64,000 nucleotides of DNA, taken from the NCBI GenBank assembly GCA_039028335.1, contig JBCCIF010000002.1, forward strand, positions 12,317-76,316. The letters are read 5' to 3'. A program made the position numbers and the translations under genes. Origin of the DNA: Bacteroidota bacterium. GTDB taxonomy: Bacteria > Bacteroidota > Bacteroidia > Flavobacteriales_D > JABDKJ01. The notes under the pieces were generated by a model. That model had not been told where the DNA came from and ran no database searches. It saw only the letters and a program-made list of their open reading frames with translations. Positions 1 through 64,000 of the stretch are shown here, piece after piece (within the stretch, counting starts at the first letter, position 1; the number at the start of each line of letters is the position of its first letter).

Positions 1-13
1 TTTCGAAAGACCG

Positions 14-454
14 CTATTCTAAAGGTTGTTGCTGAGTTACACAGTGAACCATACCCCCATTTTCGTAGAGATTTCGGACATCTATCCCTACTACTGTTCT
101 CGATGGATATAAGCTTTGAATAATGCCATTGGCCACTTCATCATTTGGATCATTGTAATTGGGCACCAATACTTTGGTATTCGCAATATAGTAATTGACA
201 TATGAGCCTTTGTATCCTAAATTTATTCCATTGGTAGTAACTACATTATTTTGACTCAAAGGCACTGTTAAAAAAGAATAGCTATTCCCTTGCTTGTCTT
301 TAGCGGCATAAAGTAGATCAATATCCGATTGCATAACATCGTAATAAAGCAAGTCTTCTTGCTCCATTGTAACGATAGTCGAAGGATCTCCAAAACGCGC
401 AAAACCGTCAATATGCTGATCAGTGATTCCAATAGCAGCAATTTTCCTTTTCAC
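14..454 (-). CDS. agmatine deiminase-family protein, C-terminal fragment only (probable truncated gene remnant)
   Basis: 146-aa ORF ending ...YENGGMVHCVTQQQPLE. This matches the conserved GGG(I/V)HC(I/V)TQQxP catalytic-Cys motif, and the HIDGFARF and SYVNYYIAN blocks also fit agmatine/peptidyl-arginine deiminases (normally ~340-370 aa). The ORF starts at GTG 452-454 with an in-frame TGA directly upstream (455-457). Confidence 0.6.
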   Translation of the reverse strand: MKRKIAAIGITDQHIDGFARFGDPSTIVTMEQEDLLYYDVMQSDIDLLYAAKDKQGNSYSFLTVPLSQNNVVTTNGINLGYKGSYVNYYIANTKVLVPNYNDPNDEVANGIIQSLYPSRTVVGIDVRNLYENGGMVHCVTQQQPLE

Positions 455-642
455 TCATTATAAATCCTTGCGTGCATCTTATAAAACCAAAACGGCCGTT
501 TCAGTCGTAAAGGAAACTGGTATATATTCTTTTGGGGGAACATACCCTTTTTCAACCACGAAATTCAAAATCACCTTTTGCGATGACTTTCTGAGCTGGA
601 ATCGATTATCTAAAAGAGATTATTCCTGGAATTGCTTAACAG

Positions 643-1248
643 CTATTCTTTTTCGAATTTTCCTTGTGCAAATTCGTAGGAATGCTGAAGGATTATTTTC
701 GCCACTTCCAGCTCCTTTTGATCTCTCGGAGCATAGAGCATTATGATATTTGGAGGAAGGATACCTCTTTCAATCAATGGATGCCATTCTCCCCATCCTT
801 TCTCAATAATAATTTCTGCTTCGAATTTGGGAAGTCCAAGGTGTAAGCTGTAGTCTGGATGTGGATGAAAATGCGCAAATTCTGTTCCCACCATAAAGGC
901 ATTGCATTGTACACATGTATGTCCTTCGTTCATCCACATTGCAATTGCCCCGGGCACGGAAACAGCGCTCGGTCTTTTTTGAATATGACTAAATTCAAAT
1001 GCCCAATCCATGAGATTCGTAACATAAGATATATCCTCAGGTTGCTGATTGAGCTGTGTATGTGGATTTGTATTTGTAGTCTCAGGGCGAAGTCCCTCCC
1101 TGATTGGAAGGTTTTCCCAAGTGCTTTTTATTTCCATTTCATTCTTTTGTTTATGTGAACATTTTGCAGAAGACAACAGGCATAGTCCTACCATCAGTAA
1201 TAGCTTACAAAACACAAATCTGTTAGGGAATTTTTTGTCGTCTTCCAT
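643..1248 (-). CDS. secreted hypothetical protein with a C-terminal motif resembling the small bacterial luciferase-family domain
   Basis: The ORF-track entry begins at TTG 1278. ATG at 1246-1248 gives an N-terminal signal-like segment (KLLLMVGLCLLSSAKC). The motif EFAHFHPHPDYSLHLGLP...GWGEWHPL is as I recall it for that family. The family assignment is tentative. Confidence 0.45.
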   Translation of the reverse strand: MEDDKKFPNRFVFCKLLLMVGLCLLSSAKCSHKQKNEMEIKSTWENLPIREGLRPETTNTNPHTQLNQQPEDISYVTNLMDWAFEFSHIQKRPSAVSVPGAIAMWMNEGHTCVQCNAFMVGTEFAHFHPHPDYSLHLGLPKFEAEIIIEKGWGEWHPLIERGILPPNIIMLYAPRDQKELEVAKIILQHSYEFAQGKFEKE

Positions 1249-1303
1249 TTGATCACAAATTTCCAAACTCAAGCGCAAATGAAAAATAAAGTAGTTTAAG
1301 AAA

Positions 1304-1873
1304 TCACTTCTGCCTTCTTCGAATCATACTCAAAAACTCGGGGGTTATGCCTAGGTAGCGTGCGATTTGTTTTTGAGCTATTCGCTGTGATAATTTTGGA
1401 TAATCCTTCATAAACTTATGATATCGCTCCTCGGCCGAATAGGATAAATTTTGCACTATTCTGTTTTCCTGCGCAAAAAGTGTGTTTCTGAAAAGTGTTC
1501 GGGTATAGGTTGAAAAATTTGAGCTTTCAGCTATCAAGAAATCCCAGTCACTTTTATTAATTGAGAGCACTTTGCAATCTTCCAAAGCTTGAATACTAAA
1601 TGAAGCGGGAGAATTCTTTATAAAACTCTGTAAGTCTCCAAACCACCAATCTTCCATTGAAAAGGAAATATTATGCTCAACGCCTTCATAATCATAAATA
1701 TAAGTTCTGACACATCCAGAAATAATGAAATAGACTTCCTTAACTCCTTCACCGATTTCTAAAAAATGTACGTTCTTTGATACGCTTTTCTCACGAAATT
1801 TGCGGCAAATTAGCGCGAGTTCACTTTTATCAATAGAACATGATTGCATTATGTGATCTTCTAAAGCTTTCAA
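1304..1873 (-). CDS. Crp/Fnr family transcriptional regulator (cNMP-binding domain plus C-terminal HTH)
   Basis: 189 aa. It has a beta-roll-like region (YFIISGCVRTYIYD...) and a C-terminal SAEERYHKFMKDYPKLSQRIAQKQIARYLGITPEFLSMIRRR, typical of Bacteroidota Crp/Fnr regulators. Confidence 0.85.
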   Translation of the reverse strand: MKALEDHIMQSCSIDKSELALICRKFREKSVSKNVHFLEIGEGVKEVYFIISGCVRTYIYDYEGVEHNISFSMEDWWFGDLQSFIKNSPASFSIQALEDCKVLSINKSDWDFLIAESSNFSTYTRTLFRNTLFAQENRIVQNLSYSAEERYHKFMKDYPKLSQRIAQKQIARYLGITPEFLSMIRRRQK

Positions 1874-1970
1874 TTCAATACGAATTCAAAAGTGATTCTA
1901 TTCAGCACTTTGGATAAAGTAATTATCGACTCGATCAATAAACAACTTTGCATTCAATACTATTACTGAA

Positions 1971-2585
1971 TCAGTACATTTTAAATTTAGGCGATCGATC
2001 TTCAGTAATATTCAGTTTCAACATACGATCTAGCATCATTTCAAACATGCGAAATAGACTCTTCAATACCAATTTATCTTTGATAATCCCATAGTCTTCG
2101 AAAACCAATACATTGATTCCATCCGAATACGCATCCGAAAAAAACCTACTTCCATCATCTACGAATAGATGCAAGCCTGGTTGAACAAATATGATATTCA
2201 TCAATTCAATATCACATAAAAACTGTTGAATGCTCTTTTCATCATTGCCTTTTATAACGAACCGATCATCAAATGCTTTGTCCTTCAATTCAATATCCTG
2301 ATTACCAAATAACTTTCTAATCGACCCCATGAAATTTTCCTCGAAGATTTCAAATTTCAATCCGCTGAGGTTATAAAAAGGTACACGCAGACGCGTATAG
2401 TTTCTGCTATTTTTTCCTGATCCTTTTGTTATCTTGTCCAAATAGATTTTCCAAGCCTTGTATTCATAAATGAATTCATCTCTACCAAAAAAACCTCCGT
2501 AGTAAAATTCAACTCCCAATTCCTCGGCTACTTCCGTCCACACTTCTTTTCTCGAGGGGCCAAATAGTCTTTTGAAGAATGTCAT
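1971..2585 (-). CDS. hypothetical protein
   Basis: 204-aa ORF in a gene-sized gap with no competing ORF. No motif recognised. Confidence 0.55.
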   Translation of the reverse strand: MTFFKRLFGPSRKEVWTEVAEELGVEFYYGGFFGRDEFIYEYKAWKIYLDKITKGSGKNSRNYTRLRVPFYNLSGLKFEIFEENFMGSIRKLFGNQDIELKDKAFDDRFVIKGNDEKSIQQFLCDIELMNIIFVQPGLHLFVDDGSRFFSDAYSDGINVLVFEDYGIIKDKLVLKSLFRMFEMMLDRMLKLNITEDRSPKFKMY

Positions 2586-2611
2586 GTATGAATATACCTA
2601 ATCAAAAATTA

Positions 2612-3418
2612 TTAAAGCGAACCTGATTCTATCGCTTCTCTTACTGATCCGGCTTCCATTAATTTTTTATTGGCTTCTTCATAGGAAATGTTCAAGGCAT
2701 CCATCACCATTTTGGTTCCCCTGTCAACCAATTTATTATTGCTCAATTGCATGTCTACCATTCGATTCCCTTTTACTCGACCTAGTTTGATCATCAGGCT
2801 AGTAGACAGCATATTCAAGACTAGTTTTTGCGCTGTGCCGGATTTCATTCGTGTGCTTCCCGTAATGTACTCAGGACCTACCAGAGGGATGAGTGCATGA
2901 TCAGCTACTTCAGTAATTGGTGATTTGGGATTGCATGTAATGCATCCGGTGAGCAAATTGTGCTCTTGGCACTCTTTGAGTGCCCCCACCACGTATGGCG
3001 TGGTGCCGGATGCAGCGATCCCTATTACCGAGTCGTTCTCTCCTATCTCATGAACCAATAAATCCTGCCAACCTTGAGTACCATCGTCCTCGGCAAATTC
3101 AACGGCTTTGCGAATAGCAGTATCCCCGCCAGCCATTAATCCCACTACCAATCCATGGGCCACACCGAAAGTCGGTGGGCATTCCGATGCATCAACAATT
3201 CCCAGACGGCCACTAGTTCCGGCTCCAATATAAAAAAGTCTTCCTCCTGCTTCCATGCGCGGGTGAATTGCATCGACTAGCTCTTTAATTTCTGGAAGTA
3301 TTTCTTTTACAGCGAGCGCTACTTTCTGATCTTCTAGGTTGATGCCCTCTAAAATCTCTTGTGTACTTTTCGCTTCGAGGTGCTGATGCAGTGACTCTCT
3401 TTCGGTAATTTTTTCCAT
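2612..3418 (-). CDS. murQ: N-acetylmuramic acid 6-phosphate etherase
   Basis: 268 aa with a SIS-domain signature GRLFYIGAGTSGRLGIVDASECPPTFG and a conserved C-terminal half (GSTRMKSGTAQKLVLNMLST). Confidence 0.9.
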   Translation of the reverse strand: MEKITERESLHQHLEAKSTQEILEGINLEDQKVALAVKEILPEIKELVDAIHPRMEAGGRLFYIGAGTSGRLGIVDASECPPTFGVAHGLVVGLMAGGDTAIRKAVEFAEDDGTQGWQDLLVHEIGENDSVIGIAASGTTPYVVGALKECQEHNLLTGCITCNPKSPITEVADHALIPLVGPEYITGSTRMKSGTAQKLVLNMLSTSLMIKLGRVKGNRMVDMQLSNNKLVDRGTKMVMDALNISYEEANKKLMEAGSVREAIESGSL

Positions 3419-3624
3419 CAGACAATTTTCAAGATCTGCCCTTCAAATTCGACCCGATCCCCTGGCCTTAATTTTTTCCGTTTTTGCAACTCAGTTTGCC
3501 CATTCACTTCGACCATACCTTCATCGACAACCATCTTCGCCTCTCCTCCACTGCCAACCCAACCAATGGCCTTCAAGGCTTGAATCAGTTGAATGAATTC
3601 ACCATTGATCTGAAATTCTTCCAT
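3418..3624 (-). CDS. RNA-binding S4 domain-containing protein (YbcJ-like)
   Basis: 68 aa with GEAKMVVDEGMVEVNGQTELQKRKKLRPGDRVEF, typical of small S4-domain proteins. Its start and stop each overlap the neighbouring gene by 1 nt. Confidence 0.8.
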   Translation of the reverse strand: MEEFQINGEFIQLIQALKAIGWVGSGGEAKMVVDEGMVEVNGQTELQKRKKLRPGDRVEFEGQILKIV

Positions 3625-6041
3625 TAAATATCGGGATAGGAATGTGGATCGCTTTCAGACATGATGGCATACGCCCTCTCAAAAATATCGCTAATAGAAG
3701 GCTTAGAAAAATAATCCCCATCAGAAGAATAGGCAGGGCGGTGATCCTTTGCACTCAAGGTAACCGGCTCAGAATCGAGATGATAATATCCTTTTTGTTC
3801 GGTTAGTACTTTATCTAAAATATAAGCACTTGCGCCTCCACTAACGTCTTCGTCAACAATCATCAATTTGTTGGTTTTCTCAAGTGATTGAGCAATGACG
3901 TGCTCGCGATCAAAAGGCAGAAGCGTACGCACGTCTATTAATTCGACATCAATATCCATTTCTTCTAAGCGTTTGGCGGCCAGCTGACAAAGATTGAAAG
4001 TAGAGCCATAAGAAACCATGGTAATGTCCTCTCCTTCTCTTATGACCTCTGGCATTCCTAATGCAACAGTAAACTTTCCAAAATTAGAAGGCAATGGCTC
4101 TTTGGTGCGGTATCCATTCAAGGGTTCAATAATCAACCCTGGATCGTTGCTTTGCAGCAGTGTATTATACATACCCGCTGCTTCGGTCATATTCCTTGGA
4201 ACACAAACGTGAATTCCGCGCAATGAATTAATGATCATTCCCATAGGCGATCCGCTGTGCCAAATTCCTTCAAGGCGATGCCCTCTCGTACGTACGATTA
4301 AAGGTGCTATTTGTTGACCATTTGTACGGTAATGAACTGTCGCTAAATCATCGCTCATGATCTGGATAGCGTAGAGCAGATAGTCCAAATACTGAATTTC
4401 CGCAATTGGCCGCATGCCTCGCATAGCCATGCCAATCCCTTGTCCTACTATTGTACATTCACGGATTCCTGTATCCATAACACGAAGAGATCCGAACATA
4501 TCTTGCATCCCCTCCATACTTTGATTTACACCTCCAATATGACCCGTATCTTCTCCAAAAGTCGTTAACAAAGGATTGTCATTGAAAAGTATTTTGAAAT
4601 TCTCGCGAAGAATTATTCGACCATCCACGTGATCATCTCCCTCTATCAAGGGCTTGAGCTCAGGGATATCCAATGCGCTCTTCGCATCTGAAAAGAGTTT
4701 GGAATTGAATTTCTTGGCATTAATACCTTGTTGATTATTCAACCAGTCTTTTAATTGACTGCGGGAATTGGACTCTTCTCCTCTGGTCAATACTAAAGCC
4801 TCGCGCACGACTTCGAAGGTGTCTTTCTTGAAAGGATTCAAGGTACTCTTTAGGCGCTTAGCATAGGTATTCAACTCTTCTGCAAATGCACTCTGGCTCG
4901 CCATGTTGACGATGTAGGCATGGGCAGTATTGAGTTCATTTTTAATTTCACCTGAAAAAGCCTCCCATGCTTTTTTCTGAGCAGCCTTAACTTCTTCTTT
5001 TATTTCTAATTGAATAGCATCTAATTCCTTCTTCGAAGCGATCTTTTGGCCTTCGAATTCAAAGTCGATTATCCATTGCTTAAAGTGGGCGACACAATCG
5101 AATTCTTCTTCCCATTGCAATCGTTTCTTGCTCTTATAGCGTTCATGCGAACCAGAAGTTGAGTGCCCTTGTGGCTGCGTAACTTCTTCCACATGAATCA
5201 AAACGGGAACATGTTCTTTTCTGCACAGTTCGATTGCTTCTTTATAGGTCTTTATGAGATGAGGATAGTCCCAACCTTTTGTTTTAAAAATCTCAAATCC
5301 AGGATTTTCTTCTGTTCGTTGAAAGCCCGCTAGGGCCTCTGAAATACTTCCTTTAGTAGTCTGAAACTCTTTAGGAACAGAAATCCCATATCCATCGTCC
5401 CATACGCTCATAGCCACCGGAATCTGCATTACACCAATCGCATTCATGGCTTCCCAAAATGGTCCTTCTGAGGTACTAGCATCTCCAATCGTTCCAAAAG
5501 CCACCTCATTCCCCTTTGAACTGAGATGCTTATATCCATGTAAGGCTTTATTCTTTCTAAAGAGCTTAGACGCCAATCCCAAACCAACCAATCTTGGCAT
5601 CTGACCTCCGGTAGGCGAAATACAGGCGGAAGAATTTTTGCTTTCCATTACATTCAGAAACTCACCGTCATCATCAACATTTCGAGTGGTGTAATGTCCG
5701 CCCATTTGACGTCCTCCTGAATGTGGATCGTGCTTCAAATCTGCATGAGCATAAACACCTGCAAAAAAACTGCTTACATCGAGCTTGTCTATGGCCATCA
5801 TGAAGGTTTGATCTCGGTAATAACCCGATCTCCAATCACCCTTTTGAAATTGCTTGGCCATGGCAATTTGTGCCAATTCTTTTCCATCTCCAAAGATTCC
5901 AAATTTCGCCTTTCCTGTGAGCACTTCTTTTCTCCCAAGGAGAGATGCTTCACGGCTTCTACAGGCCAATTTGAAATCATTCAGAATTTCTTCAATATAT
6001 TGTTTTATGCTGTCTTCGCGCTTCTTTTCTTTTACGGGCAT
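3624..6041 (-). CDS. fused alpha/beta E1 component of a 2-oxoacid dehydrogenase (TPP-dependent)
   Basis: 805 aa. The N-terminal half resembles an E1-alpha TPP-binding region (GTIGDASTSEGPFWEAMNAIGV). The C-terminal half is transketolase-like E1-beta (FGEDTGHIGGVNQSMEGMQ...DTGIRECTIVGQGIGMAMRGMRPIAEIQYLDY). Confidence 0.85.
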   Translation of the reverse strand: MPVKEKKREDSIKQYIEEILNDFKLACRSREASLLGRKEVLTGKAKFGIFGDGKELAQIAMAKQFQKGDWRSGYYRDQTFMMAIDKLDVSSFFAGVYAHADLKHDPHSGGRQMGGHYTTRNVDDDGEFLNVMESKNSSACISPTGGQMPRLVGLGLASKLFRKNKALHGYKHLSSKGNEVAFGTIGDASTSEGPFWEAMNAIGVMQIPVAMSVWDDGYGISVPKEFQTTKGSISEALAGFQRTEENPGFEIFKTKGWDYPHLIKTYKEAIELCRKEHVPVLIHVEEVTQPQGHSTSGSHERYKSKKRLQWEEEFDCVAHFKQWIIDFEFEGQKIASKKELDAIQLEIKEEVKAAQKKAWEAFSGEIKNELNTAHAYIVNMASQSAFAEELNTYAKRLKSTLNPFKKDTFEVVREALVLTRGEESNSRSQLKDWLNNQQGINAKKFNSKLFSDAKSALDIPELKPLIEGDDHVDGRIILRENFKILFNDNPLLTTFGEDTGHIGGVNQSMEGMQDMFGSLRVMDTGIRECTIVGQGIGMAMRGMRPIAEIQYLDYLLYAIQIMSDDLATVHYRTNGQQIAPLIVRTRGHRLEGIWHSGSPMGMIINSLRGIHVCVPRNMTEAAGMYNTLLQSNDPGLIIEPLNGYRTKEPLPSNFGKFTVALGMPEVIREGEDITMVSYGSTFNLCQLAAKRLEEMDIDVELIDVRTLLPFDREHVIAQSLEKTNKLMIVDEDVSGGASAYILDKVLTEQKGYYHLDSEPVTLSAKDHRPAYSSDGDYFSKPSISDIFERAYAIMSESDPHSYPDI

Positions 6042-6091
6042 GGGCTCTTTGAAAGGTGGCGCAAAGATACGATTTTCAAATTTTTAAAATC

Positions 6092-7837
6092 TCATTTTCC
6101 TCCGTCCTTTTCTCCACTGCCTTCAGCCCCTTCTTCACCTTCGCCCTCATTAATTCCTTCAGGCGCTAAGTCTTCTACATCCGACTCTTGATCTTCAGAT
6201 TCTTCAATGTCAAACTCTTCTATTTCGAGTTCTTCATCCTCAAATTCACCCGGGTTTACTTCAGGATCCTTTTCTTCTTCACAGTCCATGCATTCCAATC
6301 CTGTCTCGGTCATAATCCAATAATGCCCGATCATGTCCCCATCCCACATATTCAAATTGTTGGGAATATCATGAATAATTCTACGCATACTTCTGTCGAG
6401 AAAAACACTTTTGCCCACAGGAAGACGGAGAATCAAATCCACTTCCTGATTGCGAATAAGATCACTGCGTTTGAATTCCATATGCGAATCAAATATGACT
6501 TTGTCATTGTTCTGACTCCAATTGTATGTGATGTTCTCAATTCGCTCCTTCGCATCTCTAGAATCAAAGCCATTGCTTGATTTCCGAATCTGCAATTGAA
6601 CAATACTGTCTTGTGTGCTCTTGAGAATCGTGAACTCAACATGCCCAAAAGACACGTTCTCTTCGTCTAAACCAATGAGTCCATTTCTGCGAAAATTTCT
6701 GTACTCTTCTGTATGGGTATTGCTCATCAATTTCAAACTATTCCCATTCCATTCTAAGTCTTCAAATTGCTCGATAGTCTCGCTGCGTTTATGGAGGGAA
6801 TTGACTTTTAGTCCAGAGTAAATGGTCAAGCCCATTCCCGTCATGAACATGATTAAGAGACTCCCTCCGATCATTTTTGAATTGGATTTGATCTTGAAAA
6901 CCAATTTCAAGCCCAAATAAATGAGCGCTATTAAAGGAGAGAATACGAGCATCACTATACCCAATGTCATGAGTGAAGAGATGCTCGAATCTCCGATAAA
7001 CAAGTCCTTAGCATCTTTCAATGAAAATACATTAAGCCCGTTATCGTGCCATGCAAAAACCTCAGGATCAAAAAGCGCGATAGAAAGAGCGACCAAAGCT
7101 ATCATCGCCCCGATCAAAAACACGGCTCCAATGATTTTACCGATAAACCTAAATATGGAAAAGAAAATACTCATAATTCCACCAAAAAACCTGCTAAAGC
7201 CATTCTTCACGTTTTGTGCACGCGCAGATCTAGAAGAATGGTTCTCACCCTTTCCCAGCAGAGCGTCAATACCTTCGTCAACTACTTTTTTAATGTTTTC
7301 TACCGTGACCGGCTCACCATGCATCATAATTTTCTCAGCAGTGGTTTCTGCCTTAGGAATTACAATCCAAAGGATGATATAAGCTACAAAGCCAAATCCA
7401 CCAAACACGAAGAGGAGAATCAGGATAATTCTCAACCAAACAGGGTCCCAACCGAAATAATTGGATAAACCTGCACAGACACCACCGATTAATTGATTGT
7501 CGGGATCGCGAAAAAGTCTTCTTCTCTTTCGACCCTTTTTCGTATAAGTCGTTTCAACGGGTTCTTCGCTATCTTCTCCGATGTAGTCTTCTGGACGCCC
7601 CATTATACGGATCACTTTTTCGACATCATCTGAGTTAATGACTTCTTTGCGGTCATTGATGTTTTCTAAAAACAACTCGCCTATTCTTGCTTCGATATCC
7701 GCTATCACTTCATCGGCTCCTTCGGAGTTATTGAGGTACTTGCGAATGCGATCGAGATAATTATTCAATTTCTCAAAGGCCTGCTCTTCAATATTGAAGA
7801 TTAAACCATTTATATTAACTGATACTGTCTTGTTCAT
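6092..7837 (-). CDS. PspC domain-containing membrane protein with an acidic C-terminal tail
   Basis: 581 aa. PspC motif LFRDPDNQLIGGVCAGLSNYFGWDPVWLRIILILLF, several TM segments, and a Glu/Asp-rich C-terminus. It overlaps the upstream PadR gene by 4 nt. Confidence 0.85.
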   Translation of the reverse strand: MNKTVSVNINGLIFNIEEQAFEKLNNYLDRIRKYLNNSEGADEVIADIEARIGELFLENINDRKEVINSDDVEKVIRIMGRPEDYIGEDSEEPVETTYTKKGRKRRRLFRDPDNQLIGGVCAGLSNYFGWDPVWLRIILILLFVFGGFGFVAYIILWIVIPKAETTAEKIMMHGEPVTVENIKKVVDEGIDALLGKGENHSSRSARAQNVKNGFSRFFGGIMSIFFSIFRFIGKIIGAVFLIGAMIALVALSIALFDPEVFAWHDNGLNVFSLKDAKDLFIGDSSISSLMTLGIVMLVFSPLIALIYLGLKLVFKIKSNSKMIGGSLLIMFMTGMGLTIYSGLKVNSLHKRSETIEQFEDLEWNGNSLKLMSNTHTEEYRNFRRNGLIGLDEENVSFGHVEFTILKSTQDSIVQLQIRKSSNGFDSRDAKERIENITYNWSQNNDKVIFDSHMEFKRSDLIRNQEVDLILRLPVGKSVFLDRSMRRIIHDIPNNLNMWDGDMIGHYWIMTETGLECMDCEEEKDPEVNPGEFEDEELEIEEFDIEESEDQESDVEDLAPEGINEGEGEEGAEGSGEKDGGK

Positions 7838-8169
7838 CTTTTCAGGGTTTTGGTGGTTTTTTTAACCGCGTTTTCTAATTCTGACCATGTCATGTGTAAT
7901 TCTGATAAAAACTTCTCGCCTTCATCCGTAAGGCGATAATATTTTCTCGGTGGGCCCGATTTAGATTCCTCCCACCTATAGGTAAGTATTCCCGCATTCT
8001 TCAAACGCATCAACAAAGGATAAATGGTACCTTCTACTACAATGAGTTTGGCGTCCTTGAGCTCTTGGAGAATATCCGAAGGATAGGCTTCCTGAGCCTG
8101 TAAAATGGAAAGAATACAGTATTCCAATACACCCTTTCTCATTTGTGCTTTTGTATTTTCTAATTTCAT
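7834..8169 (-). CDS. PadR family transcriptional regulator
   Basis: 111 aa with VLEYCILSIL...YPSDILQEL...EGTIYPLLMRLKNAGILTYRWEES...PRKYYRLTDEG, a classic PadR winged helix. Confidence 0.9.
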   Translation of the reverse strand: MKLENTKAQMRKGVLEYCILSILQAQEAYPSDILQELKDAKLIVVEGTIYPLLMRLKNAGILTYRWEESKSGPPRKYYRLTDEGEKFLSELHMTWSELENAVKKTTKTLKR

Positions 8170-8181
8170 TTTTGTCTTTTT

Positions 8182-8418
8182 TTAATGAATGACAAAGTCA
8201 TAATTGGTACTTGGACTTGAATCCATTGCTTCAGTGGACTTTACTTCTTCCGTCTTATCAACCCGCTCAATTAGCCCAGAGATATTCGGAACGCGATAGC
8301 GTTTCTTTTCGACATTTTGAGCGGCCTCCGGCTTGAACAGCAATCCGAGAAGAACGAGTGCAATAAAACCTGCCGAAGTCCACTTCAAAAATGTGTATGT
8401 GTCTTGATCGTGTCTCAT
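8182..8418 (-). CDS. small single-pass membrane protein (hypothetical), first gene of the PadR-PspC operon
   Basis: The ORF-track entry runs 8182..8490. ATG at 8416-8418 (MRHDQDTYTFLKWTSAGFIALVLLGLLF...) is the more plausible start and gives one TM helix. Confidence 0.45.
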   Translation of the reverse strand: MRHDQDTYTFLKWTSAGFIALVLLGLLFKPEAAQNVEKKRYRVPNISGLIERVDKTEEVKSTEAMDSSPSTNYDFVIH

Positions 8419-8653
8419 AATTATTAATTGACTATACAAATATATATCTTTTACTTGGTACTTTGCATTACATATTACTATAATTTTCAAACAAATGTTG
8501 TGTTTGGAGTCCTTTTCGTGACAAACGGTCCAGACTTTGTGTGAAAGGTTTTTAAAAATGTGGATAAGAAAAACAGGCTTATTTCGTTTAAAGAAAAAGA
8601 TATATCTACTTTAATCGAATCAACAGTACCTTTTAATTTAACGCAGCACACTA

Positions 8654-9013
8654 ATGATGAAAGCACTGTATTTGTCAGATACTGACGCAAGGCGAGCCGC
8701 TATTTCTCGTCTATTGGAACAAAAAGATATTGCCTTTGAACGCGTAGATAATGTCACTACCGCATTGCGTACTTTAATGACCTCTCGTTTTGAACTAATT
8801 ATAAGCGAATTGAGGCTGAAAGATCTTGACGCCTATGACCTCATTAAATTAATGAGGAAGTTCAATTTGAATCAACCGGTCATTGTACTAGATGATGAGA
8901 CAAATGATCTTGAAAGAGCCCTGGTGCAAAACGAAGGTGGTTTCGATCTCGTTAACTCAAAGGATCTGGAAAATTTATCGACTGCAATTGAAGAAGTATT
9001 GATTCTGGCTTAA
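8654..9013 (+). CDS. orphan single-domain response-regulator receiver-like protein (atypical)
   Basis: 119 aa with CheY-like alternating beta/alpha periodicity (KALYLSDTD ... [24 protein letters not shown] ... PVIVLDDE ... FDLVNSK). Glu52 sits where the phospho-acceptor Asp is expected. Confidence 0.65.
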
Positions 9014-9036
9014 TATTTCTACCTTCAAGCCTTCGC

Positions 9037-9270
9037 TTGAATCCTTTTCAATACATATTGATTTTCTTTGTGCGTATTTACCAAAACGTATTATCTCCTT
9101 TATTTCCCTCTACCTGTCGCTATCAACCCACTTGCTCAACTTACATGATTGAAGCAATAAGAGAATGGGGAGCTATACGTGGCACATGGTTAGGTTTAAA
9201 AAGAATTGGAAGATGTCACCCTTGGGGTAATTCTGGGCATGACCCAGTACCGAAAAAAATTAAGGATTAA
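9037..9270 (+). CDS. yidD: membrane protein insertion efficiency factor YidD
   Basis: 77 aa with [49 protein letters not shown] start at 9037. Confidence 0.9.
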
Positions 9271-10202
9271 TAAAGCTTTGTCCTCTTAGTAAGGTATTCT
9301 ACCAATACCTTGTTAAATCCTGCGTTGATATCTGCCTCAATAAAATCAATTCGGTATTGTGCACACTTTAACTTAAGTTCAGCGGTATACTCTTTGATTG
9401 CTTTTTGGTAAATCTGCTTGACTTCTTTTGGATGTGCCTTAATTTCTTCATTGGTTTCGAGGTCAACAAACGTATAGGGTCGATTTTCCAGATCAAAATC
9501 GATTTCCGTCTTTTCATCTCTCACATGAAATAAAATGACTTCGTGTTTGTTGTGTTTCAGATGCTGCAAGGCTGAAAAGAGATCATCACTTTTCTCAGAA
9601 TTGTCAAGCATATCACTAAAAATGCAAATAAGTGATCGCTTAGGAATAGACTCCGCAATAGCATGCAAAGCGTCAACCGTTGCTGTTTTCTTCTCTTTTG
9701 GTCTACCTGGCTCGTCAATTAATTTTTCCAATTCAGAAAATAAATAACGATGATGAACGGTACTGCTTCTCGCATTCGTATGCAAATCAATTTGCTCATT
9801 AAAAAGGGACAGACCCACAGCATCTCGCTGCGTTTTCAGCATTTCAATAATTGCAGCAGCAGCATAAACAGAAAACTTAACCTTGTTAAATTTATCTGAC
9901 TTCAAATCGAACTCTTCTGGATAGTACATTGAAGAAGAAGTATCGATGACCAATTGACAACGTAAATTCGTTTCCTCTTCATATTTCTTGAGAAACATCT
10001 TATCTGTTCGGGCAAAAAGTTTCCAATCCATGTGCTTTGTAGATTCACCTTGATTGTAAATTTTATGCTCTGCAAATTCAACTGAAAAACCGTGAAAAGG
10101 GGATTTATGTAAACCAACGATAAAGCCCTCTACCACTTGTCTTGCAAGAAATTCAAGATGGCTGATTTCCTGAAGTTTCGTTCTGTCTATGTTAATTGGC
10201 AT
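9267..10202 (-). CDS. DUF58 domain-containing protein (vWA-like, MoxR-associated family)
   Basis: 311 aa with [56 protein letters not shown], characteristic of DUF58. Confidence 0.85.
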
Positions 10203-10241
10203 ATTCTAATTACGATAAAGCTATTGCTCAGATTCAAAAGA

Positions 10242-12185
10242 TCACATCTTTTTAAGAATTATTTTCTCGGTTCTTTTTTGAAGCGCATTTTCATACATGG
10301 TCTTCAAATCGAGATAATCACTAGGCAAAATGATGTCGGCATTTATCTTAAACGCATAATTGATGACTAAATTATTTCCAAAATGTTTTGCATCATACAT
10401 AAAAGATCCTTGATTATCTTTCATCATGTATACTATTGGTTCTGGCATCGATTCAAGCTCAACATCTTCCGGTAAAGTGATAGTGGAAACATATCTCAGG
10501 TCATATTTATATGGAAAAAAAACAGGAAATTCTCTTTCCTCTTTTAAGAATGGATTTTCTTCAATTCCCATATTCAAGTCGCCATTGATCAACACCTGAT
10601 CTCCTATTGATACTATATCCTTTTGAATGGTTTCATTAAAGAGCACATCTATATCACCATCTTTATCGCTCACCCCTATACTTTCTAAAGCTTCGAATAT
10701 ATCCTCTACTTCTTCTTCAATTTCTTCTTCAGCATCCTCCTCTATCCCACTTTTGCTCAATTTATCTCGATAGCGCTTTGAAGCATAGGACCTATACATT
10801 TCTTGTCCTTCACCTTCAAAAATATTTTTATCGCTATTGAATGTCAATGTGCTATTCTTGAGATATTTGTATACATTAGGATTCACCAGATCTACGACTT
10901 GAACATTTTGCATATCCATTAATATACCTGAGAGATTCATTGCTCGCTTGGGTAACATTCCAAAACGGCAGTTTTCATCAGATGCGTCCAAAACCAAATC
11001 CATACCATCCACTGTTACCATGGCCAAAACATAGTTCAATTCCGACAAACTTGGAATGGCAGCATTAAACACTCCTCTATTTCTATTTTTTGTTAAAATG
11101 GGATACGAGCCAAGACCCGCTTTTTGCAGCAAGCCAATTAAAAGAATATTAAAGTCTGCAACGTTGCCAACCCGCTCTTCAGTGAATTTCTTCATCCCTT
11201 TTTCGGGATAAATACTTGATTCGCCATTCCATGTGAAATTATCTCTGACGTAAGCAAAAATGGTCTCAGCCTTTTCTCGTTGACTCTTGCCGCTGCACGA
11301 GTCGATTAGATCATTGTGTTGCTTCAAGTTCTTTCTTAAGTGTATTCCAAAGCGGTCTGACGAAGATAAATTGGTGCAAATCGAATTCCAATCAGAAGTA
11401 TAGTCTTTGTGAAAAACCCCTGGAATATTAATCGAATGTAATTCTAATTTGATGTTGCTTCGATAGTCATTTAAGTTCAAAACAAAGTCATCCTCCTTCA
11501 TAGGTGGAATGTCCTTAGCATAATAGTGATAGTTATTCTCATTATATCCTTTTTCTTTAATCTCAAGCTCTATTGGAAAAACGCCTCGAACAATTGGTGT
11601 ATAGGATGCATACTGATTTAACCGAACCCGATAGCTGCTATAATCGACTGGAACGTCTTTTTGGAAATACCATTTAGGAATCAAGTAAACGAATGGTGAC
11701 CGAATCGTATAGTCTACTTCGATAATTGATCCTTGCTTAACCTTAGGCAACGCAAATTTCTTTATCAAATATTTTTTCTCTTCCTCTTCATAAATTTCTT
11801 TTTTATCCATGCCCGAGGCCATTATTTTCCCCGTCTCTGTTAGATTGTAAACTTTGGTTTTAATTTGAATCAGTTTTTCTTTGGATCCAGCCTTCCCTAT
11901 GTATAATGGAATCTCAAAATTGGCATAGTCCAATCCCTTTTCATCATAAATCTTGATCCTTTGGTGAACATTAATATCTACTGTAAATCCCGCAGCATTC
12001 TCATTTAATTTCACATCACAATTAGAGAATATATATTTTGCAGATGCTTGATGAACTGGATGTTCTTTCTCCATTAAATCTTCAAGTGTAACCTCTTCTA
12101 TTTCTTGCGAAAAAATCTTTTCTGGCGGCAAAGAGAATAAGGCACTAAGGAGCAGCAGTCTCAAAAATGCAGGGTAAAGTTTCAT
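10242..12185 (-). CDS. DUF3857/transglutaminase-like family protein, catalytic residues substituted (predicted inactive paralog)
   Basis: 647 aa with a signal peptide (MKLYPAFLRLLLLSALFSL). The transglutaminase-core-like block is GNVADFNILLIGLLQKAG...NYVLAMV...LVLDAS, where Cys becomes Val/Ala and His becomes Tyr. Confidence 0.75.
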   Translation of the reverse strand: MKLYPAFLRLLLLSALFSLPPEKIFSQEIEEVTLEDLMEKEHPVHQASAKYIFSNCDVKLNENAAGFTVDINVHQRIKIYDEKGLDYANFEIPLYIGKAGSKEKLIQIKTKVYNLTETGKIMASGMDKKEIYEEEEKKYLIKKFALPKVKQGSIIEVDYTIRSPFVYLIPKWYFQKDVPVDYSSYRVRLNQYASYTPIVRGVFPIELEIKEKGYNENNYHYYAKDIPPMKEDDFVLNLNDYRSNIKLELHSINIPGVFHKDYTSDWNSICTNLSSSDRFGIHLRKNLKQHNDLIDSCSGKSQREKAETIFAYVRDNFTWNGESSIYPEKGMKKFTEERVGNVADFNILLIGLLQKAGLGSYPILTKNRNRGVFNAAIPSLSELNYVLAMVTVDGMDLVLDASDENCRFGMLPKRAMNLSGILMDMQNVQVVDLVNPNVYKYLKNSTLTFNSDKNIFEGEGQEMYRSYASKRYRDKLSKSGIEEDAEEEIEEEVEDIFEALESIGVSDKDGDIDVLFNETIQKDIVSIGDQVLINGDLNMGIEENPFLKEEREFPVFFPYKYDLRYVSTITLPEDVELESMPEPIVYMMKDNQGSFMYDAKHFGNNLVINYAFKINADIILPSDYLDLKTMYENALQKRTEKIILKKM

Positions 12186-14070
12186 TTTGTTTTACGGTTT
12201 TAAAGAATTCTTGAATCTCGGGATATAAATCTTTGGAGAAGGTTCCTTTTTTCAATCGAAACTCACGTTCGACTATCACTTTATTTTCTTGTATCAAAAG
12301 CGATAAGCTATAATCCGCAAAATCGCTAATCATATGCTTTTCACCTTTAAAATCAGCAAATCGCAAGTGATCTGGAATTTCTATTTCAATGAATGATTTA
12401 TACGCTTTAGATCTCGGAAATACAATAGATCTCTTTCTGTCTTTCTTCTTTCCCAAATTAGGGATTTCAAATGGTAGTACATTTAAAGGAAGCATCACAT
12501 ATTTTCCCGCATGAATCCTCATATTATTTGCATGTATGGAATAATCCATATTGAGCAACAAATCATTCTTTTCACTCTTTGAACAAGAAATTGGCCCTTC
12601 AACTCTAGTCTGCGTAAAGTCTTTATGCATGCTTTTCAAAGCGTATTCCATTTTCTCTTCGCTTTCTAGGTCCAAAATACCAGAAAAATTGGCCATGGGA
12701 ATTCCGACAAAATTCCTTTCAACATTTAAGCGAGTGAGATCCTTTTCCAATTTAATATGAATAGAATCACAAATTTGATTTCTATTAAAATCGTATCTTG
12801 GCGTACGAACAATTTCTCCGTGACCCTTATGATCAATGCTCAAACATAATCGGTCATCAGTAAAATCCCCTAAAAAATTAAAGGGAAGTCTTTTAGATGT
12901 GCAGTCAACCCAAACTGTATCCTCCTCAAATGGGATCGCAAGTATGATATGATTTCCCTGTGTAGAGGATGCAAAATCGGGCAAATAGGATACGAGCTCA
13001 TCTGATTCTGCATGAATCTCGACATAATTTGACTTGATATTATATAGTTCCAGTATCGATTTCATGTAAAAGCTTAACGCTTTACAATCCCCATATTTCT
13101 TGCTGTGAACTTCACTACTGAACATCGGTTGAATTGCACCTTCATCCAAACTTATACTGACATAGCGGGTTGTTTCTTGGATAAATTCATATACCCCCTT
13201 TGCAATTTCATAAGGATCGCTAGAATCTTTTACGTAAGGTTGGATATCGGATAAAATTGTTCGACTCAAATTATCCCTGCCCATCAAGAAATTTTGATGC
13301 CGCCAATTTCCAAATTCTTGCCAGTTAGAATAATTTCCTTCGAATCCCTCGAAAGTAAAAGAAGATGGACGTACATAAACAATAGGGAATATATCTCTGA
13401 AGCCAGGAGAATAACGTTCTCTTTGCTTTGCTTTAAAATCGCGCAATTCAAAGTGCTGCTCAGATATTTTCCATTTCTCATCCTCCATATTCTTTGACTG
13501 AATACTAAAATCATCGAGTTGACTTGAAACGATGCGATAACTGGAATGCTCTACAGAGACTCCGTATGAAGGTACCGGATACCAATTCGGGGGGAAGGTA
13601 TTTTTACGCTCAATTACATATGAATACTTCATGGTTATCGGGTAACGCGCAGCCTCCAAAGCCAAATATTTTACTCGAAAATCTGTAAATACAGAAAAGC
13701 CATCATAAGAAGCTCGATCTTCAATATCTTTATTGGTATAACTTTCCAATACTTGACCAAAAGGATCAATTAACTCTATTTTTATGGATTTTACCTTGTC
13801 GCTGCCTTCTTTATATCCTTTGTAAAATGAAAGGTGTTTCTTTCCAGATTTATTAAGCACAGTTATGGCATATTCCTTCTTGATTCGGGTTTTTGATGCA
13901 TTGCTGAAATCAAGTTCATTTCTGTCATACCTCACAACTGCAATCGCTTTATCTTTAAGGTCGCCAGAAATTAATCCAACACCTAATTCAGGATATTGAC
14001 CATATAAAGGGCCAATGGACAATAGCAAAATAATGAAGAGAGAGCCGTATACTTGGCTAGTAGAGAACAA
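12145..14070 (-). CDS. DUF3857 domain-containing transglutaminase-like protein (Cys-His-Asp triad intact)
   Basis: 641 aa with a signal peptide. Core is YGDCKALSFYMKSILELYNI...GNHIILAIPFEEDTVWVDCT (C, H, D present). Its 3' end overlaps the downstream paralog by 41 nt. Confidence 0.8.
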   Translation of the reverse strand: MFSTSQVYGSLFIILLLSIGPLYGQYPELGVGLISGDLKDKAIAVVRYDRNELDFSNASKTRIKKEYAITVLNKSGKKHLSFYKGYKEGSDKVKSIKIELIDPFGQVLESYTNKDIEDRASYDGFSVFTDFRVKYLALEAARYPITMKYSYVIERKNTFPPNWYPVPSYGVSVEHSSYRIVSSQLDDFSIQSKNMEDEKWKISEQHFELRDFKAKQRERYSPGFRDIFPIVYVRPSSFTFEGFEGNYSNWQEFGNWRHQNFLMGRDNLSRTILSDIQPYVKDSSDPYEIAKGVYEFIQETTRYVSISLDEGAIQPMFSSEVHSKKYGDCKALSFYMKSILELYNIKSNYVEIHAESDELVSYLPDFASSTQGNHIILAIPFEEDTVWVDCTSKRLPFNFLGDFTDDRLCLSIDHKGHGEIVRTPRYDFNRNQICDSIHIKLEKDLTRLNVERNFVGIPMANFSGILDLESEEKMEYALKSMHKDFTQTRVEGPISCSKSEKNDLLLNMDYSIHANNMRIHAGKYVMLPLNVLPFEIPNLGKKKDRKRSIVFPRSKAYKSFIEIEIPDHLRFADFKGEKHMISDFADYSLSLLIQENKVIVEREFRLKKGTFSKDLYPEIQEFFKTVKQNETLPCIFETAAP

Positions 14071-14106
14071 TGTTTGGTCGATTTTAGACCAAGGTAAACA
14101 ATTTTT

Positions 14107-14772
14107 TCAACCCTCATTGACGATTTTCCCCTCAGGGCTTATTTGAAGAAGGTACTTCTCAATAGTTTGTTCTAATTCAAAATCATATAAAATTTTGTCT
14201 TGCGGAAGGTGACCATTAATTAGTTCGTTTTCTGGTACAGAAAAATTGAATTCCTGAATATAAAAGGAAGTAAGGTTCTTTCTCTGAAATTTTATTTCGC
14301 TATAAAAAGTGCTGCCCAAATCATGGTCTGTAAACTCTTCAATCAAGGCTCTATCCAGTTCAATGGAATCTTTGAATGTATATAAATGAAGTTCAGAATG
14401 CACTCCTGAATTTCCACGAACAAATGCGCAAAGAATAGAATCAAAAGCAAGAAAGCAATCTTCGAGTTCAATAGGCACAAATTCATTCCCTTTCTTGCTC
14501 GCAAACACTTCTTCAAGCCACACCGGACATCGCTCTGTGTTGAATTGAGGATTTTGCTCAGGTAGCGAATGAGTCGTATTGGCTCTGATGTTTTGTCCCA
14601 AAGAATCAATAGAATGATCTAAGGCTTCAAACGAATTTTCTTCTTCTTCTATTCTTTGGGTATTAGATGAATCTGCGCTGGATTTACTGTTTGATTCACT
14701 ACAAGCACTTAGAACAAGCACATAGCTGAATAAAGAGAGCATAAAAAAACCCTGCCATCTTCCGCGTTTCAT
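14107..14772 (-). CDS. hypothetical lipoprotein
   Basis: The ORF-track entry runs to 14859 and would overlap trxA. ATG at 14770-14772 gives MKRGRWQGFFMLSLFSYVLVLSAC, a lipobox-type signal peptide. Confidence 0.55.
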   Translation of the reverse strand: MKRGRWQGFFMLSLFSYVLVLSACSESNSKSSADSSNTQRIEEEENSFEALDHSIDSLGQNIRANTTHSLPEQNPQFNTERCPVWLEEVFASKKGNEFVPIELEDCFLAFDSILCAFVRGNSGVHSELHLYTFKDSIELDRALIEEFTDHDLGSTFYSEIKFQRKNLTSFYIQEFNFSVPENELINGHLPQDKILYDFELEQTIEKYLLQISPEGKIVNEG

Positions 14773-14809
14773 CGAAAGACAACAGGGTTGAACAATCATG
14801 TTAAGTCTT

Positions 14810-15127
14810 CTACAAATGTGCGTCAATCTTATCTGACAATACATTCTTGGGTACTGCACCTACGGATTTATCTACTACCTCTCCATTCTTCAAGAATAAA
14901 ATGGTAGGAATATTTCTTACACCGTATTTGGCTGAGATTTCAGGGTCATTGTCCACGTTCACTTTTCCAACAACAGCCTTTCCTTCATATTCAGATGCCA
15001 GTTCATCAACTATTGGACCTACCATTCTGCATGGTCCGCACCATTCTGCCCAAAAATCTACCATTACTGGTTTGTCTGAATTCAATGCCAATTCTTCAAA
15101 ATTAGCGCCTGTAAATTCTAATGCCAT
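14810..15127 (-). CDS. trxA: thioredoxin
   Basis: 105 aa with the WAEWCGPCRM active site and a full thioredoxin fold pattern. Confidence 0.95.
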   Translation of the reverse strand: MALEFTGANFEELALNSDKPVMVDFWAEWCGPCRMVGPIVDELASEYEGKAVVGKVNVDNDPEISAKYGVRNIPTILFLKNGEVVDKSVGAVPKNVLSDKIDAHL

Positions 15128-15155
15128 AATTCTAAATAATTTTCAATTCTATAAT

Positions 15156-15163
15156 CAAATGTA
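15156..15163 (-). promoter_or_regulatory. Bacteroidota-type -7 promoter box (TAnnTTTG) for trxA
   Basis: The minus strand reads TACATTTG, ending 28 nt upstream of the trxA ATG (15127). Confidence 0.4.
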
Positions 15164-15172
15164 AATTTTAAA

Positions 15173-15209
15173 TGTGAGAACGTTACGTATACAAAAGTTA
15201 ATTCTCACA
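15173..15209. promoter_or_regulatory. inverted repeat TGTGAGAA-N21-TTCTCACA between dnaE and trxA
   Basis: Perfect 8-bp arms at 15173-15180 and 15202-15209. On the minus strand it is followed by TTTAAAATTT. It could be a weak dnaE terminator or an operator. Confidence 0.3.
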
Positions 15210-15348
15210 AATTGTTCACTCAAATTGCCTGCCAATGTTAAAAAGCTGACAAAATTGCAGTATTCAATGCTGCATTAGAATTTTTAACTCATAAATATTG
15301 TCGGCCTAAGGTTTTCAAACCCGGAATACTTAAAAGATTAGTAGAACC

Positions 15349-18300
15349 TCAATTCAAAGAGTACTTGACGTTTTCAAATGCATCCAAAGCTTGCAAGAAA
15401 TCATTACTTGCTTCTATCTTTTTGGACTTTGAAGGCATGGAAATTGATTTTCCTTCCAAATCAAAGACCTCAAATTTCAAATTACAATTCCCTTGATTGG
15501 CTTTAACTAAGTCATTCAATTGACCGACAAAGTCTTGATTTAAATCACTTAACCTTAAAGATATTTTCACCTCTTTCGTTGAAGCTCCCATTATCTCTGA
15601 AAGCAATTCAATTCCAGTTATTTTGAACTCAACTTCCCCTTCTCGAAACCTGTGTTTTTGAACTCTTCCGTTAATCATGAGAAAATTCCCGATTTGGAAG
15701 AAATGTTTCATACGCAAATAGTCTTCGCCAAATAACACAAATTCATGCGTGGACTTGTAGTCTTCCATTTCAAAACTTCCAAAAGGCTTACCCTTTTTAG
15801 TTACCCGATGATTGACTTTAGTGACCATGCCGGGGAGTTTGAATAATGTATTCACATATCGTTCGATATCGGACATGACGGATAAATCTCCTTGAGCAAA
15901 ATGCTCTACTTGCTTCTTAAAATCATCTAAAGGATGCCCAGATACATAAATTCCAATAACCTCTTTTTCTTTTCTCAACATCTCTAAAGTCGACCAAATG
16001 TTTTCTACCTCTGGAACTTCAGGTTTTCTGATTTCTACTTCCAGGGAATCTCCAAATAAATCAGGCGGGCGTTCATCATTGGCACGAAGCGCTTGCCCAA
16101 ACTTCATCATATCTTCCATAAAAGTCCGCTCTCCATCGTAAGGCACGATATATTTTGAGCGCATCAATCCAAAACAATCAAATGCTCCTCCTACGATCAA
16201 ATTCTCAATGCTGCGTTTATTCGCAGCTCTCAAATCAATTCGCGAGACCAAATCAAAACAATCGCTGTACTTACCGTCCTTATTTCGTTCATCAACAATA
16301 CTCTCGACCGCATTCGAACCAACTCCCTTGATTGCCCCCATACCAAAGCGGATTTCTCCCTTTTTGTTGACCGTAAAAAGGTAATCACTTTCGTTTACAC
16401 AGGGACCCAACACAGGGATTCCCATTTTTTTGGATTCCTGCATGAATTTCTCAACGGTCTTAATTTGATTGAGGTTATTACTCAGGAGAGAGGCCATAAA
16501 TTCTGCTGGATAATTTGCTTTGAGGTATGCAGTTTGATAGCCCAACAAAGCATAGCAGGTAGAATGTGACTTATTGAAGGCATAGGAAGCAAAAGCTTCC
16601 CAATCTTTCCAAATCTTATTGACCTTATCTTCGGGATGCCCATTGGATTGGCAACCATCAAGAAACTTTGGGAACATTTTATCCAGAACATCCTTTTTCT
16701 TTTTCCCCATGGCCTTTCTAAGGACATCGGCTTCACCCTTGGTAAAATTGGCCAACTTTTGTGATAAGAGCATTACCTGCTCCTGATAGACCGTGATACC
16801 ATATGTCGCTTCTAAGTGTTCTTTGCAATCCTCAAGATCGTACTTGATTTCTTCTTGTCCGTGTTTCCGCTTAATGAAAGATGGAATATAAGCCAAAGGT
16901 CCTGGTCGATAAAGGGCATTCATAGCAATGAGATCATCAAACTTATCAGGTTTCAAATCCTTCATATGCTTTCTCATCCCATCGGATTCATATTGAAATA
17001 TACCTACCGTTTCTCCTCTTTGAAATAGCTCATAGGTTTTTATATCATCGAGAGGGATATCATCGGCAATAATTTCAATATTGTGATTTTGCTTTACCAA
17101 AGCAATCGCATCATCAATGATTGTGAGGGTTTTCAATCCCAGAAAATCCATTTTCAACAAGCCTGCATCCTCCACAACAGAGTTGTCAAACTGGGTACAA
17201 ACCATGTCCGAATCTTTGGCCGTTGCAACAGGCACTAAATTGGTCAGGTCCTCAGGCGTGATGATTACACCACATGCGTGTATACCCGTATTTCGCACCG
17301 ATCCTTCAATAACTCTTGCTTGAGCAATGGTGTCGGCAGACTCTTCCTTTCCATTGGCAATCTTCATGAACTGCTGAACCTTATCGTATTGCTCGTTCTG
17401 AAAGCGATGTTTCAATTCCTTATCATCAAAAGAGAATAATTTCTTTAGAGATGTAAAGTCAGGAATCAGTTTCGCAATTCGATCAGCATCACTTAATGGC
17501 AATTCCATAACCCTCGCAGTATCTCGAATAGAAGACTTGGCTGCCATAGTACCAAAAGTTATGATCTGTGCTACATTAGATGCACCATACTTATTGACTA
17601 CCCATTCTATAATCTTATCGCGGCCGCGATCGTCAAAATCAATATCGATATCGGGAAGTGAAACCCTTTCCGGATTGAGAAAACGCTCGAACAGGAGATC
17701 GTATTTGATCGGATCGACATTCGTAATCCCAATACAATAGGCAACTGCAGACCCTGCAGCACTTCCTCTGCCCGGCCCAACAGAAACGCCCATTTTCCTG
17801 GCTTGAGAGGTGAAGTCTTGAACGATCAAGAAATATCCCGGATAACCTGTATTCTCGATTACGGATAACTCAAAATCCAACCTGTTCTTAATCTCTTCAC
17901 TTATTTCTCCATAGCGCTTTTTCGCGCCTTCATGCGTCAAATGTCTGAGGTAATTGTTTTCTCCTCGATTTCCATCGTCAGCATCATCTTGTGCATCTCT
18001 GAATTCTTCTGGAATATCAAATTTTGGTAAGAGCACATCATGACGGAGCGTGTAGGGTTCAAATTTTTCAAGAAGCCCGCTTAAATTGTCTATGCATTCA
18101 GGTAAATCTGCGAAAAGAGCGCGCATTTCGTCACTCGACTTGAAATAAAACTCCTCATTCGGAAATCCAAATCTGTAATCACGCCCCCTCTTTCCTGTGT
18201 ACTTTTTTGGTGTTGATTGATTCTCTGCGTCTTTCACACAAAGAAGAATATCATGCGCATTCGCGTCTTCCTTATCAATATAATAGGTGTTATTTGCCGC

Positions 18301-19653
18301 TATCATCTTCACATCCATCTCGCGTGCAAATTTTTGTAAGATCATATTTACGCGATCTTCTTCTGGCAAACCATGACGATTTAGCTCGAGATAAAAATCA
18401 TCTCCAAAAGTCTGGCTCCACCACAAACAGGCTTCTTGTGCCTGCTTCTCCCCAACATTCAATATTAAAGAGGAAATCTCTCCAAAAATCCCGCCTGAAA
18501 TGACCATTAAATCTTCCTTGAATTCCTCAATTAACTTTCTGTCAACCCGAGGCACATAATAAAAGCCATCTACATAAGCTTTGGAAGCCAATTTGATCAG
18601 GTTCTTATATCCTTGAAAATTCTTGGCCAATAACACTGTTGGAAAGCCGTTGTCTTTGACGGACTTATTGCTATGATCTTTGCACACATTCAATTCTATT
18701 CCCACAATACCGAGAATCTCATTCTGCTCACATGCATTTACGAACTGAAATGCACCGTATAGATTACCGTGATCAGAAAATGCAACAGCCGGCATTTTTA
18801 ATTCTTTGGCCTTTGCTACCAAAGATTTGACATTGGTGGTGGATTGCAATACGGAAAAGCCTGTATGGTTATGAATATGAAAAAATTCTCCTGTGCTTTG
18901 TTGAACATCGCTGACTTTTCCATACTCATCAATCACATCTCCTTCTTCCTCGAGGGCTTCCTCAGACAAGGGCGTATAAGGTTGTATGTTTAGGCCTATG
19001 GCCTGAATTACATCAGGATTATTCGTTTTGAATTCTGCGCGATCGATTTCATTCCAATCAAGCACCTCGTTTTTTAAAACATCTACGCGAATCAGTTCCA
19101 GAAAACAACGGGCGGTGGCCTCCACATCGGCACTGGCATTATGAGCAGCATCAAATCCCTCATTAAATAATTTGTGATGCAACTCCTCTAGTTTGGGGAA
19201 TTTGAATTTACCTCCTTTGCCTCCTGGTAATGCACAGAAATCTACGGTGCTCTTCATGGTGTCGACAAGTCCTATATCGCGAATAGAGCTTAACACACCA
19301 TAGCGGTGCATTTCAGAACCAACAACGTTTATGTCGAAACCAATATTATGCCCGACATTAAATTGTGCTTTTTGTAATGCTCGGTTAAACTCCTCAAGTA
19401 CCTGATGAACATCAACACCTTGTTTTATCGCCCGTTCTGTTGAAATCCCATGAATTTGCTCGGAATTATATGGAATGTCAAAACCGTCCGGTTTGACGAT
19501 AAAGTTCTTGACTTCAATCAAGTCCCCCTTTGCATCATGAAGCTGCCAGGCCAATTGCACCATTCGACAGGAATCATAAGCCTGAAGATCTGAATATGGT
19601 GCATCAAAATAGGCTGGAAATCCAGTCGTTTCTGTATCGTAGATGAGGAACAT
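15349..19653 (-). CDS. dnaE: DNA polymerase III alpha subunit with N-terminal DEDDh 3'-5' exonuclease (epsilon-like) domain
   Basis: 1434 aa. Exonuclease motifs are IYDTETTG (ExoI), VGHNIGFDINVV (ExoII) and HNASADVEATARCF (ExoIII). These are followed by a PHP domain (FFHIHNHTGFSVLQS), the pol III alpha core (GPGRGSAAGSAVAYCIGITNVDP, DIDIDFDD) and an OB-fold C-terminus. Confidence 0.95.
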   Translation of the reverse strand: MFLIYDTETTGFPAYFDAPYSDLQAYDSCRMVQLAWQLHDAKGDLIEVKNFIVKPDGFDIPYNSEQIHGISTERAIKQGVDVHQVLEEFNRALQKAQFNVGHNIGFDINVVGSEMHRYGVLSSIRDIGLVDTMKSTVDFCALPGGKGGKFKFPKLEELHHKLFNEGFDAAHNASADVEATARCFLELIRVDVLKNEVLDWNEIDRAEFKTNNPDVIQAIGLNIQPYTPLSEEALEEEGDVIDEYGKVSDVQQSTGEFFHIHNHTGFSVLQSTTNVKSLVAKAKELKMPAVAFSDHGNLYGAFQFVNACEQNEILGIVGIELNVCKDHSNKSVKDNGFPTVLLAKNFQGYKNLIKLASKAYVDGFYYVPRVDRKLIEEFKEDLMVISGGIFGEISSLILNVGEKQAQEACLWWSQTFGDDFYLELNRHGLPEEDRVNMILQKFAREMDVKMIAANNTYYIDKEDANAHDILLCVKDAENQSTPKKYTGKRGRDYRFGFPNEEFYFKSSDEMRALFADLPECIDNLSGLLEKFEPYTLRHDVLLPKFDIPEEFRDAQDDADDGNRGENNYLRHLTHEGAKKRYGEISEEIKNRLDFELSVIENTGYPGYFLIVQDFTSQARKMGVSVGPGRGSAAGSAVAYCIGITNVDPIKYDLLFERFLNPERVSLPDIDIDFDDRGRDKIIEWVVNKYGASNVAQIITFGTMAAKSSIRDTARVMELPLSDADRIAKLIPDFTSLKKLFSFDDKELKHRFQNEQYDKVQQFMKIANGKEESADTIAQARVIEGSVRNTGIHACGVIITPEDLTNLVPVATAKDSDMVCTQFDNSVVEDAGLLKMDFLGLKTLTIIDDAIALVKQNHNIEIIADDIPLDDIKTYELFQRGETVGIFQYESDGMRKHMKDLKPDKFDDLIAMNALYRPGPLAYIPSFIKRKHGQEEIKYDLEDCKEHLEATYGITVYQEQVMLLSQKLANFTKGEADVLRKAMGKKKKDVLDKMFPKFLDGCQSNGHPEDKVNKIWKDWEAFASYAFNKSHSTCYALLGYQTAYLKANYPAEFMASLLSNNLNQIKTVEKFMQESKKMGIPVLGPCVNESDYLFTVNKKGEIRFGMGAIKGVGSNAVESIVDERNKDGKYSDCFDLVSRIDLRAANKRSIENLIVGGAFDCFGLMRSKYIVPYDGERTFMEDMMKFGQALRANDERPPDLFGDSLEVEIRKPEVPEVENIWSTLEMLRKEKEVIGIYVSGHPLDDFKKQVEHFAQGDLSVMSDIERYVNTLFKLPGMVTKVNHRVTKKGKPFGSFEMEDYKSTHEFVLFGEDYLRMKHFFQIGNFLMINGRVQKHRFREGEVEFKITGIELLSEIMGASTKEVKISLRLSDLNQDFVGQLNDLVKANQGNCNLKFEVFDLEGKSISMPSKSKKIEASNDFLQALDAFENVKYSLN

Positions 19654-19835
19654 TGAGTCGAATTTGTAGTTCTATTTCAAAGGTAATTTTTCTGCCAAGA
19701 ATGAGCTATTCTCGTCAATTTTAGATACTAACAAAACGCTGCATCTCCTATAGAAAGACATTCAAAACTCGGCAAGCAATATTTCGGGATCAAGGAAGGA
19801 ATAAAATGAATCCCTTATTCTTTTCCTAAAACGAA

Positions 19836-20480
19836 TTAAAAATCCTTCCCTTCCCATTCTAAGATAAAGCGATCGAGATAATCTAGCAGATAAGCATGAC
19901 GCTCTTCTGCAATACGTTTACCTTCTTTTGTGTTCATTAAATCTTTAAGCAATAAAAGTTTCTCGTGGAAATGATTGATAGTGCTCGTTTTTGCATTCTT
20001 ATACTTTTCAAAACTATCAAAAAACTGAGCCTTCAGATCTGGGTCAAAAATGGCTTGACCTTTTTTTCCTCCATATGCAAAAGTGCGCGCCAATCCAATC
20101 GCTCCAATGGCATCTAAGCGATCGGCATCTTGAACCACCTGTGCTTCTAATGAGCTTGGTTTTGAGTTGACTCCATTGCCCTTGAAAGAAATCTCATCGC
20201 ATGCACCTTCGAAAAATTGGACTTCTTGTTTCGGCAATCCCAATTCTTCAATAAGCCTTCTGGCGTGTCCGCTTCCTTCAATTAGCTTGTAGTCATCCAT
20301 CTCATGCAGCCATGCAATGATTTCACATTTCATCACATCAGCATGCTCACTTTTGGCTATGTGTTTAGACAGCTTTACGACTCGTTGAATGTGAAAATAG
20401 TCATGGCCTGATGTATCGCTTTCAAAACGCTTTTTGACGCGCTCTTCTATGGTTCTAATTAATTCTGTGTTAATGATCAC
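19836..20480 (-). CDS. HD domain-containing phosphohydrolase
   Basis: 214 aa with GHDYFHIQRVV ... WLHEMDD ... VQDADRLDAIGAIGLARTF, the metal-binding pattern of the HD superfamily. Confidence 0.85.
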   Translation of the reverse strand: MIINTELIRTIEERVKKRFESDTSGHDYFHIQRVVKLSKHIAKSEHADVMKCEIIAWLHEMDDYKLIEGSGHARRLIEELGLPKQEVQFFEGACDEISFKGNGVNSKPSSLEAQVVQDADRLDAIGAIGLARTFAYGGKKGQAIFDPDLKAQFFDSFEKYKNAKTSTINHFHEKLLLLKDLMNTKEGKRIAEERHAYLLDYLDRFILEWEGKDF

Positions 20481-20542
20481 AACCCTCTTAAAATAAGTTC
20501 GTTAAAGTTTAGATATTTCTATGGATTTAGCGATATTCGCGC

Positions 20543-20559
20543 TCCCAAAAATTTTGGGA
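20543..20559. promoter_or_regulatory. perfect 17-bp palindrome TCCCAAAA-A-TTTTGGGA in the divergent HD-gene/rpsP intergenic region
   Basis: Read directly from the sequence. It lies 63 nt from the HD-gene start and 68 nt from the rpsP ATG. Confidence 0.3.
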
Positions 20560-20626
20560 CTCGATAGAAATCGAAAAATAAACAAATTAGTTAACCGGGT
20601 TTAGGACCCTTTTAAAAGAATTAATA

Positions 20627-21637
20627 ATGCCTACAAAAATCAGGCTTCAGAGACACGGAAAGAAGCGTTACCCTTATTATTATATCGTAGCCGTAGACGG
20701 CAGAGAAAAGAGAGATGGAAAGTACATTGAGCGTTTGGGAGAATATGACCCGAACACCAACCCAGCGACTATTAATCTCGATTTTGACCGCGCACTTTAT
20801 TGGTTGCAAGTTGGTGCTCAACCAACAGATACCATGCGAGCTATTTTGTCATACAAAGGAGTGATGCATAAAAATCACTTGTTGAATGGAGTCAAAAAAG
20901 GTGCATTCTCAGAAGATGAAGCAGAAAAGAGATTTGCTTCTTGGATGGAAGAGAAAGAATCTAAAATTAAAGCGAAAAGAGAAGGATTGATTGCTTCTGC
21001 AGATGCTGAATTGGCCGAAAGAATGAAAGCCGAAAAAGCCATAGCAGACAAACGAAGTGCTGAAATCTTGGCTAAGCAAGCTGCTGCTGCAGGTGTTATT
21101 GCTGCCGCTGCTGCTGGAGAAGCAGAAGATGCCGCTGACGTTGCAGATGAAGCAGGTGATATTGCAGAAGATGCTGCTGAGCAAGCAGAAGCCATGGCTG
21201 ATGTAGCCGAGGCTGCTGCTGAAGATGGCAATGCAGAAATCGCTGCCGAAGCTGCTGAAGCTGCCGAAGAAGCTGCTGCCGTTGCTGAAGAAGTTGCTGA
21301 AGTTGCGGAAGACGCGGCAAAAGAAGCTGAAACTGCGGCTGAAGCTGCTGCTGACATCGCTGAAGAAGCGACAGAAAAAGCTGAAGAGGCCGTTGAAGCT
21401 GCTGCTGAAGAAGGAACAGCTGAAGCTGTTGAAGCTGCTGAGAAAGCAGTAGAAGCTGCGGATGCTGCAACCGAAGCTGCTGAGGAAGCAGCTGAAGATG
21501 CTGCAGAAGCGAAAGAGGATGCAGAAGAAGCAAAAGAAGATGCAGAAGAAGCTGCAGAGGCCGCTGAAGATGCTGCTGAAGCTGCCGCTGAAGTAGCAGA
21601 AGAACAAGCCGAAGAGGCTGCTTCTGAAGAAGAATAA
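20627..21637 (+). CDS. rpsP: 30S ribosomal protein S16 with a long Ala/Glu-rich C-terminal extension
   Basis: The N-terminus MPTKIRLQRHGKKRYPYYYIVAVDGREKRDGKYIERLGEYDP...ALYWLQVGAQPTDT is canonical S16. Residues ~151-336 are low-complexity A/E sequence. Confidence 0.9.
   Translation: MPTKIRLQRHGKKRYPYYYIVAVDGREKRDGKYIERLGEYDPNTNPATINLDFDRALYWLQVGAQPTDTMRAILSYKGVMHKNHLLNGVKKGAFSEDEAEKRFASWMEEKESKIKAKREGLIASADAELAERMKAEKAIADKRSAEILAKQAAAAGVIAAAAAGEAEDAADVADEAGDIAEDAAEQAEAMADVAEAAAEDGNAEIAAEAAEAAEEAAAVAEEVAEVAEDAAKEAETAAEAAADIAEEATEKAEEAVEAAAEEGTAEAVEAAEKAVEAADAATEAAEEAAEDAAEAKEDAEEAKEDAEEAAEAAEDAAEAAAEVAEEQAEEAASEEE
21077..21637 (+). repeat. low-complexity degenerate GCT/GAA-rich coding repeat (Ala/Glu tail of S16)
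   Basis: Reiterated gaagctgctgaagaagc-type units. The region is open in several frames on both strands, which explains the long antisense ORFs in the ORF track. Confidence 0.7.
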
Positions 21638-21642
21638 TTTTT

Positions 21643-22164
21643 ATGGCCTTCGAAGGACATTACTATATAGGTAAGGTCGCTAGGCTATACAGTTACAAGG
21701 GAGAACTCTACATTCGATTGTATGTAAAGGACCCTGAAATGTATTTAGAAATGGAATCAATGTTCCTTGCTATTGAAGGGGAATTGGTTCCATTTTTTAT
21801 TGAATCCATCCAATTTGGATCCAAAGGGATGCTGCGTATCAAGTTCGAAGATGTTGACAACGAAGCAGAGGCTAAAAAACTTGTAAAAAAAGAAATCTTT
21901 GCGCCTAATTCATTTCTTCCCAAGGAAGAAGGAGAATTTCATGGTCATGAAATTCTAGGCTTTTTGGTCGTTGACCAAAAAGACGGTGAATTGGGAAATG
22001 TAGAAGATGTCATCGAACACAGCAGTAATCCGCTCATTCGTGTTGATCAGGGAGAACGCGAAATCCTTATTCCTTACCAAGATGAATTTATTATTGAAAT
22101 TAACTCTTCAAAAAAAAGAATTGAAGTTGATTTACCTGAAGGATTGATTGAGATGAATGACTAG
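21643..22164 (+). CDS. rimM: 16S rRNA processing protein RimM
   Basis: 173 aa, immediately downstream of rpsP (conserved synteny). It has a PRC-barrel-like C-terminus (HGHEILGFLVVDQKDGELGNVEDVIEHSSNPLIRV...EILIPY). Confidence 0.9.
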   Translation: MAFEGHYYIGKVARLYSYKGELYIRLYVKDPEMYLEMESMFLAIEGELVPFFIESIQFGSKGMLRIKFEDVDNEAEAKKLVKKEIFAPNSFLPKEEGEFHGHEILGFLVVDQKDGELGNVEDVIEHSSNPLIRVDQGEREILIPYQDEFIIEINSSKKRIEVDLPEGLIEMND

Positions 22165-22212
22165 TACTCATCTATATTTATTATTATTGAATCCTTCCCC
22201 TCGTCATTAAAA

Positions 22213-22911
22213 ATGATCTTCCGCTTCAAACAATTTTCTGTCAAACATGAAAAGTCGGCAATGAAAGTTGGCACAGATGGAAATTTAATTGGAGCATGGA
22301 CAGAAGTTGAAGAAGCGAGAAAAGCATTGGATATTGGAACAGGCTGCGGATTGCTTGCTTTAATGTTGGCGCAAAAAAAATCAGAACTCTTTATTGATGC
22401 TATCGATATCGACAAAGCGGCAATAGAAGAAGCCACGGAGAATGTAGAGAACTCCCCTTTTAACCAACAAATAAACGTAATTGAAAGTCGATTTGAAGAT
22501 TGGTCCTCTTCGAATAAGTATGACCTCATCATTAGCAATCCCCCCTTCTATCATCAACAGTATGACGCAAAAGGGGAGAGCCGAATTCTTGCTCGACAAG
22601 GCTTAATAGATTGGAAGGACTGGCTCCCAAAAATTTCAGAACATCTTTCATCAGCAGGTCGATTCTCGTGCATCTTTCCGATTGATCAATTGGAAGAGGT
22701 GCTTCTTCGAGCCGAAAAATCTGGCCTTTTCCCCTTGAGAATCACACATATTAAACCTAAATCACATTTACCTCCACATCGAATTGCACTTTCTTTATCC
22801 ACATCTGATGAAGAGGTTCAAAAGGATCAACTGATCATCGAAAAAAAAGAAAGACATTCTTACACCCCAGAATATAAGGCCTTACTGAAAGATTACCTTA
22901 TTATATTCTGA
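22213..22911 (+). CDS. SAM-dependent methyltransferase, tRNA1(Val) (adenine37-N6)-methyltransferase-like
   Basis: 232 aa with FRFKQFSVKHEKSAMKVGTDGNLIG, SAM-binding LDIGTGCGLLALMLAQ, and the N6-adenine MTase motif DLIISNPPFY. Confidence 0.8.
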   Translation: MIFRFKQFSVKHEKSAMKVGTDGNLIGAWTEVEEARKALDIGTGCGLLALMLAQKKSELFIDAIDIDKAAIEEATENVENSPFNQQINVIESRFEDWSSSNKYDLIISNPPFYHQQYDAKGESRILARQGLIDWKDWLPKISEHLSSAGRFSCIFPIDQLEEVLLRAEKSGLFPLRITHIKPKSHLPPHRIALSLSTSDEEVQKDQLIIEKKERHSYTPEYKALLKDYLIIF

Positions 22912-23027
22912 TAATCTCCGCAAGGGAACTTTTTGATTTAATCGCCCTAGGGATTCAGAATATTACCCATTTGTCGAAACAAAAAATTTCTACTTCAGTA
23001 TAAGCAAGCAACCTAATAAACCTATTT

Positions 23028-23909
23028 ATGTTCAAAATACTATCCACACTATTGTTCGTATGCCTTATTAACCAAGGGCAAGCAGCAGAAAATATTTATG
23101 AACCGAAAGAGGAAAAGAAAACCTCTGAGGAAGTATATACAATCAATGTCAGCACGTCCGGTGTTGCCATTTCTCCTTCACGTGTACGATTTAATGTAAT
23201 GCCTGGTAAGTCGAAGACTCATCAGATTAAAATCAATAATGATACTGAAGAGGCCAAGGCATTTCGTGTAAAATTCAATGACTTTAACATGAACCAGTTC
23301 GGTAAAAGTCAATTCGTAGAACCCGGTAATGGTAAATATGGAATTTCCAATTGGGTAAGTGTTTCTCCATCATTTATTGAAGTGGCCCCCGGTGAGAAAA
23401 AAGAAGTCACCATTACCATTGATGTTCCCGATGACGAAGCGGGAAAAAAAGCAGCTTGGGGAATCATGATGATCGAAGAAGCAGCAGAAAGAAAAACACT
23501 TGAATACGACCAGAACAACAGCGACCAAATTTCATTTGGTATCGTTCCTACTCTGGCTTTTGGCGTTTTTCTTTATCAAAACCCTCCCGGTGTTTCAACC
23601 AATGAAGTTGAAATTCAAGATTTTTTAATTGAACAAAAAGATGAAAACTATTTTGTCAACATAGATGCGAAGAATGTAGGCACTGGAATTGCCTATTGCA
23701 AAGCTTATGTTGAATTAACCAACTTGAACAACGGTGAACAAGAGAAACTTTTGGTGAAATCTTTCACCATCGTTCCCGACCTCACCCGCGTTTTCAGTTT
23801 TGAACTACCCGAACATTTGAAAAACGGAAAGTATTCTGCTGTAGGGGTCATAGATTATGGCAACCAAGAGGAAATCGAAGCAGCGGAATTAGAATTTGAG
23901 ATCAAATAA
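23028..23909 (+). CDS. secreted two-Ig-domain protein, PapD-like pilus-chaperone candidate
   Basis: 293 aa with a signal peptide (MFKILSTLLFVCLINQGQA|AE). VAISPSRVRFNVMPGKSKTHQIKINNDTEEAKAFRVKF and VSVSPSFIEVAPGEKKEVTITIDVP resemble the PapD_N pattern (..tRviy....l.v.N....p..vq.w / tPPlfrlePg..q.vRi). A second beta-rich domain follows. The gene is confident. The function is inferred. Confidence 0.55.
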   Translation: MFKILSTLLFVCLINQGQAAENIYEPKEEKKTSEEVYTINVSTSGVAISPSRVRFNVMPGKSKTHQIKINNDTEEAKAFRVKFNDFNMNQFGKSQFVEPGNGKYGISNWVSVSPSFIEVAPGEKKEVTITIDVPDDEAGKKAAWGIMMIEEAAERKTLEYDQNNSDQISFGIVPTLAFGVFLYQNPPGVSTNEVEIQDFLIEQKDENYFVNIDAKNVGTGIAYCKAYVELTNLNNGEQEKLLVKSFTIVPDLTRVFSFELPEHLKNGKYSAVGVIDYGNQEEIEAAELEFEIK

Positions 23910-23954
23910 TTTTTATAAAACAAATGTTTACTAAACCCTTTAAAATTTAATGTT

Positions 23955-24737
23955 ATGAGAAAGTTGAAACTTATGATGTTGGCGGTGGTTGCAGGATTCT
24001 GCTTCCAGACGGCAAACGCACAGTTGATTGATGAGCAGGATGTAACGATTACAATGGAATTACAGCCAGTTCTTCAACTTGACATGAAAACCCCAAACCA
24101 GCTCGAATTTGTATTCGATGAAATTGAAGAGTACTACAGAGGTATTACTCAGTATGCAGCTACAGAATTAAAAGTAAGCTCAAGTGTATCTTGGGACCTT
24201 TATGCTGTAGGTAGATCTAATGGAACGAATTGCGCTGAGTGCTGGGACCAACAATTGGTTTACGGTTCTGGAGGTGTAACTTCTGGAGCACAAGCAAACT
24301 TACCTATGAGTCTTGTAGAATTGAGACAAAACAGAGCTAACTCTGGAGCAGGTGTTGCAACTAGTTTCCCAGATTACAACCAAGCATTCTCACCAGCAGC
24401 TACTGCTTCTGGAGGAAACAGCTTGTACGTAAACGGTGGTACTAATACACCTCCTGGTGTAAACGGTAAGTATATCGCAGGTCACTCTGGAACATCTGGT
24501 ACTCCTGGTACTGATGCTATGGTTGGTGGTTCTTGGATGACTCAAACTGGAACAGCATCTGATTACTACTACACAGTTGATTACAGAATTTTACCTGGTC
24601 TTCCTGCTATTTTCCCAATGGCATTTAACGAAGATGGGGTAACAGCTGAAGATTTATCTACAGTTTCTGCGACTGCTTATGCGCAGCCAGGTGTCTATAC
24701 AATGTACGTACAGTACGTATTGTTGGAAGACCAATAA
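23955..24737 (+). CDS. secreted Gly/Ser/Thr/Ala-rich subunit-like protein (candidate major fibre subunit)
   Basis: 260 aa with a signal peptide ending ANA|Q. The mature N-terminus has alternating hydrophobics (DVTITMELQPVLQL). The C-terminus is QPGVYTMYVQYVLLEDQ. A strong hairpin terminator follows the stop codon. Confidence 0.55.
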   Translation: MRKLKLMMLAVVAGFCFQTANAQLIDEQDVTITMELQPVLQLDMKTPNQLEFVFDEIEEYYRGITQYAATELKVSSSVSWDLYAVGRSNGTNCAECWDQQLVYGSGGVTSGAQANLPMSLVELRQNRANSGAGVATSFPDYNQAFSPAATASGGNSLYVNGGTNTPPGVNGKYIAGHSGTSGTPGTDAMVGGSWMTQTGTASDYYYTVDYRILPGLPAIFPMAFNEDGVTAEDLSTVSATAYAQPGVYTMYVQYVLLEDQ

Positions 24738-24746
24738 AAAGAATTA

Positions 24747-24787
24747 TCAAAGCCGGCTGAAGTCAGTCGGCTTTGAATTTTTTCTTT
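24747..24787 (+). terminator. rho-independent terminator/attenuator between the two subunit genes
   Basis: A 13-bp stem, tcaaagccggctg (24747-24759) paired with cagtcggctttga (24764-24776), contains one G-U pair and a 4-nt loop aagt. It is followed by atttttctttc. Confidence 0.7.
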
Positions 24788-24805
24788 CACCTTAAACTAT
24801 TTTTA

Positions 24806-25420
24806 ATGTCACCTTTAAAACAAACCATAGTCGGTCTTTTCCTTCTACTAGTTTTGCCATTCAGTGCTCAGATTCACTGTGGCAATGTCGAGTTGAGCGT
24901 TGATGGAAGCACCAATGCTATGATTACTTTCGATGATTTTTCGAAGTATAATGGAGGTGTAACATTAAACAATGCACTTACGCTCAGAGTAAAAGTCGAT
25001 CACCAAGCTGTACCGGATCCCGATTGCAGTTGGTTCCTTAACATGGAAGTATTTAATAATCCTGGAGCAGGAACACCCATCGATGAATGGGAAGAATTGT
25101 TTCAATACGGAAGTGGAAGCTCTGACAATCCAGATCTAGATATTCTTGAAATTAGAATTCGCAACACATGCGCTACGTCTCCTTTAAACGGGACATTTCA
25201 GACCTTTACCAATAACGGTGATATTATGGATATCATTCAATCCATGTTACCTGTAACGCCCGCAGGTTCATGTACAAGCAATGTAAACGGTCCTGGAGAT
25301 TTCAATACCAATTATGATGAATTCACATTCACCGTGGATATTCGAGTGCGACCTACGCTCAATTACAATCCCGGTATATATGAAATGAGTGTGCGTTTTC
25401 ATCTTGAAGAAAACCTATGA
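24806..25420 (+). CDS. secreted subunit-like protein, paralog of 23955-24737 (candidate minor subunit)
   Basis: The ORF-track TTG start (24773) lies inside the terminator stem. ATG 24806 gives MSPLKQTIVGLFLLLVLPFSA|Q. It shares ITFDDFSKYNGGVT and C-terminal NPGIYEMSVRFHLEENL with the upstream subunit and has four Cys residues. Confidence 0.55.
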   Translation: MSPLKQTIVGLFLLLVLPFSAQIHCGNVELSVDGSTNAMITFDDFSKYNGGVTLNNALTLRVKVDHQAVPDPDCSWFLNMEVFNNPGAGTPIDEWEELFQYGSGSSDNPDLDILEIRIRNTCATSPLNGTFQTFTNNGDIMDIIQSMLPVTPAGSCTSNVNGPGDFNTNYDEFTFTVDIRVRPTLNYNPGIYEMSVRFHLEENL

Positions 25421-25432
25421 TCTAAGCCAACC

Positions 25433-28400
25433 ATGAAAAACATTTACCTTAAACTCTTTTTGGCTTTTCTTCTGCTTTTAAGCGTATCTTTTGTTAGCGC
25501 ACAAACAGAAGAAACAGCATTCCCCATTGACTCACTCAATCAGATCATTGACAACTCTACAGATACTATTCCTACTCAAGAAAATACGCCAGTAATTTCA
25601 AACACAGAAGAGCAAGTACAACCCTTTGTTAATCAAGACAGCCTAAACATCAAGCCTCCAAAAATGAACCGAGGTATTGAAATTTCTTTCGCCAAATCCG
25701 AACTAAAACCTGAAAGTGGCGAAATTCTTTCAAATGTTTTAAAAATTGTCAATCACAATACAGAGGCAAAAATCATCCTTCCAGAATACAACCATCCCGC
25801 TTCCTGGAAACTCGTAGGACAAAAGGATGTATGGTATGAAATTCAAGCAAACGATACCATTTATGTGCCCGTTCGAATCATTCCTCAGGCTATCGCTTCA
25901 GGGCAATCAAATTATCAAATAAATGTATTTATCTATAATGATAAAGGCATACAAATCCTAACTGATCATTTCAATTGTGTTACAGATAAAACTGTGCAAT
26001 GGAATGTACAGAATAGCGATGACAAAATTTACTTTAAGCATGGAGAAAACTGGGAGGATTTATCTTTCAACATCTCTAATACTTCGGTTTTTCCACAAGA
26101 GATTTTCATGACAACTGCTGCCGCTAAAGGCAGTTTGGCATTAAGTCGTGATGGAGAAGAGCTTGAAGAAGGTGAATCAAGCACTTTTCAATTGGATTCA
26201 TTTGAGGATACAACATTTACCTATACAGCGACTATTGACAACCTCCGAAGAAACTTCAGACGCGTTTCACTGCTTGGACACATTCCAAACAGAAACAATC
26301 AAACGAGAAGGTATTCAGTATACATGAATACACAAGAAACAAAGTCTGTTGGTCAAACCGATTATAGAAATGGATCGAAAATAGATCTTATAAAACTGGC
26401 CAATGTTTTGAGAGCTACTGAATACAGCTCAAACGATTTACCTCTTGATGTTCAAGCTAACTATCAGAATATTTTAGGTGACTTTCCTTTTCTGTCCATC
26501 AACATGAACGGATACAAGAATTTGAATAACGATGCCAGTTTAAACTACTTTACTCAACTTAATTATAACCAAGTCTTTTGGAATGCACAGAACTTGGGAA
26601 ATATTCCATGGTATTTAGGTTATTTTTCGAGAGAATGGACAGCACAAGCTGGAAACATCAATGGAGGAATCGTAGGAATGCCTGCTGTTGGAAAAGGTGT
26701 AAAAGGATCTTATTTCATAAATCCTCAGCACGAGGTAGGAGGATTCTTTACCTCTTCAAAAGGATTTCTTCAAACCGGTCATACTGACTCATACGGTATT
26801 CATTATCAATACAATTTCCCAAATAATGGCTTTGTCATGGGAAAACTCGGACGTTATACAAATGGCCTGAATGGCACATCTGGTAACGTATTAAGTGTGC
26901 AATCAAGCTACCGTCTCGCTGAAAAACACAGTATCGGAGCATTTGGAGGATTCAGTACGAGAAACTTCTTATGGGGAGGAATCATGACACCTCAAACAGG
27001 AGGACTATTCGGCCTCAACTATACTTCTCGATTTCTTGAAAATAAATTATTTGTGAATGTGGGAGGTCGATACAATTCCAAATTCTTTGGAAACTCGACA
27101 ACTGAAATCCTTACTTCAGACGCTAAAGTACAATATGAAATCAGCAATAAATGGTCAGTATTCTATTCTGGAAACTATGCAAATATTGATGCATTTAATC
27201 CAGCTACGGCATTCTTCAATCCATTTTCGAGCTATGATTTTTTCCAGAACAGAGTCGTTTTCACAACGACAAATAGATGGGGAACATTCAACCCAGGATT
27301 GTACTATAATTTCAATAAATTCTTCGATTACAATGTACAAGCAAGAGGACTCTCTCTTCGTTTTTCAAGATTGAATTATTTGAAGAACACTTTGCTTTCC
27401 TTTTACTCAGAAGCAGGATATACAGATAATAGAGGTCAAAGCGAAATTGGTGACTATTTCAATTTCAGAATGAATATGTTGTACCGAATTCGAACCTTGA
27501 CCTTAACAAGTAATTATCGCTACGGTGCCAACAATAAATCAGCACAAGATTATCAAACGGCTACCGGACAAGCGCCTCAGTTGGGAAGAATTAGCGCTTC
27601 ACACCAATACCTGTTCAACAATCAACATTGGATATTGGAAACCAACACCTCTTATACGTACAACAATCGATTTAAATCACAGTTCTTAGGAATTTTTCCC
27701 GAGCTCTTTTACTTCTCGAATAGTGGATGGAGATATAGTATAAACCCTGGATATACCGTAAGTATTACCAATTACAATGCTGATCTACTCAATCTCTATC
27801 AGAATGTGCCAATTAATTCAGATGATGTTGGAAGTAATGTAAACAAGGGATTTAGATTGAATGTTTCAGCAAGAAAAACCTTTGGAATTCCTATTCCATT
27901 TGTTAAACCACAAAATTCAAATATTTCCTACAACACCTTCTATGATTTGAATGGAAATGATGTACAAGATAAAGGAGAAACTGCTGTTCCCAATGTCGTT
28001 CTAAAGCTCAATGACTACGAAGTTCTTACAAATGACAATGGTTTTGCCTTGATCGAGAACTTGCCGCATGAAACGTATTATTTGCAATCATTCCCACTTG
28101 AAGATATGCAAGGTTGGTTTGCAAAGGTTCCAGATTCACTGGTAATTTCAACAGACATGATTATTCAAATCCCATTCGTAAGAGGAGTAAAAGTAATGGG
28201 AGATGTCATTTTGAATAGACAAGAAATAGCCGTTACAGATGAAAGACCTTTTGATTTATCCAATATCAGAGTTTCTGCAAATGACGGCAATAAAGTCTAC
28301 AGCACGCTTACTAATTTTGACGGTTCATTTGACTTGTATCTTCCAAACGGAAACTATACTTTGACAATTGACGAAAATATATTGGGAGACAAGTATTCTT

Positions 28401-28537
28401 TGCTTCAAAATAATATTGAACTTGACTTAAATAGCGAAATGGAAAACGTGTACACAAGTTTCTATATCGTAGAAAAAGAAAGAAAAGTGAAAGTCAAGAA
28501 GTTTGGTTCACAAGGAACAATCATCAAAAGAAACTAG
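25433..28537 (+). CDS. large secreted outer-membrane protein: N-terminal Ig-like region, Tyr/Asn/Gly/Phe-rich beta-barrel-like core, two C-terminal SdrD-B/carboxypeptidase-regulatory-like domains (usher-like candidate)
   Basis: 1034 aa with a signal peptide (LLLLSVSFVSA|QT). The core, ~aa 300-830, has amphipathic beta-strand periodicity. The C-terminus has YDLNGNDVQDKGETAVPNVVLKLNDYEVLTNDNGFALIENLPHETYYL and a second NFDGSFDLYLPNGNYTLTI module. Confidence 0.5.
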   Translation: MKNIYLKLFLAFLLLLSVSFVSAQTEETAFPIDSLNQIIDNSTDTIPTQENTPVISNTEEQVQPFVNQDSLNIKPPKMNRGIEISFAKSELKPESGEILSNVLKIVNHNTEAKIILPEYNHPASWKLVGQKDVWYEIQANDTIYVPVRIIPQAIASGQSNYQINVFIYNDKGIQILTDHFNCVTDKTVQWNVQNSDDKIYFKHGENWEDLSFNISNTSVFPQEIFMTTAAAKGSLALSRDGEELEEGESSTFQLDSFEDTTFTYTATIDNLRRNFRRVSLLGHIPNRNNQTRRYSVYMNTQETKSVGQTDYRNGSKIDLIKLANVLRATEYSSNDLPLDVQANYQNILGDFPFLSINMNGYKNLNNDASLNYFTQLNYNQVFWNAQNLGNIPWYLGYFSREWTAQAGNINGGIVGMPAVGKGVKGSYFINPQHEVGGFFTSSKGFLQTGHTDSYGIHYQYNFPNNGFVMGKLGRYTNGLNGTSGNVLSVQSSYRLAEKHSIGAFGGFSTRNFLWGGIMTPQTGGLFGLNYTSRFLENKLFVNVGGRYNSKFFGNSTTEILTSDAKVQYEISNKWSVFYSGNYANIDAFNPATAFFNPFSSYDFFQNRVVFTTTNRWGTFNPGLYYNFNKFFDYNVQARGLSLRFSRLNYLKNTLLSFYSEAGYTDNRGQSEIGDYFNFRMNMLYRIRTLTLTSNYRYGANNKSAQDYQTATGQAPQLGRISASHQYLFNNQHWILETNTSYTYNNRFKSQFLGIFPELFYFSNSGWRYSINPGYTVSITNYNADLLNLYQNVPINSDDVGSNVNKGFRLNVSARKTFGIPIPFVKPQNSNISYNTFYDLNGNDVQDKGETAVPNVVLKLNDYEVLTNDNGFALIENLPHETYYLQSFPLEDMQGWFAKVPDSLVISTDMIIQIPFVRGVKVMGDVILNRQEIAVTDERPFDLSNIRVSANDGNKVYSTLTNFDGSFDLYLPNGNYTLTIDENILGDKYSLLQNNIELDLNSEMENVYTSFYIVEKERKVKVKKFGSQGTIIKRN

Positions 28538-29910
28538 GCAATTTCTTTTTCCTGAAATGTAATTCCAAGATTTTCCAATTCGTTTAGAATAGGTGTATAA
28601 ATTGCTGAATGTGTAGGCAGATGTACTCCTTTTAAGTTAATTTGATCGTTCAAAATCAATTTAGCTCCTATTGCTAAGGGAAGACCCACCGTTTTGGCCA
28701 TTCCTGTGTAGATTTCATCATCCCCAATACAAACCAATGAAGACTGTATTTCCTTGGCTTCTTCATCCATTCTAAACCTGAATTGATGCCACATGACAAT
28801 CATATCTTTATCACCATCTTCCAATTGCCATTTCCGCTCCAAAAGTTGCTGAAGTATTTGAGCTGGACTGGCATTTTCAATACCTACTTTCTCGTTTTCA
28901 AATAAGCCCAGCCATTCTAATTTATCAAATACCTCATCCTCAGGATCGAGACGCAGAACATACTTCAATTTTAATTCGACAGAATCACTTGGGTGATACG
29001 CCAAAAATGAATTGGTAAAATCGCGATAGGTCATGTTTTCCGACCCTTCTAACTGATATGTATCATCTGTCATCCCTAATTGAACAAGCGCATCCCAAGC
29101 TCGGCAATAGCCTGATTTCCTGAGCGTACCTCGATAAATTGTAGGAATGTCTTCAAGATTATAAATCGATCGATATTTAAGCGAATCTCTGTTGGCATAG
29201 CCATCAAATTTTCCATATCCATCAATCTGTATTTTCTCTATCCGCTTGAAAAGTTGGTTATAAGGAATGTATTTGTAACGACCATTTCTAATATATTGAA
29301 CGGCTCCTCCCTGCCCAGCCAAGACTACATTTCTCGGGTTCCAAGTAAATTTATAATTCCATGGATTGGTATCGCTCTCAGGTGCTATTAATCCTCCCGT
29401 GAAACTTTTGAAGCTTTCCATTACCCCACCCTTATTTTTCACCTCATCGATGATCTGCATAGCCGACATATGATCCAAGCCTGGATCAAGTCCCATTTCA
29501 TTCAGTATAATAATTCCAGCATCACAAGCATCTGCATCCAAAGCCTTTATATCGTCAGAAACGTATGATGGTGTAATAACGTCTTTCTTAAATGCTATGC
29601 AATCCTTAACCACGTGAATGTGAAAATGAGCAGGTAACATTGAAATAATGAGATCATGCTCTTTGATTTGCTGCTTTCGCTCATCCTCATTCATTGCATC
29701 GAAAACAAGTCCTTTGGCATTTTGCAGTCCTTCTAAACGCTCGTCAATTAGGCTTTGTTCCCTATCAGTAACCGTCAACACCCAATTGTTTTCACTTGAA
29801 TTCTCGGCTAAATATTTTATCAATGAGGAACTTGATCTTCCTGCCCCAATTACCAAAATCTTCTTCATCAATCGATTTATTGAATGCTTCAAATTTAGAT
29901 TTCTTTTCAT
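28534..29910 (-). CDS. saccharopine dehydrogenase family protein (NADP+, L-glutamate-forming type)
   Basis: 458 aa with an N-terminal Rossmann motif KILVIGAGRSSSSLIKYL, plus LNEMGLDPGLDHMSAMQIID and conserved C-terminal blocks. Confidence 0.85.
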   Translation of the reverse strand: MKRNLNLKHSINRLMKKILVIGAGRSSSSLIKYLAENSSENNWVLTVTDREQSLIDERLEGLQNAKGLVFDAMNEDERKQQIKEHDLIISMLPAHFHIHVVKDCIAFKKDVITPSYVSDDIKALDADACDAGIIILNEMGLDPGLDHMSAMQIIDEVKNKGGVMESFKSFTGGLIAPESDTNPWNYKFTWNPRNVVLAGQGGAVQYIRNGRYKYIPYNQLFKRIEKIQIDGYGKFDGYANRDSLKYRSIYNLEDIPTIYRGTLRKSGYCRAWDALVQLGMTDDTYQLEGSENMTYRDFTNSFLAYHPSDSVELKLKYVLRLDPEDEVFDKLEWLGLFENEKVGIENASPAQILQQLLERKWQLEDGDKDMIVMWHQFRFRMDEEAKEIQSSLVCIGDDEIYTGMAKTVGLPLAIGAKLILNDQINLKGVHLPTHSAIYTPILNELENLGITFQEKEIA

Positions 29911-30033
29911 GCTAAAAAACAGCTGTCAATATTTTATTTCAAGATTGAATTAAAGAATTGTCAAAAAAAATTTACTTTGAACTGGAATCCATGAAATAAT
30001 ATTCATGTGCCTGATATTCAAGGCTTTGAACAA

Positions 30034-30050
30034 TTGGCACGGCATTTGAA
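30034..30050 (+). promoter_or_regulatory. candidate sigma-54-type promoter (-24 TGGCAC; -12 deviates)
   Basis: TTGGCACGGCATTTGAA, 83 nt upstream of ATG 30118. GG-N10-GA rather than the consensus GG-N10-GC. Confidence 0.35.
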
Positions 30051-30117
30051 TTTTAAAGCATGAAACCAAGAGAATCTTTTTCCGAACAGAGAGATTTCTC
30101 TTACAAATTATTGCAAT

Positions 30118-31482
30118 ATGAAAAATTTGAAATTTCTCTTATTCTTCTTTATCGCATTTGCATTTATTTCATGTGCCACGTCTAAGTCCTTTTATAAAAA
30201 GGGCATCAAATTAGACGAAGCAGGGATGTCCGAAGAGGCAGCTGAAATGTACATGAAGTCATTGGCCAAGAAAAACACCAATGTCAATTCAAAGATTGCA
30301 CTGAAGAAAACAGGTCAGCGTGCCTTGAATGAAAAATTAGATGATTTCAATAAATCACATATGCTGGAAGATCACGATCAGGCGGTATATGAATTTGAAA
30401 TTGCAAAGCTATTCTTTGACCGTGTTGATGGGTATGGAATAAAATTAGAATTACCCAATCATTACAAAGAGCGCTATGAAAGTTCTGTAGTTGTTTATAA
30501 AGAACAATTGTACATTGAAGGCGTGACTTTGTATGAAGCCAAAAACTACAGCGAAGCGACACGAAAGTTCAATAAGATTTCCGGCTACGATCCGACTTAC
30601 AAGGACATTCAAGATTATAAGGTATTGACTTTTGCTGAGCCTTTGTATGAAAAAGGGATGCTGGCTTACGAGCGAGAAGAATGGAGAAAGGCATACAAAT
30701 ACTTCGATCAAATTCATAAGAAGAATCCAGAATTTCGTGATGTAACCGAGTTATGGCAAAGCAGTTTGGATTACGGAACATTTCCAGTAGCTGTGGTGCC
30801 CTTTGAACATGCTCCAAGTGATAAAGCGAAAAGCGAAAAATTACACTCGAGTATTTTAGGTGAAATAACCTCGATAGACAATCCATTTGTTAAAGTGGTT
30901 GATCGGGAAAATATTGATCAACTTATTGAGGAGCAAACATTAGGATTGAGTGGGGTTGTTGAAGAAGGAACAGCTGCTCAAGTTGGAAAAATACTAGGGG
31001 CGAAAGGAATGATTACAGGAGAAATACTGAATTATTCTCAAAGCCTTGGAAGATTGAAAAAGAAGACGGTACAAGCTTTCGAAGCTTATCAAGTAACCGT
31101 AAAAAATGAAGAAACAGGAAAAGAAGAACAAGTAACAAAATATAAACCCGCCAAATATTTTGATTACTATAATAAAAATGAAATTACCTTTTCAGTTCAG
31201 TACAAATGTACTTCGCTTGAGACAGGACAAATCATCTTTTCTAAAGTGTATGAGAAAACGACCAGTGATGAAATTCATTACGCAGTGTTTAATGGCGAGG
31301 GTAAGAAATTGGTTCCTTCAAAAGATGGACAACCAACTACTAGAAGGCAAGATTATGATGCATTGCAATCTCTTTTGAGAGCAAATAAGACGCTTCTAAC
31401 TCCAGAAGAATTGATTAGTGCCCATTATGATGGCATTGGCACGGAATTGGCAAAAGAAATTGAAGATTACCTTGAATTTTAA
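30118..31482 (+). CDS. lipoprotein with N-terminal TPR-like region and C-terminal CsgG/HfaB-like domain
   Basis: 454 aa with lipobox FAFISC. The C-terminal half, FPVAVVPFEHAPS...FVKVVDRENIDQLIEEQTLGLSGVVEEGTAAQVGKILGAKGMITGEI, follows the CsgG-family pattern (VaV.pF.n...f.vveR..ld.v..Eq.l..sG.v.....a..lGk.lGAd.vi.G.v). Confidence 0.7.
   Translation: MKNLKFLLFFFIAFAFISCATSKSFYKKGIKLDEAGMSEEAAEMYMKSLAKKNTNVNSKIALKKTGQRALNEKLDDFNKSHMLEDHDQAVYEFEIAKLFFDRVDGYGIKLELPNHYKERYESSVVVYKEQLYIEGVTLYEAKNYSEATRKFNKISGYDPTYKDIQDYKVLTFAEPLYEKGMLAYEREEWRKAYKYFDQIHKKNPEFRDVTELWQSSLDYGTFPVAVVPFEHAPSDKAKSEKLHSSILGEITSIDNPFVKVVDRENIDQLIEEQTLGLSGVVEEGTAAQVGKILGAKGMITGEILNYSQSLGRLKKKTVQAFEAYQVTVKNEETGKEEQVTKYKPAKYFDYYNKNEITFSVQYKCTSLETGQIIFSKVYEKTTSDEIHYAVFNGEGKKLVPSKDGQPTTRRQDYDALQSLLRANKTLLTPEELISAHYDGIGTELAKEIEDYLEF
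31436..31452 (+). promoter_or_regulatory. candidate sigma-54-type promoter inside the 3' end of the preceding gene
   Basis: TTGGCACGGAATTGGCA satisfies GG-N10-GC and lies 48 nt upstream of GTG 31485. Confidence 0.4.
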
Positions 31483-31484
31483 GT

Positions 31485-32861
31485 GTGAAGAAAATTACAT
31501 ACATACTGATACTGCTATTCCTTACTTCTTGTGGAAAACAAAAAGTAGTGATTTCTTCTATCCCCGAAATTGTCGAGAAAAATGATGATCGCCCAATTTG
31601 GATAAAAGAAAGACCGCTGGGAGACTTTGAGTACATTGGAATTGGGGCTGCGAGCAAAGTCCGGAATCCGGATGAATACATGAAAGTGGCCAAGAACAAT
31701 GCTCTTTCAGATTTATCATCAGAGATTAAGGTAACAGTCCAATCGAATTCATTCTTGTACGTACTCGATCGTAAGTACAAATTTGATGAAGAATTCAGCC
31801 AGGGAATCCAAACGTTTACCGATCAAAATTTAGAGGGTTTTGAATTCGTAGACTCCTATGAAACTGAGTTTGAATATTGGGTGTATTACCGATTAAATCG
31901 GGCTTTGTACAAAGAGAATTTTGAAAAAAGAAGGCAGGAATCCATCAAAATAAGCCATGATCTATTGAATAAAGGGCAAGAGCAGCGCTATGAGGGAAAT
32001 GTTGAAGGTGCGCTTTCACTTTTTACAAAAGCATTAGGGTCCTTACGCGAATATTGGGGTGAAAGTAATAAGGTAATTACTTCTGAAGGAGAAATCTTTC
32101 TTGAAAATGAAATTTTGTTCAATTTGCAAGAAATGATGAATGACATTAGTCTTCAGCCGGCTACAGAACAAGTCATTTTGAATATGGACAATGACTATCG
32201 ATATAATTTCGCAGTTCATGTAATCAAGAATGGAAATCCATTAAAAAATGCAAAACTCGATTTTTGTTATCCTTCGCAAAAAGGACTTGCTGAAAAGCAC
32301 TTCATCACGAATGAAAACGGAATGTCCGTTGTTCAGATTGAAGACTTTGACAAAGACTTCAAAAAGGAAAATCTGGAAGTGGAAATGGATCTTGAACATT
32401 GGTTAAGTAATGCGAGCGAAATAGAAAAAGAAATACTGAAAATCGTTAAGCCCCGCAAATTATCCATTCCTATTTTGCTGCAGAAGCCCACGTTTTTCTT
32501 CGATGTAAAGGAAAGTAATTTAGGGAGTGATTTGTCATCACCTGTTATCAGTAATGTAATTAAAAATGGTTTAACAAAAAGAGATTTTAAATTGAGTAAT
32601 AATCGAAATGAGAGTGATCTAATTGTTCAACTTTCGGCTTCAACAGAACAAGCCGGAACAAGTTATAGCTTTCACGTAGCTCATTGCGATATGGAAATCA
32701 AGGTCCTCGACAAGAAAGGAAATATTGTTTATCAAAACGCATTTCACGATGTCAAAGGATTGAATGTAAATTTTGAGTCAGCGGGAATAAAAGCACTAAG
32801 TAATGTCGCTGAAAAAGTAAAGAAAACAATGATTAAAGATCTGATAAACAGTGTTTTATAG
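31485..32861 (+). CDS. LPP20-like lipoprotein with extended C-terminal region
   Basis: 458 aa with a GTG start and lipobox LFLTSC. RPIWIKERPLGDFEYIGIGAASKVRNPDEYMKVAKNNALSDLSSEIKVTVQS matches the LPP20 lipoprotein pattern. Confidence 0.65.
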   Translation: MKKITYILILLFLTSCGKQKVVISSIPEIVEKNDDRPIWIKERPLGDFEYIGIGAASKVRNPDEYMKVAKNNALSDLSSEIKVTVQSNSFLYVLDRKYKFDEEFSQGIQTFTDQNLEGFEFVDSYETEFEYWVYYRLNRALYKENFEKRRQESIKISHDLLNKGQEQRYEGNVEGALSLFTKALGSLREYWGESNKVITSEGEIFLENEILFNLQEMMNDISLQPATEQVILNMDNDYRYNFAVHVIKNGNPLKNAKLDFCYPSQKGLAEKHFITNENGMSVVQIEDFDKDFKKENLEVEMDLEHWLSNASEIEKEILKIVKPRKLSIPILLQKPTFFFDVKESNLGSDLSSPVISNVIKNGLTKRDFKLSNNRNESDLIVQLSASTEQAGTSYSFHVAHCDMEIKVLDKKGNIVYQNAFHDVKGLNVNFESAGIKALSNVAEKVKKTMIKDLINSVL

Positions 32862-32864
32862 ACT

Positions 32865-32881
32865 TTGGCACAGTTTTCGAA
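32865..32881 (+). promoter_or_regulatory. candidate sigma-54-type promoter (-12 deviates)
   Basis: TTGGCACAGTTTTCGAA, 52 nt upstream of ATG 32918. It shares TTGGCACRG...GAA...AAAG with the 30034 site. Confidence 0.3.
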
Positions 32882-32917
32882 AGTAAAAGAGTATAGAAAT
32901 TCAGAAAACCCAGAGAT

Positions 32918-33502
32918 ATGAGAATTATGAACATGAAAAGCATTGCAATGATAGGTCTAGTGGCCATCACAATGATAGGAACAGGATGTAAAAAGAAAAA
33001 AGAAGTTGTTAAAGCACCAGAAGGTGAAACTCCAATAACAGAATATTGTTCAGGTCCCGATTTCTTCAGCAGTAAGGACTATTTTAGAGCAAGTGGTTTA
33101 GGAGAGAGCATGGACCAAGCGACAGCGAAAAAGAAAGCATTGAACAATGCACGAGCTGATCTGGCTGCAACCTTGCAAGTGACCATTAATAGCGTAATCG
33201 ACAATTATGTTAATTCCAGAGAATTCAATAACAAGGAAGAAATTGAAGAGCGCTTTGAAGGATTGACAAGAGAAATTGTTAAGCAGAATATGGTAGGTGT
33301 AAAAACGATTTGCTCGCAGCCTGTAAAAGTGAATTCAACAGGAAACATAAAGTACTACGTTGCTTTAGAATTGTCAGGAGATGATATCGTTTCTAAATAC
33401 CATGAAAGAATTTCGAAAGATGAAAGATTGAGAATAGACTACGATTACGAAAAATTCAAAGAGACTTTCGATAAAGAAATGGAAAAGCTTGAAAACAGAT
33501 AA
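32918..33502 (+). CDS. LPP20 family lipoprotein
   Basis: 194 aa with lipobox MIGTGC (the true start may be ATG 32927 or 32933). YFRASGLGESMDQATAKKKALNNARADLAATLQVTINSVI is LPP20-like. Confidence 0.7.
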   Translation: MRIMNMKSIAMIGLVAITMIGTGCKKKKEVVKAPEGETPITEYCSGPDFFSSKDYFRASGLGESMDQATAKKKALNNARADLAATLQVTINSVIDNYVNSREFNNKEEIEERFEGLTREIVKQNMVGVKTICSQPVKVNSTGNIKYYVALELSGDDIVSKYHERISKDERLRIDYDYEKFKETFDKEMEKLENR

Positions 33503-33510
33503 TTGGTTTC

Positions 33511-33550
33511 ATCCTGTCCTGTGAAAACAGGGCGGGATTTTCTTATTTTT
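33511..33550 (+). terminator. rho-independent terminator after the LPP20 gene
   Basis: A 12-bp stem, atcctgtcctgt paired with acagggcgggat, contains two G-U pairs and loop gaaa. It is followed by tttcttattttt. Confidence 0.75.
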
Positions 33551-33554
33551 GGAT

Positions 33555-33944
33555 ATGCACAAAAACCTGATTCGCCTCTCTTCCATACTTATGATATTTG
33601 CAATAATATTGGGCGCTTTTGGCGCCCATTTTTTAAAGGCAAAAATATCAGAAAACCTAATTGAGGCTTATAAAACAGGTGTTCTTTATCATCTCATTCA
33701 TGCTCTGGCCCTCTTTGTGATAGGCGCCACACAGAAAACACTTAACTCAGTTTTAAACAAAGCTAAATTCTTTCTTTTCCTTGGAATAATTCTATTCAGC
33801 GGTTCGTTATACCTCCTAAGCATAAAGGAGTTAATCGAATTTCCATCGCTTTTTCGATTTGTCGGGAAACTAACACCGATAGGAGGAGTATCTTTTATTG
33901 TTGGATGGATTTTTATATTTCTATCCTTGAAAGATAAAAGTTAG
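33555..33944 (+). CDS. DUF423 domain-containing membrane protein
   Basis: LGAFGAHFLK...GVLYHLIHALALF with four TM helices. ATG 33555 is preferred over TTG 33549, which lies in the terminator T-tract. Confidence 0.8.
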   Translation: MHKNLIRLSSILMIFAIILGAFGAHFLKAKISENLIEAYKTGVLYHLIHALALFVIGATQKTLNSVLNKAKFFLFLGIILFSGSLYLLSIKELIEFPSLFRFVGKLTPIGGVSFIVGWIFIFLSLKDKS

Positions 33945-34093
33945 TGTCTGTTTGACACATTAAAACTTTTCAACGAATTGTATAACTGACTTATTTACAG
34001 CCTATTATTGATAGCACTTGAGCGAAATAAATTGAAGAAGATGTTTGCATGCCCGCTTTCAATTCCTGTAACTTTGTCCTATAAACCCATTCT

Positions 34094-35701
34094 ATGGAAA
34101 ACCTCGGAAACAATCCACAGAATTTAGACTATTTAGGTCTTTCTAAATGTGGAAAGTTAAATTGGAACCTACTCCCCGAAGAATTAATTGAGAAAACAGT
34201 CTGTGAAGGACAAGGCAAATTAGCCAGTAATGGTGCCTTATGCATTAATACAGGCGAATTTACAGGTCGTTCACCTAAAGATCGATTCATTGTCAAAGAT
34301 GAAATCACAGCGGATAATGTCTGGTGGGGCGACATCAACAAACCTTTTGATAGTGCAAAATTTGATCAACTCGATCAAAAGATATGCGATTATTTAGAAG
34401 GAAAGGAAATTTTCGTAAAGGATGCTGCCGCATGCGCCAATGATCAGTATCAATTGAAAGTAAGGGTGGTAAGTGAATACCCCTGGTCTTCCATGTTCGC
34501 TGACAATATGTTCTTACGTTTTAGAGGTCAAGAACTCGAAAATTTTTCACCTGATTGGCATGTGATATGTGCTCCAGGTTTTATGGCCAACCCAGAGGTA
34601 GATGGAACAAGACAGCACAATTTTGCCATAGTGAACTTTAGCAAAAAGAAAATCATTATCGGAGGGACTGGATATACAGGAGAAATCAAAAAGGGAATTT
34701 TTTCTGTTTTGAATTTCGTCCTGCCTTTCGAAAGAAATGTGCTTTCTATGCACTGTTCAGCAAATGTTGGAATTCAGGGTGATACCGCTATTTTCTTTGG
34801 CTTATCGGGCACTGGAAAAACGACACTTTCATCTGACCCAAATAGAAAGTTAATTGGTGATGACGAGCATGGTTGGGCAGGTAACAAAGTCTTCAATTTT
34901 GAAGGCGGTTGTTATGCAAAGACAATTGACCTTACGAGAGAGCAAGAACCGCAAATTTTCGATGCGATTAAGCACGGAGCGATTTTAGAGAATATTGGAT
35001 TCAAACAAGGAACGATGGATCCTGATTATTCTGATGTAAGTATTACTCAGAATACGCGTGTATCCTACCCCATACACCATATCGATAACATTATGGTTCC
35101 GAGCCAGGGAGAGAATCCGCGGAATATTTTCTTTTTGACCTGCGATGCCTTTGGTGTTCTTCCTCCTATATCTAAGTTGACTAAAGCACAAGCTATGTAT
35201 CACTTCATTAGCGGCTATACGGCTAAAGTTGCTGGTACAGAAGCCGGTATTACGGAACCAGTAACGGCCTTTTCTGCTTGCTTTGGAGCACCTTTTCTTC
35301 CATTGCATCCAACAAAATATGCTGAGATGTTAGGAGAAAAAATGGATGAACATGGCGTAGCTGTTTGGTTAGTAAACACAGGATGGTCGGGAGGTCCTTA
35401 TGGAATTGGATCACGCCTGAAACTTTCTTGGACGCGATCTATGATTACTGCTGCATTAGAAGGCCATCTCAACAAAGTTCAATATCAAAATCACGAAATT
35501 TTTGGTTTGGCTATGCCTGTTGAATGTCCAAATGTCCCTGCTGAAATTCTAAACCCAAAGAATACATGGACAAACAAAGAGGATTACGACAAAAAAGCCA
35601 ATGACCTTGCAGATAAGTTCGTTAAGAATTTTGAAGATTTTGCCAGTTTGGCAAGTTCTGAAATTTTAAGTGCTGCACCAAAAGTATCAGCCAGCGTTTA
35701 A
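34094..35701 (+). CDS. pckA: phosphoenolpyruvate carboxykinase (ATP)
   Basis: 535 aa with GEFTGRSPKDRF, the kinase-1a loop FFGLSGTGKTTLS, and IGDDEHGW. Confidence 0.95.
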   Translation: MENLGNNPQNLDYLGLSKCGKLNWNLLPEELIEKTVCEGQGKLASNGALCINTGEFTGRSPKDRFIVKDEITADNVWWGDINKPFDSAKFDQLDQKICDYLEGKEIFVKDAAACANDQYQLKVRVVSEYPWSSMFADNMFLRFRGQELENFSPDWHVICAPGFMANPEVDGTRQHNFAIVNFSKKKIIIGGTGYTGEIKKGIFSVLNFVLPFERNVLSMHCSANVGIQGDTAIFFGLSGTGKTTLSSDPNRKLIGDDEHGWAGNKVFNFEGGCYAKTIDLTREQEPQIFDAIKHGAILENIGFKQGTMDPDYSDVSITQNTRVSYPIHHIDNIMVPSQGENPRNIFFLTCDAFGVLPPISKLTKAQAMYHFISGYTAKVAGTEAGITEPVTAFSACFGAPFLPLHPTKYAEMLGEKMDEHGVAVWLVNTGWSGGPYGIGSRLKLSWTRSMITAALEGHLNKVQYQNHEIFGLAMPVECPNVPAEILNPKNTWTNKEDYDKKANDLADKFVKNFEDFASLASSEILSAAPKVSASV

Positions 35702-35763
35702 ATTCTAAGCGGATTTTTCAGATTCTGTTTTGCATTCTATTTTTAAAAATGGACTTTTGATAA

Positions 35764-36597
35764 ATGTCCATGGGAAAAAAAATAAAGTCTATTTGGCTTA
35801 AAGAATATCCTCAAGCAGAAACTCTTAACGATGAAGTCAAAGGTTTGCTTATAGCTGCTTTTATCGTGAGCTTTATTCTCTTCGTTTTTCGCCCTTTTGG
35901 ACTGCACAATTATAAAGGATCCATGCTCTGGATTGCTCTTTGTTTTGGTGGAATTACTTTTGCCGTAGGCCTCATTCTCAACCTCATATTCATTGCTTAT
36001 TATAAGTTTCTCGGAAAACGCAGAACCTATCGTTTTGGAAATTGGATAGTCGAATCCATAATTCTGATCATAGCTATAGCCTTGGCCAATCTACTATTTA
36101 TGCGCTGGGGTTTAGACCAGAGATGGTCATTAGAAGCTTATTTCATGATGTTATTGAATACGTTCCTTATCGGCATTTTTCCATTGGCCTTCTTTGGATT
36201 AATTAATCAAAATAAAAGCCAAAAGAAAAATGAAAATTCGGCTAAAGACCTAAACACCGGAATAGCTTCAATAGATATAAATAAGCCATCCATTTCATCA
36301 ATATTTGCCATTGAATCTATGCAAAACTATATTCATATATACCGAAAAACTCATGGCGGATTCGAAAAAGAAATTGAAAGGAGCACCCTATCGTCTGCAT
36401 TAGAAAAATATTCAACAGAGGGGTTGATTAGATGTCATCGTTCGTTTTTGGTTAATCCGAATATGATCAAATCTGTCAGCGGAAACGCGCAAGGCTTAAA
36501 GCTTACACTCGTGCATGAAGAATGTCCGATCATTCCTGTTTCGCGATCATATATCTCTAAAGTGAAAGAAAATGTAATGCATGTTCCAGCTGCTTAA
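35764..36597 (+). CDS. membrane-anchored LytTR family DNA-binding protein
   Basis: 277 aa with four N-terminal TM helices and a C-terminal LytTR domain (IFAIESMQNYIHIY...LIRCHRSFLVNPNMIKSV). Confidence 0.8.
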   Translation: MSMGKKIKSIWLKEYPQAETLNDEVKGLLIAAFIVSFILFVFRPFGLHNYKGSMLWIALCFGGITFAVGLILNLIFIAYYKFLGKRRTYRFGNWIVESIILIIAIALANLLFMRWGLDQRWSLEAYFMMLLNTFLIGIFPLAFFGLINQNKSQKKNENSAKDLNTGIASIDINKPSISSIFAIESMQNYIHIYRKTHGGFEKEIERSTLSSALEKYSTEGLIRCHRSFLVNPNMIKSVSGNAQGLKLTLVHEECPIIPVSRSYISKVKENVMHVPAA

Positions 36598-36733
36598 TGT
36601 GGTAGTGTTATTTATCCCAGTATCTTGACATTCGTCCCTCACCCTTGATAGTCATCACAAAGCCATGTTATTGAACACATTTCTTTTTATTGGATACTTT
36701 TCCATCGTAAACTTGCTCATCAAATCTTGAGAC

Positions 36734-37411
36734 ATGGAATGGATTATAAAAATTTTATTGGGGATACACATCACAGCAGGGTTCACAAGCATTGTCATTT
36801 TCTGGATACCCATGTTGAGTAGAAAAGGAGGCAAACTTCACATCAAATCAGGAAAATTATACGTCTGGGCAATGTGGGTGGTAGTTTGCTCAGCAGCTCT
36901 TCTTTCCATCAAAAATATCATTATTGGCAATTACAATAGTGCCATTTTCTTAGGGTTCTTAACCATCATTACCAGCGGTCCGCTTTGGTATGCCATTGCC
37001 ATATTGAATCAAAAAAAAGGGCGCACGCCAGAATATAAACAGAAACTCTTTTACTTTAATTTAAGTGTTGTTCTCTGCGCTATTGCAATGATATCATATG
37101 GATTCGTGATTGAATCTGGCATTAAAATACTGATGTTCATTTTCGGAGGTCTGGGCTTAACTTCCATTCCTGATGTTTTGCGCCATCTTAGAGGAAAAGA
37201 AAAGAAGTTAACTTGGATACAGGAACACTTAATTGGAATGATATCAACCGGAATTGCGGCTTACACCGCATTCTTGGTTTTTGGGGGGCAACAATTTTTT
37301 GGACAATTTTTCAGAGGTAATTCGGTGATCATTCTCTGGACAGCTCCAGGTGTCCTTGGAACAATTGCCAATTTTTATTTTTCTAGAAAATATGCAGCGA
37401 AGAAGAAATAA
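36734..37411 (+). CDS. hypothetical multi-pass membrane protein
   Basis: 225 aa with ~6 hydrophobic segments. No family recognised. Confidence 0.6.
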   Translation: MEWIIKILLGIHITAGFTSIVIFWIPMLSRKGGKLHIKSGKLYVWAMWVVVCSAALLSIKNIIIGNYNSAIFLGFLTIITSGPLWYAIAILNQKKGRTPEYKQKLFYFNLSVVLCAIAMISYGFVIESGIKILMFIFGGLGLTSIPDVLRHLRGKEKKLTWIQEHLIGMISTGIAAYTAFLVFGGQQFFGQFFRGNSVIILWTAPGVLGTIANFYFSRKYAAKKK

Positions 37412-37564
37412 GGATTTGAAGGTTTTTCTTCTATAGAATTTCTTTATCTGTTGCTGCAATGATCTTTGCGCATATCATCGCTCAAAGTAAATTTTTATTA
37501 GGCAATTGCATTATCCTTTTGCAATCCAAACTTTTAGTCTTTATTTCGCGTTCCACTAATTGAG

Positions 37565-38143
37565 ATGCACACAATAGAGCCCTTTTACAATTGGAGAAAC
37601 TATTACACAAGCGATGAAGATGAGCGTTCGCCATTTTTCGATCGTGAATACAGTGAGTTCGAATATTCTCAAAAAATTTACAACTATTATATTCATCCCC
37701 AATGGGATCATATGGGATCTCCTACATTATTCATCAAGATCATATTTACAGATTACGAACAAGGATGTTGCATCATAGAATTGATTGGCGAGTGGAATGA
37801 CGCCATCAATAACGACATTATGTTTCTGAAGAGAAATATTGCAGAACACTTGGCTTTAGAAGGAATCAATAAGTATATTTTGATTGGAGAAAACGTGCTC
37901 AACTTTCACGGTTCTGACGATTGTTATTACGAAGAATGGTTTGAAGAGGTATTTGAAGAAGAAGGATGGATAGCCTTGTTAAATTTTAGAGAGCATGTGT
38001 TGCATGAGTTTATTCAAGCCAATATTGACAACTATTTTCTTCAAGGTGGAGACCTCGCCGAATTAGAATGGCGCACATTTACACCCCAGAGTCTTTTTAC
38101 TAAAATTGATGCCTATGCTCAAAAAAGACTAGGTATCTTTTGA
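37565..38143 (+). CDS. hypothetical protein
   Basis: 192-aa ORF with no competing ORF, acidic and Trp/Tyr-rich. Confidence 0.6.
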   Translation: MHTIEPFYNWRNYYTSDEDERSPFFDREYSEFEYSQKIYNYYIHPQWDHMGSPTLFIKIIFTDYEQGCCIIELIGEWNDAINNDIMFLKRNIAEHLALEGINKYILIGENVLNFHGSDDCYYEEWFEEVFEEEGWIALLNFREHVLHEFIQANIDNYFLQGGDLAELEWRTFTPQSLFTKIDAYAQKRLGIF

Positions 38144-38178
38144 TTGCTTTCTTCTTATATTTGGTGTATTAAAGCACC

Positions 38179-39042
38179 ATGAAAAAATATATTCTATTTC
38201 TTTTTATCGCCTTGTTCAGCTTCTCATCTTTTGCCCAGGAGGAACCTGAATATGAGGTATTTGATGTAATTTATCGTAAAGAAGGAGGTGCCATAAAAGG
38301 AGAAATTTTATCCTTTGACGAGGCTTCTGGGACCATTGTATTTAAAGATCGCAATGGAAACAAATACACATTTGGACGAGAAGACTATACCCACTTTCGA
38401 GAAAACGAGCGCTTTGAGGTGAGGAAGAAAAAGGAAAGGGTATTAAAAGAAAGAAAGAATAATGAACTCGCATTTGAGGCCGGATTCTATTATAACTACC
38501 TAACGCTTGATCTTAATTTTACAGAAGATGATTATCTCATAAACGGAGATAATAATTATTGGGAAGCTCCCCTTTTCTTAAAGCTAGCTGGTGGAAAATT
38601 TCTAGATGAAAAGAACTTTATCGGTGGAACTTTTGAATATGCCATTTCTCTTGATGGCGATGATTTTTATAGCCTCGGTGCACGCTACAAACATTATTAC
38701 GATGCGGGTAATAATAATCTCGGTCTTTATATTCCCGTAGAATTGAAATATTCCGCATTCTCCGGACCAACGAATTTGGCTGTCAACGATACACTTTTTG
38801 AGCCGGATGGTTCATACAGCTGGCCATTAGACCTCACAGCGAAAGCGGAATTCGCAGCGCTCAATCTAACTCTTGGCCATGGATTTTCAGTTATACTCGA
38901 CAATAAAAAGTACCTGAACCTTGAACTCTATGTGAACACACTCTTTGCGCTCAAAGAAGAGTACGATGTAGATTTTGATCTACTATTGGATGACGACTTC
39001 AGCGCCCTTGGTTACGGAGCCGCCCTTACATTCGGATTTTAA
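38179..39042 (+). CDS. hypothetical secreted protein, small N-terminal beta module plus beta-barrel-like C-terminus ending in Phe
   Basis: Signal peptide MKKYILFLFIALFSFSSFA|QE and a C-terminal ...GYGAALTFGF (OMP-like terminal aromatic). Confidence 0.55.
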   Translation: MKKYILFLFIALFSFSSFAQEEPEYEVFDVIYRKEGGAIKGEILSFDEASGTIVFKDRNGNKYTFGREDYTHFRENERFEVRKKKERVLKERKNNELAFEAGFYYNYLTLDLNFTEDDYLINGDNNYWEAPLFLKLAGGKFLDEKNFIGGTFEYAISLDGDDFYSLGARYKHYYDAGNNNLGLYIPVELKYSAFSGPTNLAVNDTLFEPDGSYSWPLDLTAKAEFAALNLTLGHGFSVILDNKKYLNLELYVNTLFALKEEYDVDFDLLLDDDFSALGYGAALTFGF

Positions 39043-39092
39043 GACTTTTTTTCTATCACTGACATTGGCTTTCAATAGGTAATCCAATATTC

Positions 39093-39944
39093 ATGTATAA
39101 ATTAACTCGAATCCTAGTACTGCATTTTCTCATTCTTATCATTCCTATTCTTGGAATTAGTCAAGATACTGCGGAGAAGAATAATGGCGAAAAAGTAATC
39201 ATCGAAATGTCAGATGGCTCAAAGTATATTGGATATGTACAAAGTGTGAATGACAACCATTATGTTCTTAAGACTAAAAATGGTGATTTGAAAATTAGAC
39301 GTGAATTCATTCGTTCTATTCATACAATTAATTATGATGGAAAATACATTTATGCAAATCAACACTACACGAGCTATTTCTTTTCACCTTCCTCAATTCC
39401 TTTAGAAAAAAAGAAGAGTTATTATCAAAATATTCTGGTCACACTAAATTCAGTCAACTACGGTTTGAGTAAAAAATTTTCAATTGGGGGAGGACTAGAT
39501 GTGTTGGCAACAATAGCCGCACGGCCAACCTGGTTTATCAATCCAAAAGTTGGGTTTGAAGTAGGTGATCAACTCTATACAGGTGCCTCAATAATAGTAG
39601 CAGGAGCTGATCAAAATATAGTAGGCATAAGTTTTGCATCTGCTACTTATGGATCAAAAGAATCGAATTTAAGCCTTGGTTTAGGTTATGGCTTTTCCGA
39701 TGGTGAGTTAAGTAATTCTCCTTTATTTGTTGCGTCTGGAACTCACAGAATAAGCAACTCTATTGCTCTAATGAGCGAAAATTATTTTTTCATTAATGGT
39801 TTCGAAGGGAACAATTATTTCGGGGTTCATGGAATACGAACAATTTCAAGAAATCACAATTTTGATTTTGGCTTGATTATAATTCCCTCTATTAGTTTTT
39901 TGATTCCTGCAATTCCAATGGTGGGATACGTTCGTTCATTTTGA
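39093..39944 (+). CDS. hypothetical secreted protein with the same module architecture as 38179-39042
   Basis: Signal-like N-terminus. The module SDGSKYIGYVQSVNDNHYVLKTKNGDLKIRREFIRSIH parallels GAIKGEILSFDEASGTIVFKDRNGNKYTFGREDY in the upstream gene. The protein ends ...GYVRSF. Confidence 0.55.
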   Translation: MYKLTRILVLHFLILIIPILGISQDTAEKNNGEKVIIEMSDGSKYIGYVQSVNDNHYVLKTKNGDLKIRREFIRSIHTINYDGKYIYANQHYTSYFFSPSSIPLEKKKSYYQNILVTLNSVNYGLSKKFSIGGGLDVLATIAARPTWFINPKVGFEVGDQLYTGASIIVAGADQNIVGISFASATYGSKESNLSLGLGYGFSDGELSNSPLFVASGTHRISNSIALMSENYFFINGFEGNNYFGVHGIRTISRNHNFDFGLIIIPSISFLIPAIPMVGYVRSF

Positions 39945-39955
39945 TAAAAGCAATC

Positions 39956-41866
39956 CTATACACTGTGAATCGATTTCGCTCCATTGATCAATTCTTCAAC
40001 AACTTCAGGATTCAACAATGTCGAAACATCACCTAAAGATTCTGCATCGTCCGAAGCAATTTTCCTAAGTATCCTTCGCATGATTTTCCCTGACCGGGTC
40101 TTTGGCAATCCTTCGGTAAATTGGATTGAGTCTGGTTTAGCTATTGGACCTATTTCTTTCGAAACAACATTCAATATTTCCTTTTTGAAATCATCATTCA
40201 GTTCTTTGCCTTGACTTATCACATAGGCATAAATTCCTTGACCTTTAATATCATGAGGAAACCCTACGACAGCTGATTCGATTACATTGGGGTGTTCATT
40301 GATGGCATTCTCCACTTCTGCTGTTCCCATTCTGTGCCCAGAAACATTGATTACATCATCTACCCTTCCGATAACGCGTATACGACCTTCTGCATCTCTT
40401 CGAGCTCCATCTCCAGTAAAGTACATATTCTCAAAGGCCGAAAAATAAACTTGCCGACATCGCTCATGATCTCCATAAGTTGTGCGTATCATAGATGGCC
40501 AAGGATGTTTGATACACAATAATCCCTCAACCTCATTTCCTTTGACCTCATTTCCCTCAGCATCAACCAAAATGGGCTGAATACCGGGTAATGGGTATGA
40601 AGCATAAGTAGGTTTGGTATCCGTTATACCCGGGAGTGGTGTAATCATTATCCCTCCTGTCTCAGTTTGCCACCAGGTATCCACAATTGGAGCTTTCCCT
40701 TTACCGATGTGTTTGTCATACCAATGCCATGCTTCTTCATTAATTGGTTCTCCAACCGAACCCAGAACTTTCAATGATGACAAATCATAGCTCGATGGCC
40801 ACTCATCACCCTTTGCCATAAGAGCTCTTATAGCAGTTGGTGCAGTGTAGAATTGATTAACCTTATGCTTCTCACATATCTGCCAAAATCGTCCTGGATT
40901 GGGATAAGTTGGAACCCCTTCAAACATCATGCTTGTAGCACCGGCCAACAAAGGGCCATAAATTATATAAGAATGCCCTGTAATCCAACCAATATCTGCA
41001 GTACACCAATAGACATCACCATCTTTGTATTGAAATACATTTTTAAAACTGAAACAGGTATAGACCATATAACCTCCTACACTATGCACAACACCTTTTG
41101 GTTTACCGGTTGAACCCGAAGTATATAAAATGAACAATAGATCTTCGCTATCCATTTCTTCAGGAGGGCACTGTTCGGATTGCCCAGCAATCATATCATG
41201 CCACCAGACATCAGTATCATCGGACCAATTGATAGCATCCCCTGTATTTCTTTGAACAACAACTTTTTCCACACTATTGCATCCTTTGTCCATGGCATCA
41301 TCCACTACAGATTTAACAGGAATATTTTTAGTTCCCCGTCTATTGAAATCAGAACAAATAATAAGTTTCGCAGAGGCATCATCTACTCTATCGGCCAATG
41401 CTTGTGCCGAAAATCCTGCAAATACAACGGAATGTACTGCACCTATTCTCGCACAGGCCAGAACCCCAATCGCCAATTCCAATACCATGGGCATATAGAA
41501 CACTACGCGATCTCCTTTCTCTATGCCTATGGCCTTTAGTCCATTTGCACACTTGCAAACTTCTGCATGCAAGTCTTTGTAGCTAACGTGCTTTGAAGGA
41601 GTATCAGGATCATTGGCCTCCCAAATGATGGCCGTTTGATCGCCACGTTCAGACAAATGTCGATCCAAACAGTTATAGGTAATATTCGTCTTTCCTTCCA
41701 AAAACCATTTGACATCAGGGTCCTTGAAATTCCATTCACATACCTGTTTAAAGGGTTTAAACCAATGAAAAGTGTCAGCTTCTTTTTTCCAGAAATCAAA
41801 GGGGTTGCTCGTGGCTTCATCATAAAGCTCCTTATACTCCTTCAGGCTTGAGATTTGTGTTGTCAT
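39956..41866 (-). CDS. acs: acetyl-CoA synthetase (acetate--CoA ligase)
   Basis: 636 aa with the AMP-binding motif YTSGSTGKPKGV, plus WWQTETGG and KTRSGKIMRRILRKIA. Confidence 0.95.
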   Translation of the reverse strand: MTTQISSLKEYKELYDEATSNPFDFWKKEADTFHWFKPFKQVCEWNFKDPDVKWFLEGKTNITYNCLDRHLSERGDQTAIIWEANDPDTPSKHVSYKDLHAEVCKCANGLKAIGIEKGDRVVFYMPMVLELAIGVLACARIGAVHSVVFAGFSAQALADRVDDASAKLIICSDFNRRGTKNIPVKSVVDDAMDKGCNSVEKVVVQRNTGDAINWSDDTDVWWHDMIAGQSEQCPPEEMDSEDLLFILYTSGSTGKPKGVVHSVGGYMVYTCFSFKNVFQYKDGDVYWCTADIGWITGHSYIIYGPLLAGATSMMFEGVPTYPNPGRFWQICEKHKVNQFYTAPTAIRALMAKGDEWPSSYDLSSLKVLGSVGEPINEEAWHWYDKHIGKGKAPIVDTWWQTETGGIMITPLPGITDTKPTYASYPLPGIQPILVDAEGNEVKGNEVEGLLCIKHPWPSMIRTTYGDHERCRQVYFSAFENMYFTGDGARRDAEGRIRVIGRVDDVINVSGHRMGTAEVENAINEHPNVIESAVVGFPHDIKGQGIYAYVISQGKELNDDFKKEILNVVSKEIGPIAKPDSIQFTEGLPKTRSGKIMRRILRKIASDDAESLGDVSTLLNPEVVEELINGAKSIHSV

Positions 41867-41973
41867 TATTGTTTAAATAAAAGAATTCGCTCAGCATTTA
41901 CATCATATTGTTGGCGAATTACAATTCACATTCAAAATTTGGTCTTCTAAATTAAAATTAAAACCTTTCATAA

Positions 41974-42600
41974 ATGATTCCTTCATTCATCCATCTCAAT
42001 AAGCATCAATTTAAACTACGCTCATTTCTAATTCTTATTTTTTGTGTTGCCATCTACCCGATTGATTCGCAAATTATAGAAGGACAGAATTTCTGTGATG
42101 GAAATAAAAAAGGGGCATATTTCCCGCTGAATATCAAAGAGAAGTTCATTATTTGGGGAGACACTTATTATGTTGAAACACATATGGGGAGTGAATCAAT
42201 GAATGGAAAAAACTATGAAATTTTCAAGCAAGAATGGGAAAGTGGAGATATTGGAATATTGCATTTAAGAAACAAAAATGGCATTACGTATCAATTCGAG
42301 GATTGCACCAATATGGAGAGCATACGGTTAAATACAAAATTCAAAAAAAGTCATTCTTGGGAGAGGAAATGCGAGAATTGGAAATACCGCATTGTCTCTA
42401 AAAAAGGAAAGCTAAAAACACCCCTTTGCAAATACAATAAACTTATCGTTATTGAAGCACTGATAGAAGGAACCCGATTTCACTATTATTATCTAAAGGG
42501 ATTGGGCTATATCGGAGCTACAGTCAATGGAGAACTGATTTCTTTTTTGGCCCCTATTCATCCGAGTAAGCTGAAAAAAGAACGATATAAAAGAAGTTAA
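41974..42600 (+). CDS. hypothetical protein with N-terminal signal/anchor
   Basis: 208-aa ORF with a hydrophobic N-terminal segment FLILIFCVAIYPI. Confidence 0.5.
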   Translation: MIPSFIHLNKHQFKLRSFLILIFCVAIYPIDSQIIEGQNFCDGNKKGAYFPLNIKEKFIIWGDTYYVETHMGSESMNGKNYEIFKQEWESGDIGILHLRNKNGITYQFEDCTNMESIRLNTKFKKSHSWERKCENWKYRIVSKKGKLKTPLCKYNKLIVIEALIEGTRFHYYYLKGLGYIGATVNGELISFLAPIHPSKLKKERYKRS

Positions 42601-42604
42601 GATT

Positions 42605-42910
42605 ATGTATAAAGATATCATCACTTATGAGCTGGCAGAAGGAATTGATGAAGACCACGTGAAAAAAGTGGGTACCCGAATACTTGAAGAATGGATGCAA
42701 AAGCTACCTGGTTTTATTTCTTGGGAATTGAATCGTTCATCAGAAGGGAAATATGTTGACATTGTCACCTGGGAATCGAAAGAGGCAGCATTGAATGCTC
42801 AAAAAGAAATGACGAATATCCCAAATATGGGAGAGTGGTACTCTTGTTATGATAAAGAAAGTATTTCTTCAATTAATATAGAACTAATAACACTTTTCAA
42901 AATCGATTGA
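42605..42910 (+). CDS. small ABM-like (dimeric alpha/beta-barrel) protein, hypothetical
   Basis: 101 aa. The pattern ...PGFISWELNRSSEGKYVDIVTWESKEAALNAQ resembles antibiotic-biosynthesis-monooxygenase-fold proteins. Tentative. Confidence 0.45.
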   Translation: MYKDIITYELAEGIDEDHVKKVGTRILEEWMQKLPGFISWELNRSSEGKYVDIVTWESKEAALNAQKEMTNIPNMGEWYSCYDKESISSINIELITLFKID

Positions 42911-42948
42911 CTTAAGTACATATTTGAAAAATTTAATTGCTTCCTTCA

Positions 42949-44520
42949 ATGATAAAAAAGACATCTTACATCACCTTTGCAAGTACTTTTATTATTTCTC
43001 TATTTATCTTGGGAAATAACTTAAGCGGTCAAACCTCTGAATTCACCTTTTTCTCAAAATCTGAAGAGGAATTTTTTGAAAACAAAAAGGAAAATTTGTT
43101 TGATTATTACTACACTATTGGTAATGAAAAGACCACCAAATCTCAGCTTTCGAAGTTCAAGTCCGACTTCGAATCTTTTACTCGAGAATTGAATGGTAAG
43201 ATTCATAAACTAAAACACAAGAAAAAAATTCAAATCTTATACAAGGAAATACACGATAAGTATTTCCAGCTGTATTCAGAAGACGTTTTGTTTTACGATA
43301 TTTTTCTTCAAAAAAAATACAATTGTCTGACAGCCACTGCTTTGTATTCGCTTGCATGTCAAATAATGGATATTCCATTTGAGATTAGGCAAGAACCTAC
43401 ACATGTTTATTTGATCGCCTACCCAGAAAGTGATCGGATAATTATGGAGACTACCTTACCTTCTCAAGGATTATACTTGATCAAAGATAAGCATCTCGAG
43501 ATGTATAAACGAATGATGGTCGAAAACAAGTATATAACTCATGAAGAAGCATCTAGTCCCGATTTCTATGAAAGGTATTTCTTGAATGACAAATCAGCCT
43601 CAACAATTGATCTGATCGGTTTTCTTTATCACAATAGTTCTATTCTCTTTACTGAATCTGAAGACTTTGAAAGAGCTTTTCACCAAGCTGAGAAGGCCAA
43701 TTCCATATTAGATACTGAATTATCAATGATTCATATGACTAGTTTGCTATCACGAATAATTGTTCTTGAAAAAGATAATCTCAGCATTCAGAAATTCTGC
43801 CACTTCATTTCAAAGTTGGAAAATCTCACAGGTCCAGGTGAAGCATTAATTGATGAATTACCTACCTGGTATAGTATAAAAGCTGATAAATTGATACGCG
43901 AGAACAAGGACTTCAATCTATTTCAATCGTTCAGTAATTGTGTGCTTGAAAAAGTTGAAAAAGAAGAATTGAAATTCAAGATTCAAGAAGAATATGACAT
44001 CATTTTAGGATTTCATCACTATCAAAACGAAAATTTTGAGAAAGCGTTTCATTTGACTGCAAAGTATCATGAATCCGAATCCTTTGCGGAGAGAAAATTA
44101 GAATTTGCCCAATCTTGTTTTATGAATTTTGTTAGCAATATTACATACACTGATCAAAGTCTAGACACCATTGCTAAGTATGAAAATATATACCCATTTC
44201 TCAAGAACATCCCTTCTTTAAATAGCTACAAAACGTGGGCGCTTATGAAACTCGCAGCAGATGCTTTTGACGAAAATCATGGAACAAAAGGATCAAATTG
44301 GATCTCGTCTTTTGAACAGAGTTTTGACCCTGATGAAAATTTGCACGAAAAAAAATACATTTCGTGGGGTTATTCTGCAGCCGCTTTTTATGCCCTTAGA
44401 AAAGGAAAATTGATTGAAGCCAGAAATAGGCTTAACAAAGGATTGAAATATGACCCCTATAACTCGATCCTTACCAAGCAATTAAATGAATTATATCGAA
44501 TATATCCTCATTTAAAATAA
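42949..44520 (+). CDS. hypothetical protein with possible transglutaminase-like core and helical-repeat C-terminus
   Basis: ATG 42949 is preferred over TTG 42937. YNCLTATALYSLACQIMDIPFEIRQEPTHVYLIAY suggests a Cys...His papain-like core. Tentative. Confidence 0.45.
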   Translation: MIKKTSYITFASTFIISLFILGNNLSGQTSEFTFFSKSEEEFFENKKENLFDYYYTIGNEKTTKSQLSKFKSDFESFTRELNGKIHKLKHKKKIQILYKEIHDKYFQLYSEDVLFYDIFLQKKYNCLTATALYSLACQIMDIPFEIRQEPTHVYLIAYPESDRIIMETTLPSQGLYLIKDKHLEMYKRMMVENKYITHEEASSPDFYERYFLNDKSASTIDLIGFLYHNSSILFTESEDFERAFHQAEKANSILDTELSMIHMTSLLSRIIVLEKDNLSIQKFCHFISKLENLTGPGEALIDELPTWYSIKADKLIRENKDFNLFQSFSNCVLEKVEKEELKFKIQEEYDIILGFHHYQNENFEKAFHLTAKYHESESFAERKLEFAQSCFMNFVSNITYTDQSLDTIAKYENIYPFLKNIPSLNSYKTWALMKLAADAFDENHGTKGSNWISSFEQSFDPDENLHEKKYISWGYSAAAFYALRKGKLIEARNRLNKGLKYDPYNSILTKQLNELYRIYPHLK

Positions 44521-44906
44521 GAACCAATTCTGCGTACAACTTCTTGATCTATTGGAAAAGTAACATCTTCCACTTCCAAATCCGAGAGTGCCCTCCAAAA
44601 GAAGCTTTCATTCGGAAGTACCGTTCCAAATCCTTTTATCTCGAAATAAATACTGATGACCTGACTATCATCAAAAACCGAAGGAACATAGAATTCGGTT
44701 GTATAGAAATGCCCCAGGTCTTCGATTTCCCAATCTAACTCCTCTTTGAATTCTCGTTTTAAGCATTCTATAGGCCCCTCTCCCATTTCTAGTCCTCCCC
44801 CAGGAAATTTTGTGAACTTAACTCCTTGGTATTCTTCGTTCACCAAAAGAATTTCGCGCTTTTCATTCACACAAATCCCATAAACGCGAACATTAAAATT
44901 CTTCAT
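44508..44906 (-). CDS. NUDIX hydrolase
   Basis: 132 aa with the Nudix box GGGLEMGEGPIECLKREFKEELD. Confidence 0.85.
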   Translation of the reverse strand: MKNFNVRVYGICVNEKREILLVNEEYQGVKFTKFPGGGLEMGEGPIECLKREFKEELDWEIEDLGHFYTTEFYVPSVFDDSQVISIYFEIKGFGTVLPNESFFWRALSDLEVEDVTFPIDQEVVRRIGSYFK

Positions 44907-45577
44907 ATTTTCTTCGCTCTAAGCATTTCTCTCTTTCCTGGTGGGCCAGGTAATCGCTCAACCTCAAACCCACAGTCTTGCATTGTTCTTCTCACTTCAC
45001 CCTTTGCACAATACGTCACTAAAATCCCGTCTTTTGCCATCAATTCGTGACATTTTTGGAAGATATCTTCCTTCCACATTTCAGGTTGAGGCCGAGGAGC
45101 AAAAGCATCAAAATAAATGAGATCGAAGAGTAAATCTGGCTCATATTCTTGAATGGTCTCTTGCACCTTAATTAATCGGAATCCTTTTAATATTTCAATC
45201 CAAGCATTCCAATCGGCTTGATGAATTGCCTTATAAAGTTGTTCATTTTGAATCCCAATTTGTTTAATGTAATTGAGAGAATTGAGGAGTTTATCTTGAA
45301 CAGGAAATGGTTCCAATGCCACATAGTCGAGTTTTAGCTTTCCTCTATTGAACCCTGTAAGTAGTGCATTTAACCCTGTGCCAAAACCAATTTCTAATAA
45401 GCTAATTATCCCTTTCGCATTCAGCATTGGCTTTAGGCCCATTTCAATAAAAACATGCAAAGATTCCTGAATTGAACCATGTTTGGAATGGTAATGCTCA
45501 TCTAAACTCTCATTATAGAGTGTATGTGAACCGTCTGCTGTTTCAATAATGCGAATATTTTCATACGGTTTTTGCAT
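44903..45577 (-). CDS. mnmD: tRNA (5-methylaminomethyl-2-thiouridine)(34)-methyltransferase, standalone MnmC-methyltransferase-domain type
   Basis: 224 aa with TADGSHTLYNESLDEHYHSKHGSIQES, IGFGTGLN, and YFDAFAPRPQPEMW. Confidence 0.75.
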   Translation of the reverse strand: MQKPYENIRIIETADGSHTLYNESLDEHYHSKHGSIQESLHVFIEMGLKPMLNAKGIISLLEIGFGTGLNALLTGFNRGKLKLDYVALEPFPVQDKLLNSLNYIKQIGIQNEQLYKAIHQADWNAWIEILKGFRLIKVQETIQEYEPDLLFDLIYFDAFAPRPQPEMWKEDIFQKCHELMAKDGILVTYCAKGEVRRTMQDCGFEVERLPGPPGKREMLRAKKI

Positions 45578-45647
45578 GTCTTTAAAAGTAACAGAATAAA
45601 GGGATTAACGTAATTGAATATAGGTTCAAATTGATCAAATTTGTAGT

Positions 45648-48600
45648 ATGACAAAAATAAATACCCTTATCATAGTTTTTCTGGTCAGCGTTGTTTCTTT
45701 GAATGCCCAAAATAAACCTCTTGATTGGCAAGAAGCGATGATTGAAAGAAGTGTTTCATTCGAAGAAATTCAGGAATCATTCAATGCTGCATGGGAAGGA
45801 AAATCCTATGAAAAAGGCAAAGGGTATAAACAATTCAAGCGATGGGAATACATCAACCGTTCTCGGCTTATAGATGGCAATCATCCACCAGCAGATATTG
45901 CTTGGAAAGAAATTAAAAAATTGGGCCTAAATAAGGCTAATTCGCAATTAAAAAATTTAGGCTCTTGGACGAGTATCGGACCGACAAATGTGTTTCCAAC
46001 AGACAATGCAGGCGCTCCTGGTTTAGGGCGTGTGAATGTGATCGCGGTTTCACCCTCTGACCCCAATACAATTTTCATCGGTGCTCCTGCAGGAGGATTA
46101 TGGAAAACGGAAAATGCCGGAAATTCCTGGACCCCGCTAACGGATAACCTGATGAGTATCGGAATATCGGGAATCGCAATAGATCCAAATAATGAAGACA
46201 TCATTTACATAGGAACAGGGGATGGCGATGGCAGCGACACCTATTCAATAGGCGTTTTAAAATCTTTAGATGGAGGTCAAAGCTGGAATGAAACTGGATT
46301 AACGTTCAACACCTCTCAGAGTAGAACCTTTAATGAATTGATTTTTGATCCAGAAGACTCAGACATACTCTATGCCGCTACGAGCAATGGTTTGTACAAA
46401 ACCATAGATGCGGGCGATAATTGGGTCAATTTGTTAAGTGGAAATATCGAAGATGTTGCAATTCACCCGCTCGATAATCAAATCATCTATGCCTGCACGG
46501 ATGAATTTTTTAAATCAATTAATGCAGGAGAGAGTTTCGAAGAAATTGAGCAAGGACTCCCCTCTTCCTTTAACGTGAGGAGATTTAAAATGGCTTTGAG
46601 TCCAGATGAACCGGATTATGTCTATTTGGTGGCTGGTGATCAATCTGATGATGGATTCTTAGGATTGTATCGTTCAACTGATACAGGAGAATCGTTTGAC
46701 TTGCGCTCTAATAGCCCAAATATTTTGCACTGGAGCCAAAGTGGAAATGGCGATGGTGGCCAATCATGGTACGATCTCGCTATTGCGGCAGATCCTGATG
46801 ATGCCGATCGCATTTTTGTTGGAGGAGTGAATGTTTGGTCTTCAGATGACGGAGGAGTCAATTGGGATATATCATCGCATTGGGTTTTTCCAAACTCGAT
46901 TGGATATACGCATGCGGATATCCATTTTCTTTCTTTTGAAAACGGAATTATTTATTGCGGAAGTGATGGAGGAATTTATCGCTCAGAAAATGACGGGAAT
47001 ACTTGGAATGATTTAAGTGATGGCTTAGGTATTACTCAATTTTATCGCATTGGTGTATCTGAAACTAATCCAGATCTCATCCTGGGCGGCACACAAGACA
47101 ATGGTACTTTTCTTTTCAAAGAAGGCAATTGGTTCAATGTCTTAGGGGCAGATGGCATGGAGTGCCTTATTTACCCGAATGATGAAGATCGCATGATAGG
47201 TTCTATCTATTTTGGATCGCTATCCAGAAGTTTGAATGGCGCGGATTCATGGAATGCCTTTTCAGACGGAGTTGACGAAAACGGAGCTTGGGTGACCCCT
47301 TTTGAAATTGACCCGCAAAATCCCAACAATGTTTTTGCGGCATATGATAATGTGTGGAAACATGAAAACGGATTTTGGACGCAAATATCTGAGTTTGGAA
47401 GTAGCGATTTCTTTGCACTGCGCGTTGCTCCTTCAAACAGTGATTATATCTATGCTGCCAAGAGTTCAGCTCTTTTTAGAACCACAGATGGTGGTGAAAA
47501 TTGGGAAAATATTACCGTAGGCCTTCCTGGTGTAGGTGTAGAATATATTGAAGTCGATCCAGATAATCCAGATAGAGTTTATACTGTCCATGGCGGATTC
47601 TCTTCAGGTGAAAAGGTTTTTATGTCCGAAGATGGTGGCCAGACTTGGCAGAACATTTCATATAATTTACCGAATGTACCCGTAAATTGTATTGAGTTTC
47701 AAAACGGATCTGATGGCGGAATTTATATTGGAACAGACATTGGAATATTTTACACAGACAACGCTTTGGTTAATTGGACTCCATTCATGAATGGATTACC
47801 AAATACCGTAATTAGAGAATTAGAAATTCACGATCAGAGTCAAAAAATAAGAGCAGCCACGTTTGGCAGGGGAATTTGGGAATCTAGCCTTTATCAAGGT
47901 TTCACAGAGGTCCCAACAGCTGACTTTGAGTCGAATAGATTTGTAATATGCGCAGGAGAAAGTATTGATTTTACCGATATTTCCATTGGAAATGATGGAG
48001 GTTGGGACTGGGAATTTGAAGGAGGTTCTCCTTCAATATCCGAGGATCAAAACCCTACCATAACTTATAATACTCCAGGCAGTTATCAGGTTACGCTAAC
48101 AGTTGACAATGCTAACGGAAGTGGAACAGAAATAAAAACCGCATTTATTCATGTTTTAGAGAATGAAGGACTTCCTTCTCCATTTGCAGAGCCTTTTGAA
48201 AACGTGCAAATACCTGGAGATTGGTTTGTTAACAATCCGGATGGTCAAGTGACTTGGGAAATTTCCTCATCTTCTGGAAACATTGGTTTAGGATCAGCTT
48301 ACATCAACAATATCACTAATACAGAAGGGCAAACAGATGAATTACAATCCCCTACGATTGATCTTTCTTCAGCCACTGATGCAGTATTGAGTTTTTATGT
48401 GGCGTATAGCAAGAAGGGTGAAAGTGACGATGACCGTTTACGTGTATATGTCTCTAAAGATTGTGGAGAGAATTGGTCTTTGCGGAAAACAATAACTGCC
48501 AATGGCGATCTTGAAACAGGTGCACCTCAAGTAGCTCCGTTCGCACCAGAAGCAGATCAATGGAATTTTATTGAAGTCACAAATATTCTAGAAAGTTTCT

Positions 48601-48968
48601 ATGTAGAGAACTTCCGAATGATGTTTAGATGGGAATCTGGAGGAGGAAACAATATTTATCTTGATGACATCAATTTAATTGGGACGGTTTCGAACAATGA
48701 CATTTCCATCGACAGAATACAATTGCAGCTCTTTCCGAACCCTAGCGAAGGTCAAAGCACCTTGGCCTTCTCGATTGGAGAAGCAGCTAATGCCACAATT
48801 TATATTACGGACTTGAATGGGAAGAAAGTGGCTTCCTTATATGCCGGGAATCTAAATGCAGGCCAACAGAGTTTAAATTTTGATAGCCCTGAACTGGCCA
48901 ATGGAACTTATTTAATAGTTATCGAATTGAACGATCAATTATTCTCTAAAAAATGGGTAAAAAAGTGA
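45648..48968 (+). CDS. secreted BNR/Asp-box repeat protein with PKD domain and T9SS type-A C-terminal sorting domain
   Basis: 1106 aa with a signal peptide and at least 8 Asp-box-like SxDxGxxW motifs (SLDGGQSWN, SDDGGVNWD, SENDGNTWN, TTDGGENWE, SEDGGQTWQ ...). The PKD-like region is ITYNTPGSYQVTLTVDNANG. The C-terminus is LFPNPSEGQSTLAF...GTYLIVIELNDQLFSKKWVKK. Confidence 0.85.
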   Translation: MTKINTLIIVFLVSVVSLNAQNKPLDWQEAMIERSVSFEEIQESFNAAWEGKSYEKGKGYKQFKRWEYINRSRLIDGNHPPADIAWKEIKKLGLNKANSQLKNLGSWTSIGPTNVFPTDNAGAPGLGRVNVIAVSPSDPNTIFIGAPAGGLWKTENAGNSWTPLTDNLMSIGISGIAIDPNNEDIIYIGTGDGDGSDTYSIGVLKSLDGGQSWNETGLTFNTSQSRTFNELIFDPEDSDILYAATSNGLYKTIDAGDNWVNLLSGNIEDVAIHPLDNQIIYACTDEFFKSINAGESFEEIEQGLPSSFNVRRFKMALSPDEPDYVYLVAGDQSDDGFLGLYRSTDTGESFDLRSNSPNILHWSQSGNGDGGQSWYDLAIAADPDDADRIFVGGVNVWSSDDGGVNWDISSHWVFPNSIGYTHADIHFLSFENGIIYCGSDGGIYRSENDGNTWNDLSDGLGITQFYRIGVSETNPDLILGGTQDNGTFLFKEGNWFNVLGADGMECLIYPNDEDRMIGSIYFGSLSRSLNGADSWNAFSDGVDENGAWVTPFEIDPQNPNNVFAAYDNVWKHENGFWTQISEFGSSDFFALRVAPSNSDYIYAAKSSALFRTTDGGENWENITVGLPGVGVEYIEVDPDNPDRVYTVHGGFSSGEKVFMSEDGGQTWQNISYNLPNVPVNCIEFQNGSDGGIYIGTDIGIFYTDNALVNWTPFMNGLPNTVIRELEIHDQSQKIRAATFGRGIWESSLYQGFTEVPTADFESNRFVICAGESIDFTDISIGNDGGWDWEFEGGSPSISEDQNPTITYNTPGSYQVTLTVDNANGSGTEIKTAFIHVLENEGLPSPFAEPFENVQIPGDWFVNNPDGQVTWEISSSSGNIGLGSAYINNITNTEGQTDELQSPTIDLSSATDAVLSFYVAYSKKGESDDDRLRVYVSKDCGENWSLRKTITANGDLETGAPQVAPFAPEADQWNFIEVTNILESFYVENFRMMFRWESGGGNNIYLDDINLIGTVSNNDISIDRIQLQLFPNPSEGQSTLAFSIGEAANATIYITDLNGKKVASLYAGNLNAGQQSLNFDSPELANGTYLIVIELNDQLFSKKWVKK

Positions 48969-48993
48969 TACAAATAGGCTAGAGAGATTTAAA

Positions 48994-49683
48994 CTAGCGA
49001 TGTTGCTTCTCAAAGAAATCCCAAAGAGAATCTTTAGGTGGACGTGCTGTTAAGTCAATCAATTCTTTCTTTACAGGATGTTCAAAAGAAATGGTACGAG
49101 CATGAAGAGATATTGATCCGTCTTTGTTTGATCTACTAAATCCATATTTTAAGTCTCCCTTAATTGGGCAACCAATATGTGCAAGTTGTGCGCGAATTTG
49201 ATGATGTCTGCCTGTATGAAGTTCAATTTCTAAAAGATGATATCGATCAGAACTGCCTATATGGGCATATTCCAATGACGCTGTTTTGGCCTCCTTGTTA
49301 TTTCCTTGATGCACGTATGACTTATTCTGCTTTTGATTTCTTAGCAAACGATGCTCTAGGCGTTCATGTTTAGCAGGTGTTTCATTTCCTACAATAGCCC
49401 AATACTTTTTTTTGATGTCCCTATCCTTGAAAATTTTCGTCATTCTACTCAAAGCCTTGCTGGTTCTGCACATCACAAGAATGCCGCTAGTTGGGCGATC
49501 TAAGCGATGAGGAAGGCCTAAAAATACTTCGCCTGGCTTATTGTACTTTTCTTTAATGTAGGCCTTTGATCTATCCATCAAAGTAGCATCACCCGTACGA
49601 TCACCTTGGACCAATTCCCCTGATTTTTTATTGACAATTAATAAGTGATTGTCTTCGTATAAAACCTGTTTCTCAAAGCTCAT
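48994..49683 (-). CDS. RluA family pseudouridine synthase
   Basis: Motifs VLYEDNHLLIVNKKSG, LGLPHRLDRPTSGILV and HTGRHHQIRAQLAHIGCPIKGDLKYG. ATG 49681-49683 is preferred over the upstream ORF-track start. Confidence 0.85.
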   Translation of the reverse strand: MSFEKQVLYEDNHLLIVNKKSGELVQGDRTGDATLMDRSKAYIKEKYNKPGEVFLGLPHRLDRPTSGILVMCRTSKALSRMTKIFKDRDIKKKYWAIVGNETPAKHERLEHRLLRNQKQNKSYVHQGNNKEAKTASLEYAHIGSSDRYHLLEIELHTGRHHQIRAQLAHIGCPIKGDLKYGFSRSNKDGSISLHARTISFEHPVKKELIDLTARPPKDSLWDFFEKQHR

Positions 49684-49954
49684 TGCTTGGGTGATTTGGC
49701 ATAGGCATCCAATGCGTAACATCCTCGAAATAATGATTACTCAAGCCCTCTCCCAACCAGAAGTGCGGTCCGTGTTTTTCAAACTTCACACTTCCTTCCT
49801 GAAAGAATGACGCGACATATCTCAAAATGACAACAGGTTCATGTCTTTGTTCACCTGACTTACCAGGGAGGTATTGAAAATTATTTGGAAGGAAACAAAG
49901 TACCTTTTGACCATCATCGGGTTTTTGTTCATTGATATCTATCCAAGAATACAT
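49673..49954 (-). CDS. DUF551-like small protein
   Basis: 93 aa. N-terminal WIDINEQKPDDGQKVLCF and C-terminal VTHWMPMPNHP match the DUF551 pattern (W....lP ... vtHWmPlP.pP). The ATG directly abuts the panB stop. Confidence 0.55.
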   Translation of the reverse strand: MYSWIDINEQKPDDGQKVLCFLPNNFQYLPGKSGEQRHEPVVILRYVASFFQEGSVKFEKHGPHFWLGEGLSNHYFEDVTHWMPMPNHPSNEL

Positions 49955-50770
49955 TTAATACTGTTCAGATTCATTCGGGAAATCTTGATTTCTTACGTCT
50001 TTGACATAAGAAGAAATTGCATTAGTCATTACATCTGATAGATCTGCATATCTTCTCAAAAATCGCGGACTAAATTCCTGAGTTATTCCAAGCATGTCAT
50101 GAACAACCAATACTTGTCCATCCACAGACGCTCCGGCCCCTATGCCGATGATAGGAATTTCAACTGTTTTAGAAACACGTGCAGCAAGTTTTGCTGGAAT
50201 TTTCTCAAGCACAATTCCAAAGCATCCAATGTCCTCCAGTAACTTCGCATCTTCAACTAATCTTTTTGCCTCGTCATCCTGTTTCGCACGAACAGTATAC
50301 GTACCAAACTTATAGATAGATTGAGGTGTCAGGCCTAAATGCCCCATTACCGGAATTCCGGCACTTAAAATTCTTTCTATGGATTCGCGAATTTCATGAC
50401 CGCCTTCTAATTTTACTGCATGCGCTCCCGATTCTTTCATTATCCGAATAGCTGAATTCAAGGCTTCCTTTGAATTGCCCTGATAATATCCAAAAGGAAT
50501 ATCTACTACCACGAGCGCTCTTTTGATAGCTCTAATTACCGATGAAGCGTGATAAATCATTTGATCTAGCGTAATCGGCAAGGTGGTCTCATGACCTGCC
50601 ATAACGTTGGAAGCCGAATCTCCTACTAATACAATATCAATCCCAGCTTGATCAACGATTTTCGCCATAGAAAAATCGTAGGCCGTTAACATGGCTATTT
50701 TCTCGTTTTGGGCTTTCATTTCGCGCAAGGTATGAGTAGTAATTCGCTTTGCCTTCTGATGTACTGACAT
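49955..50770 (-). CDS. panB: 3-methyl-2-oxobutanoate hydroxymethyltransferase
   Basis: 271 aa with [48 protein letters not shown] and [10 protein letters not shown]. Confidence 0.95.
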
Positions 50771-50932
50771 AATATCTTTAATCTGCCCAAATTTAGTTTT
50801 TCTCTAATGATTATTGCACTTTTATTTTATTCCTAACCATTCAATACGAAAAACAGTCCATTCCTCAAAGAGCATAATTTCTTGTATAAATTTCAGTTAT
50901 AAAAACGTACTTTTGCATCTGATTTCGAGGAT

Positions 50933-52021
50933 ATGAGGATATTTATTGGTTTTGCTGCTTTTTTTATGTTAATCATGACCTTTTCGTCATGTGAAACAGA
51001 TTTCGAACTAAATGCGCCTTATGAGAAAACTGCGGTCATTTTCGGATTTTTGGAGATGTCAGCAGATACCCAGTTTTTTAGAATTCAAAAAACCTTTTTA
51101 GGTGAAGGGGATGCCGTTTTATTTGCGCAGGAGCCTGATTCATCTTATTTCGACAATGTGCAAGGAAAAGTATTTTGGACAAATGAAAACGGTGCTACCT
51201 TGGGTATGGCAACGATGGATGAAATTATTATCACTGACAAAGATACCGATGGAGCATTTTTTGCTCCAGAACAATTGGTCTACTACATTCCCTCAAGCGA
51301 TATCGATTTTGACGTAGACTACACCTACCATCTTGAAGTCATTGCTGACGGCCAGACGTATACCAGTTCTACGAGGTTGGTTGAAATTCGTGAGCAATTT
51401 GTTCAACAACCTTCCCCAACGGCTCAGGACCCTGAAATTTCTATGGTAAGCGGTCAAGGCCCTACAGTAAACTATCTCGATAAGAGAGTTCGATTTACAA
51501 CCCAGGAGTTCGCTAGAAGATATAATATCTCCATGAACTATTTATGGAACGATGTGCGCACAGATGGCACATTTGGTCGCAATTTCAATTTGGAAATTGG
51601 TAATGTTATTACAGAAGATGACCTAGGAGGTGCTACAGAAGAGCGCTCTTTTAATAGTGAAGCTTGGTATGCGTTGATAGATAATTTGACTGATCCTCAT
51701 CCGAACTTACAGTATAGAGAGGCCGGTCGCTTAGATTTTAAAATCACTTTGGCGGCAGAAGACCTTCACAATTATTTATCTGTCAACGAACCTGTAACGA
51801 GTATTGTAACAGAAAGACCGGAGTATACTAACATCAATAAAGGCGACAATGGTGAACCAGGTATTGGAATCTTTTCAAGCCGTTTTACCATTACACGAAC
51901 CAAATTCCTCAATTTTTCTTCCATGAGAGAAATGGTTTGTGGTCAATATACTTTGGATGATTTGTTTTGCGATCCGAATTCGGGCTCTTTGCAGTGCGGA
52001 ACGGGCTTTGATTGCAATTAA
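50933..52021 (+). CDS. hypothetical lipoprotein (possibly DUF4249-like)
   Basis: 362 aa with lipobox MTFSSC. CETDFELNAPYEKTAVIFGFL resembles the start of Bacteroidota DUF4249 lipoproteins. Tentative. Confidence 0.5.
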   Translation: MRIFIGFAAFFMLIMTFSSCETDFELNAPYEKTAVIFGFLEMSADTQFFRIQKTFLGEGDAVLFAQEPDSSYFDNVQGKVFWTNENGATLGMATMDEIIITDKDTDGAFFAPEQLVYYIPSSDIDFDVDYTYHLEVIADGQTYTSSTRLVEIREQFVQQPSPTAQDPEISMVSGQGPTVNYLDKRVRFTTQEFARRYNISMNYLWNDVRTDGTFGRNFNLEIGNVITEDDLGGATEERSFNSEAWYALIDNLTDPHPNLQYREAGRLDFKITLAAEDLHNYLSVNEPVTSIVTERPEYTNINKGDNGEPGIGIFSSRFTITRTKFLNFSSMREMVCGQYTLDDLFCDPNSGSLQCGTGFDCN

Positions 52022-52145
52022 TCTGCCTTTTTGACACATTTTGTCAGTATTTTTCTGTCAGAAATCCATCATTTCTCCTATGGCATAATCATTGACTTCG
52101 ACACAGTGATTATTTAAAAGATTACTAAAACTCTAATACAAGACA

Positions 52146-54059
52146 ATGAGCAAGATTATTGGAATTGACTTAGGAACTACAAATTCATGTGTTTCTGTAA
52201 TGGAGGGTAACGAACCTGTAGTTATCACCAATAGCGAAGGAAAAAGAACCACTCCTTCAGTTGTGGCCTTTATAGAAAATGGTGAAAGAAAAATTGGGGA
52301 TCCGGCAAAAAGACAGGCCATAACCAATCCTACAAAGACGATCTACTCCATCAAAAGATTTATGGGTAACAACTTTGACGAAGTTACCAATGAGGTTGGA
52401 AGAGTTCCTTATGAAGTTGTCAAAGGAGATAATAATACGCCTCGTGTTCAAATTGACGACAGGTTATATACTCCTCAAGAAATTTCAGCTATGATTCTTC
52501 AAAAGATGAAAAAAACGGCTGAAGATTACTTAGGGCAAAAAGTTACCGAAGCGGTAATAACAGTTCCTGCCTATTTCAACGATTCACAGAGACAAGCAAC
52601 CAAAGAAGCAGGAGAAATTGCTGGCTTAGAAGTAAAAAGAATTATAAATGAACCTACAGCTGCGGCATTGGCTTATGGTCTTGACAAAAAGGCACAAGAT
52701 GTCAAAGTGGTTGTTTTTGACTGTGGAGGAGGAACACATGATGTTTCTATTCTTGAGTTAGGAGATGGAGTGTTTGAAGTACTTTCTACAGACGGTGATA
52801 CGCATCTAGGAGGAGACGATTTCGATGAAGCCATCATTTCTTGGTTGGCAGAAGAATTCATGAATGATGAAGGAATTGATTTAAGAAAAGATCCAATGGC
52901 TTTGCAGCGCTTAAAAGAAGCTGCTGAAAAAGCAAAAATAGAGTTGTCTTCTACAACTTCAAGCGAAATTAATTTGCCTTATATCATGCCAGTAGATGGT
53001 GTACCTAAACACTTGGTAAAATCACTTTCTAGAGCAAAGTTTGATCAATTGACTGCCGATTTGGTGAAGAGAACAATTGAGCCATGCGAAAGTGCTTTGA
53101 AAGCTGCAGGTTTGAGCAAAAGCGATATTGATGATGTTATATTAGTAGGAGGATCTACGCGAATTCCCGCGATTCAAGAGGCCGTTAAGTCATTCTTTGG
53201 AAAAGAACCTTCTAAAGGGGTTAATCCAGACGAAGTGGTTTCTCTTGGTGCTGCTATTCAAGGTGGAGTGCTAACTGGAGAGGTGACAGATGTTCTTCTT
53301 CTTGACGTTACTCCATTGTCTTTGGGAATTGAAACAATGGGAGGTGTGTTTACGCGATTAATAGATGCGAACACAACTATACCTACAAATAAGTCAGAAG
53401 TATTCTCTACGGCAGCTGACAATCAGACTTCTGTTGAAATACATGTACTTCAAGGAGAGCGTTCAATGGCCAATGATAACAGAACAATCGGTCGTTTTCA
53501 CTTAGACGGTATTCCATCAGCTCCTAGAGGAGTTCCACAAGTCGAAGTAACTTTCGACATTGATGCCAATGGAATCATCAATGTTTCAGCAAAAGATAAA
53601 GCAACGAACAAAGAACAAAGTATTCGAATAGAAGCTTCCTCTGGACTTTCTGATGAGGACATCGAAAAGATGAAAAGAGAAGCAGAAGCGAATGCTGATG
53701 CTGACAAGGCCGCAAAAGAAAAGGTCGATGTCGTAAATAAGGCGGATAGTTTAATCTTTCAAACTGAAAAACAATTGGATGAGTTTGGAGAAAAGATTCC
53801 TGCTGACAAAATGCAACCAATAAAAGATGCTTTGGCAGAGTTAAAGGAAGCGCATAAGTCAGGAGATGTTGAAGTTATCAAGCCGGCAATTGAAAAGTTA
53901 AATACTGCATTTTCTGCGGCATCTCAAGAGATGTACAATGCCGCAAATGCAGAGAATGCCGATCAAGGTCCGACAAACACAGGTTCTTCAGAAAGTGCCA
54001 ACGAAGGTGACGAAGAAGTCACGGATGTTGATTTTGAAGAGGTGAAAGACGAAGGATAA
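52146..54059 (+). CDS. dnaK: molecular chaperone DnaK (Hsp70)
   Basis: 637 aa with [22 protein letters not shown]-type ([12 protein letters not shown]) and [14 protein letters not shown] signatures. Confidence 0.97.
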
Positions 54060-54082
54060 GTAAAAAAGAGCATACTAAAAGG

Positions 54083-54109
54083 CCCGTTTCAATTGAAACG
54101 GGTTTTTTT
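54083..54109. terminator. bidirectional rho-independent terminator between convergent dnaK and the phosphatase gene
   Basis: cccgtttc-aatt-gaaacggg (8-bp GC-rich stem), flanked by aaaa on the left and ttttttt on the right. The T-tract overlaps the stop codon of the minus-strand gene. Confidence 0.85.
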
Positions 54110-55643
54110 ATGCCACAATTTTAAGTTCAGGAAAAGAAGTTTTTGAATAATCTACACCTGGAATTTCAAATCCTGCGACCAAAACATCATCTACTTGTTC
54201 TTCTTCTCGCTGCCAATGATGAAATTCGTAATTAAACAGATAACGTTGATCTTCCATTCTCAAATCCTGTGATTGACTCACAAATTCTCTGAACCTTTTT
54301 GTCATGTATTTCTTTCCTTTTTCACCACCGAATTGATCGCAATAGCCATCTGTATAAAAATAATAGCGGTCCCCTGGTTCTACATTTACAAGTCGATTCT
54401 CAAAAGTCTTTTCCTTATCGAGTATTCCACCAATTGAATATTTATTTCCAGGAATTATCTCCAAGTCTCCTTTTCTTACTTTAATCATTGGACGCATTGC
54501 CCCTGCATATTCAATGGTATTGTCTTTTCTGCTCATTCGGCACATAGAAATGTCCATTCCTTCAGGGATATCGTATTTTTTATGATTGATCGAACGCTCT
54601 AATCGGACGTCTAATTCATGTAAAATTTCAGCAGGAGAGATATTCTCACTCCCTTTAATGATATCTCTCAAAATTGCCTGTCCAAGCATCGTCACCATCG
54701 CTCCTGGCACTCCATGTCCAGTGCAGTCGGCTATTGCAAAATAAGATATATCGCCAATAGTATAGTACCAGAAGAAGTCACCACTGACAATATCTTTCGG
54801 CTTGTAGACCACGAAAAAATCTGGAAATTCTTTTTGAATTTTCTTGTATGGTGGAAGTATCGATTCTTGTATTCTCTTGGCACTTTTAATACTAGCAATA
54901 ATATTCTTGTTCTTGTTCTCAATCAGCATATTGTGAAGAGCCATTTTCTTTTTGGTCTTGATCTCTTTTCGTATGATTCGCACCATTAATAAATACAATA
55001 GAAAAGATGCCAATACTAAAAATCCGCCTATAACCCATGTCTTTTGCAGAGCTGCTTCCTGTGCACTTTTTATGAATGGAGTAAATGGAGTATCTACCTG
55101 AATGATGGCTCTAGATTCTCCATGATCATTTATAGGAGCAAAAGCAGAAATCCAAATTCCATTTTCAGTCTCGTATTTGTCAATTGTTCCACCAATATGA
55201 ATTTCATCTCTTTGCCGTTCATTAAATTTCTTCCACTTATGTCTAAAGTATGGCCGCACTCCTGAGGTAACGACAAAGCTAAAGCTCTGTTCCTTTTCAC
55301 TAAAGACTGCCGTATAAATATCTGTTGGTAGATTATTGGTTTGCTTAACGGTCTTTAAAATTTCATGAATTTTTTGGTAGGTTTCGTCTTGATCAGAGGT
55401 TTTTATATCGTCTTTCTTTTTGTTCTCTTCGTATAATGCAGAATGCTGTTCTCCATCAATTTGGCAAGCTACTGTTTTCGCTATGACCAATAATCTGGAC
55501 TTTTCTTGCTTTTCGAAAATTTCAATTGTTCTGAGATAATCGTAATAAGTAAAGAATGCCGTGAAAAGAATCAATGCAAAGAGTAGAAGCATTAATGCTC
55601 TAGAAATACTATTACTAAATATCTCTTTGAGATATAAAGGCAT
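54108..55643 (-). CDS. membrane sensor PP2C-type (SpoIIE family) protein phosphatase
   Basis: 511 aa with two TM segments bracketing a ~170-aa extracytoplasmic region. The C-terminal PP2C/SpoIIE domain has SGDFFWY, IADCTGHGVPGAMVTMLG, YFYTDGYCDQFGG and DDVLVAGFE. Confidence 0.85.
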   Translation of the reverse strand: MPLYLKEIFSNSISRALMLLLFALILFTAFFTYYDYLRTIEIFEKQEKSRLLVIAKTVACQIDGEQHSALYEENKKKDDIKTSDQDETYQKIHEILKTVKQTNNLPTDIYTAVFSEKEQSFSFVVTSGVRPYFRHKWKKFNERQRDEIHIGGTIDKYETENGIWISAFAPINDHGESRAIIQVDTPFTPFIKSAQEAALQKTWVIGGFLVLASFLLYLLMVRIIRKEIKTKKKMALHNMLIENKNKNIIASIKSAKRIQESILPPYKKIQKEFPDFFVVYKPKDIVSGDFFWYYTIGDISYFAIADCTGHGVPGAMVTMLGQAILRDIIKGSENISPAEILHELDVRLERSINHKKYDIPEGMDISMCRMSRKDNTIEYAGAMRPMIKVRKGDLEIIPGNKYSIGGILDKEKTFENRLVNVEPGDRYYFYTDGYCDQFGGEKGKKYMTKRFREFVSQSQDLRMEDQRYLFNYEFHHWQREEEQVDDVLVAGFEIPGVDYSKTSFPELKIVA

Positions 55644-55772
55644 GATGAAGTTGATTTAGTTAGTCTTTGTACGTTTATTTCGGTAAAAGGTTCAAAAAGG
55701 AGACTAAGCAGTTGGAATTATTTCATATGAATGACAAACAATTCCTTCGTACATTCGTTTTGTCTTTAGCAA

Positions 55773-58040
55773 ATGAAAGAGAAAAAGCTTAGAAAAATTG
55801 CATTTACGGTCATAGGTAGTATAGCGGCTTTGACCGTTTTTTTTTGCTTCCAAATTACAGATAAACTAACGACCAATTACGACTTTGAGAAGTTCTTCCC
55901 GCAGAATGATCCCGAAACCGATTTCTTTCTTGAATTTCGCGACAAATTTGAAACAGACAACGACTTTGTCCTTATTGGAATTGGGAATGATAATGGAATT
56001 TTTGATGCTGAATTTCTATTTGACATTGATCGATTTTCAAACGCGCTTGCTCGACTCAAATTTGTAACGGATGTAAAGAGTCCAACAAATATCGAATTAC
56101 CTATAATTTCAGGTGGAGTGCCTTATGATGTTCCAATACTCAATTTTCAAAAAGAAGAAAAGTACAGCTCGGACTCAACAAAAATCTTTAATTCACCAGA
56201 ATTGTTGAACAACTTCTTTTCTGAAGACGGAAAGCATCTCTCAATTCTGGTTAGTCATGAACAATACCTTTCAAAACAGAGATGTGATAGTTTAAGCATG
56301 TCTTTGCAAGATTGTGTATCTGATTTCGGTTTTGATGAAATACATTTGGCAGGAAGAGCCGTAGGGCAGCGCTATTTCGTAGAGCGAATAGAAATGGAGT
56401 TGATCACCTTTGTATCTATCTCCATTGTACTTATAACTCTTTTTCTGGTCATTGCTTTTCGCAGTAAATGGGGCGTAGCGGTTCCCCTGACAGTTGTTCT
56501 TTTAGCTGTTATTTGGTTGGTAGGGATTATGGTTATGTTCGGCAAAGCATTCGACATTTTGCTCACTATTGTTCCTACAATACTATTTGTTGTTGGAATG
56601 AGTGATGTCGTTCATATCGTATCCAAATACTTCGATGAACTCCGCTTGGGTCGCGAAAAATTGGTAGCACTTAAAACGGCCTTTAAAGAAATTGGCATTG
56701 CCACATTCTTAACCTCAATTACGACAGCAATTGGGTTTTTAACCCTTCTATCATCGAGTATTATACCCCTAAGGGAATTTGGAATTATAGCAGCAACCGG
56801 AGTCTTTGTAGCCTATATTCTAGCCTACACCTTATTACCTGCAGTCTTACTATTAAGCAAAAAACCAAAGGTTTCTGATAAGAAGCCTCTAGAAGTCTTT
56901 TGGACGCGAAAATTACATGGCTTTTTACTTTGGACAATTCGCAATAAGAAAAAAGTTCTTATCGGATCACTTGGGGTCTTGGCCCTTTGTATCCTGGGAA
57001 TTTCAAAAATTGAAGTCAATAATTATTTGCTTGAAGATTTAAGGGAAAATGATCCTTTGAAGAAGGATTTCATGTACTTCGAAAACACTTTTGCCGGTGT
57101 ACGCCCTTTTGAAATGCACATTAACGTAATTGATAAGAACAAGAGCATATTCCACCCTCAAGTACTTCATGAAATTGAATTGATTGAAGACTATTTGTAT
57201 TCTGATTATGAAATAGGTTTTATAGCCTCTCCAGTTTCGGCAATAAAAATGATAAATAAAGCCAATCACAGAGGCATTCAAGAATTTTATAAGTTACCGG
57301 ATGATTACGAGCAATTGGACAAAGTTTCTAAGCAATTGTCGCGATTCGCGAAGAGTAAGCAAATGCGCGCTCTGATTACCGAAGATCAAAGTGAAGGAAG
57401 ACTATTCGGCAAGATGGGTGATTGGGGTGCAAAGGAGATCAAAAGACGTAATGAAGGACTTGATAACTTTATTAATCAGAATATAAATACCCAGCTTATT
57501 CAAGTCAGACAAACGGGCACGGCTCGATTGATAGACCTAAATAATGAGCTGCTATCAGCAACGATGATTCAAGGATTAGTCATTGCGTTCTTGGCCATTG
57601 CCTTAATCGTAGGATTAATGTTTAAGTCGTTCAAAATGATTTTAATCAGTTTTGTTCCGAATGTATTTCCGTTACTTCTCGTAGCTGCCTTTATGGGCTT
57701 TACAGGAATTGACCTTAAAGTATCAACAGCGATTATTTTTACCATTGCCTTTGGTATCGCGGTCGATGATACCATACACTTCTTGAGCAAATTGCGGCTT
57801 GAGTTAGGAAAAGGACGATCAGAGCTTTACGCTATCAAGAGAACTTTCATAGGCACGGGCAAAGCTATCATCCTCACTTCCTTGATCCTAGTTGCAGGAT
57901 TTTTGTCTTTGATGATCTCTTCCTTTAAAGGGACATTCTATACAGGACTCTTGGTTAGTCTCACCTTATTTTTTGCCGTATTCTCGGACTTGCTTTTATT
58001 GCCCGTTTTGTTGTGGTTGACAAAAAAGAAATCTAGATAG
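55773..58040 (+). CDS. MMPL/RND-superfamily transporter (two sterol-sensing-like 6-TM bundles)
   Basis: 755 aa with duplicated TM clusters, each preceded by a soluble loop. Contains GMSDVVHIVSKY and GIAVDDTIHFLSK motifs. Confidence 0.85.
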   Translation: MKEKKLRKIAFTVIGSIAALTVFFCFQITDKLTTNYDFEKFFPQNDPETDFFLEFRDKFETDNDFVLIGIGNDNGIFDAEFLFDIDRFSNALARLKFVTDVKSPTNIELPIISGGVPYDVPILNFQKEEKYSSDSTKIFNSPELLNNFFSEDGKHLSILVSHEQYLSKQRCDSLSMSLQDCVSDFGFDEIHLAGRAVGQRYFVERIEMELITFVSISIVLITLFLVIAFRSKWGVAVPLTVVLLAVIWLVGIMVMFGKAFDILLTIVPTILFVVGMSDVVHIVSKYFDELRLGREKLVALKTAFKEIGIATFLTSITTAIGFLTLLSSSIIPLREFGIIAATGVFVAYILAYTLLPAVLLLSKKPKVSDKKPLEVFWTRKLHGFLLWTIRNKKKVLIGSLGVLALCILGISKIEVNNYLLEDLRENDPLKKDFMYFENTFAGVRPFEMHINVIDKNKSIFHPQVLHEIELIEDYLYSDYEIGFIASPVSAIKMINKANHRGIQEFYKLPDDYEQLDKVSKQLSRFAKSKQMRALITEDQSEGRLFGKMGDWGAKEIKRRNEGLDNFINQNINTQLIQVRQTGTARLIDLNNELLSATMIQGLVIAFLAIALIVGLMFKSFKMILISFVPNVFPLLLVAAFMGFTGIDLKVSTAIIFTIAFGIAVDDTIHFLSKLRLELGKGRSELYAIKRTFIGTGKAIILTSLILVAGFLSLMISSFKGTFYTGLLVSLTLFFAVFSDLLLLPVLLWLTKKKSR

Positions 58041-59520
58041 TTTCTTTTTGAACTAGAGCCTTAATTTTTATTCCGAGGTAGGCAAAAGCAACGGTCATGA
58101 ATGGACTTACAATATTAAAAATACAATAAGGTGCAAATGTCCATACACTCATTCCAAGTATTCCAGCTTGTGTTGCTCCACAGGTGTTCCATGGAATTAA
58201 AACCGAAGTCACCGTTCCAGCATCTTCCAAGGTTCGACTTAAATTTTCAGGAGCCAAGCCCTTATCCTTGAAAGCATCTCCAAACATCTTTCCAGGAACA
58301 ACAATGGCCACATATTGATCGGAAGCGGTGGCATTAAAAAATAAACATGTACCAGCAGTTCTTAACACCAAGGACCCCGTTGATCGCACTCTCGCCAACA
58401 AAACTTGCGTAATTTTGCGAAGCAACCCTGCAGATTGCATTGCACCACCGAAAATCATCGCACATAGTATTAACCAAACCGTATTAAGCATTCCTTCCAT
58501 GCCTCCAGCCTTAAGCAAGTTCGATCGGTCTTCAATAGGAATATTAAATATCTCATTTATCCGATCATTTTCTGATTGAAAATAATCAGTTGTGTTTAAC
58601 GCCATGGATTCTATACTTGCTTTGTAGGCATCCTCAATATAATTTCCAGATTCACTGATTCTTGAAACGATTTCAGGTTGCGTAATTGCTGCAGCAATTG
58701 CACCTAATAAAACACCAATCAATAATGCAGGAATAGCAGGCATTTTCTTGATTATCAAAATAATTACAGCTATTGGAACAAGAAACAAAAGCAGGTTAGT
58801 ATTGAAGGCCTTGGAAATAACCATTTGCATTTCATCGATTTGATTTTGGTCTGCTCCTCCTTCAAATAAAAAACCCGCTATTAAGAATACAATCAACGCA
58901 AGACTAATTGAAGGGACCGTAGTATAAAGCATATATCTGATATGTGTAATTAAATCAGTTCCCGCAACTGCAGGCGCTAAATTGGTTGTATCAGATAATG
59001 GCGACATTTTGTCACCAAAATAGGCCCCAGATATGATAGCACCTCCTATCCAGCCAGGATGAATACCTAAAGCTATTCCTATTCCCAATAAAGCCACACC
59101 TACGGTAGCTACAGTACTCCACGAACTGCCTGTAGCCAAGGATACTATGGCACAAATTATACATGTAGCGAAGAGGAAGATTTTTGGACTCAAAATATTC
59201 AACCCATAATAAATCATTGTAGGAACTATTCCACTGATTAACCAAGTACCTGCTAAGGCACCAATTAGCAATAAGATTATTAAAGCAGGCATCGCTGTTG
59301 AAATACTATCTACAATCTCTTGCATAATGGTTTTCCAAGAGATTTTATGATAAAAAGCTACACAAGCTGCAGCACCAGCTGCCAATAAAAGTGCAATTTG
59401 ATTTGGACCATAGGATGAGTCTCCTCCAAAGTAGATTACATTTATAGCCAATAGGCCAATAAGAAGGAGGATGGGAATAAAGGCTTGAAACAAGCTTACC
59501 TTAGGTTGTTGTTCTGGCAT
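58033..59520 (-). CDS. nhaC: Na+/H+ antiporter NhaC family protein
   Basis: 495 aa, ~11-12 TM, with GAYFGDKMSPLSDTTNLAPAVAGTDL and IPWNTCGATQAG blocks. Confidence 0.9.
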   Translation of the reverse strand: MPEQQPKVSLFQAFIPILLLIGLLAINVIYFGGDSSYGPNQIALLLAAGAAACVAFYHKISWKTIMQEIVDSISTAMPALIILLLIGALAGTWLISGIVPTMIYYGLNILSPKIFLFATCIICAIVSLATGSSWSTVATVGVALLGIGIALGIHPGWIGGAIISGAYFGDKMSPLSDTTNLAPAVAGTDLITHIRYMLYTTVPSISLALIVFLIAGFLFEGGADQNQIDEMQMVISKAFNTNLLLFLVPIAVIILIIKKMPAIPALLIGVLLGAIAAAITQPEIVSRISESGNYIEDAYKASIESMALNTTDYFQSENDRINEIFNIPIEDRSNLLKAGGMEGMLNTVWLILCAMIFGGAMQSAGLLRKITQVLLARVRSTGSLVLRTAGTCLFFNATASDQYVAIVVPGKMFGDAFKDKGLAPENLSRTLEDAGTVTSVLIPWNTCGATQAGILGMSVWTFAPYCIFNIVSPFMTVAFAYLGIKIKALVQKETI

Positions 59521-59577
59521 ATAAAATTTCTATTCTCTAAATATAGAAAAGAAGAGCACTTATATTTGTCTGCGAAG

Positions 59578-60132
59578 ATGAAAGTCCATTATTTCCTGTA
59601 CATACTTATTTTATTGAATTCCTGCTCAAATCGGCCGAACTGGAAAGAATTAGAACTGGAAAATTTGAAAGGAAACAAAATCGTTCTTTCAGAGAATGAA
59701 GGACCACTTGTTCTTTTCTTTCTTTCACCTGAATGTCCACTTTGCGAAAATTACGCCCTGAATATGCGAGAACATTTCGAAGATGCATCCTTAAAAAGCA
59801 TGGCATTTTATGGCATTTTTCCTGGTGAATACTATTCTAAAAAGCAGATCTTGAAATACAAAAAAGTGTATGATTTGAAAATGGAATTTCTATTAGATCC
59901 TGATTATTCTTTGACACATTCCTTAAGCGCCACTGTAACACCGGAAGTTTTTCTTTTTAATGAAAAGAAAGAATTAGTTTATGAAGGAGCCATAGACAAT
60001 TGGATGATGAGTTTAGGTAAAAAGAGAACAGTCATTACTGAACATTATCTGAAAGATGCCTTTAAAGCGATGAAAAATAATCGCATTCCAGATACGACTA
60101 AAACTACTCCAATCGGATGCTATATCGAATAG
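59578..60132 (+). CDS. thioredoxin-fold (TlpA/redoxin-like) lipoprotein with CxxC
   Basis: ATG 59578 gives MKVHYFLYILILLNSC (lipobox). The active-site-like motif is FFLSPECPLCENY. It overlaps the downstream gene by 16 nt. Confidence 0.7.
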   Translation: MKVHYFLYILILLNSCSNRPNWKELELENLKGNKIVLSENEGPLVLFFLSPECPLCENYALNMREHFEDASLKSMAFYGIFPGEYYSKKQILKYKKVYDLKMEFLLDPDYSLTHSLSATVTPEVFLFNEKKELVYEGAIDNWMMSLGKKRTVITEHYLKDAFKAMKNNRIPDTTKTTPIGCYIE

Positions 60133-61511
60133 GATTACTAAGCTTTATTTTGATCTTTACTTTTTCTTGTCAAGAAAAAAAAGAAAAGCGCATACCTTTT
60201 TCTGAGGTCAAAGAAATTGTTCATAGAAATTGTTTCGGTTGTCATCATCCAGGTGGGGCAGCACCTTTCACCTTATATACACATGACCAAATAAAACGCA
60301 AAGCAAATACGATCAAAGATGTGGTTGAGAATGGCGTAATGCCTCCATGGCCTGCCAATTCAAATTACACCCATTTTATTGACGAAAAAAAGCTGACCTC
60401 AATTGAAAAAAATGCATTGATTAAATGGATTGAACAAGGAGCTCAGAATAATGAGGTTGAAAAGAAAACAGAAATTGAAGGCCAAGGGGCAGAAGAAAAA
60501 TGGATGGAAAATATTGCTGTTGACCTCTATTCTGAAACAAAACATGTTCAACGCTTCGAAATGATTTCACCTATCGAACTAGCAGGAGACAACAGGGATA
60601 AATTCTATTATGTAAAGATTCCGGTAGAACTTGAAAAAGACACCTTCATCAAGTCCGTTTCTTTCATTCCAGGCAACCGAGAACGCGTGCATCATATGAA
60701 TGGACATTGGTTGAATTATGATTATACTAAAAAAGAGAAACTAGCTGAAGGAAAAAGCTATGTGAACGCTGAAGAAAATACAGATCTGCGCAAATTTTTG
60801 GAATTGGGCATTGAACAAGATGATGGTTCTTTTCCAGAATTAAAACCCTCGGTGGTCAACTACCTACCAGGAATGAACGCTTTACATTATCCAGATGGAA
60901 TAGGAGGATTCAAAGCGAATAGAAAATCTACTTTGCTGATTCAATCAATTCATTACGGACCTAACTCGAAAGATAGTAAGGATCAATCTTCGGTTGAAAT
61001 AGAGTTTATGGATAAGGCTCCAAATAGACCTCTATTGGAAATGCAATTGGGAAGTTTAGGAATTTCTCCTATTGAACCGGCATTTGTTCTAGAACCAGAA
61101 AGCAAGAATTCGTTTCGAACACAATGGACAACTGATAAAAATCTTTCCCTTTTAACCATAATACCTCACATGCATTTGCTCGGCACAAAATTCAAAGCCT
61201 ATGCCCTTTCACCCCAAAATGACACCATCCGTTTAATCAAAATTGATCGATGGGACTTTCGTTGGCAATATCACTATACCTTTCCTAAAATTAAGGTAAT
61301 TCCCAAAGGCTATACCATTGTCGCAGAAGCAGAATTTGACAATACATCCGAAAACCCCAATCAAGCTTTCTTTCCTCCAAAGCGAATTGTGGAGCCTCTG
61401 AGTCTGAACATGAAAACAACCGATGAAATGTTTCAATTAATTCTCATGTATATTGATCATCAAGATGGAGATGAAAACATTTCTTTGGAGCTACAAAACG
61501 GTGCTAATTGA
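60117..61511 (+). CDS. lipoprotein fusing a c-type cytochrome domain (CFGCH) to a PHM/DBH-like type-II copper monooxygenase domain
   Basis: 464 aa with lipobox FTFSC and heme motif C39-F-G-C42-H43 (nt 60231-60245). Candidate copper ligands are in PHM order: H192-H193, H279, H351-x-H353 (IIPHMHLLG) and M438 in TTDEMF. Confidence 0.65.
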   Translation: MLYRIGLLSFILIFTFSCQEKKEKRIPFSEVKEIVHRNCFGCHHPGGAAPFTLYTHDQIKRKANTIKDVVENGVMPPWPANSNYTHFIDEKKLTSIEKNALIKWIEQGAQNNEVEKKTEIEGQGAEEKWMENIAVDLYSETKHVQRFEMISPIELAGDNRDKFYYVKIPVELEKDTFIKSVSFIPGNRERVHHMNGHWLNYDYTKKEKLAEGKSYVNAEENTDLRKFLELGIEQDDGSFPELKPSVVNYLPGMNALHYPDGIGGFKANRKSTLLIQSIHYGPNSKDSKDQSSVEIEFMDKAPNRPLLEMQLGSLGISPIEPAFVLEPESKNSFRTQWTTDKNLSLLTIIPHMHLLGTKFKAYALSPQNDTIRLIKIDRWDFRWQYHYTFPKIKVIPKGYTIVAEAEFDNTSENPNQAFFPPKRIVEPLSLNMKTTDEMFQLILMYIDHQDGDENISLELQNGAN

Positions 61512-61534
61512 ACTTTATTTTCGCATTGTATAAA

Positions 61535-61936
61535 ATGAAAAAACCAAAAAAATTCATTCAAGTCCCTCAATATCCAGGCGGTAGGGATGCAATGCGAAAG
61601 TTCATTACTGAAAATCTAAGCTACCCTAAAAAAGCAGGAGAAAACAATATCGAAGGCACGGTCGTTGTGGTCATTGATATAAATGGAGATGGCATTGTTG
61701 AGCGAACGAGACTCAAGAAGAAATTGGGCTATGGTTGCGATGAAGAAGCACAAAGAGTCGCAAAGCTTTTGAAATTTCATCCGACAAAAAATCGTAAAGT
61801 GAGAGTCACCTCACATCGCACGATTAACTTTAGCTTTCGCAAACCAAGGAAAAAAATAGTCAAAAAAGTGATTCCAAAACCTCAAACAAGGAGTATTCAG
61901 GTGGTCTATAATTATGTTCCAAAAAAGAAATCATGA
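61535..61936 (+). CDS. TonB C-terminal domain-containing protein
   Basis: PQYPGGRDAMRKFITENLSYPKKAGENNIEGTVVVVIDINGDGIVERTRLKKKLGYGCDEEAQRV is the TonB_C fold pattern. ATG 61535 is preferred over TTG 61508. Confidence 0.7.
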   Translation: MKKPKKFIQVPQYPGGRDAMRKFITENLSYPKKAGENNIEGTVVVVIDINGDGIVERTRLKKKLGYGCDEEAQRVAKLLKFHPTKNRKVRVTSHRTINFSFRKPRKKIVKKVIPKPQTRSIQVVYNYVPKKKS

Positions 61937-62418
61937 AAGGAGAATTTTTCGAATTTGAAGTAAGATGGTCAGACATAGACGCCAACAGGCATATGGCTAA
62001 TTCGGCTTATGTTGAGCGCTGCATTGATTGCAGAGTGCATTTCTTCAATGTTTCAGGAGTAAGTACGAAAGTGATAAGCAAAGACATTGGACCAGTTATT
62101 TTTCATGAGCATTATTACTTCATCAAAGAAATGCATATGGGCGAGAAGGCTAAGATGAATATGCAATTGAAAGGGAATTCAGAAGACTACAGATTTGTTG
62201 AATTCGAAATCAATTTGTACAAGACAAATGGCGATTTAGCAATGTACTCAACCCTCATTTTTACACTGATGGACTTGAATACGAGAAAGATTGTCACGCC
62301 TACAAAAGACATTATTTCTTTTTATGACGGACTAGAAAAAGCCGAGAACTACAAAGTCTTTGATCCTTCCTATACTCGCGCTAAAGATGTACCTTACGGA
62401 CGCAAGATTTCGTTTTAA
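61933..62418 (+). CDS. acyl-CoA thioesterase (hotdog fold, YbgC/4HBT-like)
   Basis: 161 aa with FEFEVRWSDIDANRHMANSAYV, typical of 4HBT thioesterases. ATGA overlap with the upstream gene. Confidence 0.8.
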   Translation: MKGEFFEFEVRWSDIDANRHMANSAYVERCIDCRVHFFNVSGVSTKVISKDIGPVIFHEHYYFIKEMHMGEKAKMNMQLKGNSEDYRFVEFEINLYKTNGDLAMYSTLIFTLMDLNTRKIVTPTKDIISFYDGLEKAENYKVFDPSYTRAKDVPYGRKISF

Positions 62419-63509
62419 TGAATCAAGATAATCAAAAAGCAACAGCACCATTTTCCTGCTCTTTTAGCCCAAACGTTCCGGAATTAATGAGTCGGTTAAA
62501 TTGCACTTTGGCGATCACTACGTATCAAGCTGGCAAAATCGTTTTCATTTCTCCAAAGAATGAATCAAATTTAGTGCAGCTTCCCAGAACTTTTCCGAAG
62601 CCAATGGGCATAGCCCTGGAAGAACAAGGAGATAAAATGGCCTTGGCTTGCAAAGACGAGATTACGGTATTTAAGAATTCTAAAGCACTCGCTTTTAGTT
62701 ACCCACCTAAACCCAAAGTTTACGACTCACTCTACATGCCGCGATCTAAGTATTATGTTGGCCCGGTGGATATTCATGATCTCATGTGGGGAGATGACGG
62801 CTTATATGCAGTTAACACCTTATTTTCATGCATAGCTAAAATCGGAGAAGATTACAGCTTCACTCCATACTGGAAGCCTCCATTCATAACTGAAATTACT
62901 CCTGAGGATAGATGTCACCTGAATGGAATGGCAATGGTCAATGGCAAACCAAAATTTGCGACAGCATTTTGTCAAGGTAATACTGCAAGAAGCTGGCGAG
63001 ATGTGGTAACAACGGACGGTATATTAATGGATATGGATAGCAATGAAGTGATTGTGCCTAACATTCCTATGCCTCACTCCCCAAGAATATTTAACAATGA
63101 GCTTTTCTTATTGCTCTCAGCAACTGGTGAATTTGTCAAAATTCAAATCAATGAGGGTAAGTATGATGTCATTTGTAATCTAAACGGATTTGTGAGAGGT
63201 ATGGCACACATTGAGGATTATGTCTTCATCGCCATATCTAAGTTGAGAGAAAACTCTTCAACTTTCGCGAAACTAGACATAGCCGGAAAAAGTAAAAATG
63301 CCAAAATTATGATCGTCCATCTACCAACAGGAAGCGTGCAAGGTGAGATCACCTATCATACCTCTGTTGATGAGATTTACGATATCCAAATCTTACCGAA
63401 TAAAATTCGTCCCAATATCATGAATAGCGCCAAAGAAGATCATAAGTTAGGTGTCGTGCTCCCGGAAAGCACCTATTGGGCGAAGCAAAACGAAGAAGCA
63501 AAAAATTAA
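62418..63509 (+). CDS. TIGR03032/DUF4915-like uncharacterised protein
   Basis: 363 aa. The EDRCHLNGMAMVNGKPKFATA block is as I recall it for the TIGR03032 family. Predicted beta-propeller-like. Confidence 0.5.
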   Translation: MNQDNQKATAPFSCSFSPNVPELMSRLNCTLAITTYQAGKIVFISPKNESNLVQLPRTFPKPMGIALEEQGDKMALACKDEITVFKNSKALAFSYPPKPKVYDSLYMPRSKYYVGPVDIHDLMWGDDGLYAVNTLFSCIAKIGEDYSFTPYWKPPFITEITPEDRCHLNGMAMVNGKPKFATAFCQGNTARSWRDVVTTDGILMDMDSNEVIVPNIPMPHSPRIFNNELFLLLSATGEFVKIQINEGKYDVICNLNGFVRGMAHIEDYVFIAISKLRENSSTFAKLDIAGKSKNAKIMIVHLPTGSVQGEITYHTSVDEIYDIQILPNKIRPNIMNSAKEDHKLGVVLPESTYWAKQNEEAKN

Positions 63510-63610
63510 CATTTTATGGAACGAATATTGTTCAGCAGAAACGCATCAAACCAATTTTAAATATGGACATAAAAAATCTACTATTCAGACACAAAAACAG
63601 ACCAATTATT

Positions 63611-64000
63611 ATGAAAAATTCATTTAGCCGCGTTCAGGGCAATTGTTGGAAAGCATTTGGAGCTATTGCCGCTTTTTTTGGCTTCAATCCCGCTCAGGCT
63701 CAGTCTTTTGAAGCACCTGTTGATAGCGTGTTTGGCTTGCCTACAGACTTAAATCTTCCTATCCTAACAAGTGCAGACTTAGACAATGATGGAGACTTTG
63801 ATCTTATCATAACGGAAAGAAGCTATAGCTATGGCTCATACGACTATACACGCGTTCTTTATTATCAAAATGTGGGAACTGCCGAGGATCCCCTATTTTC
63901 TGACGCAGATGAAAACCTCATTCCAATTCCAGTAGCGGGTCCCTATCAATACGTTTATCTGCGAAATTGTGAACTTGCAGATTTAGACGGAGATGGAGAC
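63611..64000 (+). CDS. secreted FG-GAP/VCBS repeat protein (5' partial, runs off the window)
   Basis: Not in the ORF track because it is open-ended. I translated atg 63611 through 64000 and found no stop. Signal peptide ...AIAAFFGFNPAQA|QS, with repeats ADLDNDGDFDL and ADLDGDGD. An alternative in-frame ATG lies at 63563. Confidence 0.65.
   Translation, partial: MKNSFSRVQGNCWKAFGAIAAFFGFNPAQAQSFEAPVDSVFGLPTDLNLPILTSADLDNDGDFDLIITERSYSYGSYDYTRVLYYQNVGTAEDPLFSDADENLIPIPVAGPYQYVYLRNCELADLDGDGD

Follow-up and report, generated by a model that had tools for sequence, protein, structure and literature searches.

Which surface structure is built by the four-gene operon at positions 23028..28537 of the window (the whole 64,000-nucleotide stretch of a Bacteroidota genome analysed here), and by which machinery? 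The initial annotation proposed a chaperone-usher fibre system. The logic of that proposal is supported; PapD membership of gene 1 did not stand, and genes 1 and 4 show no significant sequence homology to the classical families. The parts are non-classical, and membership of the chaperone-usher families is not demonstrable. The probable product is a TLP-1-type pilus, an 8-nm tubular fibre on the cell surface of Bacteroidota, assembled by donor-strand exchange along a chaperone-usher-like route that uses different protein families.

The genes are co-directional and tightly spaced, as first described. All lie on the plus strand, as do all features given below: gene 1 at 23028..23909 (293 aa), gene 2 at 23955..24737 (260 aa), gene 3 at 24806..25420 (204 aa from ATG) and gene 4 at 25433..28537 (1034 aa). 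Intergenic gaps are 45, 35 (to the listed TTG start of gene 3) and 12 bp. The TTG start, at 24773 in the list of open reading frames, is situated in the T-run of a terminator-like hairpin (24747–24776). The start was moved to the likely ATG at 24806, because the TTG overlaps the hairpin and 204 aa is the median length of the family. Sec signals were read directly in all four sequences, with cleavage between MFKILSTLLFVCLINQGQA and AE (gene 1), MRKLKLMMLAVVAGFCFQTANA and QL (gene 2), MSPLKQTIVGLFLLLVLPFSAQ and IH (gene 3), MKNIYLKLFLAFLLLLSVSFVSA and QT (gene 4). The same gene order is kept in 78–80 of 80 Bacteroidota species loci from Flavobacteriales, Chitinophagales, Sphingobacteriales and Bacteroidales and is therefore not due to chance; the expected co-conservation was thus found. 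Gene 1 is co-conserved in 79 of these loci, gene 3 is present in all 80, and gene 4 is adjacent in 78. No further conserved neighbours were found around the four genes. Deinococcus cassettes carry homologues of genes 1 and 4 together (99.3% and 90.1%). A terminator- or attenuator-like hairpin with a T-run (24747..24786; 13-bp stem, 7 GC pairs) lies directly after the stop codon of gene 2. A stable hairpin (dG ≤ −12 kcal/mol) follows gene 2 in 80/80 loci (median −20.4 kcal/mol), gene 1 in 17/79 and gene 3 in 22/78. Post-gene 2 hairpin sequences vary between lineages; tails are T-rich in 61/80.

The fibre is recognised through gene 2 (23955..24737), which phmmer, profile and Foldseek comparisons place in the TLP-1 protomer family as the major subunit of the fibre. 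TLP-1a and TLP-1b (PDB 9IKJ and 9IKK) are 8-nm tubular fibrils from Tsinghua Lotus Pond water, solved by cryo-EM (Wang et al., PNAS 2024, PMC11494351). They were described as orphan objects, without organism, gene, operon or assembly factors, and the deposited sequence was built from density (PMC11494351). The gene 2 product matches them over the full length (phmmer E 3e-42 to 9ikk_A and 4e-41 to 9ikj_A; family profile E 4e-58). Identity to TLP-1 is 37% for gene 2 of the window, up to 43% for its family and up to 56% for metagenomic relatives. The closer TLP-1a relatives (50–56% identity) occur in the same arrangement of genes 2, 3 and 4; in the clade closest to TLP-1a, gene 1 does not adjoin these three in 2/5 contigs. 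More than 712 homologue clusters of gene 2 are found, with identity across species of 56–89%. Judged by sequence, the gene 2 product is a full-length TLP-1 homologue, a marine-type relative and not the same protein. Its AF2 model, of low confidence (pLDDT 57), matches TLP-1 at TM 0.59–0.62 in Foldseek; the third match, TasA (8aur), is the best structural match outside TLP.

In the TLP-1 fibril, beta1 of protomer n+4 inserts into protomer n and completes its Ig-like fold (PMC11494351). Such a tubule therefore consists of four strand-linked protofilaments. The mature N-terminus of gene 2, QLIDEQDVTITMELQP (24021..24068), aligns with TLP-1 beta1 and is by this homology the predicted donor strand. 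Family members hardly vary in this stretch, which the AF2 model of the monomer leaves disordered. The predicted cleavage site of gene 2 coincides with the first residue modelled in the TLP-1 cryo-EM structures. Mature N-terminus and C-terminal strand are the same in both, and the modelled fold matches (TM ~0.6); the n+4 tubule has been seen for TLP-1 and may also be formed by gene 2. The view that the subunits are not self-sufficient folds is borne out in the homologous TLP-1a/b, in which the N-terminal strand of another protomer completes the Ig-like fold.

Gene 3 (24806..25420) encodes a minor paralogous subunit with four conserved Cys (positions 36, 85, 133 and 167). The paralogy with gene 2 suggested earlier extends over the whole length (BLASTP E 0.001) and is significant between the two families (hhalign 98.2%, E 3.5e-14, 186 columns). 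Eleven residues of the gene 2 N-terminal strand, DEQDVTITMEL, are missing from gene 3. Because it has no N-terminal donor strand, gene 3 is a likely candidate for the tip or initiator subunit. Neither subunit carries a T9SS C-terminal domain (TIGR04183/TIGR04131, profile search), a FimA/Mfa Pfam match or a lipobox Cys. A genuine T9SS cargo is encoded in the same window at 45648–48968 (TIGR04183, 44.4 bits, cut-off 23); on both points the initial annotation was correct.

Gene 1 (23028..23909) encodes a soluble protein that is secreted, has two domains and is of the DUF916+DUF3324 (WxLIP) type; it has neither a C-terminal transmembrane helix nor a membrane anchor. Homology to DUF916+DUF3324 across residues 49–281 indicates two beta-sandwich domains. 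PF06030 is matched at 36.6 bits (cut-off 27.3) and by 31/32 family members; hhalign gives 98.0% to Firmicutes WxLIPs (E 2.7e-13, 232 columns over both domains), 96% to Actinobacteria homologues and 99.3% to Deinococcus. Of the proposed pair of Ig domains with PapD_N-like strings, the two domains were recovered and PapD_N was not: it is matched below threshold by one of 32 family members (3.3e-5). Further sub-threshold matches are to Cep192_D6 (27), MSP (14) and ASH (7). Against seven E. coli PapD-type chaperones, hhalign reaches only 11.5%, not significant; the alignment spans the full length (E 0.0026; decoy E 0.24). Gene 1 is thus no detectable PapD homologue, and the protein belongs to the DUF916/WxLIP family instead. 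The most conserved segment of the gene 1 family is residues 168–187, ISFGIVPTLAFGVFLYQNPP (23529..23588), a strand of alternating hydrophobic residues that a long loop separates from the preceding AAWGIMMIEE. G171, P174, T175, A177, F178, G179, Y183, Q184, N185, P186 and P187 are invariant. In an Enterococcus WxLIP, the counterpart of this segment in the alignment is the LGNIYTYTIGLVLT strand. AF2 predicts that a DUF916 hairpin strand of WxLIP completes the beta-sandwich of the partner WxL protein, parallel to a WxL strand (PMC10599100). This strand would correspond to residues 168–187, by conservation and alignment a candidate donated (G1-like) strand. By analogy, gene 1 is a candidate periplasmic donor-strand chaperone, although the published interpretation of WxLIP is peptidoglycan and host binding, not chaperoning.

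Gene 4 (25433..28537) encodes a predicted outer-membrane barrel protein of usher-like layout (AF2, Foldseek). The AF2 model has pLDDT 75.4 overall and 80–94 in the barrel, and agrees with the barrel core flanked by Ig-like domains that was read at the outset. Residues 24–75 are a poorly conserved, disordered stretch. They are followed by two N-terminal beta-sandwich domains (residues 77–268, 25661..26236; DSSP of the model), a barrel of ~28–30 long antiparallel strands (residues 292–837, 26306..27943) and two C-terminal beta-sandwich domains, SdrD_B-like and CarboxypepD_reg-like (residues 855–1014, 27995..28474; Pfam matches at 835–885 and 938–980). Strands were counted in the DSSP string of the model alone; they would form the barrel, and a plug was not identified. 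Column identity is 0.15 in the first 75 aa, 0.45–0.47 in the N-terminal domains and 0.55–0.62 in the C-terminal domains, which are best conserved. In relatives P0285, P0403 and P0397, SPOR or OmpA-family peptidoglycan-binding domains directly follow the C-terminal sandwich domains, which would place this terminus in the periplasm, presumably also in gene 4. The top PDB matches, as expected for a large usher-like barrel, are FimD (E 3.6e-12, 873 columns) and PapC. LptD, MtrB and TonB-dependent receptors rank below them, and TM-scores to FimD are low (0.26–0.36). Usher family PF00577 is matched by 0/40 members of the gene 4 family (455 representatives at E ≤ 1e-30), and hhalign against six ushers gives 0.9%, no significant sequence homology. 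From its modelled architecture, gene 4 may act as the usher. The profile comparisons with the PapD and Usher families gave no significant homology; all results named there as able to overturn the chaperone-usher reading, where obtained, came out in its favour.

It is possible, though on balance doubtful, that genes 1 and 4 belong to the PapD and usher superfamilies and have diverged extremely far, forming a deep seventh chaperone-usher clade and not an independent invention. FimD and PapC as best structural matches (~860 columns), the domain order as in ushers, the sub-threshold matches of gene 1 within the PapD-like clan and its full-length alignment to chaperones above the decoy argue for this. 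The hhalign values (0.9% for gene 4, 11.5% for gene 1), the absence of PF00577, the robust placement of gene 1 in another family, PF06030, and a barrel that exceeds the 24 strands of ushers and shows no recognised plug argue against it. The likeness to chaperone-usher pili is in organisation, with no significant sequence homology for any of the components: a chaperone-like protein, a major and a minor subunit, a large outer-membrane barrel flanked on either side by beta-sandwich domains, subunits whose incomplete Ig-like fold is filled by an N-terminal donor strand, one subunit without such a strand, and an attenuator-like hairpin after the major subunit gene. Chaperone-usher pili differ in exchanging n+1 to n, where TLP-1 exchanges n+4 to n in a hollow tubule; gene 4 has two N-terminal domains, the gene 2 subunit (~236 aa) is larger than typical pilins, and the present system occurs in Bacteroidota and Deinococcota. 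Extracellular nucleated assembly is known from TasA/TapA, curli CsgB and the chaperone-free archaeal cannulae. It is rather unlikely that the same fibre is made in this way, with gene 4 as export pore only, polymerisation on gene 3 as nucleator and gene 1 as peptidoglycan-binding scaffold or anchor. Donor-strand fibres do form without chaperones (TasA; cannulae, PMC12518558), the WxLIP literature points to binding functions, one usher could hardly extrude an n+4 lattice of four protofilaments, and gene 1 is non-adjacent in some TLP-1-clade contigs. Against this, gene 1 has lost the membrane anchor yet stays with the subunits in 79/80 loci, four conserved beta-sandwich domains typify a docking platform and not a plain pore, and an unprotected, groove-open Ig subunit in the periplasm would be unusual. 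TasA fibres, archaeal bundling pili and threads, and cannulae share donor-strand complementation of beta-sandwich subunits; unlike the present system, they are without a dedicated periplasmic two-domain partner or outer-membrane barrel, and no sequence similarity to them was found.

A non-fibrous, wall-bound platform of diderm WxL type, with the likeness of gene 2 to TLP-1 carrying no fibres here, is very improbable. In Gram-positive WxL clusters, a WxLIP (DUF916+DUF3324+TM helix) accompanies two WxL proteins, one small and one large (Hassan & Williamson 2023, PMC10599100). The present operon mirrors this commonest cluster: gene 1 is homologous to WxLIP over both domains (98%) and stands beside two small secreted paralogues, which share with WxL proteins a terminal G-x-Y-x-x-x-h-x-[W/F/Y]-x-h strand motif. 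However, no homology to WxL domains was detected for genes 2 and 3 (<4%), the full-length match of gene 2 to TLP-1 includes a conserved donor strand, and the TLP-1a relatives share the arrangement of genes 2, 3 and 4. The operon also differs in the missing TM helix, the missing LPXTG protein and the added outer-membrane barrel. We know of no WxL protein that polymerises. That the subunits take a route already known in Bacteroidota (T9SS, or the lipoprotein- and protease-dependent type V pathway) and that gene 4 is unrelated to the fibre is extremely improbable. The T9SS cargo in the genome and the strand-exchange fibres of type V pili (FimA/Mfa) in the same phylum are in its favour. Type V pilins, however, are lipoproteins processed by an Arg/Lys-specific protease and polymerise via a C-terminal strand, whereas genes 2 and 3 have Sec type I signals and neither the T9SS nor the FimA/Mfa features, the donor strand of gene 2 is N-terminal, mature TLP-1 begins at the Sec cleavage site and not behind a site for an Arg/Lys-specific protease, and gene 4 adjoins in 78/80 loci.

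Assembly of the TLP-1-type pilus by a chaperone-usher-like route may proceed as follows. Sec would carry all four proteins across the inner membrane, as their signals and the gene 2 cleavage site shared with the solved fibril indicate. Soluble gene 1 would cap the open groove of genes 2 and 3 in the periplasm by lending its DUF916 strand, which we infer from WxLIP homology and from the WxLIP:WxL pairing predicted by AF2 in the literature. The periplasmic beta-sandwich domains of gene 4 would receive these complexes, as suggested by the architecture of gene 4, its structural resemblance to ushers and the SPOR/OmpA fusions. Gene 3, with a groove and no donor strand, would enter first and end at the distal tip. 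Gene 2 subunits would then be added in turn, the N-terminal strand QLIDEQDVTITMEL displacing the chaperone strand in the earlier subunit; strand exchange is experimental for the homologous TLP-1a/b, and its location at gene 4 is presumed. The hairpin after gene 2 may shift expression in favour of the major subunit over genes 3 and 4, as in other pilus operons. Counting against this explanation are the lack of significant sequence homology of genes 1 and 4 to classical components, the low TM-scores to FimD with weaker matches to LptD and TonB-dependent receptors, the published WxLIP role, the non-adjacent gene 1 in 2/5 contigs and the low pLDDT of the gene 2 model. One pore of ~30 strands cannot pass an 8-nm four-protofilament tubule; four chains must therefore be coordinated.

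The fibre is already known, having been imaged in 2024; no earlier description of the operon, the producers or the machinery appears to exist. The operon probably shows who makes TLP-1-type fibres, namely Bacteroidota, and how these fibres are assembled.

The operon at 23028–28537 on the plus strand encodes, in its second gene, a protein that is almost certainly a fibre subunit of the TLP-1 family. [quoted passage not shown] They are 8-nm helical tubules with a lumen of 15 Å, in which the cleft of protomer n receives the N-terminal strand β1 of protomer n+4 and a complete Ig-like domain is formed, that is, by donor-strand exchange (PMC11494351). The source organism was not identified by the authors, mass spectrometry and metagenome searches gave no match, and neither a gene neighbourhood nor a chaperone nor an usher is analysed in the text of the paper (PMC11494351). 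Later searchable literature gives no TLP-1 organism, gene neighbourhood, chaperone or usher either, and a perspective of February 2026 still lists the filaments as unidentified.

Four co-directional open reading frames are present at exactly the coordinates of the initial annotation: g1, 23028–23909; g2, 23955–24737; g3, listed as 24773–25420; g4, 25433–28537. Spacers are 45, 35 and 12 bp. A Sec-type signal peptide is read directly from the sequence of each product. Locus tags of the source NCBI MAG are AAF487_00660 and AAF487_00670. The upstream neighbour is a TrmN-like tRNA methyltransferase gene (22213–22911) and the downstream neighbour, on the opposite strand, a saccharopine dehydrogenase gene (28534–29910); because both are housekeeping genes, the cassette stands alone. 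PADLOC defence models give zero matches among the g1–g4 proteins.

As a single phmmer query against the PDB, g2 matches the TLP-1b and TLP-1a protomers at E 3.3e-42 and 4.2e-41, respectively (residues 24–258 against 2–236), in an alignment that starts at the second residue of the mature protein and runs to its C-terminal end; a profile of 56 homologues matches these two PDB entries at E 4.2e-58 and 3e-56. BLASTP identity is 36.8% over 242 aa. The mature N-terminus, QLIDEQDVTITMELQPVLQL, near-invariant among the 56 homologues, aligns from residue 2 with (x)LISEQNVTVTMDLQPVLQL of TLP-1, its donor strand. By this alignment the signal peptide is cleaved and the conserved donor strand is the very start of mature g2, as in TLP-1. 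The AlphaFold2 (AF2) model of g2 is of low confidence (pLDDT only 57); even so, Foldseek against the PDB places it with 9ikj_A (TM 0.62) and 9ikk_A (TM 0.59) at E ~1e-14, in agreement with the TLP-1 fold of six-strand head, open cleft and N-terminal extension. The weaker Foldseek matches are all donor-strand-exchange subunits (TasA, FimF/G/I, CfaB, CS20, Caf1, SafA, CsuE). Disorder in the model covers its 15 N-terminal residues, a feature also described for AF2 models of the TLP-1 family (PMC11494351). By homology to the solved fibril, the subunit has an incomplete, Ig-like fold completed by the donor strand of the next subunit.

With TLP-1a as query, relatives at 50–56% identity are found in JGI metagenomes, with L118, L094 and L096 the nearest at 54–56%, and on their long contigs the g2 relative is always followed by g3 and g4. 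The g1 gene lies upstream in three of five TLP-1a-like contigs. The other two, L095 and L115, from the metagenome contigs closest to TLP-1a, have no g1 homologue within 3–7 kb upstream of g2-g3-g4. In the TLP-1a-like clade g4 is ~1180 aa long; a large gene lies upstream of g1 in L110 (1665 aa) and L118 (1031 aa).

The third gene is a paralogue of g2, as first suggested (profile-profile 98.2%, E 3.5e-14, 186 columns). In the profile-profile alignment g3 lacks exactly the 11 donor-strand residues of g2, DEQDVTITMEL; its first acceptor strand is retained, as is the strand at its C-terminus, PG(V/I)Y...(Y/F).L. Four cysteines are conserved. The distal tip of chaperone-usher fibres (FimH/PapG) is a subunit able to accept a strand and unable to donate one; since g3 has the same capacity by its alignment, it is read as a probable tip or initiator subunit. 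The listed TTG start at 24773 is regarded as spurious because it lies inside a terminator-like hairpin; the ATG at 24806 gives 204 aa, the family median. This strong hairpin (24747–24786) follows the major subunit gene g2. A stable hairpin is found 3′ of g2 in all 80 loci compared, at a median of -20.4 kcal/mol against ~-9 after g1 and g3; its sequence differs by lineage with equivalent structure, and a T-rich tail is present in 61. The arrangement fits attenuation that boosts output of the major subunit. A sigma-70 promoter scan, by a model not suited to Bacteroidota promoters, gives 11 sites against 19 expected, and inspection by eye upstream of g1 gives no clean instance of the Bacteroidota -7 motif TAnnTTTG.

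The N-terminal domain of g1 is PF06030 (DUF916 / WxLIP_PGBD; 36.6 bits against a gathering threshold of 27.3), and 31 of 32 relatives match. A second, DUF3324-type domain follows directly: in tblastn searches against plasmids, Enterococcus proteins annotated "DUF916 and DUF3324 domain-containing" align to g1 residues 59–280, and hhalign pairs g1 49–281 with Enterococcus 49–283 at 97.5–98.0%; the DUF3324 Pfam model itself has no match among the g1 family. The g1 profile matches the WxLIPs of Firmicutes (DUF916+DUF3324 proteins of Gram-positive WxL clusters) at 98.0%, E 2.7e-13, actinobacterial DUF916 proteins at 96% and Deinococcus proteins at 99.3%, over both domains, in agreement with the two-domain layout proposed at the outset. 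The g1 protein thus belongs to the same two-domain family as the Gram-positive WxLIPs but lacks their membrane anchor. It ends with EIEAAELEFEIK right after domain 2, without a C-terminal transmembrane helix, and should therefore be soluble in the periplasm; family members are 281–316 aa long throughout and end alike. In the AF2 prediction reported for WxLIP, a hairpin strand of DUF916 becomes ordered, runs parallel to one of the WxL strands and so "completes the WxL beta-sandwich", and DUF916 by itself is experimentally unstable (PMC10599100). As modelled, this completion is the logic of donor-strand complementation, though the authors of that paper did not so describe it. The most conserved stretch of the g1 family, FGIVPTxAFGVFxYQNPP, follows the long loop after AAWGIMMIEE and is a candidate for the donated strand of g1.

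The AF2 model of g4, from 13 sequences, has a pLDDT of 75 overall and 80–94 in the core. It consists of a disordered N-terminus, two β-sandwich domains, ~28–30 long antiparallel strands and two C-terminal β-sandwich domains, of SdrD_B type and CarboxypepD_reg type. In a Foldseek search of the PDB the top match is the FimD usher (E 3.6e-12, 873 columns), joined by six further FimD entries and PapC; LptD (1.4e-8), MtrB and TonB-dependent receptors (~1e-6) rank lower. The TM-scores are low (0.26–0.36), so the FimD/PapC match is taken as similar architecture and not as homology; at that level the predicted usher-like layout of a barrel with N- and C-terminal β-sandwich domains is borne out. The protein is the founder of a large unnamed barrel family. 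In some relatives the C-terminal sandwiches are immediately followed by peptidoglycan-binding domains of SPOR or OmpA-family type (P0285, 1084–1152; P0403, 1072–1141; P0397, 1082–1174), which implies that the g4 C-terminus is periplasmic, as for the C-terminal domains of ushers. The N-terminal domains would lie on the same side. The SPOR/OmpA-family ends possibly anchor the machine to the cell wall. The C-terminal domains are the best conserved part of g4, consistent with docking of a conserved partner.

The likeness to the chaperone-usher pathway is one of function, and the sequence families that define the pathway (Usher, PapD, Fimbrial/SCPU) are not those of this operon. The assignment of g1 to PapD-type chaperones finds no support in its sequence: PF00345 and PF02753 give no match, and a single relative of 32 has a sub-threshold PapD_N (3.3e-5). 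Folds of the PapD-like clan appear on the g1 family only sub-threshold (Cep192_D6, MSP, ASH, one PapD_N), and a full-length hhalign comparison with PapD-type chaperones, seven from E. coli, reaches only 11.5% at E 0.0026, with the decoy at 0.24. Against the PDB, the g1 profile finds no chaperone and only weak C2-domain-like matches for domain 2, and the single sequence finds nothing useful. Likewise, g4 cannot be placed in the Usher family: PF00577 has no match at E <= 1 to g4 and matches 0 of 40 diverse family members, and the hhalign score with six ushers of E. coli is 0.9% at E 0.06. The single g4 sequence returns nothing useful from the PDB; profile matches are limited to NOMO-type transthyretin-like repeats, which align with the C-terminal domains, and include no usher. 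Nor are g2 and g3 pilins of the Fimbrial or SCPU type, as had been envisaged: PF00419 and PF05229 do not match, their hhalign scores against pilins of E. coli, 15 in all, are 33% and 6%, and the two proteins are without any Pfam or NCBIfam match.

Other fibre and export classes are also rejected. Type V pilins (FimA/Mfa) have no Pfam match here, and the mature proteins begin with Gln, without a lipobox Cys. Cargo of the type IX secretion system (T9SS) is rejected on the absence of its C-terminal sorting domain, as first noted: TIGR04183 and TIGR04131 are absent from g1–g4 at E <= 1. The positive control for this search is the protein encoded at 45648–48968, confirmed as genuine T9SS cargo (TIGR04183 at residues 1028–1106, 44.4 bits against a cut-off of 23); it also carries an F510_1955-like glycosylhydrolase / Ycf48-like β-propeller region at residues 577–746. 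The reading of g2 and g3 as diverged WxL domains is not supported. WxL-domain partners (PF13731) are not found beside g1, hhalign of g2 and g3 with four such domains, taken from a pair of Enterococcus plasmids, gives <= 3.1%, and the likeness is confined to a short strand motif at the C-terminus; a regular expression for an N-terminal β2-β3 motif was post hoc and counts as no evidence. Partners of DUF916-type proteins in every examined phylum end in a similar strand, G-x-Y-x-x-x-h-x-[W/F/Y/L/H]-x-h (g3, PGIYEMSVRFHLEENL; BspA-WxL, PGSYEGHVEWNLANTL; Enterococcus plasmids L087 4737–10083 and L091 2434–6867 against 24690–24737 and 25373–25420 of the window), with negative profile tests. A possible correspondence is that of the second 'WxL' motif with the final strand of TLP-1-type subunits.

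The cassette read as TLP-1 fibre machinery is widely conserved. In a scan of one genome per species, g2 relatives occur in at least 122 species, of which 80 loci were kept; g1, g2, g3 and g4 are present in that order on one strand in 79, 80, 80 and 78 of these, respectively, which bears out co-conservation of the neighbourhood. Of the three absences, two are at contig ends; the third (L080) has ~1.3 kb beyond g3 without a g4 match, and its g4 was possibly missed through a long N-terminal addition, as in Polaribacter. Carriers in the species scan are Crocinitomicaceae, Salibacteraceae, Vicingaceae, Flavobacteriaceae, Chitinophagales, Sphingobacteriales and Bacteroidales; cultured Flavobacteriaceae with the operon are Flavicella (F. 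sediminum), Pseudotenacibaculum (P. haliotis), Wenyingzhuangia (W. heitensis and W. aestuarii) and Polaribacter (P. uvawellassae). Identity across loci is highest in g2 (56–89%), lower in g1 (41–56%) and g3 (35–61%), and lowest in g4 (29–39%). The g2 clusters number more than 700, and an exhaustive HMM search for g4 gives 455 representatives of clusters at E <= 1e-30, most of which are full-length; by these counts the system is common. Conserved accessory genes or regulators are not found beside the cassette, and the flanks are lineage-specific housekeeping synteny (RecG, an RsmB-like gene, a TPR protein, M1 peptidase). Variants are g4 proteins grown to 1218–1705 aa by N-terminal additions in Polaribacter (L068 8469–12944; L074 4453–8109; L079 8650–13767), a tandem g2 duplicate of two copies in a Bacteroidales MAG (L049 6088–7717) and an additional 310-aa ORF separating g2 and g3 in another MAG (L066 7979–8911).

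In the window, the region 30118–32861, 1.6 kb downstream of g4, encodes a TPR + CsgG-like lipoprotein (PF03783, 34.9 bits), then an LPP20 lipoprotein with DUF3244. It looks like a separate curli-type secretion-like pair and is rejected as part of the cassette, to which it has no linkage in other genomes. Ribosomal protein S16 (20627–21637; 336 aa total) has PF00886 at residues 9–67, followed by an Ala/Glu-rich low-complexity C-terminal tail of ~250 aa.

An analogous cassette of four genes is found on three Deinococcus plasmids (L088 7898–13644; L089 5869–11554; L090 5951–11553); its products are a protein of ~292 aa, a g1 homologue, one protein of ~180 aa and one of ~1020–1090 aa. The last is homologous to g4 (90.1%, E 1.6e-6, 289 columns). 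The small partners of Deinococcus and actinobacteria, compared as profiles of 2–3 sequences, have nothing detectable in common with g2 and g3. The N-terminus of the larger Deinococcus subunit (TVNLKLPEATALHLATTNLEFDI) resembles the donor and first acceptor strands of g2.

Polymerisation of the g2 family by N-terminal donor-strand exchange, into tubules free in water, is established for the homologous TLP-1. For the steps before it, the proteins would be exported by Sec, a strand of g1 would cap the grooves of g2 and g3 in the periplasm, and the complexes would dock on the periplasmic domains of g4; g3 would enter first, and g2 would then be added serially. A chaperone-usher-like assembly mechanism of this kind is considered probable. 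Confidence is held at that level because of the n+4 lattice, the lack of sequence homology and the still candidate status of the g1:g2 complex. With n+4 exchange each tubule contains four strand-linked protofilaments, and an 8-nm tube is too wide to pass through a barrel of ~30 strands. Clustered or oligomeric g4 would have to deliver four chains that associate outside the cell, or else assembly would stray further from the usher model. The published fibre is already known; the operon, the producing phylum, the chaperone- and usher-like partners, the WxL link and the Deinococcus relatives appear to be undescribed in the searchable literature.

To our knowledge, the only fibres of Bacteroidota characterised so far are type V pili and T9SS-dependent ones. 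The makers, genes and biogenesis of TLP-1a and TLP-1b had no assignment; through the operon the fibrils are assigned to Bacteroidota, and its other genes would provide the remaining parts of the machine. These findings suggest that the phylum has a chaperone-usher-like pathway, built from families without detectable sequence homology to PapD or usher, and bear on single versus multiple origins of donor-strand assembly machines. The n+4 lattice raises a new mechanistic question, the joint elongation of four strand-linked chains. The proposals are already open to test in the cultured carriers named above. Marine and freshwater Flavobacteriales dominate the degradation of particles and algal blooms, and since the system occurs in them the fibres may matter for attachment. 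More tentatively, and at somewhat short of an even chance, DUF916/WxLIP proteins could form a further, widespread group of donor-strand chaperones, the second such family: in the diderm Bacteroidota and Deinococcota working with outer-membrane 'ushers' of ~1000 aa and ~28–30 strands to build TLP-1-type four-protofilament pili, and in monoderms holding WxL proteins, in anchored form, by the same strand donation. If true, this chaperone-usher pathway would be either separate from PapD/FimD or linked to it by no more than ancient ancestry, and the Gram-positive WxL clusters would be its usher-less relatives. The WxL loci of Enterococcus, Listeria and Lactobacillus are virulence-associated, and the operon offers a mechanistic rereading of their WxLIP.

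Follow-up and report, generated by a model that had tools for sequence, protein, structure and literature searches.

The window analysed in this study, a 64,000-nucleotide stretch of DNA from a Bacteroidota bacterium, carries on its plus strand four genes, hereafter C, A, B and U. Gene C (23028..23909) encodes a secreted protein of 293 aa with a predicted two-domain Ig-like, PapD/WxLIP-like chaperone fold; gene A (23955..24737) encodes 260 aa and is, by homology to the TLP-1a/b protomer, a putative major fibre subunit; gene B (24806..25420) encodes a putative minor paralog of A of 204 aa, which appears to possess the cleft strands without the N-terminal donor strand; and gene U (25433..28537) encodes a predicted outer-membrane protein of 1034 aa, for which we propose a role as an usher-like assembly or secretion platform. 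Directly after the stop codon of A lies an intrinsic-terminator-like hairpin with a T run (24747..24786, plus strand), consisting of a 13-bp stem and a 4-nt loop. Both ORFs of the initial annotation, A and B, were confirmed. An alternative ORF of 215 aa, with a TTG start at 24773, exists for gene B; since this TTG falls inside the terminator hairpin and the deposited annotation gives 204 aa, we take the ATG at 24806 as the start of B. Besides this pair, no copies of A or B are present elsewhere in the window, and Pfam and NCBIfam searches placed neither protein in a family, the sole match being a chance one to FusB (E 0.065).

Over residues 24-258, A aligns with residues 2-236 of the PDB chains 9ikk_A (E 3.3e-42) and 9ikj_A (E 4.2e-41). 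These chains belong to TLP-1a/b (PDB 9IKJ/9IKK), fibrils from Tsinghua Lotus Pond water that were solved by cryo-EM in 2024 through CryoSeek (PMC11494351). The fibrils are 8-nm tubules in which donor-strand exchange joins the protomers: the Ig-like domain of protomer n is made whole by the N-terminal strand beta1 of protomer n+4, which slots in between its beta2 and its C-terminal beta7 (PMC11494351); because the donor is n+4, the tubule is made of four separate exchange-linked chains. The authors obtained no matching sequence by metagenomics or mass spectrometry, named no host, species or assembly route, and reported no significant match of the pilin fold among solved pilins (PMC11494351). 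In the literature searched, no later paper uses the TLP-1 name, and a paper on cyanobacterial tubular pili does not mention the A family. In A, a signal peptide (residues 1-22) ends at an A-x-A↓Q signal-peptidase-I-type site, giving a mature N-terminus at Q23, and the alignment with TLP-1 sets in just past the predicted cleavage site, pairing L24 of A with residue 2 of the mature chain as deposited. Within this alignment, QLIDEQDVTITMELQ of A pairs with LISEQNVTVTMDLQ of the 9IKJ/9IKK chains, that is, with the N-terminal beta1 donor strand after the signal peptide; the donor strand of A is thereby placed at approximately residues 29-36 (DVTITMEL), and the C-terminal cleft strand at residues 245-258. 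Judged by this alignment, A is homologous over its full length to the protomer of the TLP-1a/b fibrils and is assigned as the main building block of a tubular surface fibre. Identity between TLP-1b and members of the A family is only 37-44 %, which places the pond fibril in a sister lineage, and the helical geometry of the A fibre could differ from that of pond TLP-1.

The A family comprises 712 homologs, none of which is named or has a Pfam domain. The termini are conserved in other genomes, contrary to the refuting condition named in the initial annotation: across 82 sequences, mean column identity is 0.89 in the N-terminal strand and 0.94 at the C-terminus, compared with 0.67-0.76 in the loops. 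The initial annotation had interpreted conserved termini as the interfaces of polymerising subunits, and this view is supported, because the segments it flagged correspond to the exchanged N-terminal strand and to the strands lining the acceptor cleft (beta1, beta2 and beta7 of TLP-1), and a gene with a chaperone fold lies just upstream. Its suggestion of an Ig-like fold minus the final strand was correct in that a strand is missing; this strand, however, would be supplied by the N-terminus of another subunit and is not a final strand. The single Cys pair (NCAECW) is present in the A protein of the window but is not a feature of the family, being restricted to the closest relatives of the window, with NGPEFW in most homologs.

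According to their family profiles, A and B are true paralogs with an N-proximal block and a C-terminal strand in common, as had been claimed from the letters of the two translations. Pairwise BLASTP is marginal, yielding one HSP (E 0.001, 28 % identity) that pairs A 54-124 with B 42-117 (53-128 in the numbering of the 215-aa ORF) and covers the N-proximal block but not the termini, whereas profile-profile alignment of 26 A homologs with 30 B homologs by hhalign is significant and full-length (probability 96.7 %, E 4.5e-10, 177 columns). The hhalign register pairs FVFDEIEEYYRGIT with ITFDDFSKYNGGVT and PGVYTMYVQYVLLE with PGIYEMSVRFHLEE. The B family shows an 11-residue deletion opposite IDEQDVTITME of A, and VELSV of B pairs with LQLDM of A; an HMMER alignment of B to 9ikk gives an identical register, at a direct E of only 0.22. 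Equivalents of beta2 and beta7 are retained, without beta1, in all 30 aligned B homologs. The alternating hydrophobic strings near the N-termini of A and B had been regarded as equivalent, which proved incorrect: VELSV corresponds to the second strand of A (LQLDM) and not to DVTITMEL. Because the N-terminal donor strand is missing, B is expected to accept a strand but to be incapable of donating one, in the manner of a tip subunit, and we propose that B is a minor, cap-like subunit that ends the chain as its tip or initiator. The idea that A and B are both polymerising subunits thus survives with respect to their paralogy, but B, lacking the donor strand, could act only at the end of a chain. 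The B family has 105 homologs; in all those aligned, the mature N-terminus is Q-I-H-C-G, and the four Cys residues already recorded for the 204-aa protein are invariant; conservation is even along the sequence (column identity 0.58-0.67). The signal peptide of B ends at an A-x-A↓Q signal-peptidase-I-type site with no lipobox cysteine.

The product of gene C carries a signal peptide but neither a lipobox nor a membrane helix at its C-terminus; the chain stops just after domain 2 (ELEFEIK), without a hydrophobic tail. Its domain 1 matches the Pfam family WxLIP_PGBD (DUF916, PF06030; E 5.4e-9, 36.6 bits against a cut-off of 27.3), which was also matched at E <=0.1 by 36 of 39 C homologs; weaker matches were to MSP, ASH and Cep192, and WxLIP_HBD was without a significant match in C and was matched by one of 79 relatives. 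The AF2 model of C (pLDDT 90.7, pTM 0.79) consists of two beta-sandwich domains. When this model was compared with the PDB by Foldseek, the top match was WxLIP of E. faecium (3.5e-13, both domains), followed by approximately 40 chaperones of chaperone-usher systems (1e-10 to 1e-8) aligned over approximately 250 columns and both domains; these included CfaA, Caf1M, PapD, CsuC, FimC, CupB2, YadV, FaeE, EcpB and DraB (E 4e-10 to 4e-8), with TM scores normalised to the target of 0.5-0.6. The model thus confidently indicates that C adopts the two-domain Ig-like boomerang fold of periplasmic pilus chaperones. At the sequence level, C of the window matched neither PapD_N nor PapD_C in Pfam, and both are absent from the 25 most frequent of the 49 families matched by 38 close C homologs; PapD_N was weakly matched by six of 79 distant relatives, the best at 3.2e-4. 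Comparison of the C family with E. coli FimC by hhalign was not significant (probability 1.5 %), and neither sequence nor profile searches of C against the PDB returned anything significant. Conservation in the C family is highest in the motif PT(F/L)AFGVxxYQNPP (residues 174-187), which follows a loop of 25 residues and forms the final strand of domain 1; by analogy with PapD-like chaperones, strand 177-184, which occupies the G1 position, is a candidate donor for the subunit cleft.

For U, the model comprises a signal peptide, two N-terminal beta-sandwich domains, a barrel at approximately residues 292-837 and two C-terminal Ig-like domains. This AF2 model is moderate (pLDDT 74.2, built from 12 sequences); DSSP counts approximately 26-28 barrel strands in it, and a plug domain is not evident. 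Its top Foldseek matches in the PDB are FimD (4.6e-11, 5.8e-11) and PapC (1.9e-8), over approximately 830 columns but with TM scores of only 0.2-0.35, and other large barrels, namely, MtrB, TonB-dependent receptors and LptD, are matched as well. U matched none of Usher, PapC_N and PapC_C in Pfam at E up to 1, the sole Pfam matches being CarboxypepD_reg and SdrD_B, in the C-terminal part and below the cut-off. A profile of 37 U homologs found nothing significant in the PDB, nor did a sequence search, and hhalign of the U family against E. coli FimD was not significant (probability 0.8 %). On the basis of the model, U is predicted to form a large barrel in the outer membrane, flanked by Ig-like domains.

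The four genes occur in the order C-A-B-U in 73 of 81 fetched Bacteroidota loci, which span Flavobacteriales, Chitinophagales, Sphingobacteriales, Bacteroidales and others. B follows A in 75 of the 81 loci and U follows B in 74, with a median gap of 5 nt; in the 74 fetched loci that carry B, C is also found upstream of A. Cultured carriers include Pseudotenacibaculum haliotis KCTC 52127, Flavicella sediminum, Wenyingzhuangia heitensis DSM 101599 and W. aestuarii DSM 105044. Two distant C-like proteins (25 % and 23 % identity) adjoin homologs of U (hhalign 99.8 % and 99.6 %), and at one such C-like/U-like locus a small neighbouring protein matches the A profile over the donor-strand region (hhalign 90.6 %). 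From these sequence comparisons, the C/U module appears to be older than the A family. Clustered at 50 % identity, the C family yields 1723 representatives, and a C-like/U-like module with other small subunits may be present in many more lineages.

Two features of the locus bear on the expression of A. The share of T-ending codons for Gly, Ala, Thr and Ser in A is the highest among the 45 ORFs of the window (0.54), followed by that of ribosomal protein S16 (rpsP; 0.51), and all other ORFs are at <=0.39 (B, 0.29); the preference of A for GGT, TCT, GCT and ACT, noted by eye in the initial annotation, is therefore real. The hairpin after A folds at -24.7 kcal/mol (z -5.86) and occurs once in the window, which rules it out as a repeated element. 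A hairpin with a T run follows A in 46 of 62 related loci, compared with 0/62 after C, 0/62 after B, 2/61 after U and 0-1/62 within genes; the hairpin sequences vary between loci, and the position is kept. We propose that the hairpin acts as a partial terminator or as a 3' stabiliser of the mRNA and thereby fixes the ratio of A to B and U. Together, the conserved terminator hairpin and the ribosomal-like codon use indicate a large excess of A, and they fit a highly expressed major subunit. A sigma-70 scan found fewer sites than in shuffled sequence and none in the region upstream of C, and the Bacteroidetes -7 motif TAnnTTTG had no plus-strand match from 20016 to 24849.

We consider it probable that C-A-B-U builds a TLP-1-type tubular pilus on the Bacteroidota cell by a chaperone/usher-like route. 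All four proteins, each carrying a signal peptide, would be exported by Sec. In the periplasm, C would bind A and B and fill their open cleft with a strand of its own, for which PT(F/L)AFGVxxYQNPP is the candidate, and U would receive the C-subunit complexes at the outer membrane. As B has the cleft and is missing the donor strand, it would be the first subunit to enter and would close off each chain distally, in the way of FimH and PapG in classical pili. A would then be added by donor-strand exchange, the incoming DVTITMEL displacing the chaperone strand in the preceding subunit, and the partial terminator and codon use would make A far more abundant than B and U. The finished fibre would be an 8-nm tubule of four exchange-linked strands, most likely serving in adhesion or in matrix building on particles. 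Some observations speak against this scheme: a four-chain n+4 tubule is not obviously explained by a single-pore usher that handles one chain, C and U fall outside the classical sequence families, the U model is moderate, and the loss of the donor strand in B is alignment-based.

A different, though unlikely, explanation is that A is a self-assembling secreted matrix fibre, similar to TasA or the archaeal cannulae, which polymerises outside the cell by donor-strand exchange, without chaperone-usher catalysis; U would then be no more than an export pore or anchor, C would be a WxLIP-like surface adaptor for holding or presenting subunits, and B would be a nucleator or anchor. The closest relative of C in sequence and fold is indeed WxLIP and not PapD, and WxLIP is described in the literature as an adaptor at the surface, with a beta-hairpin strand that is proposed to enter its partner (PMC10599100); C, however, has neither a membrane helix nor a lipobox and thus cannot be anchored in the WxLIP fashion, and its model matches dozens of true periplasmic chaperones over both domains. 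TLP-1 fibrils occurred free in 0.22-µm-filtered water (PMC11494351), donor-strand fibres formed without a chaperone are known in TasA and cannulae, and an n+4 four-chain build would be difficult to thread through one pore; nevertheless, the strictly kept gene order C-A-B-U, in which B and U almost touch, fits a dedicated assembly machine, and the best structural matches of U are ushers.

Quite unlikely, in our estimation, is a pilus assembled as we propose in which B, rather than forming the distal tip, anchors or terminates the fibre near the cell or plugs its lumen. The role assigned to B is deduced only from the missing donor strand, and its four invariant Cys residues and even conservation suggest a specialised, rigid module; a cleft without a donor strand, however, fits only the chain end that presents free donor strands. 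In characterised chaperone-usher pili such as Fim and Pap, that end is in every case the first-assembled, distal one, and classical terminators such as PapH retain a donor strand, which counts against B as a terminator. It is very improbable that A and B are ordinary non-polymerising secreted beta-sandwich proteins whose likeness to TLP-1 implies no fibre. The fibre is predicted here from genes and identity to TLP-1 is only about 40 %, but the homology is full-length (E 1e-42) and includes the donor strand and both cleft strands, which are the most conserved parts of the A family, and the fold needs a strand from another subunit (PMC11494351).

Extending the chaperone/usher-like pilus that we favour, we tentatively entertain the somewhat doubtful possibility that C-A-B-U encodes an unrecognised, phylum-wide pilus pathway of Bacteroidota, analogous but not detectably homologous by sequence to chaperone-usher, in which the chaperone is WxLIP-kin and U builds a hollow tubule from four donor-strand-linked chains simultaneously, with four B subunits to initiate it. 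The window provides the orphan TLP-1 fold with a concrete gene family and with a conserved operon from which a route of fibre assembly can be proposed; it also predicts a tip or initiator subunit, beyond what the TLP-1 structure could reveal, and the cultured carriers make a genetic test possible. If the model is true, Bacteroidota would have a second strand-exchange pilus system besides type V pili, and Gram-positive WxLIP proteins would be linked with periplasmic pilus chaperones. It also raises the question of how an outer-membrane pore assembles a four-chain n+4 donor-strand tubule.

Among known systems, WxLIP (DUF916-DUF3324-TM, from WxL loci of Firmicutes; PDB 9I1Y, 9I25) resembles C in that domain 1 of C passes WxLIP_PGBD and WxLIP is the top structural match, but C has no transmembrane helix and no significant WxLIP_HBD. 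Unlike in WxL loci, no WxL-domain protein is encoded next to C, the bacterium is Gram-negative, and an outer-membrane partner belongs to the operon; a WxL locus was rejected, as C has no membrane tail and Pfam gives no match for A or B. The pilins of type V are synthesised as lipoprotein precursors, mature by proteolysis and exchange a C-terminal strand. Type V pili (FimA/Mfa) occur in the same phylum and are likewise strand-exchange fibres, whereas the signal peptides of A and B are ordinary, neither protein matches FimA/Mfa in Pfam, and the donor strand of A is N-terminal; a type V pilus was ruled out by the A-x-A↓Q sites without a lipobox cysteine and by the absence of the FimA/Mfa family. 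A TasA/camelysin fibre was rejected as a classification. TLP-1 and A are alike in their mature N-terminus, N-terminal donor strand and C-terminal cleft strand; the published work came without gene, organism or accessory proteins, whereas this locus offers the gene, the paralog B and the neighbours C and U.

Comparison with the classical and archaic chaperone-usher pili (Fim, Pap, Caf1, Csu, CupE) reveals both differences and likenesses. C and U lie outside the PapD_N, PapD_C and Usher sequence families, and the host phylum here is Bacteroidota. The strand donor is n+1 in those pili, as opposed to n+4 in the four-chain tubule of TLP-1. The usher combines a barrel of 24 strands and an internal plug with one periplasmic domain at the N-terminus and two Ig-like domains at the C-terminus, whereas U, in its moderate model, has two N-terminal domains, no evident plug and a seemingly larger barrel. 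The likenesses are donor-strand exchange between Ig-like subunits, the two-domain periplasmic chaperone fold (predicted for C), a large barrel with flanking Ig-like domains (the best PDB matches of U being FimD and PapC, with poor superposition), a minor subunit without a donor strand (FimH and PapG there, and B here by alignment) and an internal terminator after the major-subunit gene.

Over its whole mature length, the product of gene A, the putative major subunit among the four consecutive window genes C, A, B and U (chaperone-like, major subunit, minor paralog and usher-like, respectively), matched two PDB entries, 9IKK (TLP-1b; E 3.3e-42) and 9IKJ (TLP-1a; E 4.2e-41). TLP-1a, like TLP-1b, is a fibril that was detected by cryo-EM in filtered Tsinghua Lotus Pond water; both are 8-nm helical tubules whose lumen measures 15 Å, in which the N-terminal beta1 of protomer n+4 enters protomer n between beta2 and the C-terminal beta7 and completes its Ig-like domain (PMC11494351). 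According to the authors of that study, metagenomics and mass spectrometry both failed to reveal the protein or its species; they saw no similar fold among experimental structures and noted unannotated AlphaFold models from Flavobacteriales; operons, chaperones and ushers are not discussed there (PMC11494351). We found no later use of the TLP-1 name in the searchable literature. The alignment starts with residue 2 of the deposited chain at L24 of A, which confirms Q23 as the mature N-terminus. By sequence, A thus joins the TLP-1 fold family as a new member, and because it is homologous to the TLP-1 protomers, its conserved termini are the donor strand and the strands lining the acceptor cleft. 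TLP-1b shares only 37-44 % identity with A-family members (approximately 200 sequences compared), whereas none of these falls below 56 % identity to the window protein; given this distance, either a sister lineage is the source of the pond fibril or the sequence read from its density contains errors.

All four genes, C (23028-23909, 293 aa), A (23955-24737, 260 aa), B (24806-25420, 204 aa) and U (25433-28537, 1034 aa), lie on the forward strand between ordinary housekeeping genes: rpsP, rimM and a methyltransferase gene on the 5' side, and a convergent saccharopine dehydrogenase gene on the 3' side. Each product begins with a signal peptide, with A-x-A/Q-type cleavage sites in A (TANA/QLIDE) and B (PFSA/QIHCG), neither of which contains a lipobox. 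In the deposited annotation of this MAG ("Bacteroidota bacterium"), A (AAF487_00660) and B (AAF487_00665) are both "hypothetical protein". The ATG at 24806 agrees with all homologs of B, and the alternative TTG at 24773 (215 aa, mechanical ORF list) falls within a terminator hairpin. As a side observation, the S16 protein encoded by rpsP (20627-21637) carries an Ala- and Glu-rich C-terminal extension of approximately 250 residues, its Pfam domain covering residues 9-67 only, and the repetitive GC-rich DNA gives rise, on the opposite strand, to long ORFs that are spurious.

A scan for relatives of A, with one genome per species, was positive in 165 genomes, and 81 loci were analyzed (80 fetched from the scan and one look-up locus). 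The order C-A-B-U was found in 73 of them, the remainder being contig ends or orphan second A copies. The hosts include Flavobacteriales (Crocinitomicaceae, Salibacteraceae, Vicingaceae and Flavobacteriaceae), Chitinophagales, Sphingobacteriales, Bacteroidales and one Chlorobiota MAG; among the cultured carriers are Pseudotenacibaculum haliotis, Flavicella sediminum and two Wenyingzhuangia species. In several C-A-B-U MAGs there is also an orphan second A (57-59 % identity to the window protein), which has neither C nor B nor U in its vicinity (L057 8001-8780, L058, L061, L072 and L075); in L057, its neighbors encode a 2OG oxygenase, a PMT-type glycosyltransferase, GNAT, an Na/Ala symporter and SecA. 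The orphan A genes are among the best matches to TLP-1b. Among the fetched loci, only that of a Bacteroidales MAG (L049) has the major subunit gene twice, in the tandem order C-A-A'-B-U (7148-7933 and 8001-8774), and in the Chlorobiota-labelled MAG (L076, 8786-10189) the A-B gap is 1357 nt instead of the usual ~75 nt, which suggests an inserted gene or element.

Pairwise BLASTP of A against B was marginal (single HSP, E 0.001), containing the N-proximal block and leaving the termini outside. Profile alignment of the A family (26 homologs) with the B family (30) by hhalign gave a probability of 96.7 % (E 4.5e-10) over 177 columns that span the signal peptide through to the C-terminus; at the profile level, this identifies A and B as paralogs. 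It pairs the N-proximal and C-terminal blocks as proposed in the initial annotation, except that NVELSV of B aligns not with DVTITMEL but with the next strand of A, PVLQLDM. The predicted conservation of termini in other genomes was borne out for A (82 sequences), whose mean column identity is 0.89 in the N-terminal strand and 0.94 at the C-terminus and 0.67-0.76 in the loops; in B it is even along the sequence (0.58-0.67). All four Cys of B are invariant among aligned homologs, and the NCAECW pair of A is limited to its nearest relatives. The suggestion that such termini belong to polymerizing subunits gains support from the solved fiber, where they correspond to the donor strand that is exchanged and to the strands of the cleft.

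The profile alignment leaves a gap of 11 residues in B, precisely across IDEQDVTITME of A. An independent HMMER alignment of B with 9IKK gave the identical register, ungapped up to the shared block, and every B homolog has Q-I-H-C-G-x-V directly after the signal peptide. B thus appears to keep the cleft-lining strands and to lack the donor strand; such a subunit would accept but could not donate a strand, so that its only chain-ending position would be the end presenting free donor strands.

Gene C matched Pfam WxLIP_PGBD above cut-off, and MSP, ASH and Cep192 more weakly; it has 1723 relatives among 1.84 billion cluster representatives (50 % identity clustering) and no membrane helix. Its AlphaFold2 model (78 relatives; pLDDT 90.7, pTM 0.79) is confidently two-domain. 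The top Foldseek match in the PDB was WxLIP of Enterococcus faecium (3.5e-13), followed among the top 50 mostly by periplasmic pilus chaperones aligned over both domains (CfaA, Caf1M, PapD, CsuC, FimC, CupB2, YadV, FaeE, EcpB and DraB). The most conserved motif, PT(F/L)AFGVxxYQNPP (G171-P187), follows a 25-residue loop and forms the final strand of domain 1, probably where PapD-like chaperones carry their G1 donor strand. Family, sequence and profile searches gave no informative match for U. In its AlphaFold2 model (12 sequences, pLDDT 74.2), the signal peptide is followed by a disordered linker and two N-terminal sandwiches, then by a barrel of roughly 26-28 strands, with two Ig-like domains at the C-terminus. 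The best Foldseek matches were the ushers FimD (4.6e-11 and 5.8e-11) and PapC (1.9e-8) over ~830 columns, with TM-scores of only 0.2-0.35; MtrB, TonB-dependent receptors and LptD also match. By hhalign and, for C, the family matches of its homologs, neither protein belongs to the classical chaperone or usher families. The U linker (25433-25660, residues 22-74), ~50 Thr/Gln/Asn/Pro-rich residues, precedes the first folded domain, and in most homologs the alignment starts no earlier than about residue 80.

Distant C-like proteins from other metagenomes (25 % and 23 % identity) adjoin U homologs (hhalign 99.8 % and 99.6 %) in clusters that also hold small secreted proteins, one of which matched the A profile at 90.6 % in the donor-strand region; the order is small secreted protein, U homolog, C-like protein (L083 3413-8983 and L085 3138-7753). 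These pairs suggest that the unannotated class of such modules is much larger and imply that the chaperone-like/usher-like pair is older and broader than the A/B family. L083 also has a 387-aa protein after the cluster and a sigma-54 activator with sensor kinases upstream.

A hairpin with a T run (24747-24786; 13-bp GC-rich stem, -24.7 kcal/mol, z -5.86), unique within the window, lies 10 nt past the A stop codon. Hairpins of unrelated sequence with a T run follow A in 46 of 62 related loci, C and B in none of 62 and U in 2 of 61 (inside genes, 0-1 of 62). The B-U gap is nearly abutting (median 5 nt). As anticipated by eye, A has the highest share of T-ending Gly/Ala/Thr/Ser codons among 45 window ORFs (0.54), ahead of the sole ribosomal protein gene (0.51) and all the others (at most 0.39). 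Together, these features fit a large excess of A over B and U.

We propose that C-A-B-U encodes a chaperone/usher-like pathway, for which we infer all binding and assembly steps: in the periplasm, C would cap A and B at their clefts, U would serve as the outer-membrane platform, B would begin each chain and A would join by donor-strand exchange. The main difficulty lies in the n+4 exchange, which implies that each tubule consists of four independent chains; an usher handling a single chain leaves this unexplained. U might be oligomeric, or four B subunits might form a cap. Self-assembly, with U merely a pore and C an adaptor resembling its top structural match, WxLIP, seems to us unlikely. Under the proposed pathway, the operon, for which we found no prior description in the searchable literature, is a chaperone-usher-type assembly variant in Bacteroidota that is new as a whole. 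FimH and PapG, the first-assembled tip subunits of classical chaperone-usher pili, accept a strand and donate none; B would resemble them as a strand acceptor lacking a donor strand, and a major subunit probably made in large excess relative to B and U likewise recalls classical fimbrial operons.

Follow-up and report, generated by a model that had tools for sequence, protein, structure and literature searches.

A four-gene Bacteroidota cassette with a TLP-1-type pilin and a predicted usher-like outer-membrane protein

We analysed a 64,000-nucleotide stretch of Bacteroidota DNA (the window) and identified a cassette of four genes, g1 to g4, which probably forms a pilus operon with g4 as its outer-membrane platform for assembly and secretion, and so as its functional usher. 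This account is based on the set of genes observed and how strictly they are linked across the phylum, on the folds to which g1 and g4 are assigned, on g2 being homologous to the protomer of a fibre built by donor-strand exchange, and on the absence of the donor strand from g3. Taken together, these observations make it most likely that g4 acts as an usher in a chaperone-usher-like pathway that is new, with g4 itself unrelated in sequence to ushers. The four genes are:

23028..23909, + strand: g1, secreted two-domain PapD-like/WxLIP-like protein of 293 aa, putative periplasmic chaperone (Pfam, AlphaFold2 and Foldseek)
23955..24737, + strand: g2, major pilin of 260 aa, homologous to the TLP-1a/b fibril protomer (profile match to PDB 9ikk/9ikj)
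24806..25420, + strand: g3, minor pilin paralogue of 204 aa counted from the ATG, putative tip or initiator subunit (hhalign against g2)
25433..28537, + strand: g4, usher-like outer-membrane protein of 1034 aa with an ATG start, the subject of this report

Results

Linkage and distribution of the cassette

Related loci were found with the conserved g4 pattern. Among the related Bacteroidota loci, 73 had sufficient flanking DNA, and each of these carried all four gene families, in the order g1-g2-g3-g4 in 69 loci and permuted in the other 4; 12 further loci, in which the contig ended at most 1.8 kb upstream of g4, were left out. The original prediction had asked whether homologues of g4 always sit next to a g1-like protein, and g1 lay beside g4 in all 73. 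A search of 85 loci for a fifth conserved gene returned none, the commonest neighbours being housekeeping genes found in at most 19 loci each, and the genes flanking the cassette vary from locus to locus. Within the strictly conserved set, g4 is the only outer-membrane protein.

A profile search with g4 gave 3687 matches, with about 457 cluster representatives at E <1e-30; more than 130 representatives were full-length. A word-indexed protein search had returned 18 relatives and suggested a rare family, a view that this exhaustive profile search overturned. Culturable carriers of the fibre family include Polaribacter, Pseudotenacibaculum haliotis KCTC 52127 and Wenyingzhuangia heitensis DSM 101599. 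We searched the literature for chaperone-usher systems of the Bacteroidota or Flavobacteria and found none. A sigma-70 promoter scan gave 9 sites versus 17.4 in shuffled sequence, and because this model is ill-suited to Bacteroidota promoters we claim no promoter for the cassette.

The major pilin and the TLP-1 fibre

TLP-1a/b fibrils (PDB 9ikj and 9ikk; CryoSeek, 2024) were solved by cryo-EM at 3.2-3.5 Å straight from pond water, and form an 8-nm tubule that polymerises by donor-strand exchange, with strand beta1 of protomer n+4 filling the cleft of protomer n; their source species was not identified, and no match came from mass spectrometry or from metagenomics (PMC11494351). The text of that paper makes no mention of an operon, a chaperone or an usher (PMC11494351), and we found no literature linking TLP-1 to an operon.

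Judged by sequence homology, the main subunit of the cassette belongs to the TLP-1 fibril protomer family. The g2 family profile matched 9ikk_A with an E-value of 7.5e-65 and 9ikj_A with 2.7e-62 over profile positions 23-257, which cover the whole mature protein, and g2 of the window is 36.8% identical to 9ikj over aa 24-258. The modelled TLP-1 fibre chain begins at the equivalent of g2 Q23, the predicted +1 residue after signal-peptide cleavage; because the fibre protomer corresponds to the whole mature protein, no proteolytic maturation would be needed. TLP-1 itself was matched by 727 proteins, and the closest natural sequences found (54-57% identity) are located in the same cassette. Conservation and the alignment with TLP-1 both mark out the predicted donor strand:

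24024..24068, + strand: g2 aa 24-38 (LIDEQDVTITMELQP), N-terminal donor strand (beta1 of TLP-1)

The donor strand is the most conserved stretch of g2 and, with the C-terminal strand, makes up the most conserved parts of the protein across the phylum. In addition, an invariant W-x-L motif, which we regard as a resemblance only, and a C-terminal [Y/F]-x-L motif occur in both g2 and g3. These motifs would suit a cassette encoding a non-filamentous surface complex that would be the diderm equivalent of the Gram-positive WxL/Csc clusters, with a fibre formed in some members only. We consider this quite improbable, given that the strands needed for polymerisation in TLP-1 are those most conserved in g2, that g2 of the window aligns end to end with the TLP-1 protomer, and that the Pfam WxL model (PF13731) matched 0 of 27 g2 members at E <=1 and 0 of 26 g3 members at E <=10. 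Because Pfam gave no WxL match, we treat WxL-domain homology of g2 and g3 as conjecture.

The minor pilin and the hairpin behind g2

Profile comparison of g2 with g3 gave an hhalign probability of 99.1% (E 6.6e-19) and placed an 11-residue gap in g3 at KDVTITMDLQP of g2 (consensus numbering), the core of the donor strand. The g3 profile likewise matches TLP chains from residue 19 onward only (E 5.5e-7), and the protein has four conserved cysteines. Because it is exactly the donor strand that is missing, g3 is likely a tip subunit. Between the two pilin genes lies one further feature:

24747..24786, + strand: terminator-like hairpin with a T-run directly 3' of the g2 stop codon, putative intra-operon attenuator

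Its stem has 13 pairs (7 of them G-C) and a 4-nt loop, followed by the tail ATTTTTTCTT; the mechanical TTG start of g3, at 24773, falls inside it. Of the 68 canonical loci, 65 have an equivalent hairpin behind g2, compared to 14 with one behind g1 and 19 with one behind g3, and locus L091 has one behind g2 too. A hairpin 3' of the major-pilin gene is a classical trait of fimbrial operons.

The putative chaperone

The AlphaFold2 model of g1 (pLDDT 81) consists of two beta-sandwich domains, and the protein has a signal peptide, no transmembrane helix and a terminal beta-strand ending in AELEFEIK, which together describe a secreted and, as predicted, soluble protein with two Ig-like domains, as in PapD-like chaperones. 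In Foldseek, the best match to this model was an Enterococcus faecium WxLIP structure (5e-12), followed by CfaA, Caf1M, CsuC, PapD, FimC and others at 1e-10 to 1e-8, with more than 30 chaperone-usher chaperone chains matching at E 1e-10 to 6e-8. At the level of Pfam, g1 matched WxLIP_PGBD/DUF916 (PF06030) with 36.6 bits against a cut-off of 27.3, as did 22 of 23 family members, and also the Ig-like models MSP, ASH and Cep192; PapD_N (PF00345) was matched by 1 of the 23 (E 3.3e-5). Profile alignment with six E. coli chaperones gave a weak match in the correct register (hhalign E 0.006, probability 6%), in which g1 of the window has Arg, and most relatives have His, at the position of the PapD cleft arginine. 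Searches of PDB sequences with the g1 profile found no chaperone and no WxLIP; marginal matches to synaptotagmin C2 domains (E ~1e-3) were taken as chance beta-sandwich likeness.

We found no match in g1 to DUF3324/HBD (PF11797) and no C-terminal membrane anchor. Its most conserved segment may provide the strand with which it would complement a pilin:

23538..23588, + strand: g1 aa 171-187 (G..PT.AFG...YQNPP), candidate complementing strand (invariant residues)

The invariant residues are G171, P174, T175, A177, F178, G179, Y183, Q184, N185, P186 and P187, and in the AlphaFold2 model a loop at aa 151-170 (pLDDT 62-64) leads into a strand at 177-184. From the predicted structure, g1 is likely the periplasmic chaperone of the cassette.

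Architecture of g4

The original prediction described g4 as an ORF with a signal peptide and a Thr/Gln/Asn-rich linker, Ig-like sequence at about aa 80-300, an internal amphipathic barrel core of about 500 aa, and two C-terminal modules resembling SdrD-B or carboxypeptidase-regulatory domains. Each of these parts reappeared in the ORF call, in Pfam matches or in our AlphaFold2 model (12-sequence alignment, mean pLDDT 74, pTM 0.52), from which strands were counted by secondary structure only:

25661..26242, + strand: g4 aa 77-270, N-terminal beta-sandwich (Ig-like) region, probably periplasmic (AlphaFold2 secondary structure)
26306..27892, + strand: g4 aa 292-820, predicted beta-barrel of about 26-28 strands (AlphaFold2 strand list)
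27914..28222, + strand: g4 aa 828-930, first C-terminal beta-sandwich, SdrD_B/SpaA-like (AlphaFold2 and Pfam)
28268..28474, + strand: g4 aa 946-1014, second C-terminal beta-sandwich, CarboxypepD_reg/transthyretin-like (AlphaFold2 and Pfam)

A predicted signal-peptide helix at aa 2-21 and an unstructured Thr/Gln/Asn-rich linker at aa 24-74 (pLDDT <50) precede the N-terminal sandwiches, where a few relatives match the Ig-like models FixG_C, NPCBM_assoc or MSP; the first of these domains aligns weakly with the N-terminal domain of g1 (hhalign E 0.0023, probability 12%). The barrel block, with pLDDT mostly 80-93, is made up of 26 long meander strands at aa 335-820 and a hairpin at 292-321. The barrel region also holds a Gly-rich stretch at aa 392-424 and PWY.GYF, the most conserved motif of the g4 family (invariant columns). 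Since the chain end is not a barrel strand, the barrel is internal, and the sandwiches that follow it match SdrD_B at aa 835-885 (E 9.7e-5) and CarboxypepD_reg at aa 938-980 (E 4.4e-7), both below the Pfam threshold. Among 48 diverse relatives, CarboxypepD_reg was matched by 42 (best E 8.5e-12) and SdrD_B by 34. The model showed no plug-like insertion of >=40 residues between barrel strands, the longest gaps being 378-393, 697-716 and 779-802; candidates for occluding the lumen are a Gly-rich hairpin at aa 403-428 or an N- or C-terminal domain. The N-terminal extension of Polaribacter g4 proteins showed no relation to g1, g2 or g3.

g4 against known outer-membrane families

Foldseek placed FimD/PapC ushers at ranks 1-3, 6-8, 10 and 11 among matches to the g4 model (E 2.6e-11 to 2e-8), in alignments that span 800-850 columns with low TM-scores (0.2-0.35). 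The structural check proposed with the original prediction accordingly returned an internal barrel with ushers as its top matches, and the accompanying HMM check (PF00577, PF13954 and PF13953) was negative throughout. At E <=1, g4 matched none of the Pfam models for Usher, PapC_N, PapC_C, TonB-dependent receptor, plug, Omp85 or LptD, and 0 of the 48 diverse relatives matched these outer-membrane models at E <=0.01. NCBIfam gave no match, and PDB sequence searches with the single sequence and two profiles found no usher, the sole match being a transthyretin-like domain of NOMO (E 0.0014). Profile-profile comparison of the g4 family with FimD, HtrE, YehB, ElfC and YraJ of E. coli K-12, run on the full length and separately on the N-terminal, barrel and C-terminal regions, gave hhalign probabilities <1%. 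With no usher match by HMM or profile, g4 does not belong to the usher family by sequence. What it has in common with ushers is an internal barrel, an N-terminal domain and two C-terminal beta-sandwiches in the AlphaFold2 model, with a putative PapD-fold chaperone and donor-strand-exchange pilins encoded alongside; a sequence match to usher models, a 24-stranded barrel and a plug between strands 6 and 7 were not found. The proposal that g4 is "usher-like or a new type of OM assembly platform" is supported and, because the barrel is predicted to have 26-28 strands rather than 24 and no visible plug insertion, is most accurately worded as a new type of assembly platform, usher-like in its working.

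Taken alone, the g4 barrel aligns about equally well with the barrels of TonB-dependent receptors (E ~1e-7 to 1e-6, with 3.5e-7 for the best-ranked receptor in the search with the whole model; target-normalised TM <=0.46), a generic barrel likeness only. CarboxypepD_reg-like domains also occur on Bacteroidota SusC-type transporters. Both points would suit a solute or nutrient channel, whether a TonB-dependent-like transporter or a large porin, that merely lies beside pilin genes. This explanation is very improbable: the receptor models (plug PF07715 and barrel PF00593) were matched neither by g4 nor by its 48 relatives, in which no TonB box was found; the transthyretin-like domains of g4 are C-terminal, not N-terminal; and g4 is strictly co-inherited with g1-g3, permuted gene orders included.

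An unlikely though more serious alternative is that g4 is an outer-membrane anchor or base rather than a conduit, with g1 acting as a surface adaptor and the pilins travelling by another route or self-assembling free of a chaperone, like TasA fibres and archaeal cannulae. The top structural match of g1, WxLIP, was seen by its describers as a surface linker and not as a chaperone (PMC10599100), and the absence of an usher sequence signal from g4 also fits an anchor. To this may be added the geometry of the fibre: because its donor comes from protomer n+4, TLP-1 is built of four separate strand-linked chains, and an 8-nm four-chain tubule is a poor fit for a single barrel (PMC11494351). Against an anchor, g2 and g3 have plain type I Sec signal peptides with no type IX C-terminal domain and no lipobox, and would therefore need a dedicated outer-membrane route, for which the conserved set offers no outer-membrane protein other than g4; g1, moreover, has no membrane anchor of the kind typical of WxLIP proteins.

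Discussion

If g4 is the functional usher, g1, g2 and g3, each with a type I signal peptide, would cross the inner membrane via Sec. In the periplasm, g1 would lend a strand that caps the open pilin groove, and the g1-pilin complexes would dock at the periplasmic beta-sandwich domains of g4, where the N-terminal strand of an incoming g2 (LIDEKDVTxTMDLQP) would oust g1 from the preceding subunit by donor-strand exchange. The polymer would leave via the 26-28-strand barrel and form an 8-nm TLP-1-type tubule outside the cell. We infer every one of these binding and transport steps. As g3 has an acceptor groove and no donor strand, it would be limited to the distal end of the fibre, where it would probably initiate or cap; the hairpin behind g2 may set a high ratio of pilin to usher expression.

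The n+4 donor and the width of the tubule count against a conduit role for g4, as a four-chain fibre is hard to thread through one monomeric barrel. With four independent chains, g4 might, on the more tentative reading given next, have to act as a group of cooperating pores or extend four ends at once, and if it does serve four growing chains, this would be an assembly mode new to chaperone-usher biology.

More tentatively, and as something we hold to be possible rather than probable, the cassette may represent a third, anciently separate lineage of strand complementation that would bridge WxL clusters and chaperone-usher systems, with a DUF916/WxLIP-type chaperone, pilins that are perhaps polymerising relatives of WxL domains, and a plug-less platform of 26-28 strands without sequence homology to ushers. 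Proteins of the DUF916/WxLIP type are known so far only from Gram-positive WxL clusters.

Through this cassette, the TLP-1 fibre family gains candidate genes, a placement in the phylum Bacteroidota, a proposed pathway of assembly and carriers that can be cultured, making the producer of TLP-1-type fibres a directly testable question. It also indicates a chaperone-usher-style pathway in Bacteroidota that is common and has been missed by current Pfam and NCBIfam models, and suggests that the WxL/WxLIP surface clusters of Gram-positive bacteria are linked to chaperone-usher assembly in Gram-negative ones, a connection that can be tested.

Comparison with known systems

The cassette shares its phylum with type V pili (FimA/Mfa1), whose fibres likewise depend on strand exchange. 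Pilins of type V start out as lipoprotein precursors, mature by proteolytic loss of the N-terminal strand and assemble free of an usher, whereas the pilins here carry type I signal peptides and enter the fibre as the entire mature protein. Archaic (sigma) pili such as Csu and CupE fall within the Usher and PapD Pfam families and have SCPU-type pilins; the cassette shows no sequence signal of this kind beyond the weak PapD_N match in the g1 family, and g1 has CsuC among its top structural matches. CupE served the CryoSeek authors as the donor-strand-exchange comparator for TLP-1 (PMC11494351).

Like the Gram-positive WxL clusters, the cassette places one protein with an N-terminal DUF916/WxLIP_PGBD domain alongside two small beta-sandwich partners. 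In PDB, g1 is matched best by E. faecium WxLIP structures, and WxLIP is predicted to complete the sandwich of its partner with a strand. WxLIP, however, consists of DUF916, DUF3324 and a transmembrane helix, whereas g1 has neither a DUF3324 match nor a membrane anchor; the cassette also adds an outer-membrane barrel, and its g2 partner is of a type that polymerises, with no Pfam WxL match in g2 or g3.

Type 1 pili (FimC/FimD/FimA/FimH) and P pili (PapD/PapC) offer the same set of parts: a two-Ig-domain chaperone, a donor-strand major pilin, a subunit in which the donor strand is missing, and a single large barrel protein. Ushers are the best structural match of g4, which has their domain order of N-terminal domain(s), barrel and two C-terminal beta-sandwiches, and chaperone-usher chaperones match g1. 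Unlike the classical systems, however, g4 has no similarity to usher models and g1 matches PapD_N weakly, and the host phylum is Bacteroidota. Classical ushers have 24 strands, a plug and one small N-terminal domain, compared to about 26-28 predicted strands, no visible plug insertion, two N-terminal beta-sandwiches and transthyretin/SdrD_B-like C-terminal domains in g4. The g2-type pilin, at about 235 aa, has a different fold from classical pilins, and the donor strand comes from protomer n+4 in TLP-1 as compared to n+1 in classical pili (PMC11494351). With TLP-1a/b, in turn, g2 has in common homology over its full length, the N-terminal donor strand and the C-terminal strand.

Gene cassette and its conservation

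The gene for the usher-like outer-membrane protein (g4) lies last in a tight cassette of four genes on one strand.

Features of the cassette (window coordinates)
23028-23909, + strand: g1, putative periplasmic chaperone, 293 aa
23955-24737, + strand: g2, putative major pilin, 260 aa
24747-24786: hairpin, 13-bp stem and T-run, starting 10 nt past the g2 stop codon
24806-25420, + strand: g3, putative minor pilin paralogous to g2, 204 aa
25433-28537, + strand: g4, ATG-initiated ORF, 1034 aa

A word-indexed protein search with g4 returned only 18 relatives; an exhaustive profile search returned 3687 proteins at E < 1e-3 and 457 at E < 1e-30, with more than 130 full-length g4 proteins among the cluster representatives listed. 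Scanning one genome per species confirmed 108 g4 loci, and the best 80 of these 108 were all from Bacteroidota (80/80; Flavobacteriales, Chitinophagales, Bacteroidales metagenome-assembled genomes). Cultured bacteria with a g4 locus include Polaribacter, Pseudotenacibaculum haliotis KCTC 52127 and Wenyingzhuangia heitensis DSM 101599.

The ORFs of 85 related loci were then searched with iterated HMMs for all four proteins. The order g1-pilin-pilin-g4 occurred in 69/85 loci, one of them with a duplicated g2, and four (L005, L063, L084, L085) carried the same families in permuted order. Leaving out the 12/85 loci whose contig ends less than 1.8 kb upstream of g4, all four families were present in 73/73 informative loci, so that the g1-like neighbour raised in the original prediction accompanied g4 without exception. 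The genes flanking the cassette differ wholly from lineage to lineage, and comparison of the related loci revealed no fifth conserved family. A Bacteroidales locus (L049 3331-4960) has two tandem g2 copies (262 and 258 aa) upstream of g3 and g4.

A comparable hairpin lies after g2 in 65/68 canonical loci, compared to 14/68 after g1 and 19/68 after g3. Attenuation after the major-subunit gene is a classical trait of fimbrial operons, and the post-g2 hairpin would fit such a role. Its position rules out the TTG at 24773, the mechanically called start of g3; with the ATG at 24806, g3 has 204 aa, a length typical of homologues. At the other end, 4 nt at the g4 stop codon (28534-28537) also belong to the end of a saccharopine dehydrogenase gene that runs convergently on the minus strand (28534-29910), leaving no space for a terminator after the operon.

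Homology of the major pilin to TLP-1 fibrils

The decisive result of our analysis is the homology, as judged from sequence, of g2 to the TLP-1 fibrils. The g2 family profile matched PDB chains 9ikk_A ('TLP-2', E = 7.5e-65) and 9ikj_A ('TLP-1', 2.7e-62) across the entire mature protein, and g2 of the window is 36.8% identical to 9ikj. We equate these entries, each of 16 chains, with the TLP-1a/b fibrils described in the CryoSeek study: sequences and fibre description agree, the PDB names being only slightly unlike those in the paper. TLP-1a/b are 8-nm helical tubules from Tsinghua Lotus Pond water in which N-terminal strand beta1 of protomer n+4 fills the cleft of protomer n by donor-strand exchange; their authors termed them uncategorised bacterial pili, reported no identification of the source species, mass spectrometry and metagenomics giving no match, and named ushers and chaperones in the reference list only (PMC11494351). 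Our literature search found no later paper tying TLP-1 to an operon.

The modelled fibre chain begins at the equivalent of g2 Q23, where the mature protein is predicted to start once the signal peptide is cleaved, and ends at most 2 residues from the g2 C-terminus, indicating that the building block is the whole mature protein. Among 5.8 billion proteins, the closest natural TLP-1 relatives are 54-57% identical, and two of these, on long contigs, have the same four-gene arrangement, confirmed by HMM for the neighbours in L091 (g1-like 3.8e-93, g3-like 9e-49, g4-like 3e-222).

A pilin paralogue lacking the donor strand

By hhalign, g3 and g2 are paralogues (probability 99.1%, E = 6.6e-19); g3 has an 11-residue gap exactly at KDVTITMDLQP of g2, the donor strand's core. 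Against the TLP chains the g3 profile aligns from residue 19 onward only. The C-terminal strand motif is retained in g3, which also has four conserved cysteines. We infer that g3 would occupy the distal end of a base-growing fibre, the site of tip adhesins in chaperone-usher pili, because a strand-accepting, non-donating subunit fits nowhere else.

An invariant W-x-L motif occupies aligned positions in the two pilins (g2 aa 80-82, g3 aa 76-78), which also share a C-terminal [Y/F]-x-L-x-E motif. The motifs recall the WxL domains of Gram-positive bacteria with their dual Trp-x-Leu signature; the partner of those domains, WxLIP, is the best structural match of g1. The Pfam WxL model matched neither pilin family.

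A chaperone-fold protein

The N-terminal domain of g1 is a member of Pfam WxLIP_PGBD (DUF916; 36.6 bits versus a cut-off of 27.3), a model matched by 22/23 relatives; weaker family matches were to MSP, ASH and Cep192-type Ig domains, and to PapD_N in one relative. The g1 model has two beta-sandwich domains (pLDDT 81), and its best PDB matches are Enterococcus faecium WxLIP (9i25_C, 9i1y; E ~5e-12), followed by the chaperone-usher chaperones CfaA, Caf1M, CsuC, PapD, FimC, YadV, CupB2, FaeE, EcpB and DraB (1e-10 to 6e-8). Against six E. coli chaperones the g1 profile gave a weak match in correct register (E 0.006). The protein bears a signal peptide and lacks a membrane anchor. Conservation in g1 peaks at aa 171-187, after a loop modelled with low confidence, an arrangement similar to the hairpin of WxLIP; in AlphaFold predictions that hairpin turns into a strand completing the beta-sandwich of the WxL partner (PMC10599100).

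Anatomy of the outer-membrane protein

In the AlphaFold2 model of g4 (12 relatives; mean pLDDT 74, pTM 0.52), the signal-peptide helix leads into a Thr/Gln/Asn-rich linker without structure (aa 24-74) and then a beta-sandwich region (aa 77-270). These are followed by a hairpin (292-321), 26 long up-and-down strands (aa 335-820, pLDDT mostly 80-93) and, at the C-terminus, two beta-sandwiches (aa 828-930 and 946-1014). The only Pfam signals on g4 are sub-threshold SdrD_B and CarboxypepD_reg matches on these C-terminal modules, which become clear across 48 diverse relatives (CarboxypepD_reg in 42/48, best E 8.5e-12; SdrD_B in 34/48); NCBIfam gave no match. The original prediction of linker, Ig-like N-terminal part, barrel core and two C-terminal modules was thus correct in every testable point (ORF, model anatomy, Pfam). 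TonB-dependent receptor, plug, Omp85 and LptD models match neither g4 nor any of the 48 relatives.

Some homologues are longer. Polaribacter g4 proteins of 1470-1780 aa (L030 4318-8835; L031, L037, L038, L052) have a Lys/Arg/Ile-rich N-terminal region of at least about 500 aa with repeats of roughly 22-24 residues (…RQDSIRIAKAN…), coiled-coil-like in appearance and without kinship to g1, g2 or g3. Others, of 1150-1220 aa (L007 5884-9540; L042, L051, L076-L079), extend C-terminally, in L007 by an Asn/Gly-rich low-complexity stretch and a ~100-aa domain whose 'FRVELVAFSS' segment we take to resemble the SPOR peptidoglycan-binding motif (0 Pfam matches); if real, this would make the C-terminus periplasmic.

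Other genes in the window and related loci

Just downstream of the cassette, two adjacent genes (30118-32861, +) encode CsgG-like plus TPR (454 aa) and LPP20 plus DUF3244 (458 aa) domains; the pair is not conserved beside the cassette in other loci and may form an envelope or secretion module of its own. A 336-aa ORF (20627-21637, +) encodes ribosomal protein S16 (NCBIfam PRK14521, aa 1-183) with an extra acidic, Ala/Glu-rich low-complexity tail of ~150 aa, and the DNA polymerase III alpha subunit (15349-19653, -; 1434 aa) has a fused N-terminal RNase_T-type exonuclease domain. In L005, a CRISPR array unrelated to the cassette (~2064-7772; ~78 repeats of 37 nt, ATTGGTGAGTAGAATCCATCACAACAAGGATTGAAAC, period ~73-74 nt) separates cas3/cas6b genes from the g4 homologue.

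Comparison with chaperone-usher systems

The original prediction read g4 as usher-like or a new outer-membrane assembly platform, and the structural comparison supports this: a barrel is predicted, and FimD and PapC are the top matches, about four orders of magnitude in E-value ahead of TonB-dependent receptors. Our best reading is that g4 is a candidate usher by function, because its domain order mirrors that of ushers, these are its best structural matches, and no other outer-membrane protein is encoded in the cassette, which is strictly co-inherited and otherwise consists of a protein with a chaperone fold and pilins of the donor-strand-exchange type with plain Sec signal peptides. By membership, however, g4 is not an usher. 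The proposed usher models (Usher, PapC_N, PapC_C) failed to match g4 or its 48 relatives, and profile-profile comparison likewise gave no sequence relationship; the barrel differs in its predicted 26-28 strands, the AlphaFold2 model has no plug-sized insertion, and TM-scores are low, the barrel on its own resembling any large barrel. A wider barrel would suit a ~235-aa pilin; the TLP-1 tubule, of four separate strand-linked chains, sits uneasily with construction at one such pore. The cassette supplies candidate genes and machinery for a fibre family that includes the orphan TLP-1 fibrils. We take it as a new form of chaperone-usher-type pilus assembly in Bacteroidota, divergent in sequence, whose mechanistic steps we infer throughout.
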